A stretch of DNA of 64,000 bases, from the IMG/VR virus record IMGVR_UViG_3300029953_000001; one strand, given 5' to 3'. This document shows positions 1 through 64,000 of the stretch, piece after piece. Every line of letters starts with the position of its first letter. Position 1 is the first letter of the stretch. Origin of the DNA: a virus. The translations under genes were made by a program, and so were the position numbers. A model generated the notes under the pieces. The model made no database searches and had not been told where the DNA came from. It saw nothing but the letters and a program-made list of their open reading frames with translations.

Positions 1-2
1 TG

Positions 3-305
3 GGTGAGCGTACTCTCATCCTTCCCGAAGGTGAGGAGATTGCTGTACTCGCACCCAACCACAACATCGCTGACCGCTTTGAGGATGAGTTCAAGCGGCA
101 CTTCCCCACTCTGAAGGTACCGTACGTCACCAGTGCCAACAAGGTACCATCTGCTTTTTGCGGTCTAAGCTTCCGCGAAATTTACATCGAAGAATTCTTC
201 TTGATTGAAAAGAGAGTTCTTCACGACCTGCCTTCTCTCAACACTAAAGTTGTGGTAGGCTTAGGAACTATCGAAACCCCAACCACTATCTCCATCCGGG
301 TGTAG
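3..305 (+). CDS. partial hypothetical protein (5' truncated), possible degenerate ATPase/terminase-like fold
   Basis: Open frame 3 to TAG at 303-305; IAVLAPN and GLSFREIYIEEF loosely resemble SF2/terminase motifs Ia and II. Confidence 0.55.
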   Translation, partial: GERTLILPEGEEIAVLAPNHNIADRFEDEFKRHFPTLKVPYVTSANKVPSAFCGLSFREIYIEEFFLIEKRVLHDLPSLNTKVVVGLGTIETPTTISIRV

Positions 306-335
306 TGCAACTAACTTGATTGAAGGAAGGTACTA

Positions 336-767
336 ATGGCTGACGTAAACGAAACCCCCACCGCACCAGAGGCAACTCTGGCAGAAGTAGAGGCTCCTGC
401 CGCTGTTGTTCCCCCTGCGATTACTCTTCGCACGGAAATTGCTGACCGCCTTGCAACCACGGCCCCTGTAGTTCGTGAAGCTGTCATCGCTGAACTGACC
501 ACCAAGGAAATCACAGCCCGTAAGGACGCTGTGCTGACCCTGCTGACCAAGTTCGATGACAAGTCCAAGGAACTGAAGAAGGCCGAGAACGGCGGAGCCT
601 ACGCTCTCGACATCGACGGCAAGAAGGTTGGAGACCCGACGTTCACCAAGGAGCAGGTCGAAGCCATCAAGAAGCTGCGTGAGGAAATCAGCGGCATCTC
701 GACGGCCCTGTCCAACTTCTTCGACAAGAACGACACCAAGAAGCTGTACGAACTCGCCAAGAAGTAA
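336..767 (+). CDS. hypothetical coiled-coil protein
   Basis: ORF with GGAAGG RBS and typical phage codon bias. Confidence 0.8.
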   Translation: MADVNETPTAPEATLAEVEAPAAVVPPAITLRTEIADRLATTAPVVREAVIAELTTKEITARKDAVLTLLTKFDDKSKELKKAENGGAYALDIDGKKVGDPTFTKEQVEAIKKLREEISGISTALSNFFDKNDTKKLYELAKK

Positions 768-1363
768 TGGTCGAAGAACTACAAGCCGAAGCAGCAGTAC
801 GAGCGGGGAGCCCGGAGGGTGTCCTTCTTCTCATCAAGCTCCTACTCAAGGAAGCTGATGAGATTGACTGGCGGTCTTCCGATACTCCCCGCAAGTATTT
901 CCTGTTGCTGCGTGCCTACGTGCTGGCGAAGCGGCAGAAGCGGCAGATGTCCCACCTGAAGAACGGTGAAGACCTCTACACGGGGTACACTAACTCTGAC
1001 ACTCGGTCTAGTCATTACGAAACCATCCGTGGGTTGAGGGATGAAATCAAGGAACGTCGGGCGGAAGCGCGACAGTATGCGGCTCAGTGGATTCCACCCC
1101 ACAAGCTGAAACCCTTGAAGCAGTACGCGGGAGTCCACATGGGCATCCGTTACAACGAAATTGATGAGCACTACTTGGACGCCTTCGCCCATGGCAGGAT
1201 TAGTATGCCGTCAGAATCAGCGATGGCTTACAGGCAGCAAAGTCTCAGGGAGTCGGCCTTCAGTAGAAAGTATGAGCAGACACACGGCGGTATGCATACC
1301 AGTTCGGGCGGAACCTACCCGTATCAATATCACGAAAAGAAAGACCACCTGTTGGAGCAGTAA
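767..1363 (+). CDS. hypothetical protein
   Basis: TAATG overlap with upstream stop. Confidence 0.75.
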   Translation: MVEELQAEAAVRAGSPEGVLLLIKLLLKEADEIDWRSSDTPRKYFLLLRAYVLAKRQKRQMSHLKNGEDLYTGYTNSDTRSSHYETIRGLRDEIKERRAEARQYAAQWIPPHKLKPLKQYAGVHMGIRYNEIDEHYLDAFAHGRISMPSESAMAYRQQSLRESAFSRKYEQTHGGMHTSSGGTYPYQYHEKKDHLLEQ

Positions 1364-1373
1364 GAGGGCCAGA

Positions 1374-1736
1374 ATGAAGCTTTGGGGTTTGGTAGCATTC
1401 TTCGAGGAAGCACGACGTAAGCGTCAGTTCAACAAAACACTCAACAATGTATCCAAGGCAATCGCCCTGCTCAAAGACGGGGAATACGTCATCGCCACGT
1501 TCGAGGGCAAGGAAGTCAAGTTCGTCCGCAAGGGTGATTGGTTCGACGCCTTTGTTTCCCACAATGACGACGTATGGGAGCCCCTCCCGGTTCTCAAGCC
1601 CAAGCCGGTGGTCGAGCATTACAACATCAATGGCATCCCGGTCTCGGTCGGAATGGACAGCAACGAGTGGGTAGAAGCGATGCTGGATACCTACCCGCAG
1701 AAGGCCAAAAGGACAGAAGACCCATGGCCGTACTGA
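1374..1736 (+). CDS. hypothetical protein
   Basis: GAGG RBS before ATG 1374; codon bias. Confidence 0.7.
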   Translation: MKLWGLVAFFEEARRKRQFNKTLNNVSKAIALLKDGEYVIATFEGKEVKFVRKGDWFDAFVSHNDDVWEPLPVLKPKPVVEHYNINGIPVSVGMDSNEWVEAMLDTYPQKAKRTEDPWPY

Positions 1737-1744
1737 AAATTTGA

Positions 1745-1764
1745 GCTACGGGGTTGATTTATAG
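1745..1764 (+). promoter_or_regulatory. putative late-class promoter RCTW-N9-YTTRTAG
   Basis: GCTA-N9-TTTATAG; same motif at 6617, 16502, 37046, 61678. Confidence 0.5.
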
Positions 1765-1773
1765 AGGACTCCC

Positions 1774-3102
1774 ATGTTTAATTTCACCGCCAAATTTCTA
1801 GTAAAAGCCGACGACCTTGAACGTACCGAACCAGCCACTTCCGGCGAAGTGGGCTCATCTGGCTCCGGCTTCGAGAGTCTCAATGGTTTCACCGTCCAAA
1901 CCCTCGACAGTTTTGTCAAGAGTGGCTCCGTCAAAACAGCGGACAGCTACGACGATGACGACGTAGTGCCGGAGGAAGACCCCAAGAAGGGTAAGCGTCC
2001 CCAGCCTAAAGATAAGAAAAAGAAGAAGGAAGAGCCAGAAGAAGAGAAACCGGACTTCGGTCTAGGTGCGAAGCACCGTCCCCTCAGCGATGAGGAGATG
2101 GGGGATTACGTCAACCGTATCAAGGACAAGACGAAGACGAAGACCGACCCGTACACCATGCCGTACATCCACCAGAAGAACATCAAGATTGTGGATGGTT
2201 CCAACAATGAGTACGACTTGAAGGAACTCAAGGCGTCCATCATGAAGCGGCCCACCACTCTTCTCAAGCAGAACGAGAAGATGCAGCACAGCGACGGCAC
2301 CGCCACCCAGTATTACAACATCGGTCTCCCAGCCCTCAAGGGTCTGGCAGTGAACGAGAAGACCGGTGAGTTCGTGGTGGTCGATACCTGCCCCGGCTCC
2401 GGTGCGTGTAAGACTTACTGCTACGCCATGAAGAGCAGCTACATCATGTTCGAAGCTGTCAGTATGAGCCAGACCCGCATCCTCAACTTCCTCCTGAACG
2501 ACCCCAAGCGGTTCTCAGCCATCCTCAAGGCGGACATCGCTTCAGCCATCATCAAGAATGAAGTCGATGGCAATGACGTGGTTATTCGTTGGCACGATGC
2601 CGGTGACTTCTTCAGCCCTCAGTACACCGAGTTGGCCTTCGACATCGCCCGTGCGTTCCCTGACAACACCTTCTACGCCTACACCAAGATTGCTGACGTG
2701 GCGAAGGCACAGAAGCCGGACAACTTCATCATCAACTTCAGCGAAGGTGCTCTCCCGGCTGAGTCCAAGAAAATCAACATGACGCAAATCAAGCACGGCG
2801 TCGTGGTGCAGAAGGACATGTTCTGGGACTTGATTGCTCGTAAAGGAAACACGCTCATCAAGGAGAACGGCCAGACCGCGTTCAAGGACAAGGAAGCGTG
2901 GAACGAGTTCAAGGACAGAATCGTTGCCAAGTACAAAATCAAGAAGGACACCATCCTGAGCTACAACCAGTACATGCGGATGAAGCAGAGCGGGATGCTG
3001 GGCGACACCCCGCACAAGTGGAACGTGGTTGTTCCTCCGGGCGGCGGCGACAACTCGGCCAACGACCCCTTGGTTCTCGGCTCCTACCTGATGTTCCACT
3101 AA
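1774..3102 (+). CDS. GP88-like protein (radical-SAM-like CxxxxxCxxxC) with acidic/basic N-terminal extension
   Basis: TCPGSGACKTYCYA, IRWHDAGDFFS and FYAYTK motifs characteristic of the phage gp88 family. Confidence 0.75.
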   Translation: MFNFTAKFLVKADDLERTEPATSGEVGSSGSGFESLNGFTVQTLDSFVKSGSVKTADSYDDDDVVPEEDPKKGKRPQPKDKKKKKEEPEEEKPDFGLGAKHRPLSDEEMGDYVNRIKDKTKTKTDPYTMPYIHQKNIKIVDGSNNEYDLKELKASIMKRPTTLLKQNEKMQHSDGTATQYYNIGLPALKGLAVNEKTGEFVVVDTCPGSGACKTYCYAMKSSYIMFEAVSMSQTRILNFLLNDPKRFSAILKADIASAIIKNEVDGNDVVIRWHDAGDFFSPQYTELAFDIARAFPDNTFYAYTKIADVAKAQKPDNFIINFSEGALPAESKKINMTQIKHGVVVQKDMFWDLIARKGNTLIKENGQTAFKDKEAWNEFKDRIVAKYKIKKDTILSYNQYMRMKQSGMLGDTPHKWNVVVPPGGGDNSANDPLVLGSYLMFH

Positions 3103-3108
3103 TTGTCA

Positions 3109-3150
3109 AGGGGGTGGGCATGAAAACCCACCCCTAAGAAAAAGAAAAAA
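3109..3150. terminator. stem-loop, probable terminator (U-tract on - strand)
   Basis: GGGGTGGG/CCCACCCC stem followed by an A-run. Confidence 0.55.
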
Positions 3151-3267
3151 TTTCCTAAAATAGATGTTCAGAAAGCCGGTGTGTCCCGTATACTGTTGGT
3201 ACGGAGGAAACACCCCATGGCTTCTACTGCTACCGCCCCCAAGACCAAGCGTATCCCCAAAAATAAC

Positions 3268-3297
3268 TGTTCAACCCCGTGTAACACCCGGTATACT
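3268..3297 (+). promoter_or_regulatory. class A promoter TGTTCA-N18-TATACT, leaderless ATG at 3304
   Basis: Recurrent motif; a second copy lies at 3165-3194. Confidence 0.7.
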
Positions 3298-3303
3298 ACA
3301 GCC

Positions 3304-3789
3304 ATGGAACTCATCAAACAGCACGGTCAGGAACTAAGCCACCTCGCTGGTGAAGCATCCACCCTCTTCGCTGAATTCGCGGATAGCATCCGCCCGGAGC
3401 CCAAAGTGAAAGTCGCCCCCAAGTATCGCTTCTACGTTGACTCGGATATGGTCGTTGTCGGTCATAACCCTGAGATGGCGGACTTCGATAATCCCCGTGG
3501 CGAACTGATTGAGGTACGCTACTTCATGGTGGCGGAGGATGCCAAGGGGTACCGCTTCTCGTATGGCTTTGAAGAGACGGAACTGGGTGCGGAAGTAGTC
3601 TTCCAGCACTTCGCTCCTGCGGTCTCCGAGTGGGCAGAACGTCGCCCCGCCTACGGCTCTCAGGCTTACACCGAGTCCAACACCGGCATGTACGACCTCC
3701 GCGACGAGATGGAAGCTGACCTCGGCCCGAACTGGATGTCACACCCCCAAGTCTCTTCCGACCTTCGTCTTACACTGGGTGCCCTATGA
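3304..3789 (+). CDS. hypothetical early protein
   Basis: ATG 6 nt after TATACT. Confidence 0.7.
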   Translation: MELIKQHGQELSHLAGEASTLFAEFADSIRPEPKVKVAPKYRFYVDSDMVVVGHNPEMADFDNPRGELIEVRYFMVAEDAKGYRFSYGFEETELGAEVVFQHFAPAVSEWAERRPAYGSQAYTESNTGMYDLRDEMEADLGPNWMSHPQVSSDLRLTLGAL

Positions 3790-3998
3790 AGCTTACTTAC
3801 TGGGTAGCCAACCGCCTCACCGACCGTCGCTGCTACTCCATCCGCAAGCTGACGAAGAAGGCTGTGGTCGAGGAACTCAAGAGCCACGACAAGGAAGACT
3901 ACGGAGAGCCTCACAAGATTACGGTCGAGTACGATTCCGCATTCGACTTGCTGAATCAGTGCTTGCAAGAAGGCAGCATAAATGAAGGGACGGACTGA
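3786..3998 (+). CDS. hypothetical protein
   Basis: ATGA overlap. Confidence 0.7.
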   Translation: MKLTYWVANRLTDRRCYSIRKLTKKAVVEELKSHDKEDYGEPHKITVEYDSAFDLLNQCLQEGSINEGTD

Positions 3999-3999
3999 C

Positions 4000-4332
4000 A
4001 TGGATACCGCAACGGAACGCAAGTACGCCAGCATGGATGATTTGGAGTCCCTACGTTCGGATAACGTGGCGGCGAAGTACCGGGTGTCTACTCTCGAAGA
4101 GTACCACGCCGCTCAGACCAGCCATGAGTCCAACCGGGCCAGTGAGCAGATTGAAGCTGGTCGTGAACCCTCCCTCGTCAGCCTCTTCGGTGTAGAGTTC
4201 GGGATGCACCCCTACGTTGAAATCTACGATGTGATGATTGAGAAGCAGGGCAATCTCATCGGCTTGGACATCCCCGGTGCCCGTGAAGTCGTGTACCTCG
4301 ACCCCAACACCCTTCTGACTTGGAGTGCGTGA
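4000..4332 (+). CDS. hypothetical protein
   Basis: ORF directly after previous stop. Confidence 0.65.
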   Translation: MDTATERKYASMDDLESLRSDNVAAKYRVSTLEEYHAAQTSHESNRASEQIEAGREPSLVSLFGVEFGMHPYVEIYDVMIEKQGNLIGLDIPGAREVVYLDPNTLLTWSA

Positions 4333-4655
4333 TGCTGAAATCAATCGGAACAGCCATCCGCACTTACCTTGAACAGCGTCGTCGTCGCATCATCATAGGA
4401 TACGTCAAGGACTGTGAAGCTGCGGGCCGTAAACAGGCACTGGCATTTCTTACCTTGCAAGCAAGTCTAAGTGGCCTAGAGGCTAACCGACTTCGGTTGA
4501 TTGAACTGAAGGCGGATGCGGCCACCATCGAGCACATCGACGGAGTTATCAAGCGAGTGCGAAGCTGGGTGGATGCGGCATCTCAAAGAATGAAAGAGAG
4601 CGACCAGAGTATGAGTGACCTCCGGTCTATGGTGAAGAACCTGTATGTCCGCTGA
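4332..4655 (+). CDS. hypothetical protein
   Basis: TGATG overlap. Confidence 0.6.
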   Translation: MLKSIGTAIRTYLEQRRRRIIIGYVKDCEAAGRKQALAFLTLQASLSGLEANRLRLIELKADAATIEHIDGVIKRVRSWVDAASQRMKESDQSMSDLRSMVKNLYVR

Positions 4656-4854
4656 AGTTTACATCGAACGCAAGTGCCGGGAGACGGGAACTACAGTCGC
4701 CCTTGCCAGCCCCGGCGTTGAACTCGATGCATCCGAAGGCTGGGTAACCATCTGCCGGACTCACGGCGGCGTCATCACCCACACAACTCGTAAGCTTGCA
4801 GAGCAGTGGGTATCTCATCCGAAGGAATGGTGCCCGACATGCCAAGAGAACTAG
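4645..4854 (+). CDS. small Cys/His protein
   Basis: CRTH and CPTC motifs. Confidence 0.65.
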   Translation: MSAEVYIERKCRETGTTVALASPGVELDASEGWVTICRTHGGVITHTTRKLAEQWVSHPKEWCPTCQEN

Positions 4855-4885
4855 CACAGGCTGCAATTATCAAAGTGAGGCCCCT

Positions 4886-5167
4886 ATGAGTGCAACCCTT
4901 GAATTCCCCTCCATCAGTTTGATGGAGACTATTGTCCGCTGCATCAGCACCAACCCACGCAAAGGTTGGTCGGTGAAGAATTGGGAGTTGGAGACTGGCC
5001 CGGTTGTCCGATTTGACTACATGGGCACCCGCTACCGGGTGGCTCTGGTAACCTTAGGCTCCCGCAGTAGCTACCTCGTGGAAGAGGTTGTTGGCGGTAT
5101 GCTCGTCAGCAGTGACAAGGCTCATACCCTCCGTGATATGATTCGGGTGGAGGCAGGGATGTTATGA
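4886..5167 (+). CDS. hypothetical protein
   Basis: GAGG RBS, ATG 4886. Confidence 0.6.
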   Translation: MSATLEFPSISLMETIVRCISTNPRKGWSVKNWELETGPVVRFDYMGTRYRVALVTLGSRSSYLVEEVVGGMLVSSDKAHTLRDMIRVEAGML

Positions 5168-5772
5168 GCAAGCAGAAGGAAAAAGAACCACCCATCGACT
5201 TGTCCGACCTCCCGGAGAACTGGACTATCCGCGACGTTGAAGACCGTATGCCCAAAGAGATTCGCGAGAGTCGCTGGCCTTATCAGCTTCTCCTCATGGT
5301 CGTGCTGCCCACCAACGAAGTGAACGAGGCTGAGTTCTTCGTGGAGTTTAATTACGATGAGCGTGATGCCTTCACCGCCGCAATGCAGAAGTTCGTGGAC
5401 TCGGGGCGATTGCGAAGCTTCAAGGTGAAGCAGATTGGCATCGCTCGGGCCGACTTCGCTGAAACCATCATTCACTGCTTGGAAAAGGGCGGTGCTGACG
5501 AGATAAGCCTCAGCATTCCCCAAGGAGAACGCATCATGAAAATCATCAAGGCCGGAACTAAACCGAAAGACCGCAAGCACAAGACAACCTGTGGACACTG
5601 CCGCACCACGTTCGAGTTCCTTGAAGGTGAGGCTAAGCTAATCAACGACTTCCGTGATGGGGATTACTTCGACGTGGAGTGCCCGTACTGCCACATGTCG
5701 GTAACGGTGGATGTCACCCTCCCCTTGAATACGAGCGACGACAGGGACGATAGCTTCTGTGGGCGGGACTAA
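5164..5772 (+). CDS. hypothetical protein; C-terminal Zn-ribbon may be a separate gene from an internal ATG near 5536
   Basis: CGHC and CPYC; internal AAGGAG RBS. Confidence 0.65.
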   Translation: MSKQKEKEPPIDLSDLPENWTIRDVEDRMPKEIRESRWPYQLLLMVVLPTNEVNEAEFFVEFNYDERDAFTAAMQKFVDSGRLRSFKVKQIGIARADFAETIIHCLEKGGADEISLSIPQGERIMKIIKAGTKPKDRKHKTTCGHCRTTFEFLEGEAKLINDFRDGDYFDVECPYCHMSVTVDVTLPLNTSDDRDDSFCGRD

Positions 5773-5774
5773 CA

Positions 5775-6320
5775 GTGAAAGCCGCCTTCTCCACTACGAC
5801 TGTCTTAAACAGACGTGAGTTTACGGAGCGGTTTGGCGACCCCGCGAACTTCATCTTCAGGGCTCAGTATTACCACTCTACGACCCCGATGAAGTGCGCC
5901 CTATGTGGACGTGACATCCGCAACGTCTACACCTTGCGTACGCAAGGCCGCTCCGTCCCGTCAGGAGAGTGCTGCTTCTCCCTGTTCGAGGAATGGAACC
6001 CGGAGGTCTACGCTCGTCTGATGGCGTGCAAGTTCCTCCTGAATGCCTACGAGCAAGACACCCAAGCTGACATCAAAACGTACAATGCTGTGGGCGATGT
6101 ACGGTACCGTCGTACAGAGTGGAATCGGCTGCGTCGTAAGGTCCACCAGACCATCCGGGACTATCGGAAGGCTACCGGCAGCGGCTGGCTCCCCCGGCAT
6201 CTCTATGATGTGCTGCAAGAGTCTAACCGTAAACCCGGCAAGTCCATGCGTTGGTTCGAGTCCCATATCCCCACCCTGAAAGAGTTGATACGGAATTCTT
6301 CCGCTGCGAGTATCTGTTAG
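5775..6320 (+). CDS. hypothetical Zn-finger protein
   Basis: CALCG and GECC. Confidence 0.7.
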   Translation: MKAAFSTTTVLNRREFTERFGDPANFIFRAQYYHSTTPMKCALCGRDIRNVYTLRTQGRSVPSGECCFSLFEEWNPEVYARLMACKFLLNAYEQDTQADIKTYNAVGDVRYRRTEWNRLRRKVHQTIRDYRKATGSGWLPRHLYDVLQESNRKPGKSMRWFESHIPTLKELIRNSSAASIC

Positions 6321-6334
6321 TAAGAGGTTATCAC

Positions 6335-6595
6335 ATGGCAGCAAAACCACAACTACACTTACGGGTGAACGGTATCAACATCACCAACGTGAGGATTCGA
6401 CCCAAGATGGTGGCAGGTATGCCACGGGGTGAACGTGAGGTCGTTATTGAAGACCCTCAGCTTGGCCGGTTCCCCATTGATGACACCTTCGTTATTGAGG
6501 TTCGCAGTGACCCCCACAAGAAGTGGGAACTGACTACGGTGTCCGGTTTATTCTCATCCATGGACGTTTTATCCTCTGCTAAGTACCAACGGTAG
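6335..6595 (+). CDS. hypothetical protein
   Basis: GAGG RBS, ATG 6335. Confidence 0.65.
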   Translation: MAAKPQLHLRVNGINITNVRIRPKMVAGMPRGEREVVIEDPQLGRFPIDDTFVIEVRSDPHKKWELTTVSGLFSSMDVLSSAKYQR

Positions 6596-6667
6596 CAAAG
6601 GTGGAAAAATTTTCTAACTAAGTACCCCACTTGTAGGTAATATCCTACATCAAGGGGACAAGGCTAA

Positions 6668-6898
6668 ATGTTTTACGACGACGAAGAAGACGACGACATC
6701 GACATCTACGAAGACGACGAGTACGAAGGCGAAGATGAAGAGGATGACGAAGAGGACGAAGACGAAGAGACCCTCCGGGAACTCGAAGTTGGCGACGACG
6801 GACACGTCGTTGAAGGTCGCCGCAAACGCCGTCGTGCCGGGGGCTACGACGAGTCCTTCGAGGACACGCACCCCGAAGCCTTCGGCTACGAAGACTAA
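6668..6898 (+). CDS. highly acidic small protein
   Basis: GGGGA RBS; long D/E tract followed by RRKRRR. Confidence 0.7.
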   Translation: MFYDDEEDDDIDIYEDDEYEGEDEEDDEEDEDEETLRELEVGDDGHVVEGRRKRRRAGGYDESFEDTHPEAFGYED

Positions 6899-6906
6899 AG
6901 AGTTTC

Positions 6907-7113
6907 ATGACTGAGAAGCGTTACCTGATAGAAACACTCGATGAGTGTAAGAAGCTGTAGGAGACTGTTAGCCAACAGGATCACTTCATGTGGGGCATGA
7001 GCGTTCGCAATCTCCTTCGACAGAAGGGATTCAGTGAAGAGCACTTTGGCATCGACAACTTAGATGACATCTACATCTCACTCGTTGAAGAGGCTCTGAA
7101 GCTGAGAGCATAA
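6907..7113 (+). pseudogene. small gene with in-frame TAG at 6958-6960
   Basis: Coding-like frame continues after TAG (HFMWGMSVRNLLR). Confidence 0.45.
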
Positions 7114-7176
7114 CACAGAACTGTGCTACATATGGTTGTGTGACTACGGGTCTCCTTTAGGTAAGGAGCGTGTGCG

Positions 7177-7503
7177 ATGCAGGACAGACTCATCTTCCCT
7201 ACCCGACTAGAGCAGATTGCCACTGGTGAACTTGTTCATGACAACTTCCCCGCAGCCCGTTGGACGAGTGGGGAGGATGTAAAGTTCGACCTCTTCTCTC
7301 CCACGTATGTCTCCGACCTTGAACTTGATGTGTCTCCCGTGCTCTTCTTTCAGTGGGCTTATACCACCATTGGAGGTAATGGTTCGGGTGTGTTGTTCTA
7401 CTGTGTCAACCTATCCACTCAGCTTTTGCTGGAGCCTCAGGAGTGGATGCTCGATATAGTCACCCGGTCTAATTTCAAGCAACTCACAGATGGTTCCATA
7501 TAA
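7177..7503 (+). CDS. hypothetical protein (frame continues past TAA to 7572)
   Basis: AAGGAG RBS. Confidence 0.6.
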   Translation: MQDRLIFPTRLEQIATGELVHDNFPAARWTSGEDVKFDLFSPTYVSDLELDVSPVLFFQWAYTTIGGNGSGVLFYCVNLSTQLLLEPQEWMLDIVTRSNFKQLTDGSI

Positions 7504-7587
7504 ATCTTGCCAGCCCTCGATGGAAGAGATGTGGTCGATGTGGCTGTTGCCCTTGACCTCTACGAGGAATAGGCAGTATTAGACTGA

Positions 7588-9483
7588 ATGGAAGAGCTTC
7601 TCGAATGTCCGCTGGTGACACCCTACACGAATAGTAAGGGGATTGACCCAGCTACACTGGAGAAGCTCTTCTTACTGCGTAAGTGGGATATTCAACGAGA
7701 CGACGCGGGAGTAATCCACAACCCCATCCCCTTCAAGTGGCCTAGTTTACTTCGTAAGACTATATGGGATGTGGTTAAAAAGTGTGATACTGACGAGCCC
7801 CTTATCTTGAGGGAGTATCAAAAAGTCCAGATTCATCATCTGACTCGGATGCCTAAGTACATAAATGGAGATGGGGTTGGGTTAGGTAAAAGCCTAACTG
7901 TAATCGCGGCTGCTTGCTGGCTCAAGGAACGTAACCCTGATACTAAAGTTGTTATTGTTACAACTAAGAGTACGACGATGCAGTGGGCCGACGAGTTCAT
8001 GCGGTTCAGCCACCTACGCCCCTTCGTGATGAAGGATAGGTATCGGAGGTTGAAATCATCTGATGCCCGATTCGCTCAGATGACGGACTTTCTCCACGGG
8101 TCTAAAAAGGATGTGCTGATTGTAAAATATGACTCCATCAAGGGTACTCGGAAGAAGATTGAGGGACGCTTCGATGATGAGGGCAACCCTGTCAATGGAA
8201 AAGAGAAGACCACAGCGGAGATGAGATTCTACTCTAAGGTTTTCAAGGAAAATAAAGACCGATTGATACTTGTGTTTGACGAATGTCAAAAATTCAAGGG
8301 GGTGGGAACTGCGAATAGAAACCTAGTATTTGGTCTATCCCGCTCTGCCGACAAGGTATGGGGACTCACCGCTACGGTCATGAAAAATTGTTTAAATGAA
8401 TTTTACGCCATCGCCACGGCGTTGGGTATTTGCCCGTTCGGCTACATGCCTGAGTTCGTGGAAGAGTTTTGTATCATGAGACCCCAATATATTGGGGGCG
8501 GACGCAAGAAGATGATACTGGTGGGCTACCAGAACATTACCAAGTTCAAATCGGGTATCCGACCCTTCTTCCTTGGCCGCTCCCAGCGACAGGTGAAGGA
8601 ACCGCTGCCGCAACTAACCACCATGTATCATCCACTTGACTTGAGCGACCAACAAATTGACCTGCTGGACGATATCCAGAGTGGGGTATTCGTGCTGCCA
8701 CCGGCTCTTGTTAAAGTGCAGGGGGATATGTACGAGCGGGAACGTGACCCCGATAACCTGATGACTATGATGAGTGTTCAGCAGCTTGTCGCCAATCACC
8801 CCGGACTGCTCGACCCTGCCAATCTCAAGGAATTCTACACAACGAGGCTGAGCCCCAAGGAAGAGGCACTCCTTGACCTTTTGGATGGGGATTTACTTGG
8901 GGAGAAGGTTATTGTATTTTCAAAATATAAAATGCACATTGACCGGTTGGAGAAGCTCACTAAGGATGGACATTTTACTGACCGTAAGTTCCTTCGCATC
9001 ACTGGCAACGAGAACGAGTCCCAGCGGAACAACAACAAGCGGCTGTTCCAAGGTAGCTCAGACCACGACCTGATAGTTATCAACTCCGCTGGCATTGAAG
9101 GTATCAACCTTCAACAGGCTGCTCACATGGTTTGTATAGACCTGCCATGGTCATTTGGGGACATGGTTCAATTGGTAGGTAGGATGGTGAGAATGGCATC
9201 CCCTCATAGTATGTGTACGCTACACGTACTCGTTGCTAAGGGTACAATAGACGAATATGTGTTAGACACCCTAAAAGGAAAAAAAGGGGTATTCGAAAAG
9301 ATTCTGGGTCAATCGCATACGACAGGACTCCTGTCGAATAGTCTTCTTGTAGATTTAGATTCCGGGATGGAGTCGGAGGACAGCGACTTTGCTTCACTGC
9401 TTAAGGCCCATTGCAAAAAATTGAATATGGGGAAGTACATTAGGGGGGAACTATTCCGACCCTCCAGCGAGGATTTTTTATGA
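7588..9483 (+). CDS. SNF2-family (SF2) helicase/ATPase
   Basis: GDGVGLGKS (I), DECQ (II), LTAT (III), EGINLQQA (V), QLVGRMVR (VI). Confidence 0.92.
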   Translation: MEELLECPLVTPYTNSKGIDPATLEKLFLLRKWDIQRDDAGVIHNPIPFKWPSLLRKTIWDVVKKCDTDEPLILREYQKVQIHHLTRMPKYINGDGVGLGKSLTVIAAACWLKERNPDTKVVIVTTKSTTMQWADEFMRFSHLRPFVMKDRYRRLKSSDARFAQMTDFLHGSKKDVLIVKYDSIKGTRKKIEGRFDDEGNPVNGKEKTTAEMRFYSKVFKENKDRLILVFDECQKFKGVGTANRNLVFGLSRSADKVWGLTATVMKNCLNEFYAIATALGICPFGYMPEFVEEFCIMRPQYIGGGRKKMILVGYQNITKFKSGIRPFFLGRSQRQVKEPLPQLTTMYHPLDLSDQQIDLLDDIQSGVFVLPPALVKVQGDMYERERDPDNLMTMMSVQQLVANHPGLLDPANLKEFYTTRLSPKEEALLDLLDGDLLGEKVIVFSKYKMHIDRLEKLTKDGHFTDRKFLRITGNENESQRNNNKRLFQGSSDHDLIVINSAGIEGINLQQAAHMVCIDLPWSFGDMVQLVGRMVRMASPHSMCTLHVLVAKGTIDEYVLDTLKGKKGVFEKILGQSHTTGLLSNSLLVDLDSGMESEDSDFASLLKAHCKKLNMGKYIRGELFRPSSEDFL

Positions 9484-10040
9484 TACCGTCAACTTCAGCT
9501 ATTCGCAAAGTAAAGCGAAAGCACAATGTAGAGTATGTATTCTTGTGTGAAACCTGTGGGTGTGAAATAACCCGCCGTCAAAGCTATCTAAAAGTTAACA
9601 ACACCCCCGGAAGGTGCCGAGGGTGTGCTAATACAAAGTTTTGGAGTGAGCGGCTACGACCCTATGAGCACACTTATAACCGCATCAAAAAGCAAGGCCA
9701 GCATCCTGTGGAGCTAACCTATGAGGAGTTCCTGACCTTTACACAAAAGGAAGAATGTACATACTGCTCTGCCCCCATACTATGGCTACCTCGAAAACGA
9801 TACAGGGCTAACACCAGTGGACATCACTTAGACCGTAAGGATAATGACAGAGGGTATACACTAGACAACTGTGTGGTATCTTGCTGGGAGTGCAATCGAA
9901 TCAAAGGTAGTTTTTACTCTTACGATGAAATGCTGACTATAGGCCCACTACTTCGCCCTTATAGGCTGTCCCGCCCCAGCTTTATCGAGAGTCCATCAGG
10001 CTTCAGCATCCCCCGAATAAAGAGGGGAAGCAAGGGGTAA
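9480..10040 (+). CDS. HNH homing endonuclease
   Basis: CTYC ... LDRKDNDRGYTLDNCVVSCWECNRIK. Confidence 0.88.
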   Translation: MIPSTSAIRKVKRKHNVEYVFLCETCGCEITRRQSYLKVNNTPGRCRGCANTKFWSERLRPYEHTYNRIKKQGQHPVELTYEEFLTFTQKEECTYCSAPILWLPRKRYRANTSGHHLDRKDNDRGYTLDNCVVSCWECNRIKGSFYSYDEMLTIGPLLRPYRLSRPSFIESPSGFSIPRIKRGSKG

Positions 10041-10461
10041 AAAGCCGGTACTAATAAGAAGGCAACACTCGACACAAGTAAGTGGGGTGGTCGCGAAATC
10101 GAACTACTCTAAGGGAGCTTCATGGTAGACATCTGTTGGACGGTTGTTAGCGAACACCGTAGGAATGACCATCGGCAGTGTAATCGCCACGTGTCTCATA
10201 AGAGAAAAGGGTCGTCGTTTCGAGTGGGCCGTCGTCTCAACGGTTTTCATTCTCACTGGGTACTGGATGGCCGTAGCGGACTTCAAAGGTTGGTGGTAGT
10301 GTGAAGATGGGCCGGACTAAGATTTTTCAGAAGTGTGTAGACGAAGCACGACGCGACCGGAAGGAAGAGGGTAAGCAGTGCCAAGTCAAGAATAACCGCC
10401 ACTCTTCTGCGTGTCCCTGCCTCAAGCTGGCTCAGGAAATTTACGACGGAGCGATGAAGTA

Positions 10462-10653
10462 ATGTTGAAGGACGCGAACTGTAGCTGCACCGAATACTGT
10501 CAGTGTGGCATCTATGACCCCTGCGGCTGCGAGGGTATGATGAAAGACCCCCACTGCCTTGACTGCTGCCAACACCTGACCCCTGAGCAGGAAGAGCGAT
10601 GGCGTAAAGAGAACCCCAACTTCCCCGATGAATGGGTAGACCCAAATGAGTAA
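10462..10653 (+). CDS. small Cys-rich protein
   Basis: About 9 Cys in 63 aa. Confidence 0.55.
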   Translation: MLKDANCSCTEYCQCGIYDPCGCEGMMKDPHCLDCCQHLTPEQEERWRKENPNFPDEWVDPNE

Positions 10654-11149
10654 TTGGAATTGGCTATGTCTGGTGCCCAAAGGTCTGCGTAAGCGGATGG
10701 GCTGGGGCTGTTACACGTGCGGCTCGTACCTGTACTTCGGTTACGGAGGCCCGGACGAGAACGGCGAGAGGGTAGACTACTGCATCGACTGCTGGCCGGG
10801 GTACGAGTGCTGTGGGTTCGTCGGCTGCAACCACTATCAGTGTGAGCACGCCGAAGACATGTGCGGCAACGCCGGATGCCCCTGCACTGGTTTCATCACC
10901 AAGAATCAGGCCGATGCTCACATCAGCAACCTCGGCCATGCCTGTCGTGCAGCCTACTGGGCTCTCGAAGAGATGGAAGGCATCAAGGAAGTGCGGAGCG
11001 AGGTCGAGATGGTGGTGCGTGTTACCACCGTCCAATCAGCGGGTTCAACGGTGGAGAACTCCAAGGCGTGGAGAGAGACCATCTATGCAGTACAGTCCAA
11101 GTTGATGCGTGAGCACCCCGACGTTCTCTTCGACTTCATTCTCCTGTAA
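10646..11149 (+). CDS. Cys-rich hypothetical protein
   Basis: Multiple CxxC motifs. Confidence 0.65.
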   Translation: MSNWNWLCLVPKGLRKRMGWGCYTCGSYLYFGYGGPDENGERVDYCIDCWPGYECCGFVGCNHYQCEHAEDMCGNAGCPCTGFITKNQADAHISNLGHACRAAYWALEEMEGIKEVRSEVEMVVRVTTVQSAGSTVENSKAWRETIYAVQSKLMREHPDVLFDFILL

Positions 11150-11165
11150 GCGGGTATTAGTAACC

Positions 11166-11495
11166 ATGAGCAAGCCTGAGATTACAGGAGTCACAGTCAG
11201 TGTAGAGTTCGGGTTCGAGCAGGACTTCGGTAGAGGCACTAAGTCCTTCGCCAGTGTCCAATCGAAGTACCCGGAGACTACCACCATAGATGAACTCGGC
11301 GATGTTATGTCGGATGGGTTGGACTTGTACCTCGCAGCGTGGAAGACCTTACTGGCAGCGAGATTCGGCACCGGAGTCATCGGTGGCACCGAGTTCAAGG
11401 AAACCCTGAACGCTGCAACCATACGCATCGACAAAGTGCGTAAATTTTTGAAACCTGAGAAGACTGAGACGACTGATGACAACGGACAACAATAG
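11166..11495 (+). CDS. hypothetical protein (leaderless)
   Basis: GTATTA 12 nt upstream of ATG. Confidence 0.7.
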   Translation: MSKPEITGVTVSVEFGFEQDFGRGTKSFASVQSKYPETTTIDELGDVMSDGLDLYLAAWKTLLAARFGTGVIGGTEFKETLNAATIRIDKVRKFLKPEKTETTDDNGQQ

Positions 11496-13029
11496 CCTCA
11501 CCCCCACTGACAACCTGAACCTCTTCACTGCGGCTCATCTGTTGTCAGACACGCCCATACTAGAGCAAGTCCTGAAACTTCGCGATGAACTGTCGCGTGA
11601 ATCGGACGGTATCCTCATTGACTACGATGACATGGGCAAGCGTATCAAGGCTGAGATTGCCAACCTTCCCACGCTCGAATTGCAGATGGACATCCCATCA
11701 GGGCAAGAGGGTGCGTATCAACGCCAACTGCTGTTCGCTCTTGGTCAGATAAACGATGACCACGACCGTACTCTGCGTCGTGTAATCAAGTTGAAGTCCC
11801 GACTGCTGAACGCCGTTGACCTGATGAAGTCGCAGCGTGCCCAGTTCGGTGCCTTCTACGCTCTCGCCGTCCCCGTCGCTATCCATGGGGGTACACTTCC
11901 TCCCGACCTGAAGCTGACCCCGGCCCACATCAAGGAGATGGCGAACTCTGAGTTCTCTAACCTCATGGACAGGCTGGACTACCTCGCCCCTTCGCTCATC
12001 TCTGAGTTGAAAATTCTGGAAGTTGAAATCAAGCAACGCAAGGTGGCTCAGGCCGACAAGTACGCTCTCGGCAAAGACCAAGTGAACGCGATGTGGAACT
12101 CCATTCAGTCGAATGGTGCCATCGGCTTGGACGATGACGCTGGTGGTTTGGTGAAGCGCACCCCTCTTGAAGAGGACACCGACGAGATTCCTAGCTACGT
12201 GAGCCAGCACACGAAGGAATCTCGTGTCGCCGCCAACGAGAGCTACGTCAAGAAGCCTTGCGATACCTACTGCTCGAAGTGTGGTGAGAAGCAGTTCAAC
12301 ACTCCCTCCGGCGACACGTGCCCCAATGGTCATGGTGGTGCTGAAGGCGTTTACAAGAGGGCCAAGCTGTTGTCCTTGGAAGAGCTTGAAGCTGCTCTCA
12401 ATGGGGAGGACTCCACGCCCGTGGTCATCAACGCTGACGGTACGGTGACACCTATCAAGGGAACGTTCGTCAAGACCGGCGACCCCAAGCCTATCACTCC
12501 GATTGTGGATGAGGGCGGCGGCGAGGCCATCATCGAGAAGTTGACGGAGTTGGAGGACGCACCAACGTGGGTTCGTAAGCCCTCTGTCATCACGGTACCG
12601 GACGATGTGTCCAAGGAAGAGATTCAGTGGACGGCGGAACGTATGAAGGAACTCGCTGAGTCTGAACCCAAGACCCTCATCGTTGAACCGCAGGAGCCCA
12701 CGGGGGAACCGGTGGCTCTTCCGGCTGAGCATGTGTGTGAGGCTGGAACGATTCATCTGGATGCTGAGATGGAGGCTAGGTTCGTTAACGAGCCCACCGA
12801 ATCGGTCACTATCGAGTACGAAGCGAACTGGGAAGAGTCGGACACCACCAAGGAACTCCTCATTGAAGATGTTCCCGACCCGGTACCCACTCCCCGTCTG
12901 GTACTCCCTGAAGGTGCTCAAATCGTTGAAGACCTTGAGAGCATCGTCAACACCCCGGAGCCGCTTGCAACTCAGGCCCCGGCCACTCCCCGCAAGAAAC
13001 TGATTTTGGACGACGAGGACATTATCTGA
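11476..13029 (+). CDS. coiled-coil protein with Zn-ribbon and acidic C-terminal tail
   Basis: 517 aa; CSKCG...CPNGH; ends RKKLILDDEDII. Confidence 0.8.
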   Translation: MTTDNNSLTPTDNLNLFTAAHLLSDTPILEQVLKLRDELSRESDGILIDYDDMGKRIKAEIANLPTLELQMDIPSGQEGAYQRQLLFALGQINDDHDRTLRRVIKLKSRLLNAVDLMKSQRAQFGAFYALAVPVAIHGGTLPPDLKLTPAHIKEMANSEFSNLMDRLDYLAPSLISELKILEVEIKQRKVAQADKYALGKDQVNAMWNSIQSNGAIGLDDDAGGLVKRTPLEEDTDEIPSYVSQHTKESRVAANESYVKKPCDTYCSKCGEKQFNTPSGDTCPNGHGGAEGVYKRAKLLSLEELEAALNGEDSTPVVINADGTVTPIKGTFVKTGDPKPITPIVDEGGGEAIIEKLTELEDAPTWVRKPSVITVPDDVSKEEIQWTAERMKELAESEPKTLIVEPQEPTGEPVALPAEHVCEAGTIHLDAEMEARFVNEPTESVTIEYEANWEESDTTKELLIEDVPDPVPTPRLVLPEGAQIVEDLESIVNTPEPLATQAPATPRKKLILDDEDII

Positions 13030-13493
13030 TGTTTGGTACGAGCAGTATGTTCGACTGGCTGGGCCTAGCCTGTGAAACGCAGATTCTGTCCAAGCACCTT
13101 TACCTCACTGTAGAAAATGGTGGGGCCGACGAAACGGGAGATGGTAACGGAGGGAAGCTCTTTCCCGGTCAGTTGCTTATATTCCCCTTCGACATGAAGA
13201 CGAGGGAGCGGTTCGGTGAACTAGCTCTCACGTTTGAACTGTGCCTCAAGAAGAACGAACACACTCCGCATGTCAGTGGAAAGAATTTCCACGCTTTGCA
13301 GTTCTATAGGTATGACATGTTTGCCTTTGTAAGGAACTTCCAGTCCGACGAGAAATGGGAGCCCATCATCGACAACATGATGAAGATAGCTAACGGCGAA
13401 CGTCTCGATGACGAGACCTATCTTCAGTTGGTAGAAGCCTTCACGAACATTGCATCGAGGGCTCTGCACAATACCCGGAGAGGTTGTTTCTAA
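13029..13493 (+). CDS. hypothetical protein
   Basis: TGATG overlap. Confidence 0.7.
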   Translation: MFGTSSMFDWLGLACETQILSKHLYLTVENGGADETGDGNGGKLFPGQLLIFPFDMKTRERFGELALTFELCLKKNEHTPHVSGKNFHALQFYRYDMFAFVRNFQSDEKWEPIIDNMMKIANGERLDDETYLQLVEAFTNIASRALHNTRRGCF

Positions 13494-13494
13494 A

Positions 13495-14103
13495 ATGGGA
13501 ATGAGAGCGGTTGATGAACGAGGTCACAAGTACGAGCGTCTCACGACCCTTGAACTCCAGCTTGAATGCTTGAAACGGGGGGTGATAGTTAAGGGGGTAG
13601 ACTACCTAAGCTTAAAGGAGCTATTTGAATTAGTATCGAGCCGCCCTCTTCAAGAAATGTACGAAACATACTCCACGTTATTCACGAGTGCATTAGGTAG
13701 TAGCCATAATCATCAAGCTTGGATTGGGGGGTACACCCACCATATTGTTGAGAGTCTAAATATACTCCGATGGTTGTACTCTTCTTCCCCTCGTAGGTTG
13801 CCCTTCACACTGAAAGACGCCATGATGGTCATGTTCCTGCATGACATCGAGAAGCCATTCAAGGCGGAGTTCGGCCCCACATGGCGTACCAAGGAAGACC
13901 GGAGAAACTTCCGCAAGAATCTCATTCAACAGAACGAGATTGCCCTGTCCCGGACTCAGTGGAACGCTCTGGAGTACGTTGAGGGTGAGCACGATTATTC
14001 CAACAAGGAGCGAATGATGGGGGAAATGGCGGCTCTGTGCCATTGTGCCGACATCCTGTCTGCCCGTCTCTGGCACAACAAAGGCAAGGAACAGAATTGG
14101 TAG
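13495..14103 (+). CDS. HD-domain phosphohydrolase
   Basis: HNHQAWIGGYTHH, FLHDIEK, HCADILSA; start uncertain. Confidence 0.8.
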   Translation: MGMRAVDERGHKYERLTTLELQLECLKRGVIVKGVDYLSLKELFELVSSRPLQEMYETYSTLFTSALGSSHNHQAWIGGYTHHIVESLNILRWLYSSSPRRLPFTLKDAMMVMFLHDIEKPFKAEFGPTWRTKEDRRNFRKNLIQQNEIALSRTQWNALEYVEGEHDYSNKERMMGEMAALCHCADILSARLWHNKGKEQNW

Positions 14104-14121
14104 ATTACAGTATCTATAGGT

Positions 14122-14601
14122 ATGGTTGAGATTGTAGTCAGTAAGGAACTATCTGTAGCTTGCCCATCCATACTAGACCTTGAGTCCTCCTTGGTGAACA
14201 TCACCCCAGAGGTTCTCATTGAAGTGAGTTGGGGCAACTCCAAACAGGAACAGGTGGCGATAAAACGCCATCAAAATAGGAAATTCAAGCTCTACGTCCC
14301 CGACCTGCAAGCGTCCGAAAGAGCGACGGCCTCTCTTGAGTTGTCAATCACGCTGGACAGCCACTTGATTGGGGATGCTACAATCGCTCTCTGCAACAAG
14401 AAGCTGTACAACTGGCGGGAGTTCTCTCGAACCACAGGGGTTTCTGCGACCAAGAACCTTGTGCTCAAGATTGCCGCTGACGACATTCGTAAGGGAATGA
14501 AATCCAAGCTGGCCTACGTTGCCAAGGATGTATTTCTTGATGGTGTCACCCCCAGTAACGCGGACACGCTCTTGCGTCTCCGCCAACTCCGGGGGTACTA
14601 A
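14122..14601 (+). CDS. hypothetical protein (leaderless)
   Basis: GTATCT 12 nt upstream of ATG. Confidence 0.7.
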   Translation: MVEIVVSKELSVACPSILDLESSLVNITPEVLIEVSWGNSKQEQVAIKRHQNRKFKLYVPDLQASERATASLELSITLDSHLIGDATIALCNKKLYNWREFSRTTGVSATKNLVLKIAADDIRKGMKSKLAYVAKDVFLDGVTPSNADTLLRLRQLRGY

Positions 14602-14874
14602 ATGTTTGGAGAAGAGGAAGAGGAAGAGTTTCCAGCGAAGTTGCTGGATTCCAAGCTGTATATTAGGATAAGTGATGACGGGGAACCTCAGTTGGTACGT
14701 GTAATCCCTGTGGCAGATGAGAATGGTGTCCTTGACCCCTCTCTGGTCGCTGTGTTTCTCGATGAGGGAGAAGCCAAAGTTGTCCCAAGAACCAACCTGC
14801 CGTGGCTGCTTGAATCCACCGGGTGTGTCCCGGTGGAAGAAGCTACAAATTGGAAGCATAAGAGAATCAATTGA
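14602..14874 (+). CDS. hypothetical protein
   Basis: Abuts upstream stop. Confidence 0.6.
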   Translation: MFGEEEEEEFPAKLLDSKLYIRISDDGEPQLVRVIPVADENGVLDPSLVAVFLDEGEAKVVPRTNLPWLLESTGCVPVEEATNWKHKRIN

Positions 14875-14952
14875 TGAAACTCCGGGTACCAGATTCAAAA
14901 GTCGGGCGCTAGGGTCACTGGTATCCAAGAGGACGAAGAAGAGAAGACCGCA

Positions 14953-15603
14953 ATGGAGTGGTTCACAAAGTATCAGGCGGCTAAGATTCTGGATGTTGAG
15001 AACGGACCCAAGCTGTTTCTCGGTAATGTATACGACGCGGCTCTCCTTGCACAAGGCGTGAACCCCCACGGCATCAACGCTGTGCTCGATGTGTCCACCG
15101 AAGACCTCTACGCCCGTGACCCGGCCATCCTCTACCTCAAGGTTCCCTTCCCGGACGGTCATGAGATTCGTGCTGACCAGTTCGCCATGTGTATGGCTTT
15201 CCTGAAGGATTGCTGGGAACGTAAGATGACAATCTTTATACACTGTGCTGCCGGTATTAGCCGGTCAACCAGCATTGTGGTGAGCTTTATCCAGTACATG
15301 GGGCTGGGCTACTCATACTTCAATCCGTCGCTCGGAGACATGGACAAGATTTTGGGGTACGTCGCATTGTGTCGCCCGATTGTCAACCCGGCCAAGCTGA
15401 CCTTCAACTCCTGCAAAAAGTGGCTGAGACAGTACCCGTATGATGGTTCCTTTGGTCATCAAGCGGAGCGTAAAGGTCACATGGAATCTATCATTACTGC
15501 CAACATTCTAAGGCTACATCCGGCTCCTGACTGTGAAGTGAGAAAATCTATTATCGAAGATGACAACAGGGAACGTCATCTGCTAGTCTGTACCTGCGGT
15601 TAG
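14953..15603 (+). CDS. dual-specificity protein phosphatase
   Basis: Catalytic IHCAAGISRS (CX5R), LFLGN and PFPD loop. Confidence 0.92.
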   Translation: MEWFTKYQAAKILDVENGPKLFLGNVYDAALLAQGVNPHGINAVLDVSTEDLYARDPAILYLKVPFPDGHEIRADQFAMCMAFLKDCWERKMTIFIHCAAGISRSTSIVVSFIQYMGLGYSYFNPSLGDMDKILGYVALCRPIVNPAKLTFNSCKKWLRQYPYDGSFGHQAERKGHMESIITANILRLHPAPDCEVRKSIIEDDNRERHLLVCTCG

Positions 15604-15612
15604 GAGCAACCT

Positions 15613-16521
15613 ATGGAAGAGATAGTCAACCGGCTGCTGAACGAAGTTGGTATCGCCAAGGAATACCACGAACGCATCTGGCACTATCTCACGGTTCTTC
15701 GGAACCGTCATGAAGCTACTTACCATCACGTGATTCGTGTTGGTGGTCTGGCTTCCAAGATAGCGGTCGTCGCCGACATCCCCAACGTGACCCCCAAGAT
15801 GATGTTGTGGGCCGGTCTCCTCCACGACGTAGGCAAGGCCCTCATCCCTCCCGAACTGCTCAGCAAGACAGAAGCGTTTGATGCGGCTGACTACGCGGTC
15901 ATGGAAGACCATGTGATGTATGGCTGGCGTATGCTCCAGCAAGTCTTTGACTTCTCGGCACACATCATCGTCCGGCATCACCAGTACGGGAAGCACCCCT
16001 ACCCTAAAGAACTTCCCGCCCTCCCTGTTCACTTGGAACTCAAGCGGGGTATCATCGACTCCGCCGCCCGGTTGCTTGCTCTGGCTGACTATTACGACGC
16101 CATCACGACCCGCAAAAACGACAAGCACTGGGGCGAAGAACTCACGATGCGGGATATTTTCATCCGGGACAATCATGACTGCGAGGCTCTTATTCTCAAG
16201 CTTGAGGAGGCGGGTGTCTTCAACTTCAACCCTTGGTACCACTTGGACTACTCTGAAATAGAGTGGCGGGTCGCAGCCAATTTATCCAACAAAGAAGCAA
16301 ATTTTAGGGATATGTACCTTGGAAACTGGGAGGACACCAACGACTATGTCCACTCCCGAGAGAAAGTATCGGGGATGTTTGAGCGTGGTGAAATCTCAAA
16401 GCCGGAGGCAGAGCACATGCTGCGGCTGCGGTACAGAACGAAGAAGAACGGTCGGGTCTACATTGATGAGCCTGAAAACAATGATGAGCCTGAAAGCTCA
16501 GACTATACCCCTCTCTTATAG
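15613..16521 (+). CDS. HD/HD-GYP-like phosphohydrolase with C-terminal extension
   Basis: HVIRV, LLHDVGK, HHQY..HPYP, LADYYDA. Confidence 0.82.
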   Translation: MEEIVNRLLNEVGIAKEYHERIWHYLTVLRNRHEATYHHVIRVGGLASKIAVVADIPNVTPKMMLWAGLLHDVGKALIPPELLSKTEAFDAADYAVMEDHVMYGWRMLQQVFDFSAHIIVRHHQYGKHPYPKELPALPVHLELKRGIIDSAARLLALADYYDAITTRKNDKHWGEELTMRDIFIRDNHDCEALILKLEEAGVFNFNPWYHLDYSEIEWRVAANLSNKEANFRDMYLGNWEDTNDYVHSREKVSGMFERGEISKPEAEHMLRLRYRTKKNGRVYIDEPENNDEPESSDYTPLL

Positions 16522-16530
16522 AGGGGTTTT

Positions 16531-16632
16531 ATGTTAGACACGATTAGTGGGGTGTACGCTTTTATCAAAGTAAACGGCAAGGCCAGAAGGAGGGCAAATG
16601 GCAACAGTAATCAAATCCCCCAGTCCATTTGA
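16531..16632 (+). pseudogene. GIY-YIG endonuclease N-terminal remnant
   Basis: MLDTISGVYAFIKVNGK after a late-type promoter and RBS, then breaks off. Confidence 0.5.
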
Positions 16633-17065
16633 CACTTTAGATTTCTCCTTGTTTCTTGCGGGGAGCATCGACCAAGGTCATGCACGTGATTGGCATTCTG
16701 AGGTAATAGCCGGTCTACAAGACATTAATGTCACCATCCTATCCCCTAAACGTGAGGATTGGGATGAAACATGGGAGCAGTGTGCTACCTGTGAGCCGTT
16801 TCGAGGTCAGGTACTGTGGGAAATAAAAGGTATGGAAGTTTGCGACCTTATGGTTGTATGCTTTACAGCGGAAAGTAAAGCTCCGGTAACCATGTTTGAG
16901 TTTGGGGCGTGGGGTACCACCAAGGACACCATATTGTGTGTTGAGACAGGCTTCTACCGAGAGGCCAACCTTCAGATATACGCTGAGCACTTCAACGTGC
17001 CCATCTACCATGACCTCGACACCATGATTACAGACCTCCACAAGATTCTGGAGGAACGGGCATGA
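16598..17065 (+). CDS. nucleoside 2-deoxyribosyltransferase-like protein
   Basis: LFLAGSI, SPKREDWD, QVLWE, APVTMFEFG. Confidence 0.85.
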   Translation: MATVIKSPSPFDTLDFSLFLAGSIDQGHARDWHSEVIAGLQDINVTILSPKREDWDETWEQCATCEPFRGQVLWEIKGMEVCDLMVVCFTAESKAPVTMFEFGAWGTTKDTILCVETGFYREANLQIYAEHFNVPIYHDLDTMITDLHKILEERA

Positions 17066-17484
17066 AGTTCTCCGCCAAGTATCTCAAGAAGGCTGGTCAG
17101 GTAGTGTACGTCCTCATGATGCGGGACAAAGACCGTAATGGTCACAACAATGAGGCTCCCATCGGCGTAGTCACGGACGAGGCCCTCGTCAAGAAGTTCT
17201 ACAGTGAGGAGCGTACCAAGGACGAGCGGAACTACTACGAGTTCGTCTTGAACGAATTGCCCATGGTCACAGGAGAGCCGGGTACTCACGAGATACCTGA
17301 ACCTGTGTCCGACCCGGCGTGCGAACAGAAGCTGGCTGAAGCCAACCAGAAGATAGCGGAGATGCAGAAACTGTTGAATGAAGCCAATCAGAGAATCTCG
17401 GAAGCTAACCGCGAGGTTAACGCTGCAAATACTATACTGCAAAGTTTCCTCGCGAAGATGAAGGCAAAGAAAATCAATCTGTGA
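17062..17484 (+). CDS. hypothetical protein with C-terminal coiled coil
   Basis: ATGA overlap; EANQ heptads; N-terminal FSAKYLKKA. Confidence 0.75.
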   Translation: MKFSAKYLKKAGQVVYVLMMRDKDRNGHNNEAPIGVVTDEALVKKFYSEERTKDERNYYEFVLNELPMVTGEPGTHEIPEPVSDPACEQKLAEANQKIAEMQKLLNEANQRISEANREVNAANTILQSFLAKMKAKKINL

Positions 17485-17508
17485 TAGTGTACCAACTGGA
17501 GGAAACAA

Positions 17509-17727
17509 GTGAGCGAGTCATTGGAAATCTATAAGTTAGCAGAGGAAGTAACCACAGGTAAGAAGCCCACGCAAAGTTTGGGGCTAGGCCAGACTGTTCA
17601 CATCCCCCTGCGTGATGCCTACATCTGTGCATCCTGCGATGTCATAACCAACAGTTCTGTTGTGTGCCCCGGCTGTGCTGACACCAGTCTCATGCCCCTG
17701 AGCACGCTGGTCGAGAGCATCTTCTAA
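17509..17727 (+). CDS. small Zn-ribbon protein
   Basis: GGAGG RBS; CASC...CPGC. Confidence 0.65.
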   Translation: MSESLEIYKLAEEVTTGKKPTQSLGLGQTVHIPLRDAYICASCDVITNSSVVCPGCADTSLMPLSTLVESIF

Positions 17728-17835
17728 AATAATATTCACCGGTTTTCCAATTTCGTGGTATTATACAGTAGCAGTAATCCAACCGACTTTAAGCAAATTC
17801 AAGGTCTTAGTCGGTGACCTATAACAAGGAGAACT

Positions 17836-18774
17836 ATGGTGTATCAGAATAACCTCGTAGCCACGATCAAAATCGGCGGCAAAATCCTTCGCGAAGACAA
17901 AGAAACTGTGGCCGTCCCGTTCGGGGCAGAGTACAGCATTTACCTCAAGAACCTGAGTACGGTTCGTGCCCTCGTGCGTGTATCTGTCGATGGACAGGAC
18001 GCAACCGAAAACGTGTGGCTCATTGTCCCCGCCAAGGGGAGCCTTGAATTGGAGCGGTTCATCAAGAACGGCGACATGGAAAAGGGCAACAAGTTCAAGT
18101 TCATTGAACGCACCGGCCAGATTGAAAACTTCCGTGGCATCGGTGCCGAAGACGGTCTCATCAACATCGAATACAAGTTCGAAGCTCCTCAGCCTCAGAA
18201 CTACATCCCCAGCTATACCATCTGGAACAGCAACGGCGATGTCAGTTACGGTGGTCAGGGTACTCCTAACTTTAAGGGTGGACAGAGCCCTCTCAACATC
18301 AACACCACTTCGGTAGGCTCGGCTTCCTGCTACAACGTCAGCGATGCTTCGACTCCCAAGATGGCGTTCACGCAGTCCTCCGCTCCTACGCCGCGTTCGT
18401 CCTTCTCCTCCAAGGGAATGAGGGCTTTGCTCACTCGCAGTGCAGCGATGAAGGGCCGTCCTGCTCCAGCCCCCACCCGGCTTGGTGCCTTCCGCAGCTT
18501 CGACTCGGTAGAGACCTCCGCTGCTCCGCAGAACGAGAACGGCATCACGGTAGCCGGTAGCGAGTCCCGCCAGAAGTTCGGCTGGGGTGATTGGTTCCCG
18601 ACTGAGGATGCTTCTCACACGCTTGTACTCAAGCTGGTGGGTAAGGTAGGAAACCAGCCTGTGGTTCGTCCGGTCACGGTTGAAATCAAGCCGACCTGCA
18701 CGACCTGCGGTCGCGTCAACAAGGCCACCAACAAGTTCTGCTCTCAGTGCGGAACCTCGCTGGTGCTCCTGTGA
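17836..18774 (+). CDS. conserved hypothetical protein with C-terminal double Zn ribbon
   Basis: AAGGAG RBS; CTTCG...FCSQCG. Confidence 0.8.
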   Translation: MVYQNNLVATIKIGGKILREDKETVAVPFGAEYSIYLKNLSTVRALVRVSVDGQDATENVWLIVPAKGSLELERFIKNGDMEKGNKFKFIERTGQIENFRGIGAEDGLINIEYKFEAPQPQNYIPSYTIWNSNGDVSYGGQGTPNFKGGQSPLNINTTSVGSASCYNVSDASTPKMAFTQSSAPTPRSSFSSKGMRALLTRSAAMKGRPAPAPTRLGAFRSFDSVETSAAPQNENGITVAGSESRQKFGWGDWFPTEDASHTLVLKLVGKVGNQPVVRPVTVEIKPTCTTCGRVNKATNKFCSQCGTSLVLL

Positions 18775-19016
18775 ACTACGGTATCAATCGTTTCTACGAC
18801 CGCATTGGGTCGGGCACTTGGCAGACTCAGCCTGAAGTGTCCGCATCCCGGATGTCCTGTAGTTTACCGTGACCCGTGGCGTGAGTCACAATGTGTGTTG
18901 AACAAGCCGATGCTGTTGTGGGTACCGCCCGGTAGCCATACGCATATCTCTTGTCCGGCACATCCCGAGGGTCACGTCATCTTCGGCTCAAGTATTACCA
19001 TGTGAATAAAACCTGA

Positions 19017-19046
19017 ACCCCCGACCACCAAATGGTCGGGGGTTTG
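19017..19046 (+). terminator. intrinsic terminator
   Basis: ACCCCCGACC/GGTCGGGGGT stem + TTT. Confidence 0.65.
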
Positions 19047-19058
19047 GTATTAGTGCGT

Positions 19059-19493
19059 ATGACCAAATACGTACTTGGATTCCTGTTTGACCCTAGACTA
19101 GAACACGTTGTCCTCATTGAGAAGCGTCGTCCCGGCTGGCAAGCTGGTAAGCACAATGGCGTCGGCGGCAAGATTGAAGAAGGCGAGACGCCTGACCAAG
19201 CCATGGTGCGTGAGTTCCGTGAGGAGACTGGCGTCGAGATTACTACGTGGCGACAGTACGCTACGCTGAATAGCCATGCAGGGGACTTCCAACTCAATGT
19301 ATTCTTCGCCATCTCCGCTGACTACGACAAGGTAGTGAGTGTGACCGATGAGGAGATTGTTGTTTGGTATATAAGTGAGCTAGAACTTTGGAAGGATAAC
19401 ATTATCCCCAATGTCCGCTGGCTCATACCTATGGCCTTGGCCTTCACCAAGGGCGAACGTGCCTCATCCTTCACCATCACCGAGAACTACTAA
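19059..19493 (+). CDS. Nudix hydrolase
   Basis: Nudix box GGKIEEGETPDQAMVREFREETG. Confidence 0.95.
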   Translation: MTKYVLGFLFDPRLEHVVLIEKRRPGWQAGKHNGVGGKIEEGETPDQAMVREFREETGVEITTWRQYATLNSHAGDFQLNVFFAISADYDKVVSVTDEEIVVWYISELELWKDNIIPNVRWLIPMALAFTKGERASSFTITENY

Positions 19494-19720
19494 TGGTATA
19501 CATCCACGAACCACTCTTCGACGTTCGGATGCATAGTCGCATCATTGCGGACACAGAGGGGGAGCTTCGTGAGTTCGGGGAGATGCTCGGCCTGAATCAG
19601 GATTGGATAAAGACAGAGCCCCGACTCCACTTCGAAATCTACTCGACCAAATTAAAACTGGCGTTGAGTCACAACGAAATCCGGTATTTAACACTAGCGG
19701 AGTTTGAAGAGTACCTCTAG
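19493..19720 (+). CDS. DUF4031-like protein
   Basis: IADTEGELREFGEMLGL..WI...HFEI pattern. Confidence 0.55.
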   Translation: MVYIHEPLFDVRMHSRIIADTEGELREFGEMLGLNQDWIKTEPRLHFEIYSTKLKLALSHNEIRYLTLAEFEEYL

Positions 19721-19763
19721 CTTCCTACAATTGAAAATGACAAGTAAAGTTCCCGGAGGATTT

Positions 19764-20225
19764 ATGGAACAGCAGCAAAGCTTTCGCTCAGAACTTGTCG
19801 AGTGGTTCAAGGAAATCGTTCCTTATTCCAAGCTCGACCTCTACATTCGCAAGGTTCGTGAAGGACTGGACATCAGCCCCGACGCTGATAATCACGCGAA
19901 CTTCGTCAGCTACATCTTCTGCACGGAATCCCATCGCTACAGCATCAGGGCCACTCCCACGTACTTAGGGTGCATCGCCTCATGTACGTCTCAGCTTCCC
20001 GGTGAAGACTGGACTCGTGGCTGTGACCTGCCCGATGGTAAGTTCAGCAGGGAGACGTGGGACTACATCAAGGAAGCAATTGTCAGGAACGAGATGGTAA
20101 AACTCGCTCCCCTCGTAGTATCTAAGTGTGTGCCTGAGCGTTGCTGCGACAGGGACACTGATGGTGACGGCAACTGCCCTATCCACAGCGCACCGGGAGT
20201 GTACCGTCTCGGCAAGGAGTTCTAA
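19764..20225 (+). CDS. hypothetical protein
   Basis: GGAGG RBS; GEDWTRGCDLPDG. Confidence 0.7.
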   Translation: MEQQQSFRSELVEWFKEIVPYSKLDLYIRKVREGLDISPDADNHANFVSYIFCTESHRYSIRATPTYLGCIASCTSQLPGEDWTRGCDLPDGKFSRETWDYIKEAIVRNEMVKLAPLVVSKCVPERCCDRDTDGDGNCPIHSAPGVYRLGKEF

Positions 20226-20487
20226 GTGGACAAAACAGTAAAGTTCGGATTCGTGTCATGGGACTGGAAGGGTCACATGAACTCAAAGGAACCACATCAA
20301 CCAAGAGTACCGGAGGTTCGTGTGGGCCATGAACCGTAAGGTTGAAGAGACCGGACTTCGCTTCATGGAGCGGATGCTTACTTCAAAGTGGGGTAACGAT
20401 TACATAAAAAATCACACCCCAATCCAAAAACCTAGTATTACAGTCTCAGGTAGTACACAACAGTAGTCTACGTTTGAAGGAGAATAT

Positions 20488-20751
20488 ATGAGCAACAGCA
20501 ACAACCTTATCTCGCAGTTCACCAACGGTAACCTCACCATCAACGAGTTCGCAGTCATGGTCGCCGTCGCGACCAAGGCCAACGGCGGAAACACCGTCAG
20601 CGATGTCACCACCACCGAAATCGCTGAGGACTTGCAGGGTGGTTTGAGCCGTCACGCAGTCGCCCGTGCCCTCCGCAATCTCCAGAAGAAGAACTTCATC
20701 AACTGGCAGACCGCGAATGGTCGCACCGGTTCCACCATCGTGGTTCGCTAA
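20488..20751 (+). CDS. winged helix-turn-helix DNA-binding protein
   Basis: TTTEIAEDLQGGLSRHAVARALRNLQKKNFI. Confidence 0.8.
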   Translation: MSNSNNLISQFTNGNLTINEFAVMVAVATKANGGNTVSDVTTTEIAEDLQGGLSRHAVARALRNLQKKNFINWQTANGRTGSTIVVR

Positions 20752-21050
20752 TGGCGGAGTACGAGTTGGTCGTGGCTAGGCGGGTCACTTTAGTCTGCGC
20801 CCCGGACATCCCTCCAGACGAGCTTACCGTTCTGGAGGGACTCTGTGCCTCATCCCTTGACGACGTGAGAATCCCCACGGTTGTGAACTATCCTGTCAGC
20901 GTACAGAACCTCATTGTGGGCTACAGCCCCTTGCTCGTCACAGCACCAGACATTCCTCCGGCAACACTGGATGAACTTCGCAAGAAGCTCAACGACCCAA
21001 CGATCAAGTTGATTGTCGTCAACTACAACGTTACCGTACAGGAGTTTTAA
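20751..21050 (+). CDS. hypothetical protein with internal duplication
   Basis: APDIPP...VVNY occurs twice. Confidence 0.7.
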   Translation: MAEYELVVARRVTLVCAPDIPPDELTVLEGLCASSLDDVRIPTVVNYPVSVQNLIVGYSPLLVTAPDIPPATLDELRKKLNDPTIKLIVVNYNVTVQEF

Positions 21051-21052
21051 CA

Positions 21053-21982
21053 GTGTTTGAAGCTAAGATACTCAAAGATTCAATCTGTAATGGTCAACGA
21101 CTGACCACAGTGCAGGTCACTTTCCCTCGCATCATCTTGGCTGAGTGGAATACCCATGCGATGTTTGCGCGTAACACATCCAGTAGTCGAGCTATCCCCT
21201 TCGCAAAAATGGTAAAGAACATCATTGATGCTCCCTTTGTCCCTATCTACTGGGGTAAAAATCAGGCTGGGATGGTAGCCTCCGTTGAGCTTGAAGGTAG
21301 CCATCGGGAACAAGCTGTCGTCCTGTGGCTTGAAGCACGTGATGAGGCGGTTCGTATAGCATCTCAGATGGCCGATGCAGGGGGCTTGAATCTCCATAAA
21401 CAAATTCCAAATCGCTTACTTGAGCCGTGGATGTGGACGACTAATTGCACTACAGGGGATGCTGGGGCTTGGTCTAACTTCTTCGCTCTGCGCTGCCACC
21501 CAGACGCAGAACCTCACATGCAGAAGATTGCATACATGGCACAGAAGGCATACTACGAATCCACGCCGACCGTGCTCAAGCCGGGTGAATGGCACACGCC
21601 TTACATCAAGCCGGAGGAGAAGGATGAGTTGGTGAAGTGGGCTCTATCACTCCACCCCGAAATGACCCGAAACTTCTTCAACCCGGAGAAGACCCCCTAC
21701 GTTGCCGAGAAGATGGTTGAGATTTCTACAGGCCGCTGTGCCCGTACTTCTTACCTCACGCAGGAAGGCACTCGTGACTTTGGTGAGGATGTCAAGCTGC
21801 ACGACCGTCTCCGCTTCCACACGCCCCTTCATGCCTCCCCGTTTGAGCATGTGTGTCAGGCGATGGGTGACGGGCAGCGTTACGCCAAGTACATTGGATG
21901 GAAGTCCTACCGGCACTTCCTGCCCAAGGAGTACGTGACTGACTTCCAGCCGAATCACCCGGACTTCACGGTGGCAGTGTAG
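21053..21982 (+). CDS. thyX: flavin-dependent thymidylate synthase
   Basis: AEWNTHAMFARNTSSSRAIP, NFFALRCHPDA, HASPFEH; next to dCMP deaminase. Confidence 0.85.
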   Translation: MFEAKILKDSICNGQRLTTVQVTFPRIILAEWNTHAMFARNTSSSRAIPFAKMVKNIIDAPFVPIYWGKNQAGMVASVELEGSHREQAVVLWLEARDEAVRIASQMADAGGLNLHKQIPNRLLEPWMWTTNCTTGDAGAWSNFFALRCHPDAEPHMQKIAYMAQKAYYESTPTVLKPGEWHTPYIKPEEKDELVKWALSLHPEMTRNFFNPEKTPYVAEKMVEISTGRCARTSYLTQEGTRDFGEDVKLHDRLRFHTPLHASPFEHVCQAMGDGQRYAKYIGWKSYRHFLPKEYVTDFQPNHPDFTVAV

Positions 21983-22383
21983 ATGGTTTCAATGGAGTAT
22001 CTAGCTGGTTATTTAGATGGTGAGGGTTGTTTCACTTTTGTGGGTACTACGATACGTAACAAGAAAATTATGGTAGCGTGCGAAACCACCTTTTCTCCTG
22101 TTATTCGTACCCTGAAAGAAGCATTCGGGGGCTCGTACACAAAGAATATCAGAAAACGAAAAAAGTGTTGGCGACCCACTTACCGATGGGTAGTTGTTAG
22201 TCGAGATGCCGAGAATGCATGTACTAGGCTGCTCCCGATTTGATTGAAAAGCAACAACAAGCGCAGTCCTTGCTAGATTTTCAATCCACTATAACTACGG
22301 GAGGAAAAAGGTTAGGTACCGATACTTTGAAGCAACGTCAAGCTATTGTTGACAAGGTTAAGCAGTTGAAAGGAAGATTATGA
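21983..22383 (+). pseudogene. LAGLIDADG homing endonuclease, frameshifted near 22237
   Basis: YLAGYLDGEG; after LLP the coding sequence continues in another frame as LIEKQQQA...KVKQLK to a TGA overlapping the next ATG. Confidence 0.8.
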
Positions 22384-22847
22384 CGGAACGATGGGACAGG
22401 AAATACTTGGGATTAGCCAAGTATGTGGCTACAAACTGGTCTCACGACCCTTCAACAAAGGTCGGAGCCGTGCTGGTTAATTGGGAACAGCATCAGGAGT
22501 TCCTTGGCTATAACGGATTCCCTCGCGGGGTTGTGGACTCTCCTGAACGCTACGAAGACCGCGAACTGAAGTACAAGCTCGTGGTACACGCCGAAGTAAA
22601 CGCGATACAGAAGGCCGGACTGCTGGCACGTGGGGCAACCTTGTACGTGTACCCCAGTTTTTCCTTCCCCCCTATCTGCAATGAGTGTGCTAAACTTGCC
22701 ATTCAGAGCGGTATCAAAGAGATTGTAGGCTTTGAGCCGGACTTGAACGACCCTCGTGTACAACGGTGGTTGAACTCAATCTCAATCTCCAAGACGATGT
22801 TCGAAGAAGCAGGTATCCCTTGGAGAAGCTTGGTAGAGGAGAAGTAG
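22380..22847 (+). CDS. dCMP deaminase
   Basis: SHDPSTKVGA, GYNGFPRG, HAE, PICNEC. Confidence 0.93.
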   Translation: MTERWDRKYLGLAKYVATNWSHDPSTKVGAVLVNWEQHQEFLGYNGFPRGVVDSPERYEDRELKYKLVVHAEVNAIQKAGLLARGATLYVYPSFSFPPICNECAKLAIQSGIKEIVGFEPDLNDPRVQRWLNSISISKTMFEEAGIPWRSLVEEK

Positions 22848-23003
22848 ATGGAATCTCTCGATGAAAAGCTGGCAGCGTTCGATGAACGTTGCAAGGAACG
22901 GAAGCCTCGGATTGACGCCGAGGAAGCCGCTAGGGAAGAAAACCGGCAAAGAACAAATGCGTCAGGCATACCTAACCCGCACTAGAAGGAAGACTCTGAC
23001 ACC

Positions 23004-24038
23004 ATGACAATCTCCCCCTCCACCCTCAGCAAGCCTCGCGTTCGCACGTACCGCTACAAGGTCGTTCATGTCGAACTGCAAGACTATGCAGTCACCCCCA
23101 TGGGCGGCAGGATGCCTGTATACACCACCTTCTATCGGACTACGACCTCAGATAAGGCCAAGGATTACATCAGGAGCCGGGCGTTCCGTGACATCGTTAT
23201 CCTGAGTGCCACCCGCTACCCTGAGAATTTGGGAACGCTCCCGTACAGTAGTGCGGAAGTGCTCACTCCTACTCAGATGGCCACGTTGGAGAATAACCTC
23301 AAGCTGCGTACTGTCCCTGCTCCGGTTCAGCCTATCACCCCACCTGTCCCTGCTCCGGTTCAGCGTCCCCTCGTTGGTGACCTGTCCGCAGACCAGCTTG
23401 GCGTGTTGCTGCGTGGTGACGTGCTGAGTGTTGGGGGTTACACTGTAGGTGCAATCCCTGCTGTGGCTCCGCCTCTGGCTAAGACGACCACGGCGAAGGT
23501 GGCTCTCGCACACTGGCACCCGTTGTCGCATCTTAGTAGCCTGTTGACCGCAGACCCGCCGAAGGCTTGGGCGTTCGAGAAGGTTGGCACGGGCCGCATC
23601 AACAAGTATGACTCCCCGGATGACGACGGTGACCCGGATGATGTAGATGCCGGTCGTCATGCTTGTGAACTGGTTCAGGCAGCGATTAGCGCCCCCACCC
23701 TTGACGACGGGCTTGTCAGCGACATGTGCGACAAGGTGCTGGACGACATGAACGAGACCGAGAAGACTGAACTGTTCCACCAGCTTGTGGCTGATGGAAT
23801 GTCGGAGTCTGAAGTTAGGGGTACCATCTGGCCGGGTACTCCGTCGGTCAACCCCGTTCTCTCTGGTGAGGTAACTACCTCGGACATGCCCCCAGCTTCT
23901 CGGCCTCTCACCGCTCCCGTACCAACCGACGAGGCCGAGCCCTTCTTCAGCGATAAGTTCGTCACGTGGGGTCTAATCGCTATCGGTATCGGGCTCATGG
24001 GAGCAGTCATGTACTTGGCGGTCGCCGGTGTCAAGTAG
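23004..24038 (+). CDS. Pro-rich protein with C-terminal transmembrane helix
   Basis: Hydrophobic C-terminus. Confidence 0.7.
   Translation: MTISPSTLSKPRVRTYRYKVVHVELQDYAVTPMGGRMPVYTTFYRTTTSDKAKDYIRSRAFRDIVILSATRYPENLGTLPYSSAEVLTPTQMATLENNLKLRTVPAPVQPITPPVPAPVQRPLVGDLSADQLGVLLRGDVLSVGGYTVGAIPAVAPPLAKTTTAKVALAHWHPLSHLSSLLTADPPKAWAFEKVGTGRINKYDSPDDDGDPDDVDAGRHACELVQAAISAPTLDDGLVSDMCDKVLDDMNETEKTELFHQLVADGMSESEVRGTIWPGTPSVNPVLSGEVTTSDMPPASRPLTAPVPTDEAEPFFSDKFVTWGLIAIGIGLMGAVMYLAVAGVK
23311..23364 (+). repeat. 21-nt direct repeat x2 (VPAPVQ)
   Basis: ctgtccctgctccggttcagc at 23311 and 23344. Confidence 0.85.
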
Positions 24039-24480
24039 TTTCAACAACTCGATAGCTGTAGATGAGATTGTAATCGACACCCTGCGTGTGTCCGTTGTTG
24101 AACGGATACGCAACAGGTATCCAATGGTGGCACGGAATCTAACGGTTACACCGTACCTCCCGTACGACACGGCGGAGCATGTCGATTACATCTTCTCCAG
24201 CTTTCTTGCGAACATCCACAAGACCGACAAGACCAAGACACAACTCTATAAGTACCCAGCGACCCCATGGGAGTACCTCAAAGAGAAGTACGCTCCCGTG
24301 TGGTTCCTCAAGCGGCGGCCGGTACGCTACGACACCAAGGATGTGGCCGTGAGTGTAGAGAGAAACTTCATGTGCCCTCACATCGACACACCAGACCTGC
24401 GTCCTCACGTAGTGTACCTTCGTGACGGCACACCATGGTACCCGTTGCTGGAATACCCCATGGCACCCCCTACCCGATAG
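24028..24480 (+). CDS. hypothetical protein
   Basis: Codon bias; start uncertain. Confidence 0.6.
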   Translation: MSSSFNNSIAVDEIVIDTLRVSVVERIRNRYPMVARNLTVTPYLPYDTAEHVDYIFSSFLANIHKTDKTKTQLYKYPATPWEYLKEKYAPVWFLKRRPVRYDTKDVAVSVERNFMCPHIDTPDLRPHVVYLRDGTPWYPLLEYPMAPPTR

Positions 24481-24516
24481 TTCAAATAAAAACCGAAAGA
24501 ATCAGTAATATAGAAC

Positions 24517-24615
24517 ATACTTCCTACCCGGACGTGACTACGCTGGGTTAGTGACCCCCTCCGTTTTATAGGCTGCTAGATGCGGGGAGTGGTTCGCTAT
24601 CCGGGTAGGAGGTGT
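24517..24615 (+). ncRNA. candidate ~100-nt small RNA
   Basis: 16-bp terminal stem starting exactly 12 nt after a GTAATA promoter-like motif. Confidence 0.5.
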
Positions 24616-24703
24616 ATAAATTACCAAAAATTGACAAATTGAACCGCCTGAGCCACTGGTACATGAATTTAATGATATTAGTCCTCTTGAGTAGAGGCAC
24701 AAC

Positions 24704-25387
24704 ATGGCAAGTGAATATTCAGAGCTATACAACAACGATATAGATAAGCTACGCGATGGGCTCGACATTCTGGACAGAGTGGTCGATAGCATCGACGGGC
24801 TCGACATATGGCTCTATGGTATTGTCACTAACCCTAACGTCCTAGAAGTGGCCCGTGGTGCCATCATCAAGTATGATGAGCCTTCGATGGACGACCATGG
24901 CAACTCGACTCTAGAAGATGGGGATGTTCAAGTAACTGAGATTGGTGTATACCTCCTTGTCTCCCCTGATGTTATCGACATGCTCAATGGCAGCGGCTAC
25001 CCTCTGCGTGACCTCCGGTTTGTATATCAAGAGGGGGATGGAGAGGGTACACGTAATTCATTATTCTCGGACTCGGACTCTTTGAGCAATGATGATACGA
25101 TCAGGACTAGCGACATGGGAGAGATTGCAGTCGCACAGTCTGAAAGTTACATCGACAAGTATTTCACAGACAAGAGCAACAAGCTAAAAGTGGGAATCAA
25201 CCGTAAGGTACGTAGGAACGAGGAAGCGACAGAGCACCCACACCCTGTTGGGGCTCAGCCTGAACCTACAGCACCGGCACCCGCTCAACCAGCCGCAAAT
25301 GCTGCACCTGTAACACCGGGGGCACCTGTGCCTAAGCAAACGTCATTGAAGTTATCCAAGATTGTGGAGGAGTTCCTTGGACTCTAG
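24704..25387 (+). CDS. acidic hypothetical protein
   Basis: GAGG RBS; 227 aa. Confidence 0.7.
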   Translation: MASEYSELYNNDIDKLRDGLDILDRVVDSIDGLDIWLYGIVTNPNVLEVARGAIIKYDEPSMDDHGNSTLEDGDVQVTEIGVYLLVSPDVIDMLNGSGYPLRDLRFVYQEGDGEGTRNSLFSDSDSLSNDDTIRTSDMGEIAVAQSESYIDKYFTDKSNKLKVGINRKVRRNEEATEHPHPVGAQPEPTAPAPAQPAANAAPVTPGAPVPKQTSLKLSKIVEEFLGL

Positions 25388-25730
25388 TATCAAGACCACA
25401 GTCTCTGATGCTCGACCCATTGCTCCCGCAGTGAAGCCTGAACTAGCGGCTGCGAAAAGTGGATTCGTAAAAGTAACTCTGTCGTACCTAACTACTCAGC
25501 CGCAGCACTTACGTAGTTTGCTGTTGTATACTTCATGCAACATTCAACCGCCCTACACTGAAGAAGTTTCCATTCTACTCCCAAGCATGAAGGTGTTTGC
25601 AATCCTAGAGACCTTCATCCCTGCGTTCGAGTACCTGCAAAATTCTGGAGTGGTGTCTCACACCGCAGAGCTTCAGAACTTCGAAATAGTAGACGAGGAC
25701 GTACACACTCTCGCTTACGTTTTTGAATAA
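25362..25730 (+). CDS. hypothetical protein (start uncertain)
   Basis: Open frame fills the gap. Confidence 0.45.
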   Translation: MWRSSLDSSIKTTVSDARPIAPAVKPELAAAKSGFVKVTLSYLTTQPQHLRSLLLYTSCNIQPPYTEEVSILLPSMKVFAILETFIPAFEYLQNSGVVSHTAELQNFEIVDEDVHTLAYVFE

Positions 25731-25787
25731 AATTTTTACTTGAAAAATAGTTTCCCAAAACTAAATTCGTCCCGTATACTACGGGAC

Positions 25788-26081
25788 ATGAGCTTGCTGT
25801 CTTTCAACATCAACAACTCAGTGTGGGTCAAGCTTACCGAACTCGGTAGGTCTGTGTACCTTGCTGATGCTCACGCATGGCGTGAAGCGTTGCCTGAGAT
25901 TGCGAGGAAGAATCTCACTCCTGTACAATTGCCTGTGGATGAAGAAGGCTACTCCCGCTTCAGTGGCTGGGAGTTCATGCGTGTCTTCGGCCCGTACATG
26001 TACTTGGGGGCTCCCGGCGTTTTTGACATGAACATCCGAATCAACTCCGACAACATACACCCGATTGAAAGGAACATATGA
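25788..26081 (+). CDS. hypothetical protein (leaderless), first gene of membrane operon
   Basis: TATACT at 25775-25780; FNINNSVWVKLTELG. Confidence 0.7.
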   Translation: MSLLSFNINNSVWVKLTELGRSVYLADAHAWREALPEIARKNLTPVQLPVDEEGYSRFSGWEFMRVFGPYMYLGAPGVFDMNIRINSDNIHPIERNI

Positions 26082-26800
26082 GCGACCAGAAACACCACAG
26101 CCTATTCGACTCCCTCAAGAGCATGGTGGTTGAAGACGACCCCTCTGCCCCCACTCCTGTCCCTGTAGCCCCGGCTCCGGTCGCCGCTGCTGCTGTATCC
26201 CCCTTCTCCTTCGGCTCATCTGCCGCTGGCACTGCCCCCGCGTTCGCTCCTGCGGCCTACACGCCTCCTCCTGCTGGTGCGTCCACACTCTCTTCCTTCG
26301 TGGGTGGAGCGGCACCAGTATCCTCCGCTGAGGCCGAAGACTTTTACCAGAAGCTTTTCACGAAGACCAACTTCGACACCACCGACATTGCGAACACCAT
26401 CAACAAGTTCCTTGAGCCGTTGAAAGCTCTGCCGATGGATGATAACCTGAAGTTCCGCACCGCTGTTGCTCAAGCGAAGGCAAACGCCAACATCACTGAA
26501 GACGCTATCCTCAACACTTTCGACACGCTCAAGACCACGCTGGCGACAGCGGCGGACAACTTCAAAACTAAGGTCGGTGCGTTCGAGGACAAGGAAATCA
26601 CGGCACGTCAGAATCGTCTGGCGGACATCGCACAGCAGCTTACCGCTCTCCAGACTGAGCAGACGCAGGTCACTTCAGACCTCGCGGCGGCACAGGCGAA
26701 GGATGCTGGAACTCAGACGGCGTTCAACACTGCGTTGACCAAGCGTGGTACCGAAATCGACGGGCAGAAGGCTCAGTTCGCCTCGATGCTTACCAAGTAA
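26078..26800 (+). CDS. coiled-coil protein
   Basis: AAGGA RBS; Ala/Pro linker then heptads. Confidence 0.8.
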   Translation: MSDQKHHSLFDSLKSMVVEDDPSAPTPVPVAPAPVAAAAVSPFSFGSSAAGTAPAFAPAAYTPPPAGASTLSSFVGGAAPVSSAEAEDFYQKLFTKTNFDTTDIANTINKFLEPLKALPMDDNLKFRTAVAQAKANANITEDAILNTFDTLKTTLATAADNFKTKVGAFEDKEITARQNRLADIAQQLTALQTEQTQVTSDLAAAQAKDAGTQTAFNTALTKRGTEIDGQKAQFASMLTK

Positions 26801-26831
26801 CTTCAAACCTTCAAAGAGAAAGGCACCCACT

Positions 26832-27932
26832 ATGTCCACAGGCATGACACCATACATTAGCGTCCCTCAGGGATTCACCCCGAAGTCCTTCTGGCAGCGG
26901 CCTGAAGGCGGAGCCGGGAAGGGTCTCATCTACACGGGCATTGCGGCTGCTTGCGTTGCTACGTTCTGGTTTTGGGGACTGATTGTTCCCTTTGTCGTAG
27001 AAACGTTGCAGAACACCGTGCTGTCGGTTGCCTACTTTGCCATCCTGCTTGCGGCGGGTTCCATCGCTCTTGGCGTCGGACCTCTCGGTGGCCTTCGCTC
27101 CGTCATTAGTAACGCTTTCCAGAGCTTCTCGCGTATGGTCGCCCGGTGCTACACTACCATTGACCCTATCGGGATTCTCAACAACAACCTCGATGACATG
27201 CGTAAAGAGAAGGCCACGCTCGACGGAACCGTTCAGCGTTTCGCTGGCTCTGAGAGTATGTTGCAGCGTAACATCGCCTCCAAACAGGCTGAGGCTCAGA
27301 AGGCTTACGCCATGAGTCAACAGGCCGCGAGGATGGCGGCAGCAGAAACCGACCCCATGAAGAAGCAGCAGTTGACCCTTCAGTCGGGCACCGATGAAGA
27401 GAACGCTGGCATGTTGCTTCAGGGCGTGCAGCAGTTGAAGGCTCTTGAAGCTGACACCTCGCACCTTCTCACCACCTTCCAGCAGTGGTCGATGGTCTCC
27501 GACGCAAAGATTCAGCGGACGGCGAACAAGGTCAGCTTCCTCACCACGCAGCGCAAGATGATTCTCGATGCGAAGGCAACTCTCAGCATCGGTCAGCGTC
27601 TGCTCAAGGGCAACTCTCAGCAGGAACAGATGGTCGATATGGCACTGGACTACCTCGAAGAGGATACGTCTCGTACCTTGGGCGAGATTCGTGACTTCTC
27701 TCGCTTCACCGACAAGCTGCTTACCAACGACCAGATTGAATCTGGTGCCAACGCGGAACTCGCTCGTCAGCAGTTTGCAGAGTTCAGTGCGAAGCTCCTC
27801 ACTTCCGGCTCGGCACCGGCTGGTGCAGACCTCATTCAGATTCCGGGTATCTCGTCCCCTGCTCCTGTCCCCATGGCTCGTCCGGCTGGTGGGTTCTCTT
27901 CCACGAGTGACGACATCGACCCGTTCAAGTAG
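26832..27932 (+). CDS. two-TM long coiled-coil membrane protein (PspA-like architecture)
   Basis: Two hydrophobic helices, IDPIGIL, then about 200 aa of coiled coil. Confidence 0.75.
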   Translation: MSTGMTPYISVPQGFTPKSFWQRPEGGAGKGLIYTGIAAACVATFWFWGLIVPFVVETLQNTVLSVAYFAILLAAGSIALGVGPLGGLRSVISNAFQSFSRMVARCYTTIDPIGILNNNLDDMRKEKATLDGTVQRFAGSESMLQRNIASKQAEAQKAYAMSQQAARMAAAETDPMKKQQLTLQSGTDEENAGMLLQGVQQLKALEADTSHLLTTFQQWSMVSDAKIQRTANKVSFLTTQRKMILDAKATLSIGQRLLKGNSQQEQMVDMALDYLEEDTSRTLGEIRDFSRFTDKLLTNDQIESGANAELARQQFAEFSAKLLTSGSAPAGADLIQIPGISSPAPVPMARPAGGFSSTSDDIDPFK

Positions 27933-27975
27933 TTCAACCATCAACCTTCAACCCTGAACTTTTAGGAGAAGCATT

Positions 27976-29817
27976 ATGGCAATCCGAATCAAGCCTCAAG
28001 CCAAGTTGTTCTTGGTCGTTATCGTAGCCGCAGTCGTTGTGTTCGGTCTTCGCTTCGCGATGTCCACGGGGTTGATTCCGACCCCCGGCATCCTGAAGTC
28101 GGTCGTCGCCACGAAGGTGCAGGTTCTCAAACAGGAAGACGCTGTGGTGCAGGGCATTGCCCCGCTCCCCTTCCCTTCCTCCAACCCGGCAAGTCTCTCT
28201 TCCCCTCTGTTCCTCGTGGACGGATGGGAGTGGAACGCACAACACAGCATTTTTCTCGCTTCCGGTGGTGCTGAAACAATGCAGGGTTCCCTGTTCGAGA
28301 AGTACAACGTGAACTACAAGTTCAAGCGTACTGACTCCAACGACACCATGCGTGCTGACATCCTTGCGTGTGCCAATCAGATGGCATCCAAGAACCAGAA
28401 CACGTGTGACACTGGAGCGGCTGCTCTCATCTTCATGGGTGACTCAGGCGGACAGTGGCTGTCGGAACTGAACGCTCAGTTGCTCAAGCTGGACAAGGGC
28501 GTTGGTGCCTACACGGTCAAGCTGTATGGTGCGCTTGGTCGCTCCAACGGTGAGGATGCTTTACTTGGACCTGCTGAGTGGAAGAAGAATCCTCAAACCA
28601 TGATTGGTAAGACTATCGTCGGCGTCATTCGTGACGGTGACTGGAACATCGCCATGGCGTTCGAGGGCTTCAACAACTTGAAGAACAACCCTGACCCGCA
28701 CACCTACAACCCGACCGCTGTGAACTGGATGGCGGCACCGGACGACGATTACATCAAGGCCGTCACCGATGTCTACAACCCGCACAAGTGCGAACAGCGA
28801 CCTGAGGTCGATGACTCTGGCAAGAAGGATGGCAAGATTGCAACCGTTTGCCCGGATGGTGTCGTAACTTGGACGCCGGGAGACGATGATGCCATCCACG
28901 GTCCCATTGACGGGACAACGAAGATTATCTCGTCGCGTGAATACTCGGCTCAGATGCCAGCTACCTTGGCCGTCATCAGCAAGTTCGCCGATAAGAACCC
29001 CGACACCATGTCTGGTTTCTTCGCTGCGTCGTTCACGGCTGCTGACCAGATGAAGGCGTACCCTGCTGCCATCAAGTTTGCTTCGAACGTTGCCGCAACT
29101 GTCTACGCAGACAACACGGGCGACTACTGGTACAACTACTTCGTGGGTGAGAAGGATAAGACGGGCAACCTGATTGGCGGCTCGGCTGTCTTTAACCTTC
29201 AGGACAACCTTCAGTATTTTGGTCTCGTACCCGGATACCAGAACAACATGAAGGCGACCTACGAGACGTTCGCTCGTATCGACATGGAGCAGTACGCCTC
29301 CCTGTTCAAGGATAGCCCCATCCCGACCTACGCTCAGGCGGTCAACACCAAGTACATCCGCTTGGCTGAGGACGCCCTCACCAATAACGGTGTGACGGGA
29401 GGGGGTGCTGAGACCACAGACTACACTGCGGCTATCTCCACGGGTGCGGTCGTGAGCACGGATAAGCAGTATATTGTGTTCGCTACCAACTCGGCTGCTC
29501 TGACTCCGGCTGGCAAGGCTCAGCTTGACCAGTTGGCAACTACGCTCGGTATCGCCAAGTCTCTTGCGTTCGAGATTGACGGCTACACTGACAACGCGGG
29601 TGACCAGACTCCAACTGGGCATCAGCACAACATCGACCTGTCCGCACAGCGTGCTGCTGCGGTGAAGGCTTACCTCATGTCGTACGCTCCGCAGGACTTC
29701 CCTGCTGCTCGGTTCAAGGCTGTCAAGGGCCTCGGCTCTGCGAACCCGGTGGCTCCGAACGACACGACGGATGACAAGCAGAAGAACCGCCGTGTGGAAA
29801 TTTTGCAGATTGGGTAA
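27976..29817 (+). CDS. ABC-type (NitT/TauT-like) substrate-binding domain fused to OmpA-like peptidoglycan-binding domain
   Basis: N-terminal TM; GRSNGED, VTWTPGD; OmpA-C motifs FATNSA, GYTDNAG, LSAQRA, NRRVEI. Confidence 0.85.
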   Translation: MAIRIKPQAKLFLVVIVAAVVVFGLRFAMSTGLIPTPGILKSVVATKVQVLKQEDAVVQGIAPLPFPSSNPASLSSPLFLVDGWEWNAQHSIFLASGGAETMQGSLFEKYNVNYKFKRTDSNDTMRADILACANQMASKNQNTCDTGAAALIFMGDSGGQWLSELNAQLLKLDKGVGAYTVKLYGALGRSNGEDALLGPAEWKKNPQTMIGKTIVGVIRDGDWNIAMAFEGFNNLKNNPDPHTYNPTAVNWMAAPDDDYIKAVTDVYNPHKCEQRPEVDDSGKKDGKIATVCPDGVVTWTPGDDDAIHGPIDGTTKIISSREYSAQMPATLAVISKFADKNPDTMSGFFAASFTAADQMKAYPAAIKFASNVAATVYADNTGDYWYNYFVGEKDKTGNLIGGSAVFNLQDNLQYFGLVPGYQNNMKATYETFARIDMEQYASLFKDSPIPTYAQAVNTKYIRLAEDALTNNGVTGGGAETTDYTAAISTGAVVSTDKQYIVFATNSAALTPAGKAQLDQLATTLGIAKSLAFEIDGYTDNAGDQTPTGHQHNIDLSAQRAAAVKAYLMSYAPQDFPAARFKAVKGLGSANPVAPNDTTDDKQKNRRVEILQIG

Positions 29818-29840
29818 AACTAACCTGTAGGCTAACCAGA

Positions 29841-29864
29841 GAAGGGGCGGTTCGCCGCCCCTTC
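29841..29864 (+). other. intergenic stem-loop (UUCG) between SBP and permease genes
   Basis: GAAGGGGCGG-TTCG-CCGCCCCTTC. Confidence 0.75.
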
Positions 29865-29878
29865 CTTGTGAGGATTGA

Positions 29879-30730
29879 ATGGCAACTCAAGCTGTAGTTC
29901 CCGCTGTAACCAGTGTCCCCCTGAAAGACAAACTGAAGTTTTTCCTGCGTGTGTCTATCAACTCTGTCTCCCCTCTGCGAACTGTGAACAAGACAGTCGC
30001 CACAGGCATCTTCGCTTCGACCATAGTTGTCCTGCTCGGAGCATGGCTATTCAGCCCGTGGGCTCTACTCCCCACCCCGGCTGAGGTATGGCATTGCTTC
30101 ACCGACCTGTGGATGAACAGTGGACTTGGCAACCAACTCATCGTCAGCTATGTGCTCAACCTTCAGGCCATCGGTGTGGCTCTTATCGCCTCGCTGTCAA
30201 TCTCGTACCTGTCAGTTATCCCCATATTCAAACCAACTGCTCAGATGACCACCGCTCTTCGTATGCTGTCCATGGTGGGTATTTCACTCGCGTTCGAGTT
30301 GACCTTCGACTCTAAGCACACGGTCAAGGTTGCGATGTTAGCCTTCTCTATCTCGGTATGGTTCATCACGTCCATGCTGGATGTCATCAAGAACATCCCC
30401 AAGGAACAGTTTGACCTTGCCCGTACTCTCCGCTTCAGTCAGTGGCGTATCGTGTGGGAAGTAGTCATCCTTGGCACTGCGGCTCAGGCTTTCGACGTAC
30501 TCCGCCAGACCGCTGCCATGGGTTGGATGATGCTTACCTTGGTTGAAGGTATCGTGTTCGCTGAGGGTGGCGTCGGCACCATGCTACAGACCATGCAGCA
30601 TCACGCGAAGTATGGTGATATCATGGCGATTCAGATTTGCATCCTCATCATCGGTATCGGTCAGGACTACATCTTCGGCTTCCTGAAGAACATGTTCTTT
30701 GGTTACGCTAACCTGACGGTGGAGAACTAA
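29879..30730 (+). CDS. ABC transporter permease
   Basis: About 6 TM; LLPTPAEV; EAA-like FDLARTLRFS loop; EGGVG. Confidence 0.88.
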   Translation: MATQAVVPAVTSVPLKDKLKFFLRVSINSVSPLRTVNKTVATGIFASTIVVLLGAWLFSPWALLPTPAEVWHCFTDLWMNSGLGNQLIVSYVLNLQAIGVALIASLSISYLSVIPIFKPTAQMTTALRMLSMVGISLAFELTFDSKHTVKVAMLAFSISVWFITSMLDVIKNIPKEQFDLARTLRFSQWRIVWEVVILGTAAQAFDVLRQTAAMGWMMLTLVEGIVFAEGGVGTMLQTMQHHAKYGDIMAIQICILIIGIGQDYIFGFLKNMFFGYANLTVEN

Positions 30731-30733
30731 TAT

Positions 30734-31612
30734 ATGTCAAGCATGGACTACACACTCGGTCAGGCACTACTGACCATCGAGAATATCAACGTGTCTTACG
30801 ACCACCCAGTGCTGGTCAACGTCAATGCAAACATTAAAGACATCAAATGCACACACATCGACCCGTCCACGGGTAAGCCCTTCGTCAAAGGCCAAGTAGT
30901 CGCTCTCCTCGGGCCTTCAGGTTATGGTAAGACTCAACTGTTCCGCACCATTGCTGGACTCAACAAACCCAACAGCGGTATCGTCTACATCAACAACTGC
31001 AACTGCGGTCGGGAAGGATGCACCAAGGAACGTTGTGCGGTTCATGCGGGAGACGTTGGTGTTGTGGCTCAGAGCTACCCGCTGTTCCCTCACCGCACTG
31101 TCATGGGCAACCTGATGCTGGCGGCGAAGCGTAACGGCAAGACGACCGCACAGGCTCATGATGAAATCATGGCCTACCTCACAGAGTTCGAGTTGGCTGA
31201 TAAGGTCAATGACTACCCGGCCAGCTTATCCGGTGGTCAGCGTCAACGCATCGCCATCATCCAGCAGGTTCTGTGCAATAACCACTTCATTTTGATGGAC
31301 GAGCCATTCTCTGGTCTCGATCCCATCGCACTGGAGAAGGCGGCTCAACTCATTCAGAAGATAGCAAATCTTGATGAACTTAACACCATCATCATCGTCA
31401 CTCACGATGTGACGGCGGGGTGTGCAGTTGCGGATACGGTATGGATGCTCGGCCATGACAAGAACCCGGACGGGACTAACATCCCCGGCACCCACATTGT
31501 CAAGAGCTATAACCTGATTGACCTTGACCTTGCGTGGCATCCGGACATCACTTTGACCCCGAATTTCATGGCGTTCGTGGCCCAATTGAAGCGGGAGTTC
31601 AGGGAACTCTAA
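30734..31612 (+). CDS. ABC transporter ATP-binding protein
   Basis: GPSGYGKT, LSGGQRQR, ILMDEPFSGLD, VTHD. Confidence 0.95.
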   Translation: MSSMDYTLGQALLTIENINVSYDHPVLVNVNANIKDIKCTHIDPSTGKPFVKGQVVALLGPSGYGKTQLFRTIAGLNKPNSGIVYINNCNCGREGCTKERCAVHAGDVGVVAQSYPLFPHRTVMGNLMLAAKRNGKTTAQAHDEIMAYLTEFELADKVNDYPASLSGGQRQRIAIIQQVLCNNHFILMDEPFSGLDPIALEKAAQLIQKIANLDELNTIIIVTHDVTAGCAVADTVWMLGHDKNPDGTNIPGTHIVKSYNLIDLDLAWHPDITLTPNFMAFVAQLKREFREL

Positions 31613-31698
31613 AATATTTCAAAATGTTGTCCAAAACGCCCTCTTGTCCGGTATACTCAGTGTGTATCGACAAGAGGGTGAGCCATGAAAGGAAGACA

Positions 31699-31929
31699 AT
31701 GACACAACTGAGAGCAGGGGCTATCATCGTTCAGAATGAAGTGCCGTACATTTACACCAAGGCCGGGAAGAAGGGCAGTAGAGTAGCGTCCGTCCCCCCT
31801 AACCATGGAATTGCCCGTCTATCCAAAGGTGTTGTGGAACTCACGCCCCCGGCTGAACTGGACAAGTTTATTTACTCCAGCACGTACAAGGGTTACCCCT
31901 GCCATCGTCTCATCGCTGACTTGAATTAG
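31699..31929 (+). CDS. hypothetical protein
   Basis: Class A promoter 31628-31657; AGGA RBS. Confidence 0.55.
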   Translation: MTQLRAGAIIVQNEVPYIYTKAGKKGSRVASVPPNHGIARLSKGVVELTPPAELDKFIYSSTYKGYPCHRLIADLN

Positions 31930-32040
31930 CCACCACCAAGCGACAAAGGCGAGTGAACTCGTCTTGTGGTAGCTTCCACTTCATGTTATTGATGGGTTTG
32001 TAGACCCATTGAACGTTGTTAAGTTCGTATCCTCGATTGA
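31910..32040 (-). pseudogene. C-terminal remnant of an HNH endonuclease
   Basis: RGYELNNVQWVYKPINNMK...EFTRLC, similar to the ends of the HNHs at 9480 and 33952. Confidence 0.6.
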
Positions 32041-32210
32041 GGCTCTTGATGCACGCAACGTAGCCCTCCCTCTTGCCCTTGCCGTCCTCCAGCGAGGCAC
32101 TTGGCAGATTGACGAGAAGACCCCGATCTTCACCCGCAAGCGTAGCTATCTGCGGGACATGATTCCCCGTCATTGGGAGAATGACGATACAACCAAGAAA
32201 GCGGACTCCA

Positions 32211-33299
32211 ATGCTTGATTTTCTGATGCTGATGTGCGTTCCTCTCATCATCGCGTTGGGTGCTTTGTTCTTCTTCAAGGGCAAGGTGACCATCTATGAG
32301 TTTCTCGGGCAGCTAGGCGTCGTCGCGGTGTGCGTCGGCATTTGTCTCGCGGTGGCCTACAACTCCAGTACCACGGACACTGAGATTTGGAACGGTCAGG
32401 TGACCTCCCGCACACGCGATGTTGTGTCGTGCTCTCACTCCTACGACTGCAACTGCTACACTGACAGCAAGGGCAACCGCCACTGCTCGACGTGCTATGA
32501 ACATGCGTTCGACGTGGACTGGACAGTCCATGCCACGACCGGAGAGGCCATCGACATCGACCGCGAAGACCGTCAGGGCCTCATCGAGCCCAAGCGTTGG
32601 GACGCCGTTTACCCCGGCCAGCCCTTTTCTTCTCAGCACACCTTCACGAACTACATCCGTGCCAACCCCGACAGCGTTCTGCTCGGCACTAAGGGCGACG
32701 TGGTGAAGTTCGCCGCGATGCTGCCCCCATACCCGGACACGGTGTACGACTATTACAGCCACGACGCTGTGGTGAACATGGGCGTGCCCAACATCGACAT
32801 GAATACGTGGAACTGGCTGTTGGCGAACAACGTGAACAAGTTGCTCGGCCCGTCCAAGCAGGTCAACGTCATACTCATCTTCGTCCCCACCGACGACGCC
32901 TCGTATATGCTGGCCCTCAAGGATAAGTGGATGGGCGGCAAGAAGAACGACGTGACGGTTGTCATCGGGTCGAAGGATGGTCACAAGGTGGAGTTCGCCG
33001 ATGTAATGTCGTGGTCTACCAACTCCGACCTGAAGATTGTTCTCAAGGATAGCATCGAGGAAATCGGCACACTCGACCAGCGGGACGCGATTGTCAAGAC
33101 CATCGCAACCACGGTGCAGAACAAGTTCGTGAGGATGCACATGAAGGATATGAAGTACCTCATGCGTAGCTTCCAGCCTTCAGGAACTTCGCTGTGGGTC
33201 AGCTTTATCATTTCCGTGCTGCTCAGCATTGGGCTGGCTATATGGTCAGTCAAAAACGACATCACCGATGACTCGTCATCGTACAACTCGCGGTACTAG
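32211..33299 (+). CDS. membrane protein (2 N-terminal TM, Cys-rich segment, C-terminal TM)
   Basis: Hydrophobic ends; CSHSYDCNC...CSTCYEH; WMGGKKND. Confidence 0.8.
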   Translation: MLDFLMLMCVPLIIALGALFFFKGKVTIYEFLGQLGVVAVCVGICLAVAYNSSTTDTEIWNGQVTSRTRDVVSCSHSYDCNCYTDSKGNRHCSTCYEHAFDVDWTVHATTGEAIDIDREDRQGLIEPKRWDAVYPGQPFSSQHTFTNYIRANPDSVLLGTKGDVVKFAAMLPPYPDTVYDYYSHDAVVNMGVPNIDMNTWNWLLANNVNKLLGPSKQVNVILIFVPTDDASYMLALKDKWMGGKKNDVTVVIGSKDGHKVEFADVMSWSTNSDLKIVLKDSIEEIGTLDQRDAIVKTIATTVQNKFVRMHMKDMKYLMRSFQPSGTSLWVSFIISVLLSIGLAIWSVKNDITDDSSSYNSRY

Positions 33300-33309
33300 G
33301 AGATTCAAA

Positions 33310-33894
33310 ATGAAGAAGGGAACTATCATCGTCCTGTCTATCGTCGGCGTGTTCGTCCTGTTTGGCGTCATGCTAGTCGGCGGCTACATCAGCTTCTCGA
33401 ACGACGCCAACCACTTCGAAGTGGACATCCCGGCCCAGTATCAACAGATGAAGAACGTCTACGACAACGGCTGGAAGCAAGTCATGGAGACGGCACAGGT
33501 GCCGGAGAACTACCGTGACGACATGCAGAAGGTCTGGCAGGGTGCCCTGACTGGCCGCTACGGAGCCAACGGCTCTCAGGCTACGCTTCAGTTCATCAAG
33601 GAATCCAACCCGCAGATTGATGCCTCTCTGTACCGCAAGGTGCAGGAGCAGATTGAGTCCTTCCACTCGACCTTCGAAGCCTCGCAGACGAAACTTATCA
33701 GCGAGAAGCAGAGCTATGGTCTCATGCTGAAGGCGACGACCTCTGGCCGGTTCTATAACACCATCGGTAGCTACCCTCACATCCAGTGCGGTGTGCCTGA
33801 TGGTGCCGAAGACAAGTATGCTATCCTGACCTCGGACAAGACACAACAGGATTTTAATACGCATAAAGCAGATGCACTTAATCTACGTAAGTAA
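33310..33894 (+). CDS. single-TM helical protein, LemA-like architecture
   Basis: GGAG RBS; N-terminal TM; GRYG, ESNP. Confidence 0.7.
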   Translation: MKKGTIIVLSIVGVFVLFGVMLVGGYISFSNDANHFEVDIPAQYQQMKNVYDNGWKQVMETAQVPENYRDDMQKVWQGALTGRYGANGSQATLQFIKESNPQIDASLYRKVQEQIESFHSTFEASQTKLISEKQSYGLMLKATTSGRFYNTIGSYPHIQCGVPDGAEDKYAILTSDKTQQDFNTHKADALNLRK

Positions 33895-33951
33895 GTTTTA
33901 CGAATATGGCATTCTTTATTAGTTAGTAAGAATGCCATATTCGAGGTACAC

Positions 33952-34608
33952 ATGAAAAGGGAGTTTATTGATTTAACCGCCACAAAGCACGGTCATTTTG
34001 ACGTGCTGACTAAGGGGGGTAAAAGGGAAAGTAAGGGTGGGCATCTCCGGCAACTATGGGTATGTAGCTGTGTCTGTGGCGTCACTTTTGAAGAAGCCAC
34101 AGGAAACATAGTTACGGGTCGTCGGAAGTCATGTGGGTGTATGCGGTACAAAGATCGCGCTTACGGGGTTAAACCCACCCACGCACCAGCCCAAGCGTCA
34201 GAAACGTACCTTTTCTCCCGTACAAAATCCTCTGCTAAGACTAGAGGTATCCGGTTCGATATAACCCTTGACGATTTCTGTGGGTTTATATACAGAGATT
34301 GTGGGTACTGTGGTTCAGCCCCCTGTCAAAGGTACAACGGTAAAATTTTCCATAACGGGGGTAGAGCGGCTGGAGGGGTGACTGAGGTAAGTAGAGAGAG
34401 ATGGGATAAGGCTTGGATAGTTATCAATGGGCTCGACCGAATTGATAGCGAGGGAGCATATTCCGTTGATAACGTGGTCAGTTGTTGCAAGTTCTGTAAC
34501 ATAGCGAAGAGCACCATGACAGTGGTGGAGTTCCTAGCTTGGGCTAAACGGTTGGTTCAACACCAAAAGGAAATTCATGAAGGTCAAACGAATCACGCTC
34601 GAAGTTGA
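33952..34608 (+). CDS. HNH homing endonuclease
   Basis: CSCVCG, KSCGC, CGYCG, NGLDRIDS..YSVDNVVSCCKFCN. Confidence 0.9.
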   Translation: MKREFIDLTATKHGHFDVLTKGGKRESKGGHLRQLWVCSCVCGVTFEEATGNIVTGRRKSCGCMRYKDRAYGVKPTHAPAQASETYLFSRTKSSAKTRGIRFDITLDDFCGFIYRDCGYCGSAPCQRYNGKIFHNGGRAAGGVTEVSRERWDKAWIVINGLDRIDSEGAYSVDNVVSCCKFCNIAKSTMTVVEFLAWAKRLVQHQKEIHEGQTNHARS

Positions 34609-34792
34609 AGTCCCGATGTGTACTGTGGCTGAGGATGAGATTCTGTATGCGGTGCGGGGTTACCTTGAAAGGAAGGGACTCCCACACCAAGCACAGGTCT
34701 CATCGGAGGTTAGCCCCAACACGCAAATCGGGAACGTCAAGGATTTCGATGACAGCCGGTACTACCTGACCGCTGTCGAATACAGGAGATAA
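34577..34792 (+). CDS. hypothetical protein
   Basis: AAGGA RBS. Confidence 0.55.
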   Translation: MKVKRITLEVEVPMCTVAEDEILYAVRGYLERKGLPHQAQVSSEVSPNTQIGNVKDFDDSRYYLTAVEYRR

Positions 34793-34793
34793 C

Positions 34794-35277
34794 ATGAACC
34801 GTCGCATCGCAACAAGCAGTATTGCTCACGTCCGCCCTCGCCCTCACTGGCTGCACCCATCTTGTCGGCAACGGCGAGAAGGTCGGCTCTGTCATCAAGG
34901 TATCGCAGGAAGGCGTACTCAACACGACCAACGAAGTTGAGATTGTCCGTGGCGGCATGAACGGCGGCTCCGGCTCCTTCTCCACCACGCCTCTGAATGG
35001 CACGGTCACCGACGACGCAGTGTACGCTCAGTTGAAGGATGCTCTCAACGGGCAGTACGAAGTCAAGGTACAGTACCGAGACTACTTCTGGACTCCTATC
35101 TCATCGGACAGCGGCAGTCGCTACATCGTCGCCGTGCAGAAGATGGCAATCCCCGTACAGGCCGCTAAGACCCCGGTAGCAGTAACTTCAGCCCCAGTTG
35201 CCTCCACTGGTTCCACGGTCATTACCAATCCCGTCATCGAAGTGCAGAATGGTACGATTCTTATCCACCAGAAGTAA
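34794..35277 (+). pseudogene. lipoprotein with apparent 1-nt insertion near 34815
   Basis: AGGAG RBS + ATG 34794 (MNRRIAT) is out of frame with AVLLTSALALTGC lipobox; removing one A restores the gene. Confidence 0.65.
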
Positions 35278-35289
35278 GTATTATCCTGC

Positions 35290-36255
35290 ATGAGCGATAC
35301 TTTAGATGTAGGGTTCAAGAAGAGTGCTGCTGGTGAGACCATTTACGAAGGTGGTGCTCAACGTGACAGTCGTACAGGTAAGGGTGCCCCCGAGTGGATG
35401 CCTAGTCAGGCTTTAGCCCTTGTTAGCTGTATTTATGAGGCTGGTAATAAAGGTCGGAGCAAGACTGGAAATGGGGACGACCGCAACTGGGAAAATGGGA
35501 TGAAAATTGGCGACCTATTAGGTTCAGCCCTTCGTCACATCGAACGTTACAGAGAAGGCGACCGTTCAGAAGCCCATCTCCCCCAAGCTATATGGAATCT
35601 ATTGAACGCCCTCCAAATGGGTATATGGGTATCCACCGGGTATCGTAGCAAGTCCTTCAACAACCTCGCTGACCATATTAACCCTTGGTCTCCGGGAGAC
35701 CCCCCTCCACCGGCCCTCTCTCAGAGAGAGATTGGTTGGTTGAAGCTTCGTGGCATAAATGCGGAGGTAGCTTCTCAAATGACTTCGGCTTATCTGGCCG
35801 CTATGATTGATGCAGAGGGCTCCATAACCATTGTGAAGAGGGAAGAAAAGCGTAAAGAGTCCTACTACCTTAGGAGCTATGTCTACAACACCAACAAGGG
35901 GTTGTTAGAAACCATTCAGGCTAGATTCGGGGGCTCTGTGATGCAGACTCGCAAGGCGACCGACAAACATGCGACAGCATGGGCATTAGTGTGGAGTCAC
36001 GCAGCAGCAGCGGAGGTAGCTAAGTTGGTTGCCCCCTTGCTCATCGTGAAATCGGAACAGGCCGAAGTTGCTCTCAAGTTCCACGCTCTTGCTTCTTCTC
36101 TCAATCCCGGTCGCAAGGGACTATTCGAATCGGATTTGGAACAGATGAGAAGCATGAAGGACAAAATCAACACCTTGAACTTGAAAAACAAACCTGAGCC
36201 TGAACCCCTGTTCGAGGAATTCAAAGCCAATGTAAAGAAGGCACTTGTCAAGTGA
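35290..36255 (+). CDS. dATP/dGTP diphosphohydrolase-like (DUF5664-type) domain fused to LAGLIDADG endonuclease
   Basis: GAQRDSRTGKG, RNWENG, SALRH, EAHL.QAIWN; then AYLAAMIDAEGSI. Confidence 0.8.
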   Translation: MSDTLDVGFKKSAAGETIYEGGAQRDSRTGKGAPEWMPSQALALVSCIYEAGNKGRSKTGNGDDRNWENGMKIGDLLGSALRHIERYREGDRSEAHLPQAIWNLLNALQMGIWVSTGYRSKSFNNLADHINPWSPGDPPPPALSQREIGWLKLRGINAEVASQMTSAYLAAMIDAEGSITIVKREEKRKESYYLRSYVYNTNKGLLETIQARFGGSVMQTRKATDKHATAWALVWSHAAAAEVAKLVAPLLIVKSEQAEVALKFHALASSLNPGRKGLFESDLEQMRSMKDKINTLNLKNKPEPEPLFEEFKANVKKALVK

Positions 36256-36538
36256 GCTATCTCGTTGTCATCAACGCGGCTGGGCCTCCCCCTAGCGACT
36301 ACTTCCTAGTAGACGCGGAGGAAGCCCTCAGTGACCGATGACAGGAGCAACACGTACACCCAGCATGACGGTTATTGGCTCTCATGTCAGAACCCCCTTC
36401 CACCCTCTACGATTACAGTAGAGTACGCAACCGAAGAACACCCGGCTGCAACTCTGTACTGGTGTGGGGTTGACTTGGGTGAAACTAATTTGTAGAAAAC
36501 TCCAACTTTTATGATAGACTCCTGTCAAGGAGACATTC

Positions 36539-36880
36539 ATGATTAGAGTAAAGTACATGGCGATTGGCGTGCCTGTATTCCTTGTCCTCTGCCTGAGTGC
36601 ATTTGAGTTCGGTTACGCCGTGTTGAGACCCAGCATAACCAACTCCAACAATGTAGCCCCGGCTCCTCCCGAAGTCATCACCATCCCTTACAAGGTTTGG
36701 ATTGTGAGTAAGAACAAAGACGGCGGGACTATAGACATTCAAAGCTACGACTCCTCATCGACGTTACTGGGTAATGCACCGTCTATGACGTTGGCGGTAT
36801 CCCGTGCGACTGAAGAGGCCGCTGAGGAGGGTGACGACGTTGAAGTCACCATCAAGTTTCTCCCCAAGAAAGTGAAGTGA
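36539..36880 (+). CDS. secreted or membrane hypothetical protein
   Basis: AAGGAG RBS; N-terminal TM. Confidence 0.65.
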   Translation: MIRVKYMAIGVPVFLVLCLSAFEFGYAVLRPSITNSNNVAPAPPEVITIPYKVWIVSKNKDGGTIDIQSYDSSSTLLGNAPSMTLAVSRATEEAAEEGDDVEVTIKFLPKKVK

Positions 36881-36883
36881 GTT

Positions 36884-37111
36884 ATGGCAGATAGCAACAG
36901 CCACGCATACGTAGTTCCAGTTGTACTGGAACCGCATCCAGACCCTGAGACCACCCGTCTCTCCATCGTGAGAGTCAACGCCTACACGTGCGTTGTCGCA
37001 ACCTCCGACTGGCGGGGCATTCAATCATCTCGTAGAGAAAAAGTAGCTTCGGGCTCCCTTTATAGACGTATTTTTCTCTATAAGGAAGCCCAATGTCCCA
37101 GTCAAAAGTAG
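36884..37111 (+). pseudogene. N-terminal fragment resembling DRB0094-family RNA ligase
   Basis: HAYVVPVVLEPHPDPETTRLSIVRVNAYTCVV..DW; similarity stops near 37020. Confidence 0.5.
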
Positions 37112-38592
37112 CCTCCCCCAATCTGGATGAGTTCACCAGTGCTTACATCGAAGCCGCCCTGTGGTCATCGACCGACGACCAAGACCAGCCCCTCGACAAA
37201 TACAGCCTTGACGACATCGCCCCTGAGTCCCTTGAGGCTATGGTGAAGGATTGTCAGGAGTTCCAGCAACAGTGCGGAGCCCTGATTGAAGATGAAGGCG
37301 AGGGACTACATCAGGCCGGTCACGACTTCTGGCTCACCCGCGTCGGTCACGGTGCCGGTTTTTGGGATGGCGACTGGCCGAAGCATGGCGACGAGCTTAC
37401 CAAGGTATCCGAGAAGTTTGGCAACGTAGACCTCTACGTCGGCGATGACGGCTACATCTATCAGGCTGGTACGGAGAAGGGTGAACCCCAGCCGCCGAAG
37501 GATATGTACGAGCCCACCGTCCATGACGCCGAGTTGCTCAAAACCATGGGCATCGAGCAGACCGCATCCGCCAAGACCGCTGTCTTTGCCGAAGACCAGT
37601 GGGTTGACATCCTGAAAAAGCTGGGTTACGTGATTGACGAGGAAGCCGACACTGAGTGGGAAGACACCGTGTACTGCCACCCCATCAAGTCCGACATTCA
37701 GGTCATGATTCACGAAGGTCCTGAGCCCTATTTCCTTGTCGAACGCGGCGGAGAGTTGGTACAGCAGGGACAGGACTCCGAAGAACTGTGGCAGACTCTG
37801 AGCAACCTGCATCCGACGCCAGTCAAGCACGACCGCGAGTTCACCGAAGAAGACAAGGCTGGCCCTCTCAAAGAGATGGGCGTACTCGCTCATACCAAGA
37901 ACGCCCTCCTTCGCAAAAAGAAACCCAAGCTTGCCTTCGACATGTCCACCACCGCACCGAAGCAGTACGACTATGAAGCGAGTGGGAACGACGTGGTTCT
38001 CATCTCCCCGGCCAACGCTACCAAGCACCTTCAGGGGGATGAGGCTGAATCCTTCTGGGCTGGGCTGGACAGCATCGAAAGCACACTCTCCGCTGACGCA
38101 AGTTACGAGCAGATGTTGCAGGACTTCATCAAGTCCTTCTTCGATAAGGAAGTTGCTGAGGCCAAGAAGTATGGTGGTCTGTTCGACTTCGACCGTCGCC
38201 AGAATGACATCAAGCCGGACGCGGAACGGCGTAAGTCAGTTATGGATAACGCCAAGATGTGGGCACACAATGTTCAAAAGGTGGATGACGGTAAGGCCGC
38301 TGACTTCGCTCTCTTCTACTCTCGCCAGTCCCCGGACGGCAGTGTAATGCTGGGCGATGTGTGGCCGAAGTTCGAAGCGAAGTATGCTTCGATGAAGTAC
38401 GCCATTCAGGTGGATGCAACCAAGCTCAAGAAGGCGTCAGTGGCTTACGTCTCCGGCGTGGACAATAAGGGCGGTAAGATTCACCTTACCACCAACAAGG
38501 CTAAGGCTGTCCTCTACTCGCGTGCGATGGCTCTCAAGATTAAGGCGGCTCTCCCCGGCTTGGAACTCACGGGCAAGCTGGTCAGAGTATAA
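37093..38592 (+). CDS. multidomain protein, possibly virion-packaged
   Basis: Late-type promoter and AAGGA RBS; domain YIEAALWSS...GHDFWLTRVGHGAGFWDG; K-x-A linkers. Confidence 0.8.
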   Translation: MSQSKVASPNLDEFTSAYIEAALWSSTDDQDQPLDKYSLDDIAPESLEAMVKDCQEFQQQCGALIEDEGEGLHQAGHDFWLTRVGHGAGFWDGDWPKHGDELTKVSEKFGNVDLYVGDDGYIYQAGTEKGEPQPPKDMYEPTVHDAELLKTMGIEQTASAKTAVFAEDQWVDILKKLGYVIDEEADTEWEDTVYCHPIKSDIQVMIHEGPEPYFLVERGGELVQQGQDSEELWQTLSNLHPTPVKHDREFTEEDKAGPLKEMGVLAHTKNALLRKKKPKLAFDMSTTAPKQYDYEASGNDVVLISPANATKHLQGDEAESFWAGLDSIESTLSADASYEQMLQDFIKSFFDKEVAEAKKYGGLFDFDRRQNDIKPDAERRKSVMDNAKMWAHNVQKVDDGKAADFALFYSRQSPDGSVMLGDVWPKFEAKYASMKYAIQVDATKLKKASVAYVSGVDNKGGKIHLTTNKAKAVLYSRAMALKIKAALPGLELTGKLVRV

Positions 38593-39256
38593 TCACTTCA
38601 CTTTCCCCACGTCCTAACAGATAGGCGAACACTTGCTTCCGGCTCACGGTCTTCGTGAGTACGATTGCGGTCTCGTCTTTCCTTCTCCATCGCTGGGAGA
38701 ACCATTCAGCTTTGTCTTTATTGAGCGTCCACGACAACCCCTCTTCATTCAGACCGCGAACGCATCCACGGTATACGGTAAACTCAGCCGGGAGTTCCTT
38801 CAGGGCCTTCCGCTCTGTCTCATCCATGAAGCGGAACTTCTGGCTCCGCTTCGACCTCAGCAACCGCTTCCAGATTTCTAGGTTCTGCCAGCAATTTTCC
38901 GAATCCGTCCACACCGCCCCCAGCAGGTCCCAGTAGTCCCCGTCCTTGAGGGTCTTCCTGTCGAGATAATCACACAGAGCGTTAAGCCGATACGGGCGCT
39001 CGTACTGGAAGACGTAATGGAATGCTCGTCCTTCCTTCAAAGCTTTCTCCGCATCGGCCTTCAACATTTCGTACCGTTGGTTGTGGTGATTGTTCATCAC
39101 TTCGTGATATGGTACAGAGTAGACCAACGGATGTTGCAGCATGTCGAAGGGTGGCCCCTTGACGAGGTATGCGGCCAAGTCCGGGTGCAGGTCAGCGGGA
39201 GCGAACATGCTCTCGAAATCCCGTGCCATCAACGCTTCTGGGGTTCCCGTCTCCAT
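38582..39256 (-). CDS. putative R-S-E type ADP-ribosyltransferase-fold protein
   Basis: VYRG, LSWT, ESEVII; TAAAAT 6 nt before ATG on - strand. Confidence 0.65.
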   Translation of the reverse strand: METGTPEALMARDFESMFAPADLHPDLAAYLVKGPPFDMLQHPLVYSVPYHEVMNNHHNQRYEMLKADAEKALKEGRAFHYVFQYERPYRLNALCDYLDRKTLKDGDYWDLLGAVWTDSENCWQNLEIWKRLLRSKRSQKFRFMDETERKALKELPAEFTVYRGCVRGLNEEGLSWTLNKDKAEWFSQRWRRKDETAIVLTKTVSRKQVFAYLLGRGESEVIIL

Positions 39257-39363
39257 CTGGGTATTTTATCACAGGCTCCTAACCTGTTGAAAACAAACCA
39301 TTCCTGAAAAAGTTCCAGAAAAAGTTGTTCGAGCCGTGTTTATCTCAGGTATACTACTCGTGT

Positions 39364-39906
39364 ATGAGTACAGGTATATTAGAGAAAGCAATCCGGTTAG
39401 CCACATCAGCTTTCGCAGGTATGCTGGATAAGCAGGGCTACCCTGCTATCCTCCACGCCTTTGTGGTGATGCTGGCTGCGGGTGAAGAGTACGACCGAAG
39501 TCCAATCCCCGTCACCCGCGAAGAGTTTATGTCCGCTGCCGTGCTCCATGACGTGGTAGAAGACACGGAATACACCCTCGCCTACATCCTCGAACAATTT
39601 GGCCCGGTCGTAGCCAACATCGTGGACGGAGTGACTCGCCGCAAGCTTGAGAAGGAAGTCTATGTTGACTTCATCGTCCGGGCGTGGCAGGGGGAAGCTT
39701 CCCGTAGACTGAAACGGGTGGATGTTACAATCAACATGAAGCGGATTCATACTCTACCCAAAAGTGAACAAGGTATCAGGGACAGGTACAACCGTGCCCT
39801 CTTGATACTCGACGCAAAATCCTTGGAGGAAATACAAGCAATCATCAGGAGACCCCGCCAGACACAACAGGTCGGAGCCCGACAATCTGAAGGGAGTCTA
39901 TTATGA
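39364..39906 (+). CDS. HD-domain (p)ppGpp hydrolase-like protein (Mesh1/SAH type)
   Basis: DKQGYPAILH, AVLHDVVEDT, FGPVVANIVDGVT. Confidence 0.78.
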   Translation: MSTGILEKAIRLATSAFAGMLDKQGYPAILHAFVVMLAAGEEYDRSPIPVTREEFMSAAVLHDVVEDTEYTLAYILEQFGPVVANIVDGVTRRKLEKEVYVDFIVRAWQGEASRRLKRVDVTINMKRIHTLPKSEQGIRDRYNRALLILDAKSLEEIQAIIRRPRQTQQVGARQSEGSLL

Positions 39907-40673
39907 TTTTTCGTGTCTCATTTTACTATGAGGATGAGGTTGCAGACGGGCGTGCTCGTCGGTACATGGTGGATGTACAAGAAGACAGCATCGACATCGC
40001 CAAGGAAAAGTTGCTGCTTCGCCTTGGTAAGGAAGAGCCGGGACGCTCCGTCGTCATCCGCAGTGCCTACAAGGCCCCCAGCAAAGCTATCCGTCCTGAA
40101 CCCAGTTTTGTATTTGTCGATGCCGACTCACGGAACAAGTGGTACAGCAGCCATAAGACTGCGGCGAAGGAACGTCTCTGCCACGAGTGCAACGCCGAGC
40201 CTGTTGAACACTACAAGCGCATCGGGAAGAAGTGCCGGGAGAAGCGTGACGCTGACTCCATGAAGCCTTGCATCGCGTGCCCCACGCTCATCCCCACTGC
40301 CTCCCGCAAGCGGTATTGCCCTGCTTGCTCTGCCAAGCGTAAGGACTCGCAGGAGAAGAACCACCGGGAGAAGCGTGCCAAGCTGAATACTCGCGACCGC
40401 ATCAACACGCAGGTCGAATGGGCGAAGGAAGCCCTGAAGACCACCACGCTCCTCAGTTGCAAGCTGGCGTCTCGCTTCCAAGGTCTCCGTGTCCCCCATC
40501 TGACCAACGAGGACACCCGGTGCCGGACTTGCTTGCAAAAGTTCATCGACGTTCAGTCTCTCTATCTGAGTAATCTCATGGTAGAGGAACAGGATGCTCA
40601 AGCCATTCTCGCCTCATTCAACCAGATGCTCAACGAGGGAACCCATGTTCACAGCCACGCTGCCGGAGCTTAG
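39903..40673 (+). CDS. Zn-finger protein
   Basis: Several CxxC motifs. Confidence 0.7.
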   Translation: MIFRVSFYYEDEVADGRARRYMVDVQEDSIDIAKEKLLLRLGKEEPGRSVVIRSAYKAPSKAIRPEPSFVFVDADSRNKWYSSHKTAAKERLCHECNAEPVEHYKRIGKKCREKRDADSMKPCIACPTLIPTASRKRYCPACSAKRKDSQEKNHREKRAKLNTRDRINTQVEWAKEALKTTTLLSCKLASRFQGLRVPHLTNEDTRCRTCLQKFIDVQSLYLSNLMVEEQDAQAILASFNQMLNEGTHVHSHAAGA

Positions 40674-40776
40674 TTTCGAGTCGTTCAACTTGCGTGCCTA
40701 TTTTCAGGCGGTAAAAATATTTCCGAAATTGATGACAAAATAACAAAATAGTGGTAACTTCGGGTATACTAAAGAC

Positions 40777-41169
40777 ATGGAAACGTTCGTAAAAGACATC
40801 AACGCCAAACTCCTTGGAGCCCAGCACGCCTACTATGTCCTCGCCGCCCCCATCATGACGGACGCCGAGTACGACACCCTCGAAGCCCAACTCAAGGGTG
40901 CTGTTGCCGCGAACCCGGACTTGGCGGAATTTGCGACCGCATTGAACGCCGTGGGTAGTGACATCGAAGATAGTCCGCTGACTTCCATGCTGAGGACTGT
41001 GGTTCCCAATCCCGCTGCGTTGGATGCAGCGATGGACAACCTCAACGCTCAAGCATCTGTCAGCACTGGTCGCATCAAGCACGTACGTCCCATGCTCTCC
41101 ATCGAGAACCAGTACACCAAGGATGACGTGGTGAAGTTCTTCAAGGAACTCCAAGGAACTCCAGACTAA
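40777..41169 (+). CDS. ligA: NAD-dependent DNA ligase, N-terminal fragment (domain Ia)
   Basis: HAYYVLAAPIMTDAEYDTL, VGSD, IKHVRPMLSIEN. Confidence 0.88.
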   Translation: METFVKDINAKLLGAQHAYYVLAAPIMTDAEYDTLEAQLKGAVAANPDLAEFATALNAVGSDIEDSPLTSMLRTVVPNPAALDAAMDNLNAQASVSTGRIKHVRPMLSIENQYTKDDVVKFFKELQGTPD

Positions 41170-41178
41170 GGGGACACT

Positions 41179-41406
41179 ATGAGAGCAGCCATTTACATAT
41201 GTGAAGCGCATGACGGTTGCATAGTCTCATGGACGCATGATGGGTTTCTCAACAAGTGCCCTATGTGTACCGCTAAAGACCAGATAGAGGAATTGAAACA
41301 AGTGATTGATGGGGCGGTTGAATTACTACCGGAGGCTCCTACACTTGCCAAGATAAACCTACAGAATATGACCACGATTTCAGGCGGAACGGAGGTAAAT
41401 TCATGA
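41179..41406 (+). CDS. hypothetical protein
   Basis: GGGGA RBS. Confidence 0.55.
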   Translation: MRAAIYICEAHDGCIVSWTHDGFLNKCPMCTAKDQIEELKQVIDGAVELLPEAPTLAKINLQNMTTISGGTEVNS

Positions 41407-41562
41407 GACCCAATGACATTATCTGCCCGTGTGGTGATGTATGTGGCAAGCGGTACCCCGCAACCGAGGTTGACCCCGGCTTTGCTGAGGGTATCGGCGA
41501 GAACTTTACATCGGAAGATGGTGCGTGGCACTGCTCACAGGACTGCCTTGATGAGAACAACG

Positions 41563-41916
41563 ATGAATAGCGAAATGAAAGCACAATTGACAGAGGCTAT
41601 AGTGCAGTATCTGAAGCTTTCTGGCCCGGTTGATTCAGATTATTGCATCGTAGCTCACTATGCTGTAGCGCGGAGCAACCTTATCTCGGTACTATCCAAA
41701 CTGAAGGAGGAAACTACCACGGTTCCACGCGACCTGTGTGGGGACATACAGGGACTACCCCCTGATGAGGTAGAATCATATCGGTTGGACGAGGCCCTCT
41801 TCGCGCTTACGGCTCTGGTCGAGGAGTTCAACTGCTTACCCAGAGTTCAGAAGACCTCAGTGCAAGAGTGCATGAAAGCCGCCAGAGACTACCGGGTGTT
41901 TGTGCCGACAGCCTGA
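41563..41916 (+). CDS. hypothetical protein
   Basis: Open frame; start uncertain. Confidence 0.5.
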   Translation: MNSEMKAQLTEAIVQYLKLSGPVDSDYCIVAHYAVARSNLISVLSKLKEETTTVPRDLCGDIQGLPPDEVESYRLDEALFALTALVEEFNCLPRVQKTSVQECMKAARDYRVFVPTA

Positions 41917-41922
41917 AGGAAC

Positions 41923-42615
41923 TTACCCCTGAAATTTTGCGGTCAGGTTTTTGTCACGGGTGAACCCCCCGCTATTACCGATGGCACTCTTAACTTGATT
42001 TGGATTCAAGGTAACATATGCGGTGGTACTCAGACCGTTGAAGGACTCTTCCATGAAGACACCATCATACCCGTTCTCCAACAGAACCCGTTTCGTCGCA
42101 GCTTTGCTCAGACCCAGATGCTCCCAAAAAGTGGCAGAAGCGTCCATGCGGTTCACCGCGTTCGGGCACTTGGAGTCGCCGGGGTGGGGTGGCCGACTCC
42201 CGCAAAGGAGACATGAGCCACTGCGAGATAGTGACCAACAGGGTGCGAAGAACTTGTCAGTTTTATTGGCACCGATAAACTCCGCATACTGCTGGCCGGT
42301 GATGGAGTCTTCCCCAAAGGGTCGAGCATCGAGCGGGTTGCCAATTTTCAAATACACAGGGATGGTCTTCGCCCCCTCAGGTCTTCCAAAAGTCCCACCA
42401 TTAGGGTTTCCGTGTCCCCCATCAGTGAACTTCTCACTATACTCAGGGTCAGGCGTGAAATAAGCCAAACCCGCGAAGGAGTCAAAATCAGCCGTAGTTC
42501 CATGATAGACACGGAGGGGCTGACCCACGCCGTCCACAACTTTAGACCCAGAGAACCATTGCTTGAACGCGGGTGTTTCTATTATCGGATTGAGAAACTT
42601 ACTCTGAAATTTCAT
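41923..42615 (-). CDS. ART-PolyVal-like ADP-ribosyltransferase domain protein
   Basis: TPAFKQWF..SKVVD..GQPLRVYHGT, YFT, PVYLKI.NP, GYDG, PNQVKSAIGN.G.F. Confidence 0.8.
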   Translation of the reverse strand: MKFQSKFLNPIIETPAFKQWFSGSKVVDGVGQPLRVYHGTTADFDSFAGLAYFTPDPEYSEKFTDGGHGNPNGGTFGRPEGAKTIPVYLKIGNPLDARPFGEDSITGQQYAEFIGANKTDKFFAPCWSLSRSGSCLLCGSRPPHPGDSKCPNAVNRMDASATFWEHLGLSKAATKRVLLENGYDGVFMEESFNGLSTTAYVTLNPNQVKSAIGNSGGFTRDKNLTAKFQG

Positions 42616-42654
42616 ACCTACTGTGGGTTTGATATTAGAAAAGGAGATGCACGG

Positions 42655-42987
42655 ATGAGCGACGAGGCTAAGAAAGAAATCGACAAGATTGTACGGGCAT
42701 CGCATGACTCTGGCTCTCATGTCGTATATGACATTTTTGATGGATTCAAAGCCCTGTCCCGTTTAGTGCAGGAACAAGGGCGTAAACGAACGGAGATGCT
42801 CAACGAGCGAAGAAGGAGAAAGGCCAGAGAAAGGTATGCCCTCAACAAGAAGCTGGGCATCCCCAACCGCAAACCAAAAGCGGCACCCGAACCGGAACTC
42901 CCGTATGAGGCTCCAACTAGCTGCTACTGTCATATGGGGTACCCTCCCTGTGGCTGGTGTACCAGAGAAATAGGGGATGAGGACTAA
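42655..42987 (+). CDS. hypothetical protein
   Basis: AAGGAG RBS; CYCH..PPCGWC. Confidence 0.65.
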   Translation: MSDEAKKEIDKIVRASHDSGSHVVYDIFDGFKALSRLVQEQGRKRTEMLNERRRRKARERYALNKKLGIPNRKPKAAPEPELPYEAPTSCYCHMGYPPCGWCTREIGDED

Positions 42988-43622
42988 ACACGTTTCATCA
43001 GTCTCCTCGCTTCCTCGGTGTGCTTCCACCCCTTTCCTCTAGCAGCACAGCCGGTTGGTGCCTGAGTTTGAAACCTTCGCTTCTGTGCCTCGCTTATGTT
43101 CTTCCTAGCTTCATCGGAGAATGGTTTATGCTTCTTCCCCTTATGAATCGCCGACAGCTTTGCTCTCACCGCAGCAGAGCGGGTCTCCCCCTTTCTACGG
43201 CGATTGGAGTCTGCAATTTTCTTCTTGGATTCCTCGGTGTGTCGGAACAGTTTCATCCTCTCTCTAATACCCTCAACCACCTGTGTCGAGTGTTTCCGAC
43301 CCGTCATCGGTGCCGTAGTGCTAACAGCCATGTTGTACTCGGCAGCAAGCGTTTTGATGTACCCAGCCTCCTTCTGACGCAGGTCTATCTCAAGCGTGTC
43401 CGGTGGGCATACTTCGAGGATTTCAAAAGCGAAGGCAACTTTACCATACAGGTTCCACGCGGCTTGAAGATGGGCGTTAGGGTGGGTGCCTTTGCTAAGC
43501 AGGGAAGAGTGTTTGTTGAATCGTTTTTGCGTCCACAGGGAACTCCCGATGTATAGCTTGCCGTTCACCAGATTGCGTATCTGGTAGATTGAAATAATTT
43601 TCTTCATATCCGCCGTTTTCAT
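42984..43622 (-). CDS. GIY-YIG homing endonuclease with NUMOD3 repeats
   Basis: SIYQIRNLVNGKLYIGSS; HTEESKKKI-type repeats. Confidence 0.92.
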   Translation of the reverse strand: MKTADMKKIISIYQIRNLVNGKLYIGSSLWTQKRFNKHSSLLSKGTHPNAHLQAAWNLYGKVAFAFEILEVCPPDTLEIDLRQKEAGYIKTLAAEYNMAVSTTAPMTGRKHSTQVVEGIRERMKLFRHTEESKKKIADSNRRRKGETRSAAVRAKLSAIHKGKKHKPFSDEARKNISEAQKRRFQTQAPTGCAARGKGWKHTEEARRLMKRV

Positions 43623-43651
43623 GTATCCTAGAAGTAGGAGAAAGTATCGAG

Positions 43652-45526
43652 ATGGAATCACCTGCGAGTTCCCTTACTAAGAATCCGGTAGTTTGTTTGT
43701 TTGAGGCCAAGCAAGACGGTGTTAGTGCCGAGCTATGCTACGTCAACGGGCGGCTGACCCAAGCTGTTACCCGTGGCACTGGCTCCGAAGGCGAGGATAT
43801 GACCGCTCAGGTCAGGGCTCTCCGTAATGTTCCTCAGGTTTTAGCTCAGGCTCCACTACTGGATATGGCAAAGGAGATTCGCGTTCGGGGCGAACTGGTC
43901 ATGCGTGACGGAGAACTCGACCGCATCAACGCGGAGGCGACTGCCAAAGGGGCTAAGACTTACGCATCAACCCGCAATCTTACTGCGGGAACTCTGAAAC
44001 AGAAAGACCTGTCAGTTGTCTCCAGCCGCGCCCTCATCCTGATACCGTGGGACATGTACTCCCCCACCGAAGACGCTAACTTGCCGGATTCGGCATATGA
44101 CCGGATGCAGCTATTGGAAAGTGTGGGGTTCCCCAAGTATCTCGGCATACGGGTGGAGAAGGAATCTGAAGTGATTCCCGCTATTGATGCTATCCTCGCT
44201 CTGAACTCCAAGTCCGACATCCGTGCAGACGGTGTGGTCATCAAGGTGGACTCGCACAAGCTTCGCAAGGAACTTGGCGTAGCATCGAAGTTCACGAACT
44301 GGATGACGTGCTTCAAGCCGCAGTCGGCATCAGGCACGACCTACCTCCGCGAAATCATCTGGCAGATTGGTCGTCAGGGTGCCCTCACCCCGGTGGCGAC
44401 GTGTGACCCGGTTGTGCTTGCTGGTGCATCGGTGACCCGTGCGACTCTCAACAACGAGACGTGGATTACCGCCATGGGCCTGAAGCTGGGAGCCAAGGTT
44501 GAGATGCTTCGCTCCGGCGATGTCATCCCGCAGATTACCAAGGTGCTGGACGACACTGGCGAGGACATCATCTTCCCCTCCGTCTGCCCTGAGTGCCAGA
44601 AGGTCATCACGGTATGGACTGACCCCAAGAGCAAAATCACCACTCGCTTCTGCGAGAACGGTGTATGCCCCGGTCGCGTGCGTGACCTGTTCAGCTACAT
44701 CGGCTCTCGCGACATCCTTGAAATTGATGGTCTGGCCGACGATATGGCGACCCGCATCATCAAGGGCGAGTTCGCACGCAACATCGGTGAGTTGTTCGAG
44801 TTCCAAGTTGAAGCTCTTCGTGAACTCAACATTCTTCAAGTCAAGTATGGTGAAGAGCCGGGTGAGACCAAGTTCCTTGCCTTGATGAACAAGCAGGGGT
44901 TCAACGTCACCGTCCTGAAGATGCTCCGCAGCATGGAGAAGGCCAAGACGGCCCCGTGGAACAAGTGGCTCTCTGCCTTCGGTATCCCGATGGTCGGTCG
45001 CACCTTGGGTAAGCTGCTGGCGAAGGAACTCAAGCTGGAGTCTGGTGACATGCTCACCCTGTGCTCCAAGCTGGAGGCTGCGTCCAAGAGCAACATCGAA
45101 GGCATGGGCGATGTCAAGAGCGAGATTCTGCTGAAGTGGTCTCTCGACCCTGTGAACCGTTCCATTTGCGAGGCCCTGTACCGTGCTGGTGTTCGTCCTG
45201 AGCCTACCGTCACGCAGAATGCAGGGGCTCAGCCTCTGGTTGGTGTGGCGTTCTGCATCACTGGCGAGTTTGACTTCGTAGACCGCGACGACCTCACGAA
45301 GAAGTTTGAATCTCTCGGTGCTGTTGCGAAGTCTGGCGTGTCCAAGAACCTCACCCACCTTATCGTGGGCGACTCCGGGGCCGGTAAGTCGAAGCTGACC
45401 AAGTTCGATGAACTGGTTGCCAAGGGTGCGAAGATTGAAAAGGTCGGGAAGGATTGGGTCGTCAAGACTCTGGCCGATGCTGGAGTCACGGTGAAGGCCG
45501 CAGGGTTTGCAACGGAGGCGGTCTAA
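43652..45526 (+). CDS. ligA: NAD-dependent DNA ligase, main fragment (adenylation, OB, Zn, HhH, BRCT)
   Basis: EAKQDG (KxDG), TRGTG..GED, RGE, DGVVIK, RATLNN, RSGDVIP, CPEC, FCITG. Confidence 0.93.
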   Translation: MESPASSLTKNPVVCLFEAKQDGVSAELCYVNGRLTQAVTRGTGSEGEDMTAQVRALRNVPQVLAQAPLLDMAKEIRVRGELVMRDGELDRINAEATAKGAKTYASTRNLTAGTLKQKDLSVVSSRALILIPWDMYSPTEDANLPDSAYDRMQLLESVGFPKYLGIRVEKESEVIPAIDAILALNSKSDIRADGVVIKVDSHKLRKELGVASKFTNWMTCFKPQSASGTTYLREIIWQIGRQGALTPVATCDPVVLAGASVTRATLNNETWITAMGLKLGAKVEMLRSGDVIPQITKVLDDTGEDIIFPSVCPECQKVITVWTDPKSKITTRFCENGVCPGRVRDLFSYIGSRDILEIDGLADDMATRIIKGEFARNIGELFEFQVEALRELNILQVKYGEEPGETKFLALMNKQGFNVTVLKMLRSMEKAKTAPWNKWLSAFGIPMVGRTLGKLLAKELKLESGDMLTLCSKLEAASKSNIEGMGDVKSEILLKWSLDPVNRSICEALYRAGVRPEPTVTQNAGAQPLVGVAFCITGEFDFVDRDDLTKKFESLGAVAKSGVSKNLTHLIVGDSGAGKSKLTKFDELVAKGAKIEKVGKDWVVKTLADAGVTVKAAGFATEAV

Positions 45527-45768
45527 ATGGCGGACAAGCAAGTTCATATGGTTGTGGTCATTCCTGAGAACGCCACGAGTCAGGAGGAAGAGCATGAAGC
45601 TGTCACACGCAACTCTTCTCAAGTGCTTAGAGAACATTAAGTGAGACTTAAGAACTGCAAAAACTGTGGTGAGCCCTTCGAGCCTGTAGGCTGGGAGTGT
45701 CTATGCCCGGAGTGCAAACTGGAACGTGAGATTGAAGCCGAAGAAGAACGTGAAGCACGGAGGCAGAA

Positions 45769-45987
45769 ATGAAACTACTGACCGAAGAGCAACTCGAAAA
45801 GCTGAACACTAAGCGGCTTTTGGGCGTCCGTCGTGCTCTCACCAAGCGGATGGGATTCGTTGGGGCTCATCTGGAGCCGGGTGATGGCAACGAATGGGCC
45901 GTCAAAGAGTTCAACGAAGTTCTGCTGCCCTACGATGTAATCCTGCGTCGGGTGCTGGCAAAGCGTGAGCACGTAGCGAGACAGTAG
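45769..45987 (+). CDS. hypothetical protein
   Basis: GGAGG RBS. Confidence 0.65.
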   Translation: MKLLTEEQLEKLNTKRLLGVRRALTKRMGFVGAHLEPGDGNEWAVKEFNEVLLPYDVILRRVLAKREHVARQ

Positions 45988-46097
45988 GAGCCGATGTCAC
46001 CAATCGCCTACACCCATGAAGAGGCCCGTATCCTGTACGAGCAAGCCCTTGAAGCCGGGGAGATTCTAAGCTACAGCGAAATAATTCAAAAAATAGT

Positions 46098-46127
46098 TGT
46101 TCACTTTTCGAACTTTGGTAGTATTAT
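46098..46127 (+). promoter_or_regulatory. class A promoter of tRNA array 1
   Basis: TGTTCA-N18-TATTAT; leader ATG 6 nt downstream. Confidence 0.75.
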
Positions 46128-46133
46128 ACAGAC

Positions 46134-46211
46134 ATGAAGAACACGTTATCCATATCGTCAAGCTCTACCTCATCCAGTTCATGGACTGGCGGCGGCGTGG
46201 TGAACGTTTGA
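46134..46211 (+). CDS. Ser-rich attenuator leader peptide MKNTLSISSSSTSSSSWTGGGVVNV
   Basis: 9 Ser using all 6 codons plus TTA and ATA; lies between promoter and terminator ahead of tRNA-Ser/Leu/Ile genes. Confidence 0.8.
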   Translation: MKNTLSISSSSTSSSSWTGGGVVNV

Positions 46212-46249
46212 TACTGTGGATAAGTAAACACAGACTTCAGCAAGATACC

Positions 46250-46276
46250 AAAGCCGCCCAACTCGGGTGGCTTTTT
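46250..46276 (+). terminator. attenuator terminator 1
   Basis: AAAGCCGCCC-AACTC-GGGTGGCTTTTT; its 5' arm can alternatively pair with GGCGGC-G-TGGTG at 46191-46202. Confidence 0.85.
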
Positions 46277-46282
46277 AGTTTT

Positions 46283-46372
46283 GGAGAGATGGCAGAGTGG
46301 TCGATTGCACCACCTTGGAAAGGTGGCATACTCGCAAGGGTATCGAGGGTTCGAATCCCTCTTTCTCCGCCA
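46283..46372 (+). tRNA. tRNA-Ser(GGA)
   Basis: Cloverleaf, long variable arm, G73, CCA. Confidence 0.95.
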
Positions 46373-46386
46373 ACTTGTAAGCTTTA

Positions 46387-46493
46387 CTTTACTGTTGGGT
46401 GAGCGGCTTAAACCTAACTATGATGAAGTTCTTCGGGAAGTGTCATAGCACGAAGTACCGGGGTACCGCTGGTTCGAATCCAGCACAGAAAGG
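46387..46493 (+). ncRNA. tRNA-like RNA with extended hairpin in place of the anticodon arm
   Basis: Class II D arm, variable arm and GCTGG-TTCGAAT-CCAGC T arm; no CCA. Confidence 0.6.
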
Positions 46494-46498
46494 TTTGC

Positions 46499-46948
46499 AT
46501 GAAGTTCGATACGTACGTGGATGTACAGTGGAAGATTTGTGTGCAGTGTGGTGCTGAGCGGGTCTTCGGTAAGGAAGCCGAAGCGGTCGCGGAACGTATG
46601 GTGGGCAGGGGTACTCCACGTGAAGAGGCTGATGCCTATGTCCGAGAGGGTAACTGCTATCTGGAGTGTCCGACACCGGAGAAGCATAAGCCGGGGATGC
46701 CGATGGTACCGCTGGAGGAACTTGAGCACGAAGCGTACTACCACGGGAAGTGCCGCAACGCCACAGTAGCCCGGTGGGACGCGGAGAAGAAGCGGTTCAC
46801 GTACATGCGTGAGAAGTTTGGGCAGGTATACCCGGAGACGATTGGCTACTTTGTTGAGGCCAAGCCGGGGGAGCACAGATTTGATGAGTTCAAGCCATAC
46901 GGGAAGATGGAAGTCCCGCCGTTTGAAATCAAGTTGTATCAGAATTAA
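46499..46948 (+). CDS. hypothetical protein
   Basis: YYHGKCRNATVARWD. Confidence 0.75.
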   Translation: MKFDTYVDVQWKICVQCGAERVFGKEAEAVAERMVGRGTPREEADAYVREGNCYLECPTPEKHKPGMPMVPLEELEHEAYYHGKCRNATVARWDAEKKRFTYMREKFGQVYPETIGYFVEAKPGEHRFDEFKPYGKMEVPPFEIKLYQN

Positions 46949-47064
46949 GTTCAACGCCAAAATAAATGTGAGGTCAGCCGCTCATATTGCCTGAAAGCTG
47001 GACATATACAAGTGAGGGGTTAATTCTAAGCCGCCCCCAGCGTATGTACCAACAGGAGGCATTT

Positions 47065-47286
47065 ATGAGCATGACACACATTCGCAAGGCCACTGAGGCC
47101 GAGCACAACGCAGCGAAGCTGTTGCAAGCGGCACGATTGATTGGTGAGGTTGCAGCAGGGTACGACCGGAAGAGCAGCACCTGTGAGTGCTGTGGTCTGA
47201 CGGTTCAGGCCAACCGGCCCGAGTTCCTGAGGGGCATCGAATTGGATGCCATGGTGAAGAAGCTCGAACGGTTCGGTGGTTCGTAA
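47065..47286 (+). CDS. hypothetical protein
   Basis: GGAGG RBS; CECCG. Confidence 0.65.
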   Translation: MSMTHIRKATEAEHNAAKLLQAARLIGEVAAGYDRKSSTCECCGLTVQANRPEFLRGIELDAMVKKLERFGGS

Positions 47287-47292
47287 AAGTTT

Positions 47293-47378
47293 GGAGAGTG
47301 GGCAGGACGGTAATGCAGCAGTTTGCTAAACTGTACAACCGCAAGGTTGACCGGGTTCGACCCCCGGACTCTCCGCCA
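47293..47378 (+). tRNA. tRNA-Ser(GCT)
   Basis: Cloverleaf, long variable arm, CCA. Confidence 0.95.
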
Positions 47379-47383
47379 AAATT

Positions 47384-47471
47384 GGAGGCGTTGGGCATGT
47401 GCTAAGCCCACCCCGCTCGAAACGGGACGTTCCGCAAGGACTTGGGGGTTGAACTCCCTCCGCCTCCGCCA
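47384..47471 (+). tRNA. tRNA-Ser(CGA), atypical D and T loops
   Basis: Cloverleaf, CCA; D loop lacks GG, T loop TTGAACT. Confidence 0.85.
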
Positions 47472-47678
47472 AAATTTATGAAAGGTATTGCATGAGCGAA
47501 CTGTACTATCCCGAGTGCGACGGTCATCTGTTCAATGAGCAGATTCCAGCACAGGAGTTCCCTTCGGATACGAAGGCAGTCAAGTATTACAAGAGCAGGT
47601 ACGGTGGGCTCTTGATGGCAGTTGTCAAGGACAATGACCCGCAGTTGAGCATTGTCTACACTAGGAAATAAAAGTTTG

Positions 47679-47771
47679 GGAAGGTTGGCAGAGCGGTCGA
47701 TTGCGCTAGTCTTGAAAACTAGAGTGTCCTAGTGATAGGCACCGTGGGTTCGAATCCGACACCTTCCTCCA
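47679..47771 (+). tRNA. tRNA-Ser(TGA)
   Basis: Cloverleaf, long variable arm, U73, CCA. Confidence 0.92.
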
Positions 47772-47774
47772 GTT

Positions 47775-47916
47775 TGTACATACGCCGTGAAGCAGTCAGG
47801 CAAGACTGATACTACCAAGCATCGACGGGTACTTGGCTTTCTGGTGAGAAGAACCCTCAGTTGGGTACGGGGAACTGCCGCAAGGCGACGTGGATTGAAC
47901 CCTGACCGGATGTGCA
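47775..47916 (+). ncRNA. candidate multibranch structured RNA
   Basis: TGTACAT/ATGTGCA closing stem with several internal hairpins. Confidence 0.45.
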
Positions 47917-48107
47917 TGTTTATAGGAACGTATGACCCGCGAAGAGAAGGCTGAAAGAGTTCTACAAATCGCTGAGAAGTTCATCGCTGACCAGAAGATT
48001 GTGTGCTCTGAAGCGGTGTACCAGTCCGACCGGGTGATTGAGAACGCTTACGAGTTCATCGAAGCCATTTGTAACGTGGCCGGGTATTTCGAGTATGATG
48101 AAGATTA

Positions 48108-48184
48108 GTGCCCTTAGCTCAATTGGTCAGAGCGACGTGCTCATAACGCGGGGGTTCTCGGTTCAAGCCCGAGAGGGCGCACCA
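48108..48184 (+). tRNA. tRNA CAT anticodon, probably Ile2 (lysidine; reads AUA)
   Basis: Cloverleaf, G1-C72, C4-G69 and C5-G68, A73, CCA. Confidence 0.85.
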
Positions 48185-48212
48185 ACATTTCAAATTGGGA
48201 GTATTGGGTTAG

Positions 48213-48473
48213 ATGAACGAAGGCCAAATTTCCGATGAGCAAGTAGATCAGTTGAACAGCTACGAGCCGGTGAAGGAAGCGAGGACAAAGTTCCTCAAGC
48301 TTCTCGCCGCCTATGTGAAGACTGAGCCGAGTGACCCTGAGTTATTGGCTAAGGTCAAGGAAGCTGAAGTAGAGTACGAAGCTGAGTTCGCTGAGCGGCT
48401 CAAGCATGTGGTGGAGAACCCGCCGCAACCGAAGTCGATTCCACTACGCACAAGGACAGGATTCAAAGAATGA
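48213..48473 (+). CDS. hypothetical protein (leaderless)
   Basis: GTATTG 12 nt upstream of ATG. Confidence 0.65.
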   Translation: MNEGQISDEQVDQLNSYEPVKEARTKFLKLLAAYVKTEPSDPELLAKVKEAEVEYEAEFAERLKHVVENPPQPKSIPLRTRTGFKE

Positions 48474-48525
48474 ACACCGCTTTCACAACCCGCTTACGAA
48501 TACCCAACTCCAATTGAATAAATAT

Positions 48526-48612
48526 GGCGGCGTGGCTGGAACGGTATACACAGGAGACTTAAAATCTCTGGCCCTTCGGGGCATGAGGGTTCGAATCCCT
48601 CCGCCGCTACCA
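48526..48612 (+). tRNA. tRNA-Leu(TAA)
   Basis: Cloverleaf, long variable arm, A73, CCA. Confidence 0.92.
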
Positions 48613-48622
48613 AAAAGCTTAG

Positions 48623-48717
48623 GCTCCCGTAGCGTAGTGGTCTAACGCAACCGCCTTATAACCGGTTTAGCTCCAGATTAGAGCAAGACGTAGGTTCGAA
48701 TCCTACCGGGAGTACCA
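48623..48717 (+). tRNA. tRNA-Ile(TAT) with 23-nt variable region
   Basis: Acceptor GCTCCCG/CGGGAGT, loop CTTATAA, GCTC/GAGC variable hairpin, CCA. Confidence 0.8.
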
Positions 48718-49339
48718 ATTTTTCTTTATCCTCTTTGGATAGCTGTCCATGATCGAACTCCCAATGATGATTACGACAAAGACCCATTAGGTTTTTCAGG
48801 TTATTTATCTCACAGATAAGTGTGGCATCCGCAAACCCAGCCACAGGCTTGATGTGACACACGTCGATATGCTTAAAGTATCCGCATATCCAACATTCTT
48901 TCGGTAGAGGGGAGGCGAAAAACACCCTTTTGGCGTGTGCCCAAACAGTAGCGTCCCCATTAGCTTTTCTTTTGATACGTAATTCCCCTAATGTCACCCC
49001 CGACCAATCTTTAGAATTGGAAACCGCTAGTTTTCTACAAGTCTTGCAATACACTCTCTGGCTACTGATTGAGTCACCACATACTCGGCAATGACCAAGT
49101 TTTGGCCGTTTTGGTTTGAACTTGGAGGTAGCTAAAGCATTACATCTAGATGAACAAAATCTTGGATTAGTTGTGGTGTTTCCACAATGTTCACATGGTT
49201 TTGGGCGGAGGTGTTCCACTTGACAGGTCGCACTGCACTGGGCCGTCGTGTAGCCTAAACGTAAATTACGGTTGTGAGTTTTCAGTGGTCTTTCGAATTC
49301 TTTACCACATTTCGAACAAATGAGGGTTACGAGTGTCAT
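48656..49339 (-). CDS. HNH homing endonuclease overlapping tRNA-Ile antisense
   Basis: CWICGY..HIDVCHIK...NLMGLCRNHHWEFD. Confidence 0.88.
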   Translation of the reverse strand: MTLVTLICSKCGKEFERPLKTHNRNLRLGYTTAQCSATCQVEHLRPKPCEHCGNTTTNPRFCSSRCNALATSKFKPKRPKLGHCRVCGDSISSQRVYCKTCRKLAVSNSKDWSGVTLGELRIKRKANGDATVWAHAKRVFFASPLPKECWICGYFKHIDVCHIKPVAGFADATLICEINNLKNLMGLCRNHHWEFDHGQLSKEDKEKLVLPVGFEPTSCSNLELNRL

Positions 49340-49440
49340 GGTGTAGGGCTCCTGTATAAGACCTACGTAGTTCAATAAGTTTTTACCCCGACAATATATA
49401 ACCCTCCCCCACTACCAAAATTTTCTCAGTATTACTCTGC

Positions 49441-49851
49441 ATGAGCGAATACACTTACGACTATACCGACCGAGCTACACTCCTCCACCTCGAACCTACT
49501 CTCAACAACTATCAGAACCTCGCAGTCGAGACCGCCCTGTATAAAGGTCAGGGGGAATTCCAAGGCTTCTGCTACGTCCTCTTCAAGCTGGCCGGTGAAG
49601 CCGGGGAAATCTGCGAGAAGATGGGCAAGCTCCTCCGTGACAATGGCGTGGAGTGGGGCTCAAATCCCAAGGAGTGGCCCGAAGAAATCCGCCTGAACTT
49701 CAAGAAAGAATTCGGCGATGTGTTCTGGTACATCGCAGCCGGAATGAAGGAACTTGGCTACACGCTTCAGGACTGCGGAGAGACGAACGTCGCCAAGCTT
49801 CAGTCCCGGCAGGAGCGTGGCGTTGTCCATGGCTCAGGAGACGACCGCTAA
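49441..49851 (+). CDS. MazG-like nucleotide pyrophosphohydrolase
   Basis: LAGEAGEICEK, KEFGDVFWY, NVAKLQSRQERG..HGSGD. Confidence 0.88.
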   Translation: MSEYTYDYTDRATLLHLEPTLNNYQNLAVETALYKGQGEFQGFCYVLFKLAGEAGEICEKMGKLLRDNGVEWGSNPKEWPEEIRLNFKKEFGDVFWYIAAGMKELGYTLQDCGETNVAKLQSRQERGVVHGSGDDR

Positions 49852-50134
49852 TGAGCGACCACGTTGAAGCTATCCTCCGGGCTCAGGCATGGGAACGTGC
49901 CAAGGGATAAGAAGAGTGGGCATGAGATGTTGTGGCTGCTCCGTGTGGCCGCTGGCGATGACTCGCCGGTAGTGCCTGACTGGATGCGTGGCAGGATTCG
50001 AAACCTTGAACAACTGTGGTTGGACTGGGGTGTACGCAGGGGATACCTAAGGCGTCTCTTTGGAGAAATCGTATGAAGAAGCATGAAATCAAAAAGCTGA
50101 CCAAGCCTGAGAAACCGAAGGCCAAGAAGAAAAA

Positions 50135-50332
50135 GTGATTCTGGCCGTTGACCCTTCCAAGTTCATCGGTCTGTCACTGGATGATGCCCGGAACCAAATC
50201 ATGGGGTACGGATACTCCAGCCGGGTGACCAAAGTCGATGGCCGAGCCCTCATTGTGACTCGTGACTACGACCCTTTACGTCTCAACCTAAGCATTGAAA
50301 ACAACCGAGTTGTCAATGTCACAGTGGGCTGA
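50135..50332 (+). CDS. peptidase inhibitor I78-like small protein
   Basis: FIGL...VTRDYDPLRLNL.IENNRV...VG. Confidence 0.65.
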   Translation: MILAVDPSKFIGLSLDDARNQIMGYGYSSRVTKVDGRALIVTRDYDPLRLNLSIENNRVVNVTVG

Positions 50333-50389
50333 GTGAAAATTTTCTAAATTTATTGTTCAAGATGCACTAGACTCCGGTATACTCTAGCC

Positions 50390-50803
50390 ATGATTGACTA
50401 TGGTGCAGACCGCTACTGTTCGGGATACCTCGTCGGCTTTGGTTCAGCCGCGATGATTATCCTGTATGCCTTCGTCCTTTTCATTCGCTGGAAGCCCCTG
50501 AAGGCACGGGTCTACTTCGAGCGTCTCGTCAACTACTACTCCTCCAGTGCCCCGGCCAGCAAGAACTTCGCAATCAAGCGTCCCTTCCACACGAAGGATG
50601 GCCGCATTCTCCCCAACTACACTCCAGTGGTCTTCCGTGACGTAGCGACCGGAATCATGCACAAGGCCGTCACCAGCGGTTACGAGACCAGCATCAACGG
50701 TGCCTTCTACACCGTGGAGTCGCGTGCTTATGGTTCCTCATGGGTGCGTGACATTGACGTGTGGGAGCCGGAAGAGGTTCCTGCCAAGATGATTGGATAC
50801 TGA
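50390..50803 (+). CDS. membrane-anchored hypothetical protein (leaderless)
   Basis: TGTTCA-N18-TATACT at 50354-50383; N-terminal TM. Confidence 0.7.
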   Translation: MIDYGADRYCSGYLVGFGSAAMIILYAFVLFIRWKPLKARVYFERLVNYYSSSAPASKNFAIKRPFHTKDGRILPNYTPVVFRDVATGIMHKAVTSGYETSINGAFYTVESRAYGSSWVRDIDVWEPEEVPAKMIGY

Positions 50804-51579
50804 CATGAGCGCACGACGCTGGGTCGAACTGAAATGCGATGGAGACTGCGGTGAGGTTTCACCGGGCGGACTACGGTTCGCTGACGAAGTATCCATCCCT
50901 GCTCTCAGGGTCGAGGCCAAGGAACGCGGGTGGGCTGTCGTTATAAAAGACGGCATTCTACTCGACCTGTGCCCCGACTGCAAGGATATTGGATGACCCT
51001 CGATGACATTTATGGGTTGATTGTAGTCTTGTCGTTTCTTTCGGCATTCAGCTTGCCGTGGCAGTTTGTTACATGGGCCGACACTGATAAAAAACGGTGG
51101 ATTGCTACATGTATCGGAATTGTCGGTTTGCTGATTTTGTGGTTTATCCCGAAGGAGCCTCAGGGCTGGATTGGAAAGGGATATGAAAGAGTTCAACGTA
51201 TACGAATCGCTTATCAACTCGGACTCAAACGAAGGTAAGGGTCACTCCGTTCACGTAGCCTACTTCGTCCGTGAGGCCGATGCTGCCCTGTCAGTGAAGG
51301 GTAAGGATGCTTGGGGTAGCGACGGTTCCGAGGGGGTGGCTCAAGCTACACGTCGGCAAGCCGCTCTCGACAAGCTGTCCGACGATGACAAGAAAGCATT
51401 AGGTCTGCGGATATGATGCCCAAGGGACTACAACCGTGGCAACGCAAGGCCATTCGCAACTCGTGGCAGCACTCAAAGTGGGCCGTGAAGTATGCGGAAC
51501 TTGGTCTCGCTGATGATGCTGCACGTGCCGCTATCCAAGCAGTGAAGTTCTACCATCACGTATTTCCGGGAGCCCAGTA

Positions 51580-52317
51580 ATGGCGAAGGCGAAATCAGTA
51601 TCGAGTTGGGGTGACATCGACCCGAAGGTGTTCAAGGCTTTCGAGAAGAAGGTCTTTGCCCTGCGTGAGCAGATGATTCCTCGCGATTGCGACGGTGACA
51701 GTCCCATCGAAATCATCATCGTTGACAAGCGGACGCATTCTATTTCTGCACGGCCTGTGCCTCGCAACGAAGTCTACAGCTACGACAAGAGGGGCTTCCT
51801 GAAGTTCCGCCCGGATAAGCAGCGGGAGTTGGACAACGAGACGGAGCGTTGGATGGGCTACAATGTCTCGGTCGCGACGAAGGAAATTGAACACTACTTC
51901 GACATGCGTAACCATGAATTCTGGAGGGACAAGGAAGCACGGGAGAAAGCCGCTGTCGAGGCCAAGAAACCTCTGAAGCAGCGTATCAATGAGGCGTGCG
52001 AGTATTGTGCCAAGGGAACCCCCTTCCAACTCGTTCGCCGGGATGGACGGACGGACGTTCCGCCTTACATGCACGACTTGGGAGAGCCATCTAACAGCAA
52101 CGGTGGAGGCTACTGCAAGGCGTACAAGTTCCACAAGATGGTTGCTGGCATCCCTGATAAGCCTGTGCCTGAGGAAGAGTGGTGCAAGACCTGCCTCGCT
52201 GAAATGGGAGAGCGTCTGGTCAAGCGTGGCGTGAAGGGCGTGAGCAAGAACCAGTACGAAACGGTGTGCATCAACCCTCAATGTTCGAAGTCGAAGAAGG
52301 TGAAGGCGGCGAAATGA
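51580..52317 (+). CDS. hypothetical Zn-binding protein
   Basis: CEYC, CKTC, CINPQC. Confidence 0.75.
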   Translation: MAKAKSVSSWGDIDPKVFKAFEKKVFALREQMIPRDCDGDSPIEIIIVDKRTHSISARPVPRNEVYSYDKRGFLKFRPDKQRELDNETERWMGYNVSVATKEIEHYFDMRNHEFWRDKEAREKAAVEAKKPLKQRINEACEYCAKGTPFQLVRRDGRTDVPPYMHDLGEPSNSNGGGYCKAYKFHKMVAGIPDKPVPEEEWCKTCLAEMGERLVKRGVKGVSKNQYETVCINPQCSKSKKVKAAK

Positions 52318-52462
52318 AGATTCTCATGTACGGCAACCGGAAGACCGGCCCCAACGTTCTCTGCTACGACATCACCACGCCTGAGCAGGAAGAGACCGGG
52401 TACCGTCTCCTGTTCGAGTTCCTGCACAACGAGTGACCCAACCGAGAAGAAGAGGAAGAAGA

Positions 52463-52723
52463 ATGCTGCGTAATGTTGGCGACAAGGTAGTCTTGCGCTA
52501 CGAACGAGGATACGGTAGTCTGAACTATCTCACGCTGGTCTCGCATGGTATGGTTCATGGTGATGAGCCAGTGGAGATTATGAAGGCATCGGATGGGACA
52601 TTGAACCCCAACGGGTCTCTCCCCTATGACTATCAGGTGAAGCTGCCGGATGGCTACCTGCTGGACATTGACGAGAAGGACATCAACCGAATTTTAACTG
52701 AGGACGTACAGCATGATGGATGA
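52463..52723 (+). CDS. hypothetical protein
   Basis: GAGGA RBS. Confidence 0.55.
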   Translation: MLRNVGDKVVLRYERGYGSLNYLTLVSHGMVHGDEPVEIMKASDGTLNPNGSLPYDYQVKLPDGYLLDIDEKDINRILTEDVQHDG

Positions 52724-52916
52724 TAACGAGTTGCAGAACGAGCAGGAGAAGCGGGAGCATGAACTGGAGTTGGCGAAGCTGAACAGACCCCCGATTAGTG
52801 GGTGGGTTAAGTTTTGGGAGGTAGTTGGTGACAACGCTTTCCTCGTGTTCATGATTGTGCTGGTCATTGTCGGTGCGATTGTGACCGTGAAAACCGGCCA
52901 GAAGTTCCCTTGGTGA
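52713..52916 (+). CDS. small membrane protein
   Basis: C-terminal TM. Confidence 0.6.
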   Translation: MMDDNELQNEQEKREHELELAKLNRPPISGWVKFWEVVGDNAFLVFMIVLVIVGAIVTVKTGQKFPW

Positions 52917-53130
52917 TTATGACTCCACTAGAACAAGCCGTGGCCCTGCTGGAAGAGATTCGTCTCGGTCAGCGAGTGAACAAGAACCACCCGGTCGTCT
53001 GCACCCACCCATCGGAAGTTCCCGACCCTGAGAACCGTTTCCGCTGTGATTGGTGCAAGCGTGTGGATGAGTTCATCGCCAGCTTGGAGCCACCCATGCG
53101 GATGCAAGAGAATCATTCCAGAGGAGAGCT

Positions 53131-53433
53131 ATGTTAAGGCATAAGAGTGTTGTGTACGTCAGCAAGGCTTCACAAGTCCCCAAGGTGGAGCACTGGGTCA
53201 TCCTTCGTAGTTCGGGTGTCAGTGTCCCCGCTGAAGGTGAGTGGGCTCCGGGTCATGGCTATCCGGCTCACACCGAGGACTTCGTTTCGTACGAAGCATA
53301 CACCGACAAGGCCGAGTTCGATGAGGCGGTTGAGCACGAGGTTCGTGACCAGTCGTTCTACAGCAAGGAATTCCGCGTCGTGCATGTCACGCCGCTCACT
53401 GTCAACACCAAAGTCACTGTATCTGTGGGGTAG
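53131..53433 (+). CDS. hypothetical protein
   Basis: AGGAG RBS; APGHGYPAH. Confidence 0.7.
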   Translation: MLRHKSVVYVSKASQVPKVEHWVILRSSGVSVPAEGEWAPGHGYPAHTEDFVSYEAYTDKAEFDEAVEHEVRDQSFYSKEFRVVHVTPLTVNTKVTVSVG

Positions 53434-53435
53434 CG

Positions 53436-54089
53436 ATGGATAAGTCTTACATTCTCTGTCTGGACACCGACCACTACGCCGGAAACTTCGAGCGTGACGT
53501 GACCGCGTACGCCACGGGAGTGGTGGGGGAGTGTGAGGTTGGTCAGGAAGAGGCAACCAAGTTCTTCGCGGAGACCGATGGTGTTTCTGACAGTATCCTT
53601 GATGAAATTGATAACAAAGTTACGCAGACGGAGGACGAACACGGATGCTTCCGCCCGTGCTCCATTCAGTACACGCCGGGTTGGGTGAACAACGGCATGG
53701 GTCGGGCGTATCGGCAGTCGATGGATGTTCCTCCCACTCCTGAGCAGATTGAAGAGTACCGCCAGTGCCAGCGTGACTATCAGCTACCACATCTGGAGAA
53801 GGCTCGTGAGTACACCGCCAAAGGTCTTTATAGCTGGACACCTGAGGGCCTTGAGCGTGAGGAACAGAAGTACCGCGACATCGCCACGAACACGCCTAGC
53901 TGGTTTGGAGCTTGCTACTCTGTCGGTATCCACCTGAGTGAGCCCTTCAGTGAAGAGACCCTGAAGTTCGTACTCACTCGTGCCAAGAATTATCTCACCA
54001 GCAGGGGCATCGCACTTGAAGGCGTGCGTCTGTTGACCGAGACCACCACAACTGAAGAGACATCACTGGAGATTCCCCATGGGGCGTGA
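53436..54089 (+). CDS. hypothetical protein
   Basis: DTDHYAGNFER; codon bias. Confidence 0.78.
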   Translation: MDKSYILCLDTDHYAGNFERDVTAYATGVVGECEVGQEEATKFFAETDGVSDSILDEIDNKVTQTEDEHGCFRPCSIQYTPGWVNNGMGRAYRQSMDVPPTPEQIEEYRQCQRDYQLPHLEKAREYTAKGLYSWTPEGLEREEQKYRDIATNTPSWFGACYSVGIHLSEPFSEETLKFVLTRAKNYLTSRGIALEGVRLLTETTTTEETSLEIPHGA

Positions 54090-55110
54090 ACTGAAGCGAG
54101 TAGCGATGGACTTTGACTGGCCGATGAACAAGACGTACGAGGGGTTCCTGAATCCCTTCTACCAGTTCTGCAAGAATTGTCCTTTCTGTGAGGGCTCCGG
54201 CGAGTCCGCTGCATCCAAGAGGTTCTCCGACCAATGGTATGGGAAGGATGAGAAGAACCCCTTCCGCCCGGAAGACAACGGTTCGACTCCGCTCACCATC
54301 GACCACCCGGCTGTGCGTGCATTCGCCGTCAAGAACGAGATTCAGGGAGACTTCATCGGAGACCATGGTTTCGACCAAGGCATCAACCTGTACTGGGAGA
54401 TGTACAAGCGGGGTGAGACGGAAGCATATCTTGCAGACCATCCCTATTTGGAGCTAGGTATACAGCGGGAGGCCCGTCGTCTCAGCAACATGTGGAACGA
54501 GCAGTGGAGCCACCACCTGAATCAGGCTGACGTGGATGCTCTCATCAAGGGAGACCGTCTGTCGGACTTCACTCGCCGTCCTCTCAATGAAGAGCAGAAG
54601 GCTGAGTACGAGGCCATCGAAGCTTGGAACAATACCGAGCGGGAAAAGATGCAGCAGGACGGTAAGTACAAGGCCCAGTGGAAACACTTCAACAACGGTC
54701 ACAAGCCCACCGCACAGGAAGTGAATGACTGGTCTATCGGAAGCTTCGGGCACGACGGCATCAACATGTGGGTGTGCGTCAAGGCGAAGGTGAAGCGGCT
54801 CAAGCTGGGCACCACCAAGTGTGCTCATTGCAAGGGGCATGGTTCTGTATGGCTCACCCCGGAGCACAAGAAGAAGGCCGACCGCTGGAAGGAACAGGAA
54901 CCTCCGACTGGCCCCGGCTTCCAGCTTTGGAGCAACACGGGAGAAGGATGCCCGGTTAGCCCAGTGTTCGAGACTCTCGACGCTCTGTGCGAGTGGTGTG
55001 CGGACAATGCAACTACGTTCGCCAACTTCAAGGCCACCAAGGAGAAGTGGATGTCGATGCTTGACGCCGACTTCGTTTGCCACCAAGAAGGGAACAACAT
55101 CTTCCTGTGA
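54079..55110 (+). CDS. conserved phage protein with CxxCxGxG motifs
   Basis: CPFCEGSG, CAHCKGHG, GFQLW...EGCPVSPVF. Confidence 0.8.
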   Translation: MGRELKRVAMDFDWPMNKTYEGFLNPFYQFCKNCPFCEGSGESAASKRFSDQWYGKDEKNPFRPEDNGSTPLTIDHPAVRAFAVKNEIQGDFIGDHGFDQGINLYWEMYKRGETEAYLADHPYLELGIQREARRLSNMWNEQWSHHLNQADVDALIKGDRLSDFTRRPLNEEQKAEYEAIEAWNNTEREKMQQDGKYKAQWKHFNNGHKPTAQEVNDWSIGSFGHDGINMWVCVKAKVKRLKLGTTKCAHCKGHGSVWLTPEHKKKADRWKEQEPPTGPGFQLWSNTGEGCPVSPVFETLDALCEWCADNATTFANFKATKEKWMSMLDADFVCHQEGNNIFL

Positions 55111-55112
55111 AC

Positions 55113-55424
55113 ATGGACTTGAGTATGTTGGAAGTACCTGCGAGTTCTACTCCCACTTCGAGCCTTGACCCCATCACGGTGTTCTGGCAGAACTATAAGC
55201 AGGGGCAAGGTAAGGTCACCATTGTTGCGGGAGATGCAGCGTGGTCATACTCGTTTTGGGCGATGCCGGAAGACACCATTCAGACGTTCTTCGCCAAGGC
55301 GGGGATAGACTACCTTGTCAACAAGTTGGGTAACTCCATCTACATGAAGAAGAACAGCCGCCCGTACTTATGGAGAGTTGTCGAAGCTATCAAAAATGAG
55401 ATGACTGTAAGACGGATATCGTGA
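55113..55424 (+). CDS. hypothetical protein
   Basis: LDPITVF....GQGKVTI...AW. Confidence 0.65.
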   Translation: MDLSMLEVPASSTPTSSLDPITVFWQNYKQGQGKVTIVAGDAAWSYSFWAMPEDTIQTFFAKAGIDYLVNKLGNSIYMKKNSRPYLWRVVEAIKNEMTVRRIS

Positions 55425-55440
55425 TACACTAGGTGAACTT

Positions 55441-55638
55441 ATGAGAACTGACGCTGACCGTTTTGAATGGCTGGAGACTCGTGAAGCTCACTTGATTACA
55501 CACCGGGAGCGTACTTCCGATGGGTACACAATCTGGTGGAACGTAGTAAAGCGGAGGAAGTCTATCTCGGGTCACCCGCTGGGGTCACCACAAGCTGCCA
55601 TCGACGCGGCAATGGATAGAAAGGTTCGACATGTTTAA
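55441..55638 (+). CDS. hypothetical protein
   Basis: AGGTG RBS; DADRFEWLE...AIDAAM. Confidence 0.6.
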   Translation: MRTDADRFEWLETREAHLITHRERTSDGYTIWWNVVKRRKSISGHPLGSPQAAIDAAMDRKVRHV

Positions 55639-56617
55639 CGGTGAGCTAGTCGGTCATGTACTGAACAGCGAAAAGCTGAGGCTGAACCGCATCATCATGG
55701 CGTTCGCGTCAGGCTCGTACCAGCATGGGGCACGTATCGAGGGTAAGTCTGACCTTGACGTGGCCGGTGTCTTCATCGGAACCCCAGCACAGGAACTCAC
55801 CATCGGCAACGAAGACCCAAAGAAGGACGGGCACGTTACCATCACCACGTCTCCTGACAGCCAGAAGAACAAGGTAGGCGATGTTGACCTGAAGGTGTAC
55901 AGCCTTCGGCGTTGGGCAGGTCTCGCCCTCAAGGGCAACCCAACCATCCTCAGCTACCTCTTCGTGCCTGACGCCATCAAGGACAGCTTCGTGACCCATC
56001 CCAGTGTATGGGACAAGTACATCCTGCCCAACAAGCATCTGTTCCTCGCGTCCGGTCATGCGTCGGCCTTCCTTGGTCTGGCGAAGTCCCAGTACGAACG
56101 CATCAACGGCCTGTCGGGTTCGGGCAAGCACGGGCAGCGTGACGAACTCATCAACGAGCACGGCTATGACTCCAAGGCCGGGATGCACCTTGTCCGCTCT
56201 CTGGACGAGTGCCTTGAGTTCCTGAAGACTGGGAGCATGACCTTCCCGCGTCCGAACGTGGATGTGCTGCTTGACATCCGTGCGGGAAACTGGTCTCTGG
56301 ACAAACTGAACGAAGCTTACTTCCAACTACGTGCAGATGTCGTAGCGGCTGAGGAAGCTTCACCGCTGCAACCTGAGTGCGACCGCAAGGCTGTAACCAA
56401 GCTGGTCGCTGACGCCATGATGGAACACTGGGACACCGACAATAAGAAGTGGATGAAGGAGTCACAGCGTTGCACTCCTCTCTCCATCTACCGTGCGGCC
56501 CTGAAGAGTGCCAACGAAGACGTGAAGTATCACACTGAGAAGTTGGCTCAGTCCGCGAAGCAGCTTGCTCAGCAGAACCAGTTCCTGAAGGATTTGCGGG
56601 AGTCATTGGCAAAATGA
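55631..56617 (+). CDS. Pol-beta superfamily nucleotidyltransferase (RlaP/PF10127-like)
   Basis: SGSYQHG...SDLDVAGVF, GNPT, GYDSKAGMHLVR. Confidence 0.85.
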   Translation: MFNGELVGHVLNSEKLRLNRIIMAFASGSYQHGARIEGKSDLDVAGVFIGTPAQELTIGNEDPKKDGHVTITTSPDSQKNKVGDVDLKVYSLRRWAGLALKGNPTILSYLFVPDAIKDSFVTHPSVWDKYILPNKHLFLASGHASAFLGLAKSQYERINGLSGSGKHGQRDELINEHGYDSKAGMHLVRSLDECLEFLKTGSMTFPRPNVDVLLDIRAGNWSLDKLNEAYFQLRADVVAAEEASPLQPECDRKAVTKLVADAMMEHWDTDNKKWMKESQRCTPLSIYRAALKSANEDVKYHTEKLAQSAKQLAQQNQFLKDLRESLAK

Positions 56618-56844
56618 GCCTCCACTTGGTAACGCAGAACGGTCAGCCCTTCGGCTCAGTCCGCCGCTGCTGTGAGATGTGTGGTCTGGCCGTCTGCTCG
56701 ATAGTAGACAAGGTAGGTGAGGCTCTCACTGAAAACGAGAAGCAGTACAACGACAGCCCCCTGAATTGCTGGAAGGAGCTACCCCCGACGCACCCGGCAC
56801 TGCCGGTGGCTGGTACTACTCCATCACCATTTTCTGGTAACTGA
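56614..56844 (+). CDS. small Cys protein
   Basis: ATGA overlap. Confidence 0.55.
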   Translation: MSLHLVTQNGQPFGSVRRCCEMCGLAVCSIVDKVGEALTENEKQYNDSPLNCWKELPPTHPALPVAGTTPSPFSGN

Positions 56845-56856
56845 AAGGAATTCATC

Positions 56857-57579
56857 ATGGAAGCATTCTTCATCGCACTTCTCGCCGCCGTAGCCTTCGG
56901 CTCCACATGGGGATGGATTATCCTCGCAGCCGCCGTCATCATCACCATTGCCTATGTTGAACATGACTCAGGCTTCGCCGCCTTCTTCACCCTCCTCATC
57001 GGCTTCACCTTGCTCTTCTCGCTTCACCTGAAGTCAGCAGCCATGTACGTTCTCAACCATCCGTGGAACGTGGTGATTGGGGTCGCACTCTACTTCGTCG
57101 CCGGTACGGTATGGGGCGTGGTCAAGTGGTTCCTGCACGTGACCAAGAAGCTGGAAGAGTACAAGGAGAAGAAGGCCCGGTTCCTGCGGAGCAACCGGTT
57201 CCTGCGGAGCAAAAACGCGACCGAAATAACTCCTGCGTTGGTCTCCAGCTTCAAGCAATTCTTGGGCACCAATTACATTGAGGGGGAAGCCCCTCAGGTG
57301 CATGACCACAAGAGCGACATTCTGATGTGGATGACCTACTGGCCGTTCTCCAGCGTGTGGACTCTCCTCAATGACCCGGTGCGCCGTGCCTTCCGCGCCA
57401 TCTACCGCAGCCTGTCCACGTCGCTTCAGTCGATGTCCGACCGCCTGTTCAAGACGGCTGTGGCTGAGATGAACCAGCCGCTCCCGCCTGAGCCGCCGAA
57501 GGATGTTCCGGTTGGAATTGATGACAAGGGTTACGTGGTCAACCGTGGCGGTGTCACGAGTGTCAAGGGCCGCTACTAA
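56857..57579 (+). CDS. multi-TM membrane protein
   Basis: AAGGA RBS; 3-4 TM; WMTYWPFS. Confidence 0.8.
   Translation: MEAFFIALLAAVAFGSTWGWIILAAAVIITIAYVEHDSGFAAFFTLLIGFTLLFSLHLKSAAMYVLNHPWNVVIGVALYFVAGTVWGVVKWFLHVTKKLEEYKEKKARFLRSNRFLRSKNATEITPALVSSFKQFLGTNYIEGEAPQVHDHKSDILMWMTYWPFSSVWTLLNDPVRRAFRAIYRSLSTSLQSMSDRLFKTAVAEMNQPLPPEPPKDVPVGIDDKGYVVNRGGVTSVKGRY
57177..57212 (+). repeat. perfect 18-nt tandem duplication
   Basis: ccggttcctgcggagcaa x2, in frame. Confidence 0.9.
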
Positions 57580-58289
57580 TGGCTCCGAAGATGAAGGCGT
57601 CGAAATACGCTGTGAAGGGGTTCGGCATCACGGAGGAATACTCCGACGAACTCATCAAGAAGCATGGGCTGCTCAGCAACGGCAAGTTGGACATTGGCGT
57701 TGCTGGGCTGGCTCAGCTTCTTCAACGTAAGGCTGACAAGGAAGCGGAGAAGAAGTAATGTCACCTTGGGACTACATCGTCGCTCGATGGAACCTTGACT
57801 GGTACGCCTTCACTCACTTTGGTGGGTGGATTATCGTCCCCCTAGCTATCGCCTTTGGTATTTTCCTCTACAAGAACAGGTAACTACTATGAGTCTACTG
57901 CAAACGGAAGACCGCAACCAGATGAGCAAGGAAACCCTGAAGACTCTCGTGGGTGAGACCATCACCAGTGTGGATTTTCACGGAAGCCATGGGCCGGAGT
58001 ACGTTCTCCGCCTGTCTTCCGGTAGGGCGTTGTACATTACTCACAACGACTATACCAGAGACCTACACTTCAACTTCCTCGAAGGTACACTATGAAGCAA
58101 TGCGACCACGAGACCTGCCACTACTGCGACCGCATTGTACTACCGAATGTGCAGGAGTCAAGGGTGTTTATCACCAAAACTTGTCCCTACTGTGGCCGGG
58201 TTATCAGCGACGTGGCGAAAGACCCGGAAGACCGCTGGCCCCAGCGGCGAGGAACAGACGAAAGATTTTTCAAATAAATCAAAAATAGT

Positions 58290-58319
58290 TGTTTCAATTT
58301 CCGAACTATCAGGTATTAT
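58290..58319 (+). promoter_or_regulatory. class A promoter of tRNA array 2
   Basis: AAAATAGT-TGTTTC-N18-TATTAT, very similar to the 46098 promoter. Confidence 0.75.
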
Positions 58320-58357
58320 GTAAGAGAAGCAGAAAACAGCAGCACAAGGAAACTACC

Positions 58358-58459
58358 ATGACGTTAAAACAGACCAATTCGAAGCGGGGCATGTGGCAGC
58401 AGCATAATCGCCGCAGCACGGGTCTGTGTCTATCTCATGGTCGGGTGAAAATCACCTAA
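58358..58459 (+). CDS. attenuator leader peptide MTLKQTNSKRGMWQQHNRRSTGLCLSHGRVKIT
   Basis: AAGGA RBS; 13 of codons 4-19 are K/Q/N/R/M/W/H, the amino acids of the downstream tRNAs. Confidence 0.78.
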   Translation: MTLKQTNSKRGMWQQHNRRSTGLCLSHGRVKIT

Positions 58460-58484
58460 GCACCAACCGAGATTAGAATTACAG

Positions 58485-58511
58485 ACCCTAGCCAAAGCGG
58501 CTAGGGTTTTT
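58485..58511 (+). terminator. attenuator terminator 2
   Basis: ACCCTAGCC-AAAGC-GGCTAGGGT-TTTT; GGGTCTGT (58420-27) can alternatively pair with ACAGACCC (58481-88). Confidence 0.85.
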
Positions 58512-58536
58512 CGTTGTAGGGCTCAGGCTCAAAAGC

Positions 58537-58548
58537 GATCTTTGACAA
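58537..58548 (+). promoter_or_regulatory. boxA-like antitermination element
   Basis: GATCTTTGACAA resembles rrn boxA (GCTCTTTAACAA). Confidence 0.55.
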
Positions 58549-58569
58549 TTGATTTGAAACAACTAATTG

Positions 58570-58645
58570 GGGGGAGTAGGCTCAACTGGCAAACCGATGG
58601 TCTCCAAAACCATTTTTCCGGGTTCAAATCCCGGCTCCCCCGCCA
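58570..58645 (+). tRNA. tRNA-Trp(CCA)
   Basis: Cloverleaf, G73, CCA. Confidence 0.92.
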
Positions 58646-58669
58646 AAAGGCAAAGTTTTGAAAAGATGT

Positions 58670-58744
58670 GGGGCGATTAGTTCAGTGGCAGAACGCCGAT
58701 CTGTGGCATCGGTTACTCGGGTTCGATTCCCGGATTGCCCCCCA
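58670..58744 (+). tRNA. tRNA-His(GTG)
   Basis: G-1/C73, cloverleaf, CCA. Confidence 0.95.
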
Positions 58745-58751
58745 AAAGTTT

Positions 58752-59006
58752 TGGCATGGGCGTAGCGGTACCCGCAAGGGATAAAAGACCGGTACCGGGA
58801 AACTGGTACAGGGAATCAACCGCCAGAACCTATGCTAGAAGCATCAGTAAGGCAAAGGCGTAGCCGGAAGTATTAGGGCGGCTGTGACACTGGTAGCGGA
58901 CGACGTTCGGGAAGTGAAGACCCCCACCTTACTTTTGAGTTAGACGGAAGACGCGGGTAACCAACCCTGCCTCACGGAATGGTGAGGAGCTTCGCAAAGC
59001 ACCGTC
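58752..59006 (+). ncRNA. three consecutive closed multibranch RNA modules
   Basis: Closing stems 58752/58837, 58846/58933, 58943/59006; GNRA loops. Confidence 0.5.
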
Positions 59007-59011
59007 GTTTT

Positions 59012-59101
59012 GTACCCGTGGTGTGAATTGGATTAGCCGCCACCCTCCGAAGGTGGGCTGACGAAAGTCTCATGCAGGTTCGAGTCCTGCCGGGTACACC
59101 A
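59012..59101 (+). tRNA. tRNA-Arg(CCG) with long variable arm
   Basis: CCACC-CTCCGAA-GGTGG; GAC-GAAA-GTC variable hairpin; CCA. Confidence 0.85.
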
Positions 59102-59108
59102 AGTCTTT

Positions 59109-59330
59109 GTGTGAAAGGGGAGGCGATGTGCCTCATCGGGCGTGATAGCCCGGATATGTCAGTAAATGCTGGCCGCACAAGCCAAGACGGTTCCGAGGAG
59201 GTTCGATACCTTCACCACTTGCAAGTGGGTCGTCGCGACGACACTGGAAAAGGTTCCGAGCAATCAGGATGCTCTCGGTTGAAAGGCCGGGAGGGGTGGA
59301 CAGGGAGTTCAGCATTCTCGCCCACATCCT
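59109..59330 (+). ncRNA. structured RNAs, one ending in a T-arm-like hairpin
   Basis: GGAGG-TTCGATA-CCTTC plus several hairpins; GTGGGT/GCCCAC closing stem. Confidence 0.45.
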
Positions 59331-59387
59331 AAGAACAAGGCACAGTACTTGCCTTTACCTGCTACGAACAGGATGTGCAAAATATAT

Positions 59388-59476
59388 GCGCCCGTAGCCT
59401 AGCGGATGAGGCACCAGACTACGAATCTGTTGAACGAGAGTTCTCTACAGAGGTTCGAATCCTCTCGGGCGCACCA
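59388..59476 (+). tRNA. tRNA-Arg(ACG) with long variable region
   Basis: Loop CTACGAA; 18-nt variable region; CCA. Confidence 0.88.
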
Positions 59477-60089
59477 ACTTTATGGTTTCAAGCGATAGGA
59501 GGTCGTTATCAAACTCCCAGTGGCAGTTACGACACAGAGGTAAGACGTTGCTGACATTGTTGATTTCGCCGAGAGTAGAATCAAGTGAGAAGGTTTTTAT
59601 GCCTTTGATGTGAGCAAGTTCACTGTGCTTACTATAACCACAGTACAAGCAAGGTAGTTTGAGAAGGTGTTTGTTCCATGAACGGTTGAACCGCCTGACG
59701 AAATCATAGATGTGGCTACGGTGCTTGCCTTTTACATAAGGTGAATTCATCGCCTCTTCAAGAGTCATAAGGCGGAAGTCTACTCGGATATACTCATTAG
59801 ACCCGTGGCGTTTGCGTAGCCGAAGGTGGGGAGTAAGTAGATGTTCCTTGTTTCCAGAACATGGGGAGCAGAAGGTGTAAGACCGGTGGGATGTTGAGCA
59901 TGTAAACTCAGCCCCGCAGGATTTACAAGTACGAGGTTTTGGTGGGTTTCTTTGAAGACCACGACGGAGTTTGGCTGAGCAGGAACGTGAGCAGAAGTTA
60001 CGACCGGGAGATGATCTACGGATTTCAGCTTCAGCCTTTTCAAATTCTACTTGGCAAGTTAGGCAAGTGACTTTTGTTTTAGTTTGCAT
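59445..60089 (-). CDS. HNH homing endonuclease overlapping tRNA-Arg antisense
   Basis: CLYCGY..HSELAHIK...NVLPLCRNCHWEFD; paralog of 48656. Confidence 0.88.
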   Translation of the reverse strand: MQTKTKVTCLTCQVEFEKAEAEIRRSSPGRNFCSRSCSAKLRRGLQRNPPKPRTCKSCGAEFTCSTSHRSYTFCSPCSGNKEHLLTPHLRLRKRHGSNEYIRVDFRLMTLEEAMNSPYVKGKHRSHIYDFVRRFNRSWNKHLLKLPCLYCGYSKHSELAHIKGIKTFSLDSTLGEINNVSNVLPLCRNCHWEFDNDLLSLETIKLVRPRGFEPL

Positions 60090-60152
60090 ACTCAAGGGGT
60101 TTAAAGTCAGATAGTATTTTCATTTATGATCTGAGTTCAATCCCTGATAACA

Positions 60153-60228
60153 GCCCCCGTCGTTCAACGGACAAGGACACCGACCTTCTAAGTCGTGGAT
60201 GTGAGTTCGATTCTTACCGGGGGCACCA
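60153..60228 (+). tRNA. tRNA-Arg(TCT)
   Basis: Cloverleaf, CCA. Confidence 0.93.
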
Positions 60229-60258
60229 AGTTTTGAGGCGAGAACATCCGTCTCGGTT

Positions 60259-60432
60259 TCGGGCACCAGTGGTTCCAGCCGTTGGTCACGACTAGACCTA
60301 GACAGATTCACGAGGGCTGGAACCTACGTGATGAGTCTGAACAAAGCACCGGACTCGTAATCCGGGGATGTGACGAGAGGGTTGGTCACCATGCGGCGTT
60401 GGCCGGATGTAGCTTTAGAAGTCAGTGCCCGA
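60259..60432 (+). ncRNA. structured RNA containing a degenerate tRNA-Thr(CGT)-like domain
   Basis: TCGGGCAC/GTGCCCGA outer stem; 10-bp stem 60271/60324; CCGGA-CTCGTAA-TCCGG. Confidence 0.5.
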
Positions 60433-60548
60433 TAAGTTCAATGGAGGTCATGCGTGTAAATCCTCCAGCAGAGGCAGTGTTCCGGCATCGTACCCATTCG
60501 ACCGGAACTGAGTAAGTCCGCTGTCCGGGAGCACCGGGTGAGAGTTGT

Positions 60549-60623
60549 TGGCAAGTGGTCTAATGGTATGATGCTCCGCTGTTACCGGAGAAGGTGTCGG
60601 TTCGAATCCGGCCTTGCCAGCCA
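60549..60623 (+). tRNA. tRNA-Asn(GTT), C38 variant
   Basis: U1-A72, G73, loop CTGTTAC, CCA. Confidence 0.9.
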
Positions 60624-60646
60624 TAGTTTGAGTTGAGGTTCCTTAG

Positions 60647-60713
60647 TTGCTTGTAGCTCAATGGTAGAGCAGCCGCGTTGGCGGCTGATGCGGGTTCGAC
60701 TCCCGCCAAGTGA
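60647..60713 (+). ncRNA. tRNA-like RNA with 4-nt anticodon loop, no CCA
   Basis: Canonical D arm GCTC-AATGGTA-GAGC and T arm; GCCGC-GTTG-GCGGC. Confidence 0.65.
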
Positions 60714-60951
60714 ACGAAAGGGACTAAGAGGGACGGATAGACATCTGGCGGGTAGCTCCCGTCTGTGGAACGTTCGTGAAATCCCAAGCCCTCCCGGTTT
60801 AGTAGCACAAGAAGGGTGACACCTACCCGGCGTTTCGCTTCGGCGATGAACGTACATGAAAGCCTACGTTAGAAGCGTAGAAGGCATGTGTCTTAGTTGA
60901 AGTGGTGTGACGCCGAAGAGAGAGTCGGCCTAAGTTTAGTAGCAGAGATGT

Positions 60952-61042
60952 TCAGGGGTAAAACGTAACTGGCAGCGTACTTGGCTGTTAACCAAGCGGG
61001 TAGCCATTCCCTCTGAGGGTTCGAGTCCCTCCCCCTGAGCCA
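60952..61042 (+). tRNA. tRNA-Asn(GTT) with long variable region
   Basis: CTTGG-CTGTTAA-CCAAG; 18-nt variable region; U1-A72, G73, CCA. Confidence 0.85.
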
Positions 61043-61059
61043 GTTTAGTAGCACAGTAT

Positions 61060-61158
61060 GCGGGGTAGGTGCCCTCTATCTGAGTCGCGACACACTCACG
61101 TCTTGACGCTCAGAGGGTAAGGTGCCACGGGGACGTGAGAATCTCCCCACCCGCACCA
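61060..61158 (+). ncRNA. CCA-ending tRNA mimic without D arm or anticodon loop
   Basis: GCGGG/CCCGC-ACCA acceptor; GGGGA/TCCCC T-like arm; branched GCCCTCT/AGAGGGT domain. Confidence 0.6.
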
Positions 61159-61174
61159 GTTTAGTTCCACATGT

Positions 61175-61248
61175 TCGGTCTTCGTTCAGTGGTAGGACGC
61201 TAGGTTCTGACCCTAGAAACCGGGGTTCGACCCCCTGAGACCGAGCCA
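61175..61248 (+). tRNA. tRNA-Gln(CTG)
   Basis: Cloverleaf, U1-A72, CCA. Confidence 0.92.
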
Positions 61249-61336
61249 AGTTTGATGTCGGCAATACCGGTAGTATGTTACCGATAAAGCCTAGTTTTAG
61301 CTGTATCCGGCACAATTGTACCGCTTACAGGGATAT

Positions 61337-61423
61337 GCGTTCGTGGCAGAGTGGCTTATGCACCTGACTCTTAATCAGCGGGAGAGATTCCCAACGGGGG
61401 TTCGAATCCCTCCGGACGCACCA
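61337..61423 (+). tRNA. tRNA-Lys(CTT) with class II body (long variable arm)
   Basis: D arm GCA-GAGTGGCTTA-TGC; loop CTCTTAA; GGGA/TCCC variable hairpin; CCA. Confidence 0.85.
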
Positions 61424-61443
61424 AGTTTAGATGTACCAGTTTT

Positions 61444-61520
61444 GCGTCGGTCGTATAGCGGATTATTATACTCGGCCCTTACCCGAGATGACGGTGGTTC
61501 GAATCCACCCCGGCGCACCA
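61444..61520 (+). tRNA. tRNA-Lys(CTT), C33/C38 variant
   Basis: CTCGG-CCCTTAC-CCGAG; CCA. Confidence 0.82.
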
Positions 61521-61561
61521 AAGTTTTGCAAAGGAACTATATGAAACGTTTGCCCAAATTC

Positions 61562-61637
61562 GGGGTTGTAACTCAAATGGCTAGAGTCCCGCCTTTTAAG
61601 CGGTGAGATTTCGGTTCGATGCCGAACGGCCCCACCA
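61562..61637 (+). tRNA. tRNA-Lys(TTT)
   Basis: Loop CTTTTAA; CCA. Confidence 0.9.
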
Positions 61638-61707
61638 TAATTTGTACCTACAGTAGGTTAGTCATGCTGGTTTTTCGACTATCGCATACCTCTTATAGGG
61701 GGTTCAA

Positions 61708-62394
61708 ATGCGAAGATTAATGGAAAAACAGAATGAAGCAATTACACTGAGGGTACAGAATCGGCTTTCATTGAAAGAAATTGCGCTTCGACTGGGAGTA
61801 GCCAAGGGTTCTGCCAGTTTATGGTTACGTGATTACCCCCTAAGTAAGGAAGAACTTGTTGATAGACGCAATACATCGGGGCTCCTCAATAAGCCTTCCT
61901 GTTGTCATGATAAAACGTGTATTACATGTGGCGGTTCGTTTACCCACGGTAAGCTGTCTCAGAGGCACTGCTCTAGGAAATGTGCTTCGAGGGAGGGAGG
62001 GAAACAGTCGAAGCAGTCGTGGGATAGAAGACGGGCTGTACTACTAGTAAAATGGAAGTCAGGAGTAATAGTTCCATCGGAACGATCAGCCAAAGGTTAT
62101 CTGATAATTGAGCGGGGAAGGAAATGCGAGGACTGTGGGTGGAGTAAAGTGAACCCCAAATCCCTCACAGTTCCAATTGAACTCGAACATGTAGATGGGG
62201 ATTGCTACAATAACAGCTATAGTAATTGTAGGTTGCTTTGTCCTAATTGTCACTCACTGACCCCCACGTATAGGGGGATGAACATGGGTAAGGGCAGGGG
62301 TAGGAAGTTATCCAAGGTTGTAAGTGCATGGGCTAAGGAACGCAATGTCCGTCTGAACTCTAAAGGTGGAACCGACTTAGCCCAAGTAATGTAG
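61708..62394 (+). CDS. HNH homing endonuclease with N-terminal HTH
   Basis: SLKEIALRLGVAKGS; LEHVDGD..NN..SNCRLLCPNCHS. Confidence 0.9.
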   Translation: MRRLMEKQNEAITLRVQNRLSLKEIALRLGVAKGSASLWLRDYPLSKEELVDRRNTSGLLNKPSCCHDKTCITCGGSFTHGKLSQRHCSRKCASREGGKQSKQSWDRRRAVLLVKWKSGVIVPSERSAKGYLIIERGRKCEDCGWSKVNPKSLTVPIELEHVDGDCYNNSYSNCRLLCPNCHSLTPTYRGMNMGKGRGRKLSKVVSAWAKERNVRLNSKGGTDLAQVM

Positions 62395-62395
62395 T

Positions 62396-62472
62396 GCCTC
62401 GGTCGTCCAGCGGTCTAAGACGCCTCTCTCATAAGGAGGAAATCGTCGGTTCAAATCCGACCCGAGGTACCA
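62396..62472 (+). tRNA. tRNA-Met(CAT), elongator
   Basis: Cloverleaf, loop CTCATAA, CCA. Confidence 0.88.
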
Positions 62473-62479
62473 AAGTTAT

Positions 62480-62556
62480 TGGGAGATAGTTCAATTGGTA
62501 GAACACTCGGTTCTGACCCGAGAGGTTTGCAGGTTCGATCCCTGCTCTCCCAACCA
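62480..62556 (+). tRNA. tRNA-Gln(CTG)
   Basis: Cloverleaf, U1-A72, CCA. Confidence 0.92.
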
Positions 62557-62782
62557 AAAATGTGGTAAGACATCCAACCCAACCTCCGCAACCAAGATAT
62601 GTTGAGACAGTTACGTCAACCCGAGGATGTAGTAGACTTCATCGACGGACTGTTTCTTACCCTCATCGGATGGCTGGGTACACGCCACTGGGGGATGACA
62701 GTAATAGTGATGCACTTCCGTTCCGGTTGGTACTCTAAGCGTAGAGTATGGAACGACAAGGAAAAGAAGTGGGTCAAAAGGA

Positions 62783-62844
62783 TTGCGGGTGCCTAGATGT
62801 CGGAGGCTAACCGAGAGGTCGCAGGTTCAATGTCTGCCCCGCAA
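62783..62844 (+). pseudogene. degenerate tRNA (fMet-like remnant)
   Basis: GCGGG/CCCGCAA acceptor and AGGTC-GCAGG-TTCAATG-TCTGC; D arm lost. Confidence 0.55.
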
Positions 62845-62852
62845 AGAGATGT

Positions 62853-62927
62853 TCCCAGTTAGCTCAATGGCAGAGCTTACGGCTGTTAACCGTATGGTTG
62901 GGGGTTCGAGTCCCTCACTGGGAGCCA
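62853..62927 (+). tRNA. tRNA-Asn(GTT)
   Basis: Canonical cloverleaf, CCA. Confidence 0.95.
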
Positions 62928-63330
62928 AGTTTTGTTCGACCAAGGAGTGAGAGCAATCTCACTTTTTGCATGTTTGAAGGAAGAAAGTGACGTATCTATC
63001 ACTATGAGAAAGTTTACCCTAACGCTGGATGTCTCGGACAAGTACGACCGCTTCGACTCTGCGGAACTAAGGAGCGAGGTAATGTTGTTTCTCGACGGGC
63101 TATCGTTGAATGTGGAACGAGCTTCAGTGCAATGGACGGAAGACGCTTCCGAGGATAAGACTGATGAGTGAAGAATACGTACGGGAGACCCCAACGTATC
63201 CGCTGCCGGGTCTCAGCAAGGAAGAGACCTTAGAGTATTACGGACTTCAAGTTCTGGGCATGTGGGGTGGCTACCATCTCATTTACAACGGCCCGAAGTG
63301 GGAAAGGTTTCAAGAGTTGGAAGGGAAGAT

Positions 63331-64000
63331 ATGCAGCACGTAGTACAGGCAGGGTTGTTCAACGAGTTCGGTTTCAAAGGGCTGCTCGACGCATTGGATG
63401 CGAACGACAGCAAGTACACCATCGTCAGCGTCCGGGAGCATTTGCAGCCAGAGGTAGACTTCGACCCGGATGAGGATGTGATGGTCTGGGGCTCGATGGG
63501 GTTGGCCCGTATCGCTACTGAGCGTGGCTGGAAGCCCGGTGCGTTTCAAGGCCCTGAGTTCGACATGCAGCAGCACGGAGTACGGTTCGGTCGCAACTTC
63601 TTCAACCACGACGCGACGTACTGCAAGTTCAGTGAGATGGACTTCACGGAGCCGATGTTCGTCCGCCCGGTGCATGACACCAAGGTATTCAACGGTGGTC
63701 TGATGACGCCGGAGGACATGGTGCCTTGGCGTGACCGTATCGTTGAACTGGCAAAGACAGGGTACTGCTCCATCACAGGAGACACCCCGGTTATGTTCGC
63801 ACCACCGAAGCCGATTGACCACGAGGCAAGATTCTTCGTCGTGGACGGCAGGGTTGTAACGGGAAGTGTGTACCGTAGTTTCGGCGAGGTAATGTACGCG
63901 AGGATAGACTCCACCAACGCATTCTTCTATCCGATGATGCAGTTCGCACAGAGGATGGCGGAGCTTGGAGAGACACCCATCTCGGCCACGTATGTACTTG
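63331..64000 (+). CDS. ATP-grasp domain protein (R2K-like), 3' truncated by window
   Basis: Frame from ATG 63331: VWGS, FVRPVHDTKVFNGG, IDHEARFFVVDGRVVTGSVY. Confidence 0.75.
   Translation, partial: MQHVVQAGLFNEFGFKGLLDALDANDSKYTIVSVREHLQPEVDFDPDEDVMVWGSMGLARIATERGWKPGAFQGPEFDMQQHGVRFGRNFFNHDATYCKFSEMDFTEPMFVRPVHDTKVFNGGLMTPEDMVPWRDRIVELAKTGYCSITGDTPVMFAPPKPIDHEARFFVVDGRVVTGSVYRSFGEVMYARIDSTNAFFYPMMQFAQRMAELGETPISATYVL

Follow-up and report, generated by a model that had tools for sequence, protein, structure and literature searches.

Predicted ribosome-mediated attenuators ahead of phage tRNA arrays, with leader codons matched to the downstream tRNAs

The trp, thr, leu, ilv and pheST systems are leader-peptide attenuators of the same kind as Salmonella his, in which a short ORF with control codons is followed by an alternative antiterminator and by an intrinsic terminator placed before the first regulated gene. 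This layout is shared by two predicted switches, A and B, in a 64,000-nucleotide stretch of DNA from an uncultured jumbo phage (IMG/VR record IMGVR_UViG_3300029953_000001, hereafter the window), and here too a stall at the control codons is predicted to give read-through. However, the regulated genes here are phage tRNAs, the control codons sample isoacceptors, and several paralogous switches share out the code. The default state also differs, in that the untranslated Salmonella his leader terminates (PMC11805395), whereas read-through is the predicted default here. The anti-antiterminator hairpin of the his type was not found, and both window leaders sequester the terminator arm when folded without a ribosome (P 1.0 in both). 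The geometry of trp, his, thr and pheST, which the initial annotation recognized at switch A, is thus reproduced in the predicted ORF, control codons, antiterminator, terminator and spacing, but not in the 1:2 hairpin that would set the default to off.

Other described systems resemble the locus in part. In mycobacteria, good translation of the whiB7 uORF leads to termination and poor translation to antitermination, the composition of the uORF sets the sensed signal, and knock-down of tRNAs or synthetases induces whiB7, according to the available sections of PMC10274678. The likeness is one of logic: whiB7 has one broad sensor for a transcription factor, whereas the sensors here are array-specific and serve tRNAs, and no control with promoter feedback of the whiB7 type was found, the downstream genes being tRNAs and ORFs of unassigned role. 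Mycobacterial polycysteine sORF attenuators likewise use leaderless short ORFs in which one amino acid is repeated as a ribosome-based sensor, at several independently controlled loci, but their target is translational initiation at the following gene (10.1101/834739, available part), whereas the output here is a terminator before RNA genes. The Anabaena tRNA L-array (trn operon) is comparable as a spare array that is on under translational stress, and for the HNH nuclease genes within such arrays (available parts of PMC8421152 and PMC10272220). However, the L-array is controlled as one block by the DNA-binding repressor TrcR, and neither of the strings "attenuat" and "leader" appears in the available sections of PMC8421152. 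Phage tRNAs are also known to rescue infection from tRNA-cleaving defences, as reported in the available sections of PMC11555353 for T5/SP15 tRNA-Tyr against retron-Eco7 and tRNA-Lys against PrrC, and in PMC11464382 for a T5 tRNA against PARIS. Replacing host-cut tRNAs is probably the selective reason in common; in T5/SP15, by contrast, expression is ascribed to a strong promoter, and both strings are again absent from the available sections of PMC11555353. No such control was found in the papers on tRNA genes that were searched.

Switch A and its array occupy the region 46,098-48,717, and all features given below lie on the plus strand. The predicted promoter A (46085..46127) comprises an A/T-rich tract, a TTGTTC/TGTTCA-like -35 region and a TATTAT -10, with TGTTCA at 46098-46103, an 18-nt spacer and TATTAT at 46122-46127, as first annotated. 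Since consensus promoter matches in the region show no excess over chance (9 versus 7.0 ± 2.7), the call is based on a motif common to other gene starts and to homologues: it recurs at 58282 and ahead of several long ORFs of the window, and the TATTAT -10 is kept in 8/8 Ser-array loci scanned. The 25-codon leader ORF A (46134..46211, stop codon 46209-46211, peptide MKNTLSISSSSTSSSSWTGGGVVNV), exactly the ORF initially annotated, is predicted to be translated from a leaderless start, its ATG at 46134 lying 6 nt past the -10. The leaderless start is kept in some homologues but not all; the ORF is open in all eight aligned homologues, and gaps in the Ser run are all multiples of 3.

The sensing block of leader A (46146..46181, codons 5-16) holds nine Ser codons, TTA, ATA and one ACC. 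The claimed codon match is borne out, with 11/24 codons read by the downstream Ser/Ile/Leu array against 2.0 expected (p 1.3e-6). The nine Ser codons do cover all six Ser codons, as was also pointed out, but this is not significant alone (P 0.15) and was dropped as stand-alone evidence. Leader A matches 6/6 tRNA classes of its array, including those for TTA and ATA, with P 0.001 under phage codon usage and P 0.034 under uniform codon usage. TTA and ATA each make up ~0.4-0.5% of window codons, and among the Ser leaders ATA occurs in 8/8 and TTA in 6/8. The peptides of leaders A and B match no Pfam family.

Downstream of the sensing block, a small hairpin is predicted at 46174..46189, immediately 5' of the antiterminator strand; it is a candidate RNA polymerase pause site in the model, and folding places a similar hairpin in G002, the only homologue compared. 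The antiterminator 5' strand (segment 2, 46191..46202, codons 20-23) pairs in the nascent fold with the common strand (segment 3, 46246..46258), which serves both as the antiterminator 3' strand and as the terminator 5' arm. The alternative pairing first proposed was recovered, GGCGGC (46191-46196) pairing with GCCGCC (46253-46258) and TGGTG (46198-46202) with TACCA (46246-46250). The antiterminator has a predicted -26.3 kcal/mol (z -3.08, 1/200 shuffles as good), and the segment 2-segment 3 pairing in the nascent fold reaches P 1.0 (0/100 shuffles as high). Terminator A with its U-tract (46250..46282), identified from fold and covariation, has the annotated stem at 46250-46274 and U-tract to 46276, followed by four further U and then tRNA-Ser(GGA) at 46283. 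It folds at -16.5 kcal/mol (0/200 shuffles as stable), and over 8 sequences 96.4% of cells are paired and 3/7 pairs have changed on both sides. Antiterminator and terminator are mutually exclusive on folding, as anticipated, GCCGCC being part of both. By the rule used, only four strong plus-strand terminators occur in the 64 kb, two of which directly precede the two arrays.

The switch is invisible when the transcript is folded at full length, because the terminator then prevails. At equilibrium, terminator A is favoured (P about 1.0) even when the Ser block is occupied by a ribosome, so that the switch must be kinetic. In a folding model with two ribosome footprint sizes, the antiterminator stays intact up to A-site codon 15-16 and is broken from 17-18, which places the predicted switch point (codons 16-18) at the end of the Ser block. 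Counting against the model, the smaller footprint allows antiterminator A to re-form once the ribosome is at the stop codon (P 0.98).

Array A begins with tRNA-Ser(GGA) (46283..46372) and a cargo ORF of 149 aa (46499..46948, phrog_18490), which is also found within the Ser arrays of relatives L001 and L034 at about 55% identity; an Atlas search with this protein returned only unnamed viral clusters and no named family. The tRNA search then places tRNA-Ser(GCT) (47293..47378), tRNA-Ser(CGA) (47384..47471), tRNA-Ser(TGA) (47679..47771), tRNA-Leu(TAA) (48526..48612) and tRNA-Ile(TAT) (48623..48717). A tRNA(CAT) at 48108..48184 is labelled Met by ARAGORN. However, its acceptor-stem pairs G3:C70, C4:G69 and C5:G68 agree with the tRNA-Ile2 signature of G3/A3 with C70/T70 plus C4:G69 and C5:G68 (PMC1635315, available part), and 8/10 listed matches in E. 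coli are tRNA-Ile, with weak E-values, backing the initial assignment to Ile. This tRNA is probably an Ile2 that decodes ATA once modified to carry lysidine. At 48201..48473, a -10-like motif (48201) precedes an 86-aa cargo ORF (48213-48473). The suspected internal promoter at 48201 is only degenerate here (TATTGG), but the homologous L001 site has a canonical TATTAT, and the motif is a possible internal promoter for tRNA-Leu(TAA) and tRNA-Ile(TAT).

The window carries a second leader switch at 58358-58511, overlooked initially, whose codons match its own array (region 58,282-62,927). A predicted promoter B with the motif of promoter A (58282..58319) is followed by leader ORF B (58358..58459, 33 codons, peptide MTLKQTNSKRGMWQQHNRRSTGLCLSHGRVKIT), with AAGGA at 58346-58350. 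Array B (58570..62927) encodes tRNAs for Trp, His, Arg (three), Asn (three), Gln (two), Lys (three) and Met and one without assignment, and in G001, the nearest record, it continues beyond the window end with additional Lys and Arg tRNAs. This array reads 16/32 codons of leader B against 8.1 expected (p 0.002), and the codon match of leader B has a z of 3.2 for array B versus 0.8 for array A. In antiterminator B (58420..58488), GGGTCTGT at 58420-58427 pairs with ACAGACCC at 58481-58488 (-34 kcal/mol, z -5.99, 0/200 shuffles), and folding places intrinsic terminator B at 58483..58511. With other codons, another array and the same layout, switch B is an internal replicate of A.

The comparison took in the window and five records of related phages, with 22 arrays in all; G001, identical at both leaders, was left out of the relatives. 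A codon-matched leader lies ahead of 19/22 arrays (12 found by a composition-blind rule and 7 by eye), in counts that ignore kinship although homologous leaders are non-independent samples. Eleven of the 12 composition-blind ORFs have p<0.05 and the other p 0.056. A usable leader was missing from the Val/Gly/Ala array of G004, the Ser array of G006 and the CTA cluster of G003. The genome of G003 is complete, and of the 720 ways to assign its six leaders to its six arrays the real one scores highest (summed z 23.0 versus 18.1 for the runner-up). A merged Tyr/Leu/Ser array in G005 has a merged Leu/Ser/Tyr leader matching 7/7 tRNA classes. Leader codons shift with array content over six array types, the covariation to be expected from the initial annotation, and codon tailoring holds among phages with 48-79% ligase identity to the window.

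The refuting condition named at the outset, homologous loci devoid of Ser run and alternative pairing, was checked and did not refute the proposal. Nine Ser arrays were located via a ligase anchor or whole-record tRNA searches, and a Ser-run ORF with terminator precedes 8/9, whereas in the ninth (G006) the array is kept and the leader is degenerate or broken. Among 35 metagenome loci, all five that extend to a tRNA-Ser cluster carry the leader; the other 30 have no tRNA-Ser within reach and are uninformative either way. The hexamer occurs as GCCGCC, GCCGTC, GCCGCT or GCCACC, and both partner strands match each variant, so that three strands change in step. The antiterminator pairing exceeds shuffles in 5/8 Ser leaders (0-4/100 shuffles) but not in L036, L038 and G003 (12, 34 and 25 of 100). 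In the sequence-only alignment A3, segment 2 is three columns out of register in two rows; antiterminator partners were therefore taken from per-sequence folds, and pair counts are given for the terminator only. In alignments A3 and A4, the conserved sequence seen is limited to the promoter, the control codons and the paired strands. Mismatches also occur: G002 has tRNA-Leu(TAA) and a leader without TTA, the G003 Ser leader has ATA though no Ile tRNA was found in that array, and the G003 Tyr/Leu leader scores z 3.1 on the Ser array versus 2.4 on its own. Three Pro/Met/Phe leaders are without a U-tract terminator, and several relatives have -10-like motifs inside their arrays, which may bypass the switch.

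Across the set, the leaders match 146/165 tRNA classes versus 116.7 ± 3.6 expected (19/165 missed); under a null of uniform synonymous usage the result is 129/148 versus 109.1 ± 3.5, and in G003 alone 40/47 versus 33.9 (P 0.0009). This excess points to sensing at the isoacceptor level. Shortage of intact tRNA and shortage of amino acid cannot be separated from sequence alone, and isoacceptor coverage favours the former. The initial proposal that the phage senses shortage of specific tRNAs is in this way supported by codon match, conservation and coverage. Its wording that replacements are made only under such a shortage may be too strict, as some basal read-through could also take place.

Beyond the clade, searches of viral contigs found no exact match to the promoter pattern and no relative with the RlaP protein as anchor, and a back-translated leader pattern gave three matches, namely L001 itself and two unrelated sequences without tRNA. 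Cultured phages matched at the tRNA level only and not at the leader, the best listed ligases being 30-32% identical; ligases at the 80 loci from a species-genome scan were just 28-34% identical, and no host was indicated. Leader A scored below the Rfam gathering thresholds of Phe_leader RF01859 (23.8 of 55 bits) and Trp_leader RF00513 (17.6 of 41 bits), and leader B matched no Rfam leader family. A T-box riboswitch was rejected, only tRNAs reaching gathering score in the window and no T-box appearing among the leader matches at E<=10.

The codon match, the alternative pairing, the conservation of both and the array-by-array tailoring are present in the sequences themselves, and we hold it probable (roughly 80%) that switches A and B are ribosome-mediated transcription attenuators that gauge decoding speed at the codons served by the tRNA block behind them. 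In the proposed mechanism, transcription would begin just 5' of the ATG and a ribosome would load on the leader, while the antiterminator is the first structure predicted to form in the nascent RNA, holding the terminator 5' arm. A ribosome moving past codon 16 would melt the antiterminator, which would allow the terminator to form and to halt RNA polymerase 6 nt short of tRNA-Ser(GGA). With a ribosome held up to codon 15-16, in the Ser/TTA/ATA block, the antiterminator would persist and transcription would continue into the tRNAs and cargo ORFs; the same would follow with no ribosome on the leader, making read-through the default. Fresh tRNA would then restore decoding and close the loop. The model assumes transcription-translation coupling in the host, and its least certain step is the likeliest natural trigger, which may be loss of usable tRNA, e.g., to host tRNA nucleases.

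The same attenuator could instead read amino-acid starvation or general translation stress, making the tRNA blocks a nutrient or stress response and not an answer to missing tRNAs. Read-through is predicted for a stall anywhere in codons 2-16 and also for a leader that carries no ribosome, and some leader codons have no cognate tRNA in the array, such as six TCN in the merged G005 leader. There are also precedents in the whiB7 uORF, which responds to amino-acid limitation and antibiotics (PMC10274678, available part), and in the induction of the Anabaena trn operon by translational stress (PMC10272220, available part). However, the isoacceptors covered by synonymous choice outnumber the expectation under both null models, ATA and TTA are kept in 8/8 and 6/8 Ser leaders though rare, six tailored leaders would be needless for a general sensor, and extra tRNA would presumably not cure a lack of amino acid, which makes this reading rather unlikely.

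Two further readings fare worse. A terminator 20-40 nt past a stop codon is ordinary gene anatomy, and the ORF might be a small-protein gene with its own terminator, the tRNAs arising from constitutive leak-through or internal promoters and the pairing being incidental. The internal -10-like motifs, the persistence of the G006 Ser array behind a broken leader and the dominance of the terminator at equilibrium would fit such a gene, but its peptide composition would hardly track array content over six array types, nor three strands change in step, and the two window peptides are without a Pfam match; we give this very little credence. It is also very unlikely that a phage or host antitermination protein throws the switch at a set time of infection, with the leader a mere modulator or relic. 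Such a protein could lie outside the window, which is part of a genome, and the Pro/Met/Phe leaders without U-tract suggest differing outputs within the family. However, A3 and A4 conserve only promoter, control codons and paired strands, and codon tailoring persists down to 48% (range 48-79%) ligase identity to the window.

If codon-gauged attenuation is the correct reading, the leaders reveal, block by block, which signal the phage follows, namely decoding speed at particular codons, and attenuation would extend to tRNA genes and to viruses. We lean, with odds slightly better than even, towards a modular tRNA-pool surveillance in this jumbo-phage clade, in which up to six leaders would split the genetic code. 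Each would monitor the isoacceptors in a single tRNA block, and the block would be switched on as needed once those tRNAs are lost to host defences or stress, an inducible, codon-resolved counter-defence made of RNA and ribosome alone. The long-standing question of why phages carry tRNAs has had two main answers, compensation of codon bias and replacement of cleaved host tRNAs. A sensor per block would favour on-demand replacement over fixed supplementation, for which a 200-nt reporter would suffice as a test, phage culture being unneeded. The leader signature may also offer a means to find tRNA-depleting defences in hosts, and codon-specific tRNA biosensors.

The window comes from a large uncultured phage. 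It encodes thymidylate synthase, a helicase, an NAD-dependent ligase, MazG, RlaP and homing nucleases; contigs bearing relatives of the ligase reach 463 kb, and cultured-phage ligases share about 32% identity at most among the best matches listed. Its 22 tRNA genes are split over array A (46283–48717; four Ser, one CAT, Leu TAA and Ile TAT) and array B (58570–62927). The CAT tRNA of array A carries G3:C70, C4:G69 and C5:G68, pairs of a type described as tRNA-Ile2 marks (PMC1635315), so that two array A tRNAs read ATA. HNH nuclease ORFs lie within or adjoin both arrays (48656–49375; 59445–60095, minus strand; 61708–62394, plus strand), the first running antisense across the 3′ portion of tRNA-Ile(TAT). 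Genes for an RlaP RNA-repair nucleotidyltransferase (55631–56617), which could have a role in RNA or tRNA repair, and a MazG-like protein (49441–49851) stand between the arrays. The long intra-array spacers (47780–47925, 58750–59010, 59100–59385, 60230–60545, 60720–60950 and 61060–61155) gave no Rfam match at the gathering score; the ends of the last look tRNA-like, and ARAGORN made no call there. The ligase gene (region 40777–45526) looks split: a 130-aa ORF at 40777 starts like the N-terminus of full-length relatives, and between it and 43652 lie, on the minus strand, one ORF for a GIY-YIG-type homing nuclease and another matching ART-PolyVal. No Rfam intron match was found in the window, this region included.

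The initial annotation proposed a leader-peptide attenuator ahead of array A, and the promoter, ORF, pairing and terminator that it described were all found in the sequence. Against the codon usage of long plus-strand window ORFs (11,895 codons), array A reads 11 of 24 codons of the 25-codon leader A (46134–46211) vs. 2.0 expected (p = 1.3e-6), which bears out the claimed match between leader and array; the use of all six Ser codons is also present but is unremarkable alone (P = 0.15). Predicted folding energies are −26.3 kcal/mol for the antiterminator, a value reached by 1 of 200 shuffles, and −16.5 kcal/mol for the terminator, reached by 0 of 200. A −10 motif with the start codon (ATG) of a long ORF 6–8 nt behind it also occurs at 3290, 25774, 39348, 40763 and 50376, making a leaderless start plausible in this phage. 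This start is not conserved over the Ser-leader homologues, the −10-to-ATG gap being 6 nt in the window and loci L031 and L032, 9–10 nt in L001 (the Ser locus of relative G002), L034 and relative G003, and ~50 nt in L036 and L038. An antisense sigma-70-like promoter match (10/12) across the leader A start (46152–46123, minus strand) is probably incidental to the TATTATA sequence. The caveat that the Leu and Ile(TAT) tRNAs might be transcribed separately from 48201 gains some support from L001, where the homologous gene, sited upstream of tRNA-Leu(TAA), carries a TATTAT 6 nt ahead of its ATG, and the leader of the same phage is without TTA; the window motif, however, is only TATTGG. Motifs resembling −10 elements follow tRNA ends within arrays in L034, G003 and G006, and no terminator-like hairpin was found inside array A under our terminator rule.

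Array B is preceded by a second predicted switch, overlooked in the initial annotation, with the same promoter motif, an ORF, an antiterminator and a terminator (58282–58511). Its Shine–Dalgarno-led ORF, leader B (33 codons, 58358–58459), has 16 of 32 codons read by array B vs. 8.1 expected (p = 0.002), and antiterminator B folds at −34 kcal/mol (0 of 200 shuffles). Each leader fits only the array that it precedes, with z values of 6.6 (own) and −1.0 (array B) for leader A and 3.2 (own) and 0.8 (array A) for leader B. Under the same rule, the window holds four strong plus-strand terminators, two of which are terminators A and B.

Nascent-RNA folding, with transcripts ending before the terminator 3′ arm and the ribosome modelled at two footprint sizes, predicted the mutually exclusive structures expected of leader A, with an antiterminator/terminator exchange at codon 16–18. 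Upstream pairing of the terminator 5′ arm has P = 1.0 when no ribosome is present or when the A site lies within codons 2–15 or 2–16, and drops to 0.13 from an A site at codon 17–18 onward; codon 16 is the last of the Ser block. The predicted switch point likewise follows the Ser-block end in L001, L031 and L034, and comes 2–3 codons early in L032. Since sequestering ends in these folds where the ribosome leaves the Ser block, rapid translation would free the terminator, and slow or absent translation would leave it sequestered. The full leader A transcript favours the terminator at equilibrium and segment 2 (46191–46202), the antiterminator 5′ strand, can re-pair in predicted folds after the ribosome passes, so that timing would decide the outcome. 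A small hairpin at 46174–46189 could be a transcription pause helping coupling.

Among 35 metagenome loci reached via the ligase, a tRNA-Ser cluster was reached in five, all with a Ser-run ORF and terminator. Together with the window, G002, G003 and G006, an intact leader is present in 8 of 9 Ser arrays, and the Ser run is thus kept at homologous loci. In the eight aligned leaders, all Ser-run gaps are multiples of three, Ser codons shift among TCN and AGY, ATA occurs in 8/8 and TTA in 6/8. The hexamer of the strand shared by antiterminator and terminator varies (GCCGCC, GCCGTC, GCCGCT, GCCACC), and among the five closest leaders its variants are matched in both the upstream partner and the terminator 3′ arm. 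Across the terminator, 96.4% of cells are paired and both sides are altered in 3 of 7 pairs, counts inflated by relatedness. Shuffles reached the sequestering probability in 12/100 (L036), 34/100 (L038) and 25/100 (G003) cases, which counts against a conserved antiterminator pairing.

Ligase-anchored scans gave eight viral loci, and five of their records (G002–G006) were searched for tRNAs, with 17 regions taken; tRNA counts are those among the matches listed, and small clusters may be missed because 31 further matches exist. Among those listed, recurring blocks are Ser/Leu-TAA/Ile, Trp/His/Arg/Asn/Gln/Lys/Met, Thr/Ile/Gln, Val/Gly/Ala/Asp/Glu/Cys, Tyr/Leu and Pro/Met/Phe, giving at least 22 arrays with the window's two. 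A composition-blind rule (strongest terminator within 450 nt, then the longest ATG ORF ending 0–60 nt before it) found an ORF at 12 of 22 arrays, with stop-to-hairpin distances of 19–38 nt. With window codon usage as background for every phage, own-array codons are enriched at p < 0.05 in 11 and at 0.056 in one, for which the second in-frame ATG was taken as start. Seven more leaders, all at p < 0.05 but with selection bias possible, were chosen by eye where the rule overlooked weak U-tracts, settled on a more distant hairpin or gave no hairpin. No usable leader was found at three arrays (G004 Val/Gly/Ala block, G003 CTA-tRNA cluster, G006 Ser block). The comparison of leader codons with tRNA content proposed for related phages came out in favour of pairing: in G003 (rated complete), the true assignment of six leaders to six blocks ranks best among 720, and in G005, which has its Tyr and Leu tRNAs merged with one Ser tRNA into one block, the leader of that block is a Leu/Ser/Tyr mixture matching 7/7 tRNA classes.

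Several arrays depart in detail. The G006 Ser block (L026 ~6640–6880) keeps the Ser stretch and terminator and has lost the in-frame start; ~170 nt of its promoter/5′ UTR is common with that phage's Trp/His (B-type) leader, which may be real recombination or an assembly chimera. Pro/Met/Phe leaders of G003 (L018 ~10940–11050), G004 (L019 ~8300–8480, minus strand) and G005 (L025 ~7410–7590) match in codons and are without a U-tract terminator; when the ribosome is placed at the stop, folding predicts base pairing to the first tRNA-Pro at its 5′ strand, and these leaders possibly act on tRNA folding or processing. The G005 Trp/His/Arg array holds an Ile2-like CAT tRNA (G3:C70; L023 6644) and codon 4 of its leader (~6362–6455) is ATA, which may be an instance of a codon moved along with its tRNA. 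The G003 cluster (L016 8748–9668, minus strand) comprises three CTA-anticodon (amber-reading) and two unassigned tRNAs, and the G002 array begins with a degenerate tRNA-Ser(GGA) (L001 16482–16570) seen only at a relaxed ARAGORN threshold.

Synonymous codons were redrawn, with amino acids kept, over the first two thirds of each leader. Under own-phage codon usage, 22 leaders match 146/165 tRNA classes vs. 116.7 ± 3.6, and under uniform usage 19 leaders match 129/148 vs. 109.1 ± 3.5. As homologous leaders are not independent, the fairer figure is that of G003 alone (uniform usage; 40/47 vs. 33.9, P = 0.0009); leader A matches 6/6 (uniform usage; P = 0.034). This pattern fits leaders that sample individual tRNA species. 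Cleavage of tRNA is a plausible natural trigger, because phage tRNAs are reported to rescue infection from tRNA-cleaving defences (PMC11555353), although starvation would be expected to stall the ribosome too.

Known leader-peptide attenuators include those of pheST, thr and ilv. Of the six testable features of such attenuators, five are present here, the default-off hairpin being missing, and neither leader A nor leader B belongs to an Rfam leader family. In the his attenuator, an untranslated leader is described as leading to termination (PMC11805395), whereas the predicted default of the window's leaders is read-through, as in the model outlined for whiB7 (PMC10274678). The nearest inducible tRNA array is described as controlled by a repressor, TrcR (PMC10272220), and leaderless polycysteine sensors are reported to act on translation (10.1101/834739), in contrast to the terminator predicted here before tRNA genes. 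No account of a leader-ORF attenuator ahead of tRNA genes was found in the literature searched, which left most subscription journals outside.

Taken together, the attenuator interpretation is supported, and the leader with its predicted RNA switch is likely (probability roughly 0.8) to be attenuation serving as a gauge of tRNA supply. The single switch first proposed widens to a clade-wide set of leaders, and the sequence comparisons support the view that this set divides the genetic code among tRNA blocks.

Follow-up and report, generated by a model that had tools for sequence, protein, structure and literature searches.

What does a 33-codon ORF do when it stands just ahead of a terminator and 14 phage tRNA genes, and why would a phage place tRNAs behind such an element? 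The presence of tRNA genes in phages has lacked an agreed explanation for more than 50 years (PMC10264068, in the sections available). The locus lies in a 64,000-nucleotide stretch of DNA from an uncultured phage (IMG/VR record IMGVR_UViG_3300029953_000001; this whole stretch is called the window), the host being likely an Acidobacterium rather than E. coli. A sequence-only reading had described the ORF as an OR-gate sensor of tRNA depletion which serves as inducible anti-defence. The features concerned are as follows.

58282-58319, plus strand: promoter-like motif, putatively of sigma-70 type, with the -10 TATTAT at 58314-58319 and a weak -35
58346-58350, plus strand: Shine-Dalgarno-like AAGGA, 7 nt upstream of the ATG
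58358-58459, plus strand: leader ORF B, 33 codons, MTLKQTNSKRGMWQQHNRRSTGLCLSHGRVKIT followed by a stop
58367-58414, plus strand: sensor block, codons 4-19 of leader B
58369-58375, plus strand: segment 1, ACAGACC, predicted to form a protector by pairing with segment 2 (1:2 fold, -21.9 kcal/mol)
58420-58488, plus strand: predicted antiterminator hairpin 2:3 (-32 to -34 kcal/mol)
58483-58511, plus strand: intrinsic terminator 3:4 with T run (stem 58483-58509, 11 pairs, -18.8 kcal/mol)
58570-62927, plus strand: tRNA array B, 14 tRNAs (ARAGORN, Rfam)
59445-60095, minus strand: HNH endonuclease ORF within array B (Pfam HNH_2)
60647-60715, plus strand: tRNA-like gene with an aberrant anticodon loop and no readable anticodon (ARAGORN '???'; Rfam tRNA, 52.6 bits)
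61708-62394, plus strand: HNH endonuclease ORF within array B (PHROGs HNH families)
46134-46277, plus strand: sister unit, comprising leader A (MKNTLSISSSSTSSSSWTGGGVVNV followed by a stop; likely leaderless) and a terminator
46283-48717, plus strand: tRNA array A, Ser x4, Met CAT, Leu TAA and Ile TAT (ARAGORN)

The AAGGA ribosome-binding site and the 33-codon ORF were both present as first described, with codons 4-19 identical to those quoted. The claim that leaders A and B share a promoter type stood in part: AAAATAGTTGTT...GTATTAT is common to both, the leader A copy lying at 46090, but the -35 box of leader B is weak, and its motif was absent from the output of a sigma-70 consensus scan. 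At the homologous position in the related genome G002 the sequence is TTGACA-17-TACTAT. Homologues of leader B were found in G002, G010, L274 (which has the same AAGGAAACTACC-ATG context) and L275 (peptide identical to that of G010), and the short ORF is retained in 4 units of the same class (class B). The leader B peptide gave zero matches against PHROG. RNA data consisted of one metatranscriptome run (X1), 5% of the words, as contigs; one contig of 445 nt spans 58354-58454 with 3 differences, contigs being unable to show transcription, start or end.

The downstream tRNAs listed in the sequence-only reading were recovered by ARAGORN: Trp CCA, His GTG, Arg CCG/ACG/TCT, Asn GTT x3, Gln CTG x2, Lys CTT x2, Lys TTT and Met CAT. 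Array B probably extends beyond these 14 genes, since the nearest record (G001) has three further tRNA matches 1.7, 3.7 and 4.6 kb past the last Asn gene. The intrinsic terminator precedes the first tRNA gene, and no internal terminator was called in 58512-64000 under the rule used. A blastn search of array B against cultured phages returned single-tRNA matches only. PADLOC reported nothing relevant among 12 window proteins, and for one neighbouring protein zero viral relatives were found.

As had been claimed, array anticodons can read 13 of the 16 sensor codons, and AGA is the sole missing codon, 9/10 anticodon types being matched within codons 2-19 with TCT/AGA the miss. A best 16-codon window with at least 13 matches occurred in 11/400,000 random ORFs (phage codon usage) and in 5/42,639 stop-free nucleotide shuffles, while among 11,207 16-codon windows from the genes of the window the best score was 11. 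The second instance had been taken to make chance unlikely, and this was borne out: leader A has 11/16 codons matched to array A, equalled by 0/400,000 random ORFs (phage codon usage). When leaders and arrays were exchanged, matches numbered 5/32 codons for leader B against array A and 4/24 for leader A against array B. Type coverage alone is weak evidence, because leader B also matches 6/7 of the array-A anticodon types.

In related phages the tRNAs are divided into up to six blocks, which jointly span all 20 amino acids. A content-blind rule applied to 24 loci yielded 22 units, of which 20 were kept, in five block classes. The expected codon-anticodon enrichment across related arrays was found, with 20/20 leaders matching the array of their own class best. 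Among the 18 units that have 4 or more tRNAs, permutation of leaders and arrays reached the observed score 0/200,000 times, and inside genome G002 alone 1/120 times; because units within a class are homologous, pooled P values overstate independence. L275 (peptide identical to L277) and a unit within the Pro/Met/Phe block of L267, which had no match, were dropped before the count; the leaders of L271 and L276 (spotted by eye) and those of class F (chosen by content) stand outside the 20, and L274 was retrieved by a pattern that itself contained sensor codons. Of three class-B pattern scans, one turned up 2 loci, of which 1 had an array, another 1 locus that was already known, and the third 2 loci. 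A further scan gave 120 loci, mostly chance; of 128 examined (these and 8 others), 107 had no array.

Matching was also seen at the level of isoacceptors. Gln was encoded by CAG in 10/10 class-B sensor codons, ATA was confined to class A (2/2) with ATT used in 6/6 cases in class E, and TTA was used in 2/2 cases in class A and 0/20 in class D. Wobble-read, U-ending codons made up 31/39 own-class sensor codons versus 6/28 out of class, Asp running contrary to this trend (1/6). There were exceptions: class-B sensors used AGA/AGG for 0/12 Arg codons although the arrays hold Arg TCT/CCT genes, class E used CAG in 6/13 cases although its Gln genes are mostly TTG, and the leaders of class D are rich in Ser codons and are followed by no Ser tRNA. 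A U-tract terminator is missing from the Pro/Met/Phe leaders, and neither the Ile/Thr/Gln array of G004 nor the amber-tRNA clusters yielded a leader call. A functional or arrest peptide was rejected as an explanation because the residue order of class-B peptides is altered while their composition is kept.

The segments proposed to pair were all located (GGGTCTGT at 58420, TCTATCTC at 58429, GAGATTAGA at 58469 and ACAGACCC at 58481). In the predicted 2:3 hairpin GGGTCTGT/ACAGACCC forms the base, TCTATCTC/GAGATTAGA pairs further up and the stop codon lies in the apical stem. The sequence-only reading had overlooked a second ACAGACC copy in codons 4-6, segment 1 above, which makes the predicted protector helix; this helix is also predicted in G010 and L274 and is absent in G002. 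Long 2:3 hairpins were predicted in all 4 class-B units folded, with differing sequences. Under a model in which the ribosome covers 9 nt past the A site, predicted sequestration in leader B holds at about 0.7 up to and including codon 18, then falls to 0.4 at codon 19 and to 0 at codon 20, and the switch in fold is predicted to come just as the ribosome exits the matched block. Early sequestration of the terminator 5' arm with release by the stop codon was predicted in 20/20 units versus 3/11 controls, the control set being small. Matched codons numbered 231/377 before the structure-defined switch and 54/195 after it. Kinetic control must be assumed, because the antiterminated and terminated folds in the window are nearly isoenergetic (-38.7 vs -38.2 kcal/mol). 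At equilibrium with a stalled ribosome the terminator was dominant in several units, at 0.9 or above at every position in L050, L051, L055 and L268.

Leaders were also found beyond these records. Tunturi 5, a cultured relative with an Acidobacteriota host, has leaders at 3/3 tRNA arrays; it groups its tRNAs differently, and the codons of its three leaders follow that grouping. Bacterial assemblies also contain tRNA clusters preceded by similar leaders. Leader calls were negative for pf16 (8 tRNAs), for the approximately 1 kb upstream of the 32-tRNA array of L157 and for Longimicrobium tRNA arrays, and a class-C pattern gave 0 matches against GTDB genomes.

Taken together, the codon statistics, the predicted folds and the covariation in related phages strongly support the proposed OR-gate sensor of decoding by the downstream tRNAs, and the unit is very probably a multivalent, ribosome-coupled leader-peptide transcription attenuator which feeds tRNA shortage back onto tRNA genes. 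Host RNA polymerase would initiate near 58326 and a ribosome would load at the ATG of leader B. Slow decoding of Lys, Gln (CAG), Asn, Arg, Met, Trp or His codons would make the ribosome pause within codons 4-19 and mask segment 1, leaving segment 2 free to capture the terminator 5' arm, and transcription would enter the array. With fast decoding the ribosome would instead sit over segment 2 and the terminator would form; without translation both the 1:2 protector and the terminator would form. As the leader uses array codons and overlaps a predicted switchable terminator, it is likely that the phage produces the array B tRNAs only when a shortage of them brings ribosomes to a halt, and because the product would relieve the signal, the circuit would act as negative feedback on tRNA supply. 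The unit would be a module within a clade-wide design that gives each tRNA block its own codon-matched leader. Attenuators react to any slow codon, including those of engineered second amino acids and those affected by loss of tRNA modification (PMC4046918 and PMC8384417, in the sections available). The selected signal is likely to be a shortage of intact, functional tRNA, through cleavage, decay, lost modification or excess demand, because extra tRNA does not cure amino-acid starvation.

What this switch is for admits several answers. It may have evolved to detect host anticodon nucleases and deploy cleavage-resistant phage tRNAs, a purpose which we entertain seriously without being persuaded of it. 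Phage tRNAs give rescue from PARIS (PMC11464382) and have been proposed to resist anticodon nucleases (PMC10264068), in the sections of each available; more tRNA would, moreover, be useful only where tRNA itself is lost. An RlaP RNA-repair-type nucleotidyltransferase gene occupies 55631-56617, an R2K ATP-grasp gene directly follows array B, and a tRNA nucleotidyltransferase and a splicing ligase are among the gene products of Tunturi 5 (PMC11924767, in the sections available). The anti-defence role first put forward is plausible, but specific support for it is absent: overlap with the targets of PrrC, AriB and the colicins is not special because the sister blocks span all 20 amino acids, the T5 region, with 21 tRNAs including the proven anti-PARIS tRNA-Lys (PMC11464382, in the sections available), had no leader call, and the leaders before bacterial tRNA clusters also speak against it. 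Whether the phages practise modular whole-code surveillance, with up to six codon-matched attenuators detecting nuclease-destroyed host tRNAs and inducing the matching set, a design seen again in bacterial tRNA clusters and in cultured phages that are unrelated (Tunturi 5, phiCbK, Moby, X1), is likewise an idea that we entertain without being persuaded of it; if true, it would be a general inducible counter to tRNA-targeting immunity.

The same switch could quite conceivably be homeostatic, tRNA being dosed to demand in long jumbo-phage infections or slow-growing hosts; perhaps pool imbalance is thereby avoided and defence is incidental. The coverage of the whole code with isoacceptor-level matching is consistent with this, as are the RNase P RNA inside the class-C block of G002 and the horizontally acquired tRNA arrays of Anabaena, which are silent and induced by translational stress (PMC8421152, in the sections available). 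Dosing to demand does not account for a lytic phage holding back genes as cheap as those for tRNAs, and sequence alone cannot tell it from anti-defence. A leader that responds to a lack of amino acids or to ribosomes slowed in general (antibiotics, stress), with the tRNA block as a general stress response, is improbable: any stall in codons 2-19 should mechanically antiterminate, and classical leaders sense aminoacyl-tRNA levels (PMC8384417, in the sections available), but slowing needs neither 20/20 block-specific matches nor isoacceptor tracking, and starvation should go unrelieved by extra uncharged tRNA. Chance or a vestige, whether as an ordinary terminator behind an untranslated ORF or as a unit which a phage antiterminator overrides and so makes constitutive, is very unlikely, the weak -35 box and the related arrays without a called leader being set against the codon statistics, the conservation of spacing and structure while sequence diverged, and the re-matched leaders of Tunturi 5.

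No published account of codon-matched leader attenuation for tRNA genes was found. The Rfam Trp, His, Leu, Thr, Phe leader and T-box models gave no match at the gathering score, nor any at E<=1 in 58250-63000, and a T-box was rejected on this ground. The pheST attenuator and the T-box both feed tRNA status back to translation-apparatus genes by antitermination; the former controls a synthetase whereas the leader B unit would control tRNA genes, and the latter binds uncharged tRNA directly and has no ORF, unlike leader B. The trpL and thrL leaders are further enterobacterial amino-acid operon attenuators. Salmonella hisL, E. coli leuL and the multivalent ilvL (ilvGMEDA) resemble leader B in having a short ORF with regulatory codons before the antiterminator arm, and the his and leu/ilv attenuators have the mutually exclusive protector, antiterminator and terminator, with an intrinsic terminator before the genes, that are predicted for leader B (PMC4046918 and PMC8384417, in the sections available).

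The Anabaena trn operon and L-arrays are, like array B, supernumerary mobile tRNA arrays with an HNH neighbour, silent until translation is impaired (PMC8421152, in the sections available), but are controlled at the promoter by direct repeats and a repressor, without codon specificity (TrcR, PMC10272220; PMC8421152, likewise); neither attenuation nor a leader is mentioned in the available main text of PMC8421152. The action of T5 tRNA-Lys against PARIS (PMC11464382) and the anticodon-loop hypothesis (PMC10264068) indicate that phage tRNAs could replace lost host tRNAs; leader regulation of such anti-defence tRNAs is not described in the available sections of either source. A leader spelled in codons of its own block would declare, within the genome itself, what the phage is monitoring, and the phage tRNA question becomes directly testable, as the inducer could be cleavage, starvation, modification loss or demand. 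Within the same broad group Tunturi 5 can serve as a cultured model, and phiCbK and Moby offer tractable hosts; such leaders could also be reporters for discovering new tRNA-cleaving defences. Compared with the enterobacterial leaders, which have runs of codons for one to three amino acids and govern biosynthetic enzymes, leader B has one to three codons for each of seven amino acids, would govern tRNA genes, tracks isoacceptors, is phage-borne and belongs to a set of as many as six modules which together span the code. Here textbook attenuation would reach tRNA genes as well as logic with seven inputs at the isoacceptor level.

The element preceding the second tRNA array of the window is real and conserved, and very probably represents leader-peptide attenuation directed at tRNA genes, in a multivalent and modular form. 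The ORF, AAGGA, terminator, 14 tRNAs and 13 matched codons of 16 described in the sequence-only reading were all present (leader B and array B):

58346, AAGGA upstream of the leader B ORF (from sequence)
58358-58459, leader B ORF, 33 codons (from sequence)
58483-58511, terminator, 11-pair stem
60647-60715, tRNA-like gene with an aberrant anticodon loop, inside array B (Rfam tRNA, 52.6 bits)

ARAGORN called the 14 tRNAs (Trp, His, Arg, Asn, Gln, Lys and Met) and the one tRNA-like gene, and the nearest related record, G001, has 3 further tRNA matches beyond the window end. The 13 matches, decoded by array B anticodons, lie within codons 4-19, and 9 of the 10 anticodon types are represented in the leader; coverage of types alone is a weak statistic, since leader B also touches 6 of the 7 types of array A, the Ser/Leu/Ile/Met array near 46 kb. 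The claim that both leaders share a promoter type was borne out in part: the motif recurs at 46090 ahead of leader A, but at leader B it has a weak -35 box and was missing from the output of the consensus scan. At the homologous position of the related phage G002 the sequence is TTGACA-17-TACTAT.

Several features of the surroundings were also recorded. HNH endonuclease genes lie in or beside both window arrays (48656-49375, 59445-60095 and 61708-62394). Array B is flanked by an RlaP-family nucleotidyltransferase (55631-56617) and an R2K ATP-grasp gene (63322-63999), possibly an RNA-repair context. Its long, structured-looking spacers (58745-59011, 59100-59387 and 60229-60548), which gave no Rfam match above the gathering threshold, are possible stable RNAs of unknown type. 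Aberrant-loop tRNA-like genes recur within related arrays (L050 5310, L270 4784) and are possible decoys or Y-RNA-like elements; the YrlA match over the window copy was weak (E 0.51). An NAD-dependent DNA ligase (40777-45526) is apparently split, other ORFs separating an N-terminal-like piece at 40777 from the bulk of the gene at 43652, possibly through an intron or insertion.

Chance is an unlikely source of the codon match, as had been claimed. Among 400,000 random ORFs drawn with the codon usage of the window, 11 contained a 16-codon stretch as good as that of leader B, and stop-free shuffles gave 5 of 42,639. Across 43 rough gene calls the best of 11,207 windows scored 11, short of the 13 in leader B. 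Leader A matched its own array at 11 of 16 codons, a value reached by 0 of 400,000 random ORFs, and pairing each leader with the other array gave 5/32 and 4/24 matched codons.

Related large phages were found via a promoter-pattern scan and their tRNA regions compared. Units were called by a codon-blind rule (a terminator within the 520 nt upstream of a tRNA, preceded at 10-60 nt by the end of an ATG-started ORF with 15-55 codons), which gave 22 units at 24 loci; 20 units from 9 records were kept, leaving out L275 (duplicate peptide) and a unit without match inside a Pro/Met/Phe block. Five classes were distinguished, all present in G002 (complete, 463 kb):

Class A, Ser, Leu-TAA, Ile-TAT
Class B, Trp/His/Arg/Asn/Gln-CTG/Lys/Met
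Class C, Val/Ala/Gly/Asp/Glu/Cys
Class D, Tyr/Leu
Class E, Ile/Thr/Gln-TTG

A permutation test on these units, of the kind proposed, showed codon-anticodon enrichment. The best match was to the own class for 20/20 leaders, and when leaders were permuted across the 18 arrays that have 4 or more tRNAs the observed score was reached in 0 of 200,000 trials, although such pooled P values are too small, members of a class being homologous; independence holds only between classes and for the distant phages. Within G002 alone the score was reached in 1 of 120 permutations. Matched codons numbered 231/377 before the structure-defined switch vs 54/195 after it (20 units). Matching extends to the isoacceptor level: Gln codons in class B were CAG (10/10), ATA occurred only in class A and Ile was ATT in class E (6/6), and TTA was used in class A vs 0/20 in class D. 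Wobble-read U-ending codons made up 31/39 own-class vs 6/28 out-of-class cases, Asp being the exception. Class-B peptides (MTLKQTNSKRGMWQQHNRR, MTSMKHNTVARKQWRNRRH, MTMKQTNSMRQWQKRNHRR) keep their composition and not their residue order. The 2:3 and 3:4 helices of this class are all predicted to form, from differing sequences. Misfits were AGA/AGG in class B (0/12), CAG in class E (6/13) and the Ser-rich leaders of class D; no leader was called for the Ile/Thr/Gln array of the related phage G004 or for the amber tRNA clusters of related phages.

A sixth leader class, chosen by content, is rich in Pro/Met/Phe (e.g. MNTMRPTPMFRPC...) and precedes Pro/Met/Phe blocks in 5/5 records (L053 7942, L056 7587, L267 10569, L269 about 7440, L271 7276); with it, all 20 amino acids are covered. 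Leaders of this class lack a U-tract terminator, and for two of them (L053 and L271) folding predicts pairing of the leader RNA with the tRNA region that follows; the class may be a different kind of switch.

Other observations were made in these genomes. The leader-controlled Val/Gly/Ala/Asp/Cys/Glu block of G002 contains a bacterial class-A RNase P RNA (L052 4812-5132, 208 bits), and one Ala(TGC) tRNA, placed ahead of the class-C leader at L054 3325, L057 4226 and L144 4362, is not under its control. Several amber-anticodon (CTA) tRNAs form clusters (L051, L055, L058, L268). At promoter loci L004, L009, L018 and L039 the promoter precedes an ORF that an in-frame TAG interrupts early on, and the sequence after it looks, by eye, like peptidyl-tRNA hydrolase 2; read-through control is possible.

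ACAGACC occurs twice, in leader B codons 4-6 and in the 5' arm of the terminator, and both copies can pair with GGGTCTGT at 58420, giving classical alternative folds. Predicted energies were -21.9 (1:2, protector), -34.0 (2:3, antiterminator) and -18.8 kcal/mol (3:4, terminator). Naked leader RNA folds as 1:2 plus terminator (z -4.2 vs 200 shuffles). When only RNA ahead of the ribosome was folded, with 9 nt covered, the terminator arm was predicted to stay sequestered (about 0.7) while the A site moves through codons 2-18 and to be released once it reaches codon 20; the matched block thus ends at the switch point. Against this, the antiterminated fold of 58415-58512 is barely more stable than the terminated one (-38.7 vs -38.2 kcal/mol), and in several homologues the terminator is predicted to win at equilibrium at every ribosome position, so that on these models the switch would have to be kinetic. 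The predicted pattern appeared in 20/20 units vs 3/11 control terminators with a short ORF (of 57 terminators), a small control drawn partly from loci selected by a pairing pattern.

Among cultured phages, Tunturiibacter phage Tunturi_5 (PP885688) has by a wide margin the helicase closest to that of the window (56% identity along the whole protein), and this one gene suggests an Acidobacteriota host. Tunturi 5 has a leader, terminator and predicted switch at 3/3 tRNA arrays, grouped unlike those of the window clade (Leu/Cys/Tyr/Ser; Gln/Gly/Thr/Pro/His/Ala/Phe; Trp/Asp/Met/Lys/Val/Arg/Glu/Ile/Gly), and its leader codons track its own grouping. This regrouping makes the strongest case for selection linking the codons of a leader to the tRNAs of its block. 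The calling also gave comparable units for phiCbK, Moby and X1, and none for T5 or pf16. Codon-matched or pan-amino-acid leaders precede tRNA arrays in unrelated phages (MN095772, L278 4090-4173; OQ427096, L279 2011-2130; NC_019405, L283 8567-8704 and 10368-10466; L184 1355 and 4540). In bacterial assemblies a blind count gave 108 loci, 45 evaluable junctions, 7 with a short ORF and 3 at uncorrected p<0.01, others being noted by eye in Dactylosporangium. Short ORFs rich in Arg/Leu/Ser/Trp or Arg/Gln, with terminators, precede bacterial tRNA clusters in Paractinoplanes, six Dactylosporangium loci and one other (L359, L315, L323, L331, L343, L349, L360, L371).

Leader B would be translated in coupling with host RNA polymerase, and a ribosome stalling in it would induce array transcription. 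The anatomy, codon match and covariation are observed in the sequences; that alternative folds form, and that they depend on where the ribosome stands, is predicted. A seven-input OR gate, as had been proposed, is mechanistically ordinary, because slowing at any codon acts on the his leader, an engineered Ser pair included (PMC4046918), and both leuL and ilvL react to hypomodified tRNA (PMC8384417). The signal under selection is probably functional tRNA itself, since extra tRNA cannot cure amino-acid starvation and the matching reaches isoacceptors.

An anti-defence purpose, with antiviral tRNA cleavage as trigger, is a tentative reading that we place somewhat below an even chance. Colicin D cuts tRNA-Arg and colicin E5 cuts tRNA-His/Asn. 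AriB cleaves tRNA-Lys and the T5 tRNA-Lys rescues (PMC11464382), and the tRNA target of PrrC is given in PMC10264068; yet the overlap of array B with nuclease targets is not special, because what remains of the code is covered by the sister blocks, and no leader was called in T5, source of the rescuing tRNA. Ordinary tRNA demand is a candidate cause that sequence does not separate from cleavage.

Leader-peptide control of tRNA genes was not found in the literature searched (titles and abstract openings, few subscription journals), and the main texts of the Tunturi (PMC11924767), PARIS (PMC11464382), anticodon-loop (PMC10264068) and trn-operon (PMC8421152) papers make no mention of attenuation or a leader. 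Leader B belongs to no Rfam leader family, but it would work as the his, leu and ilv attenuators do, and it shares their short leader ORF, product-matched codons, intrinsic terminator and, by prediction, mutually exclusive folds.
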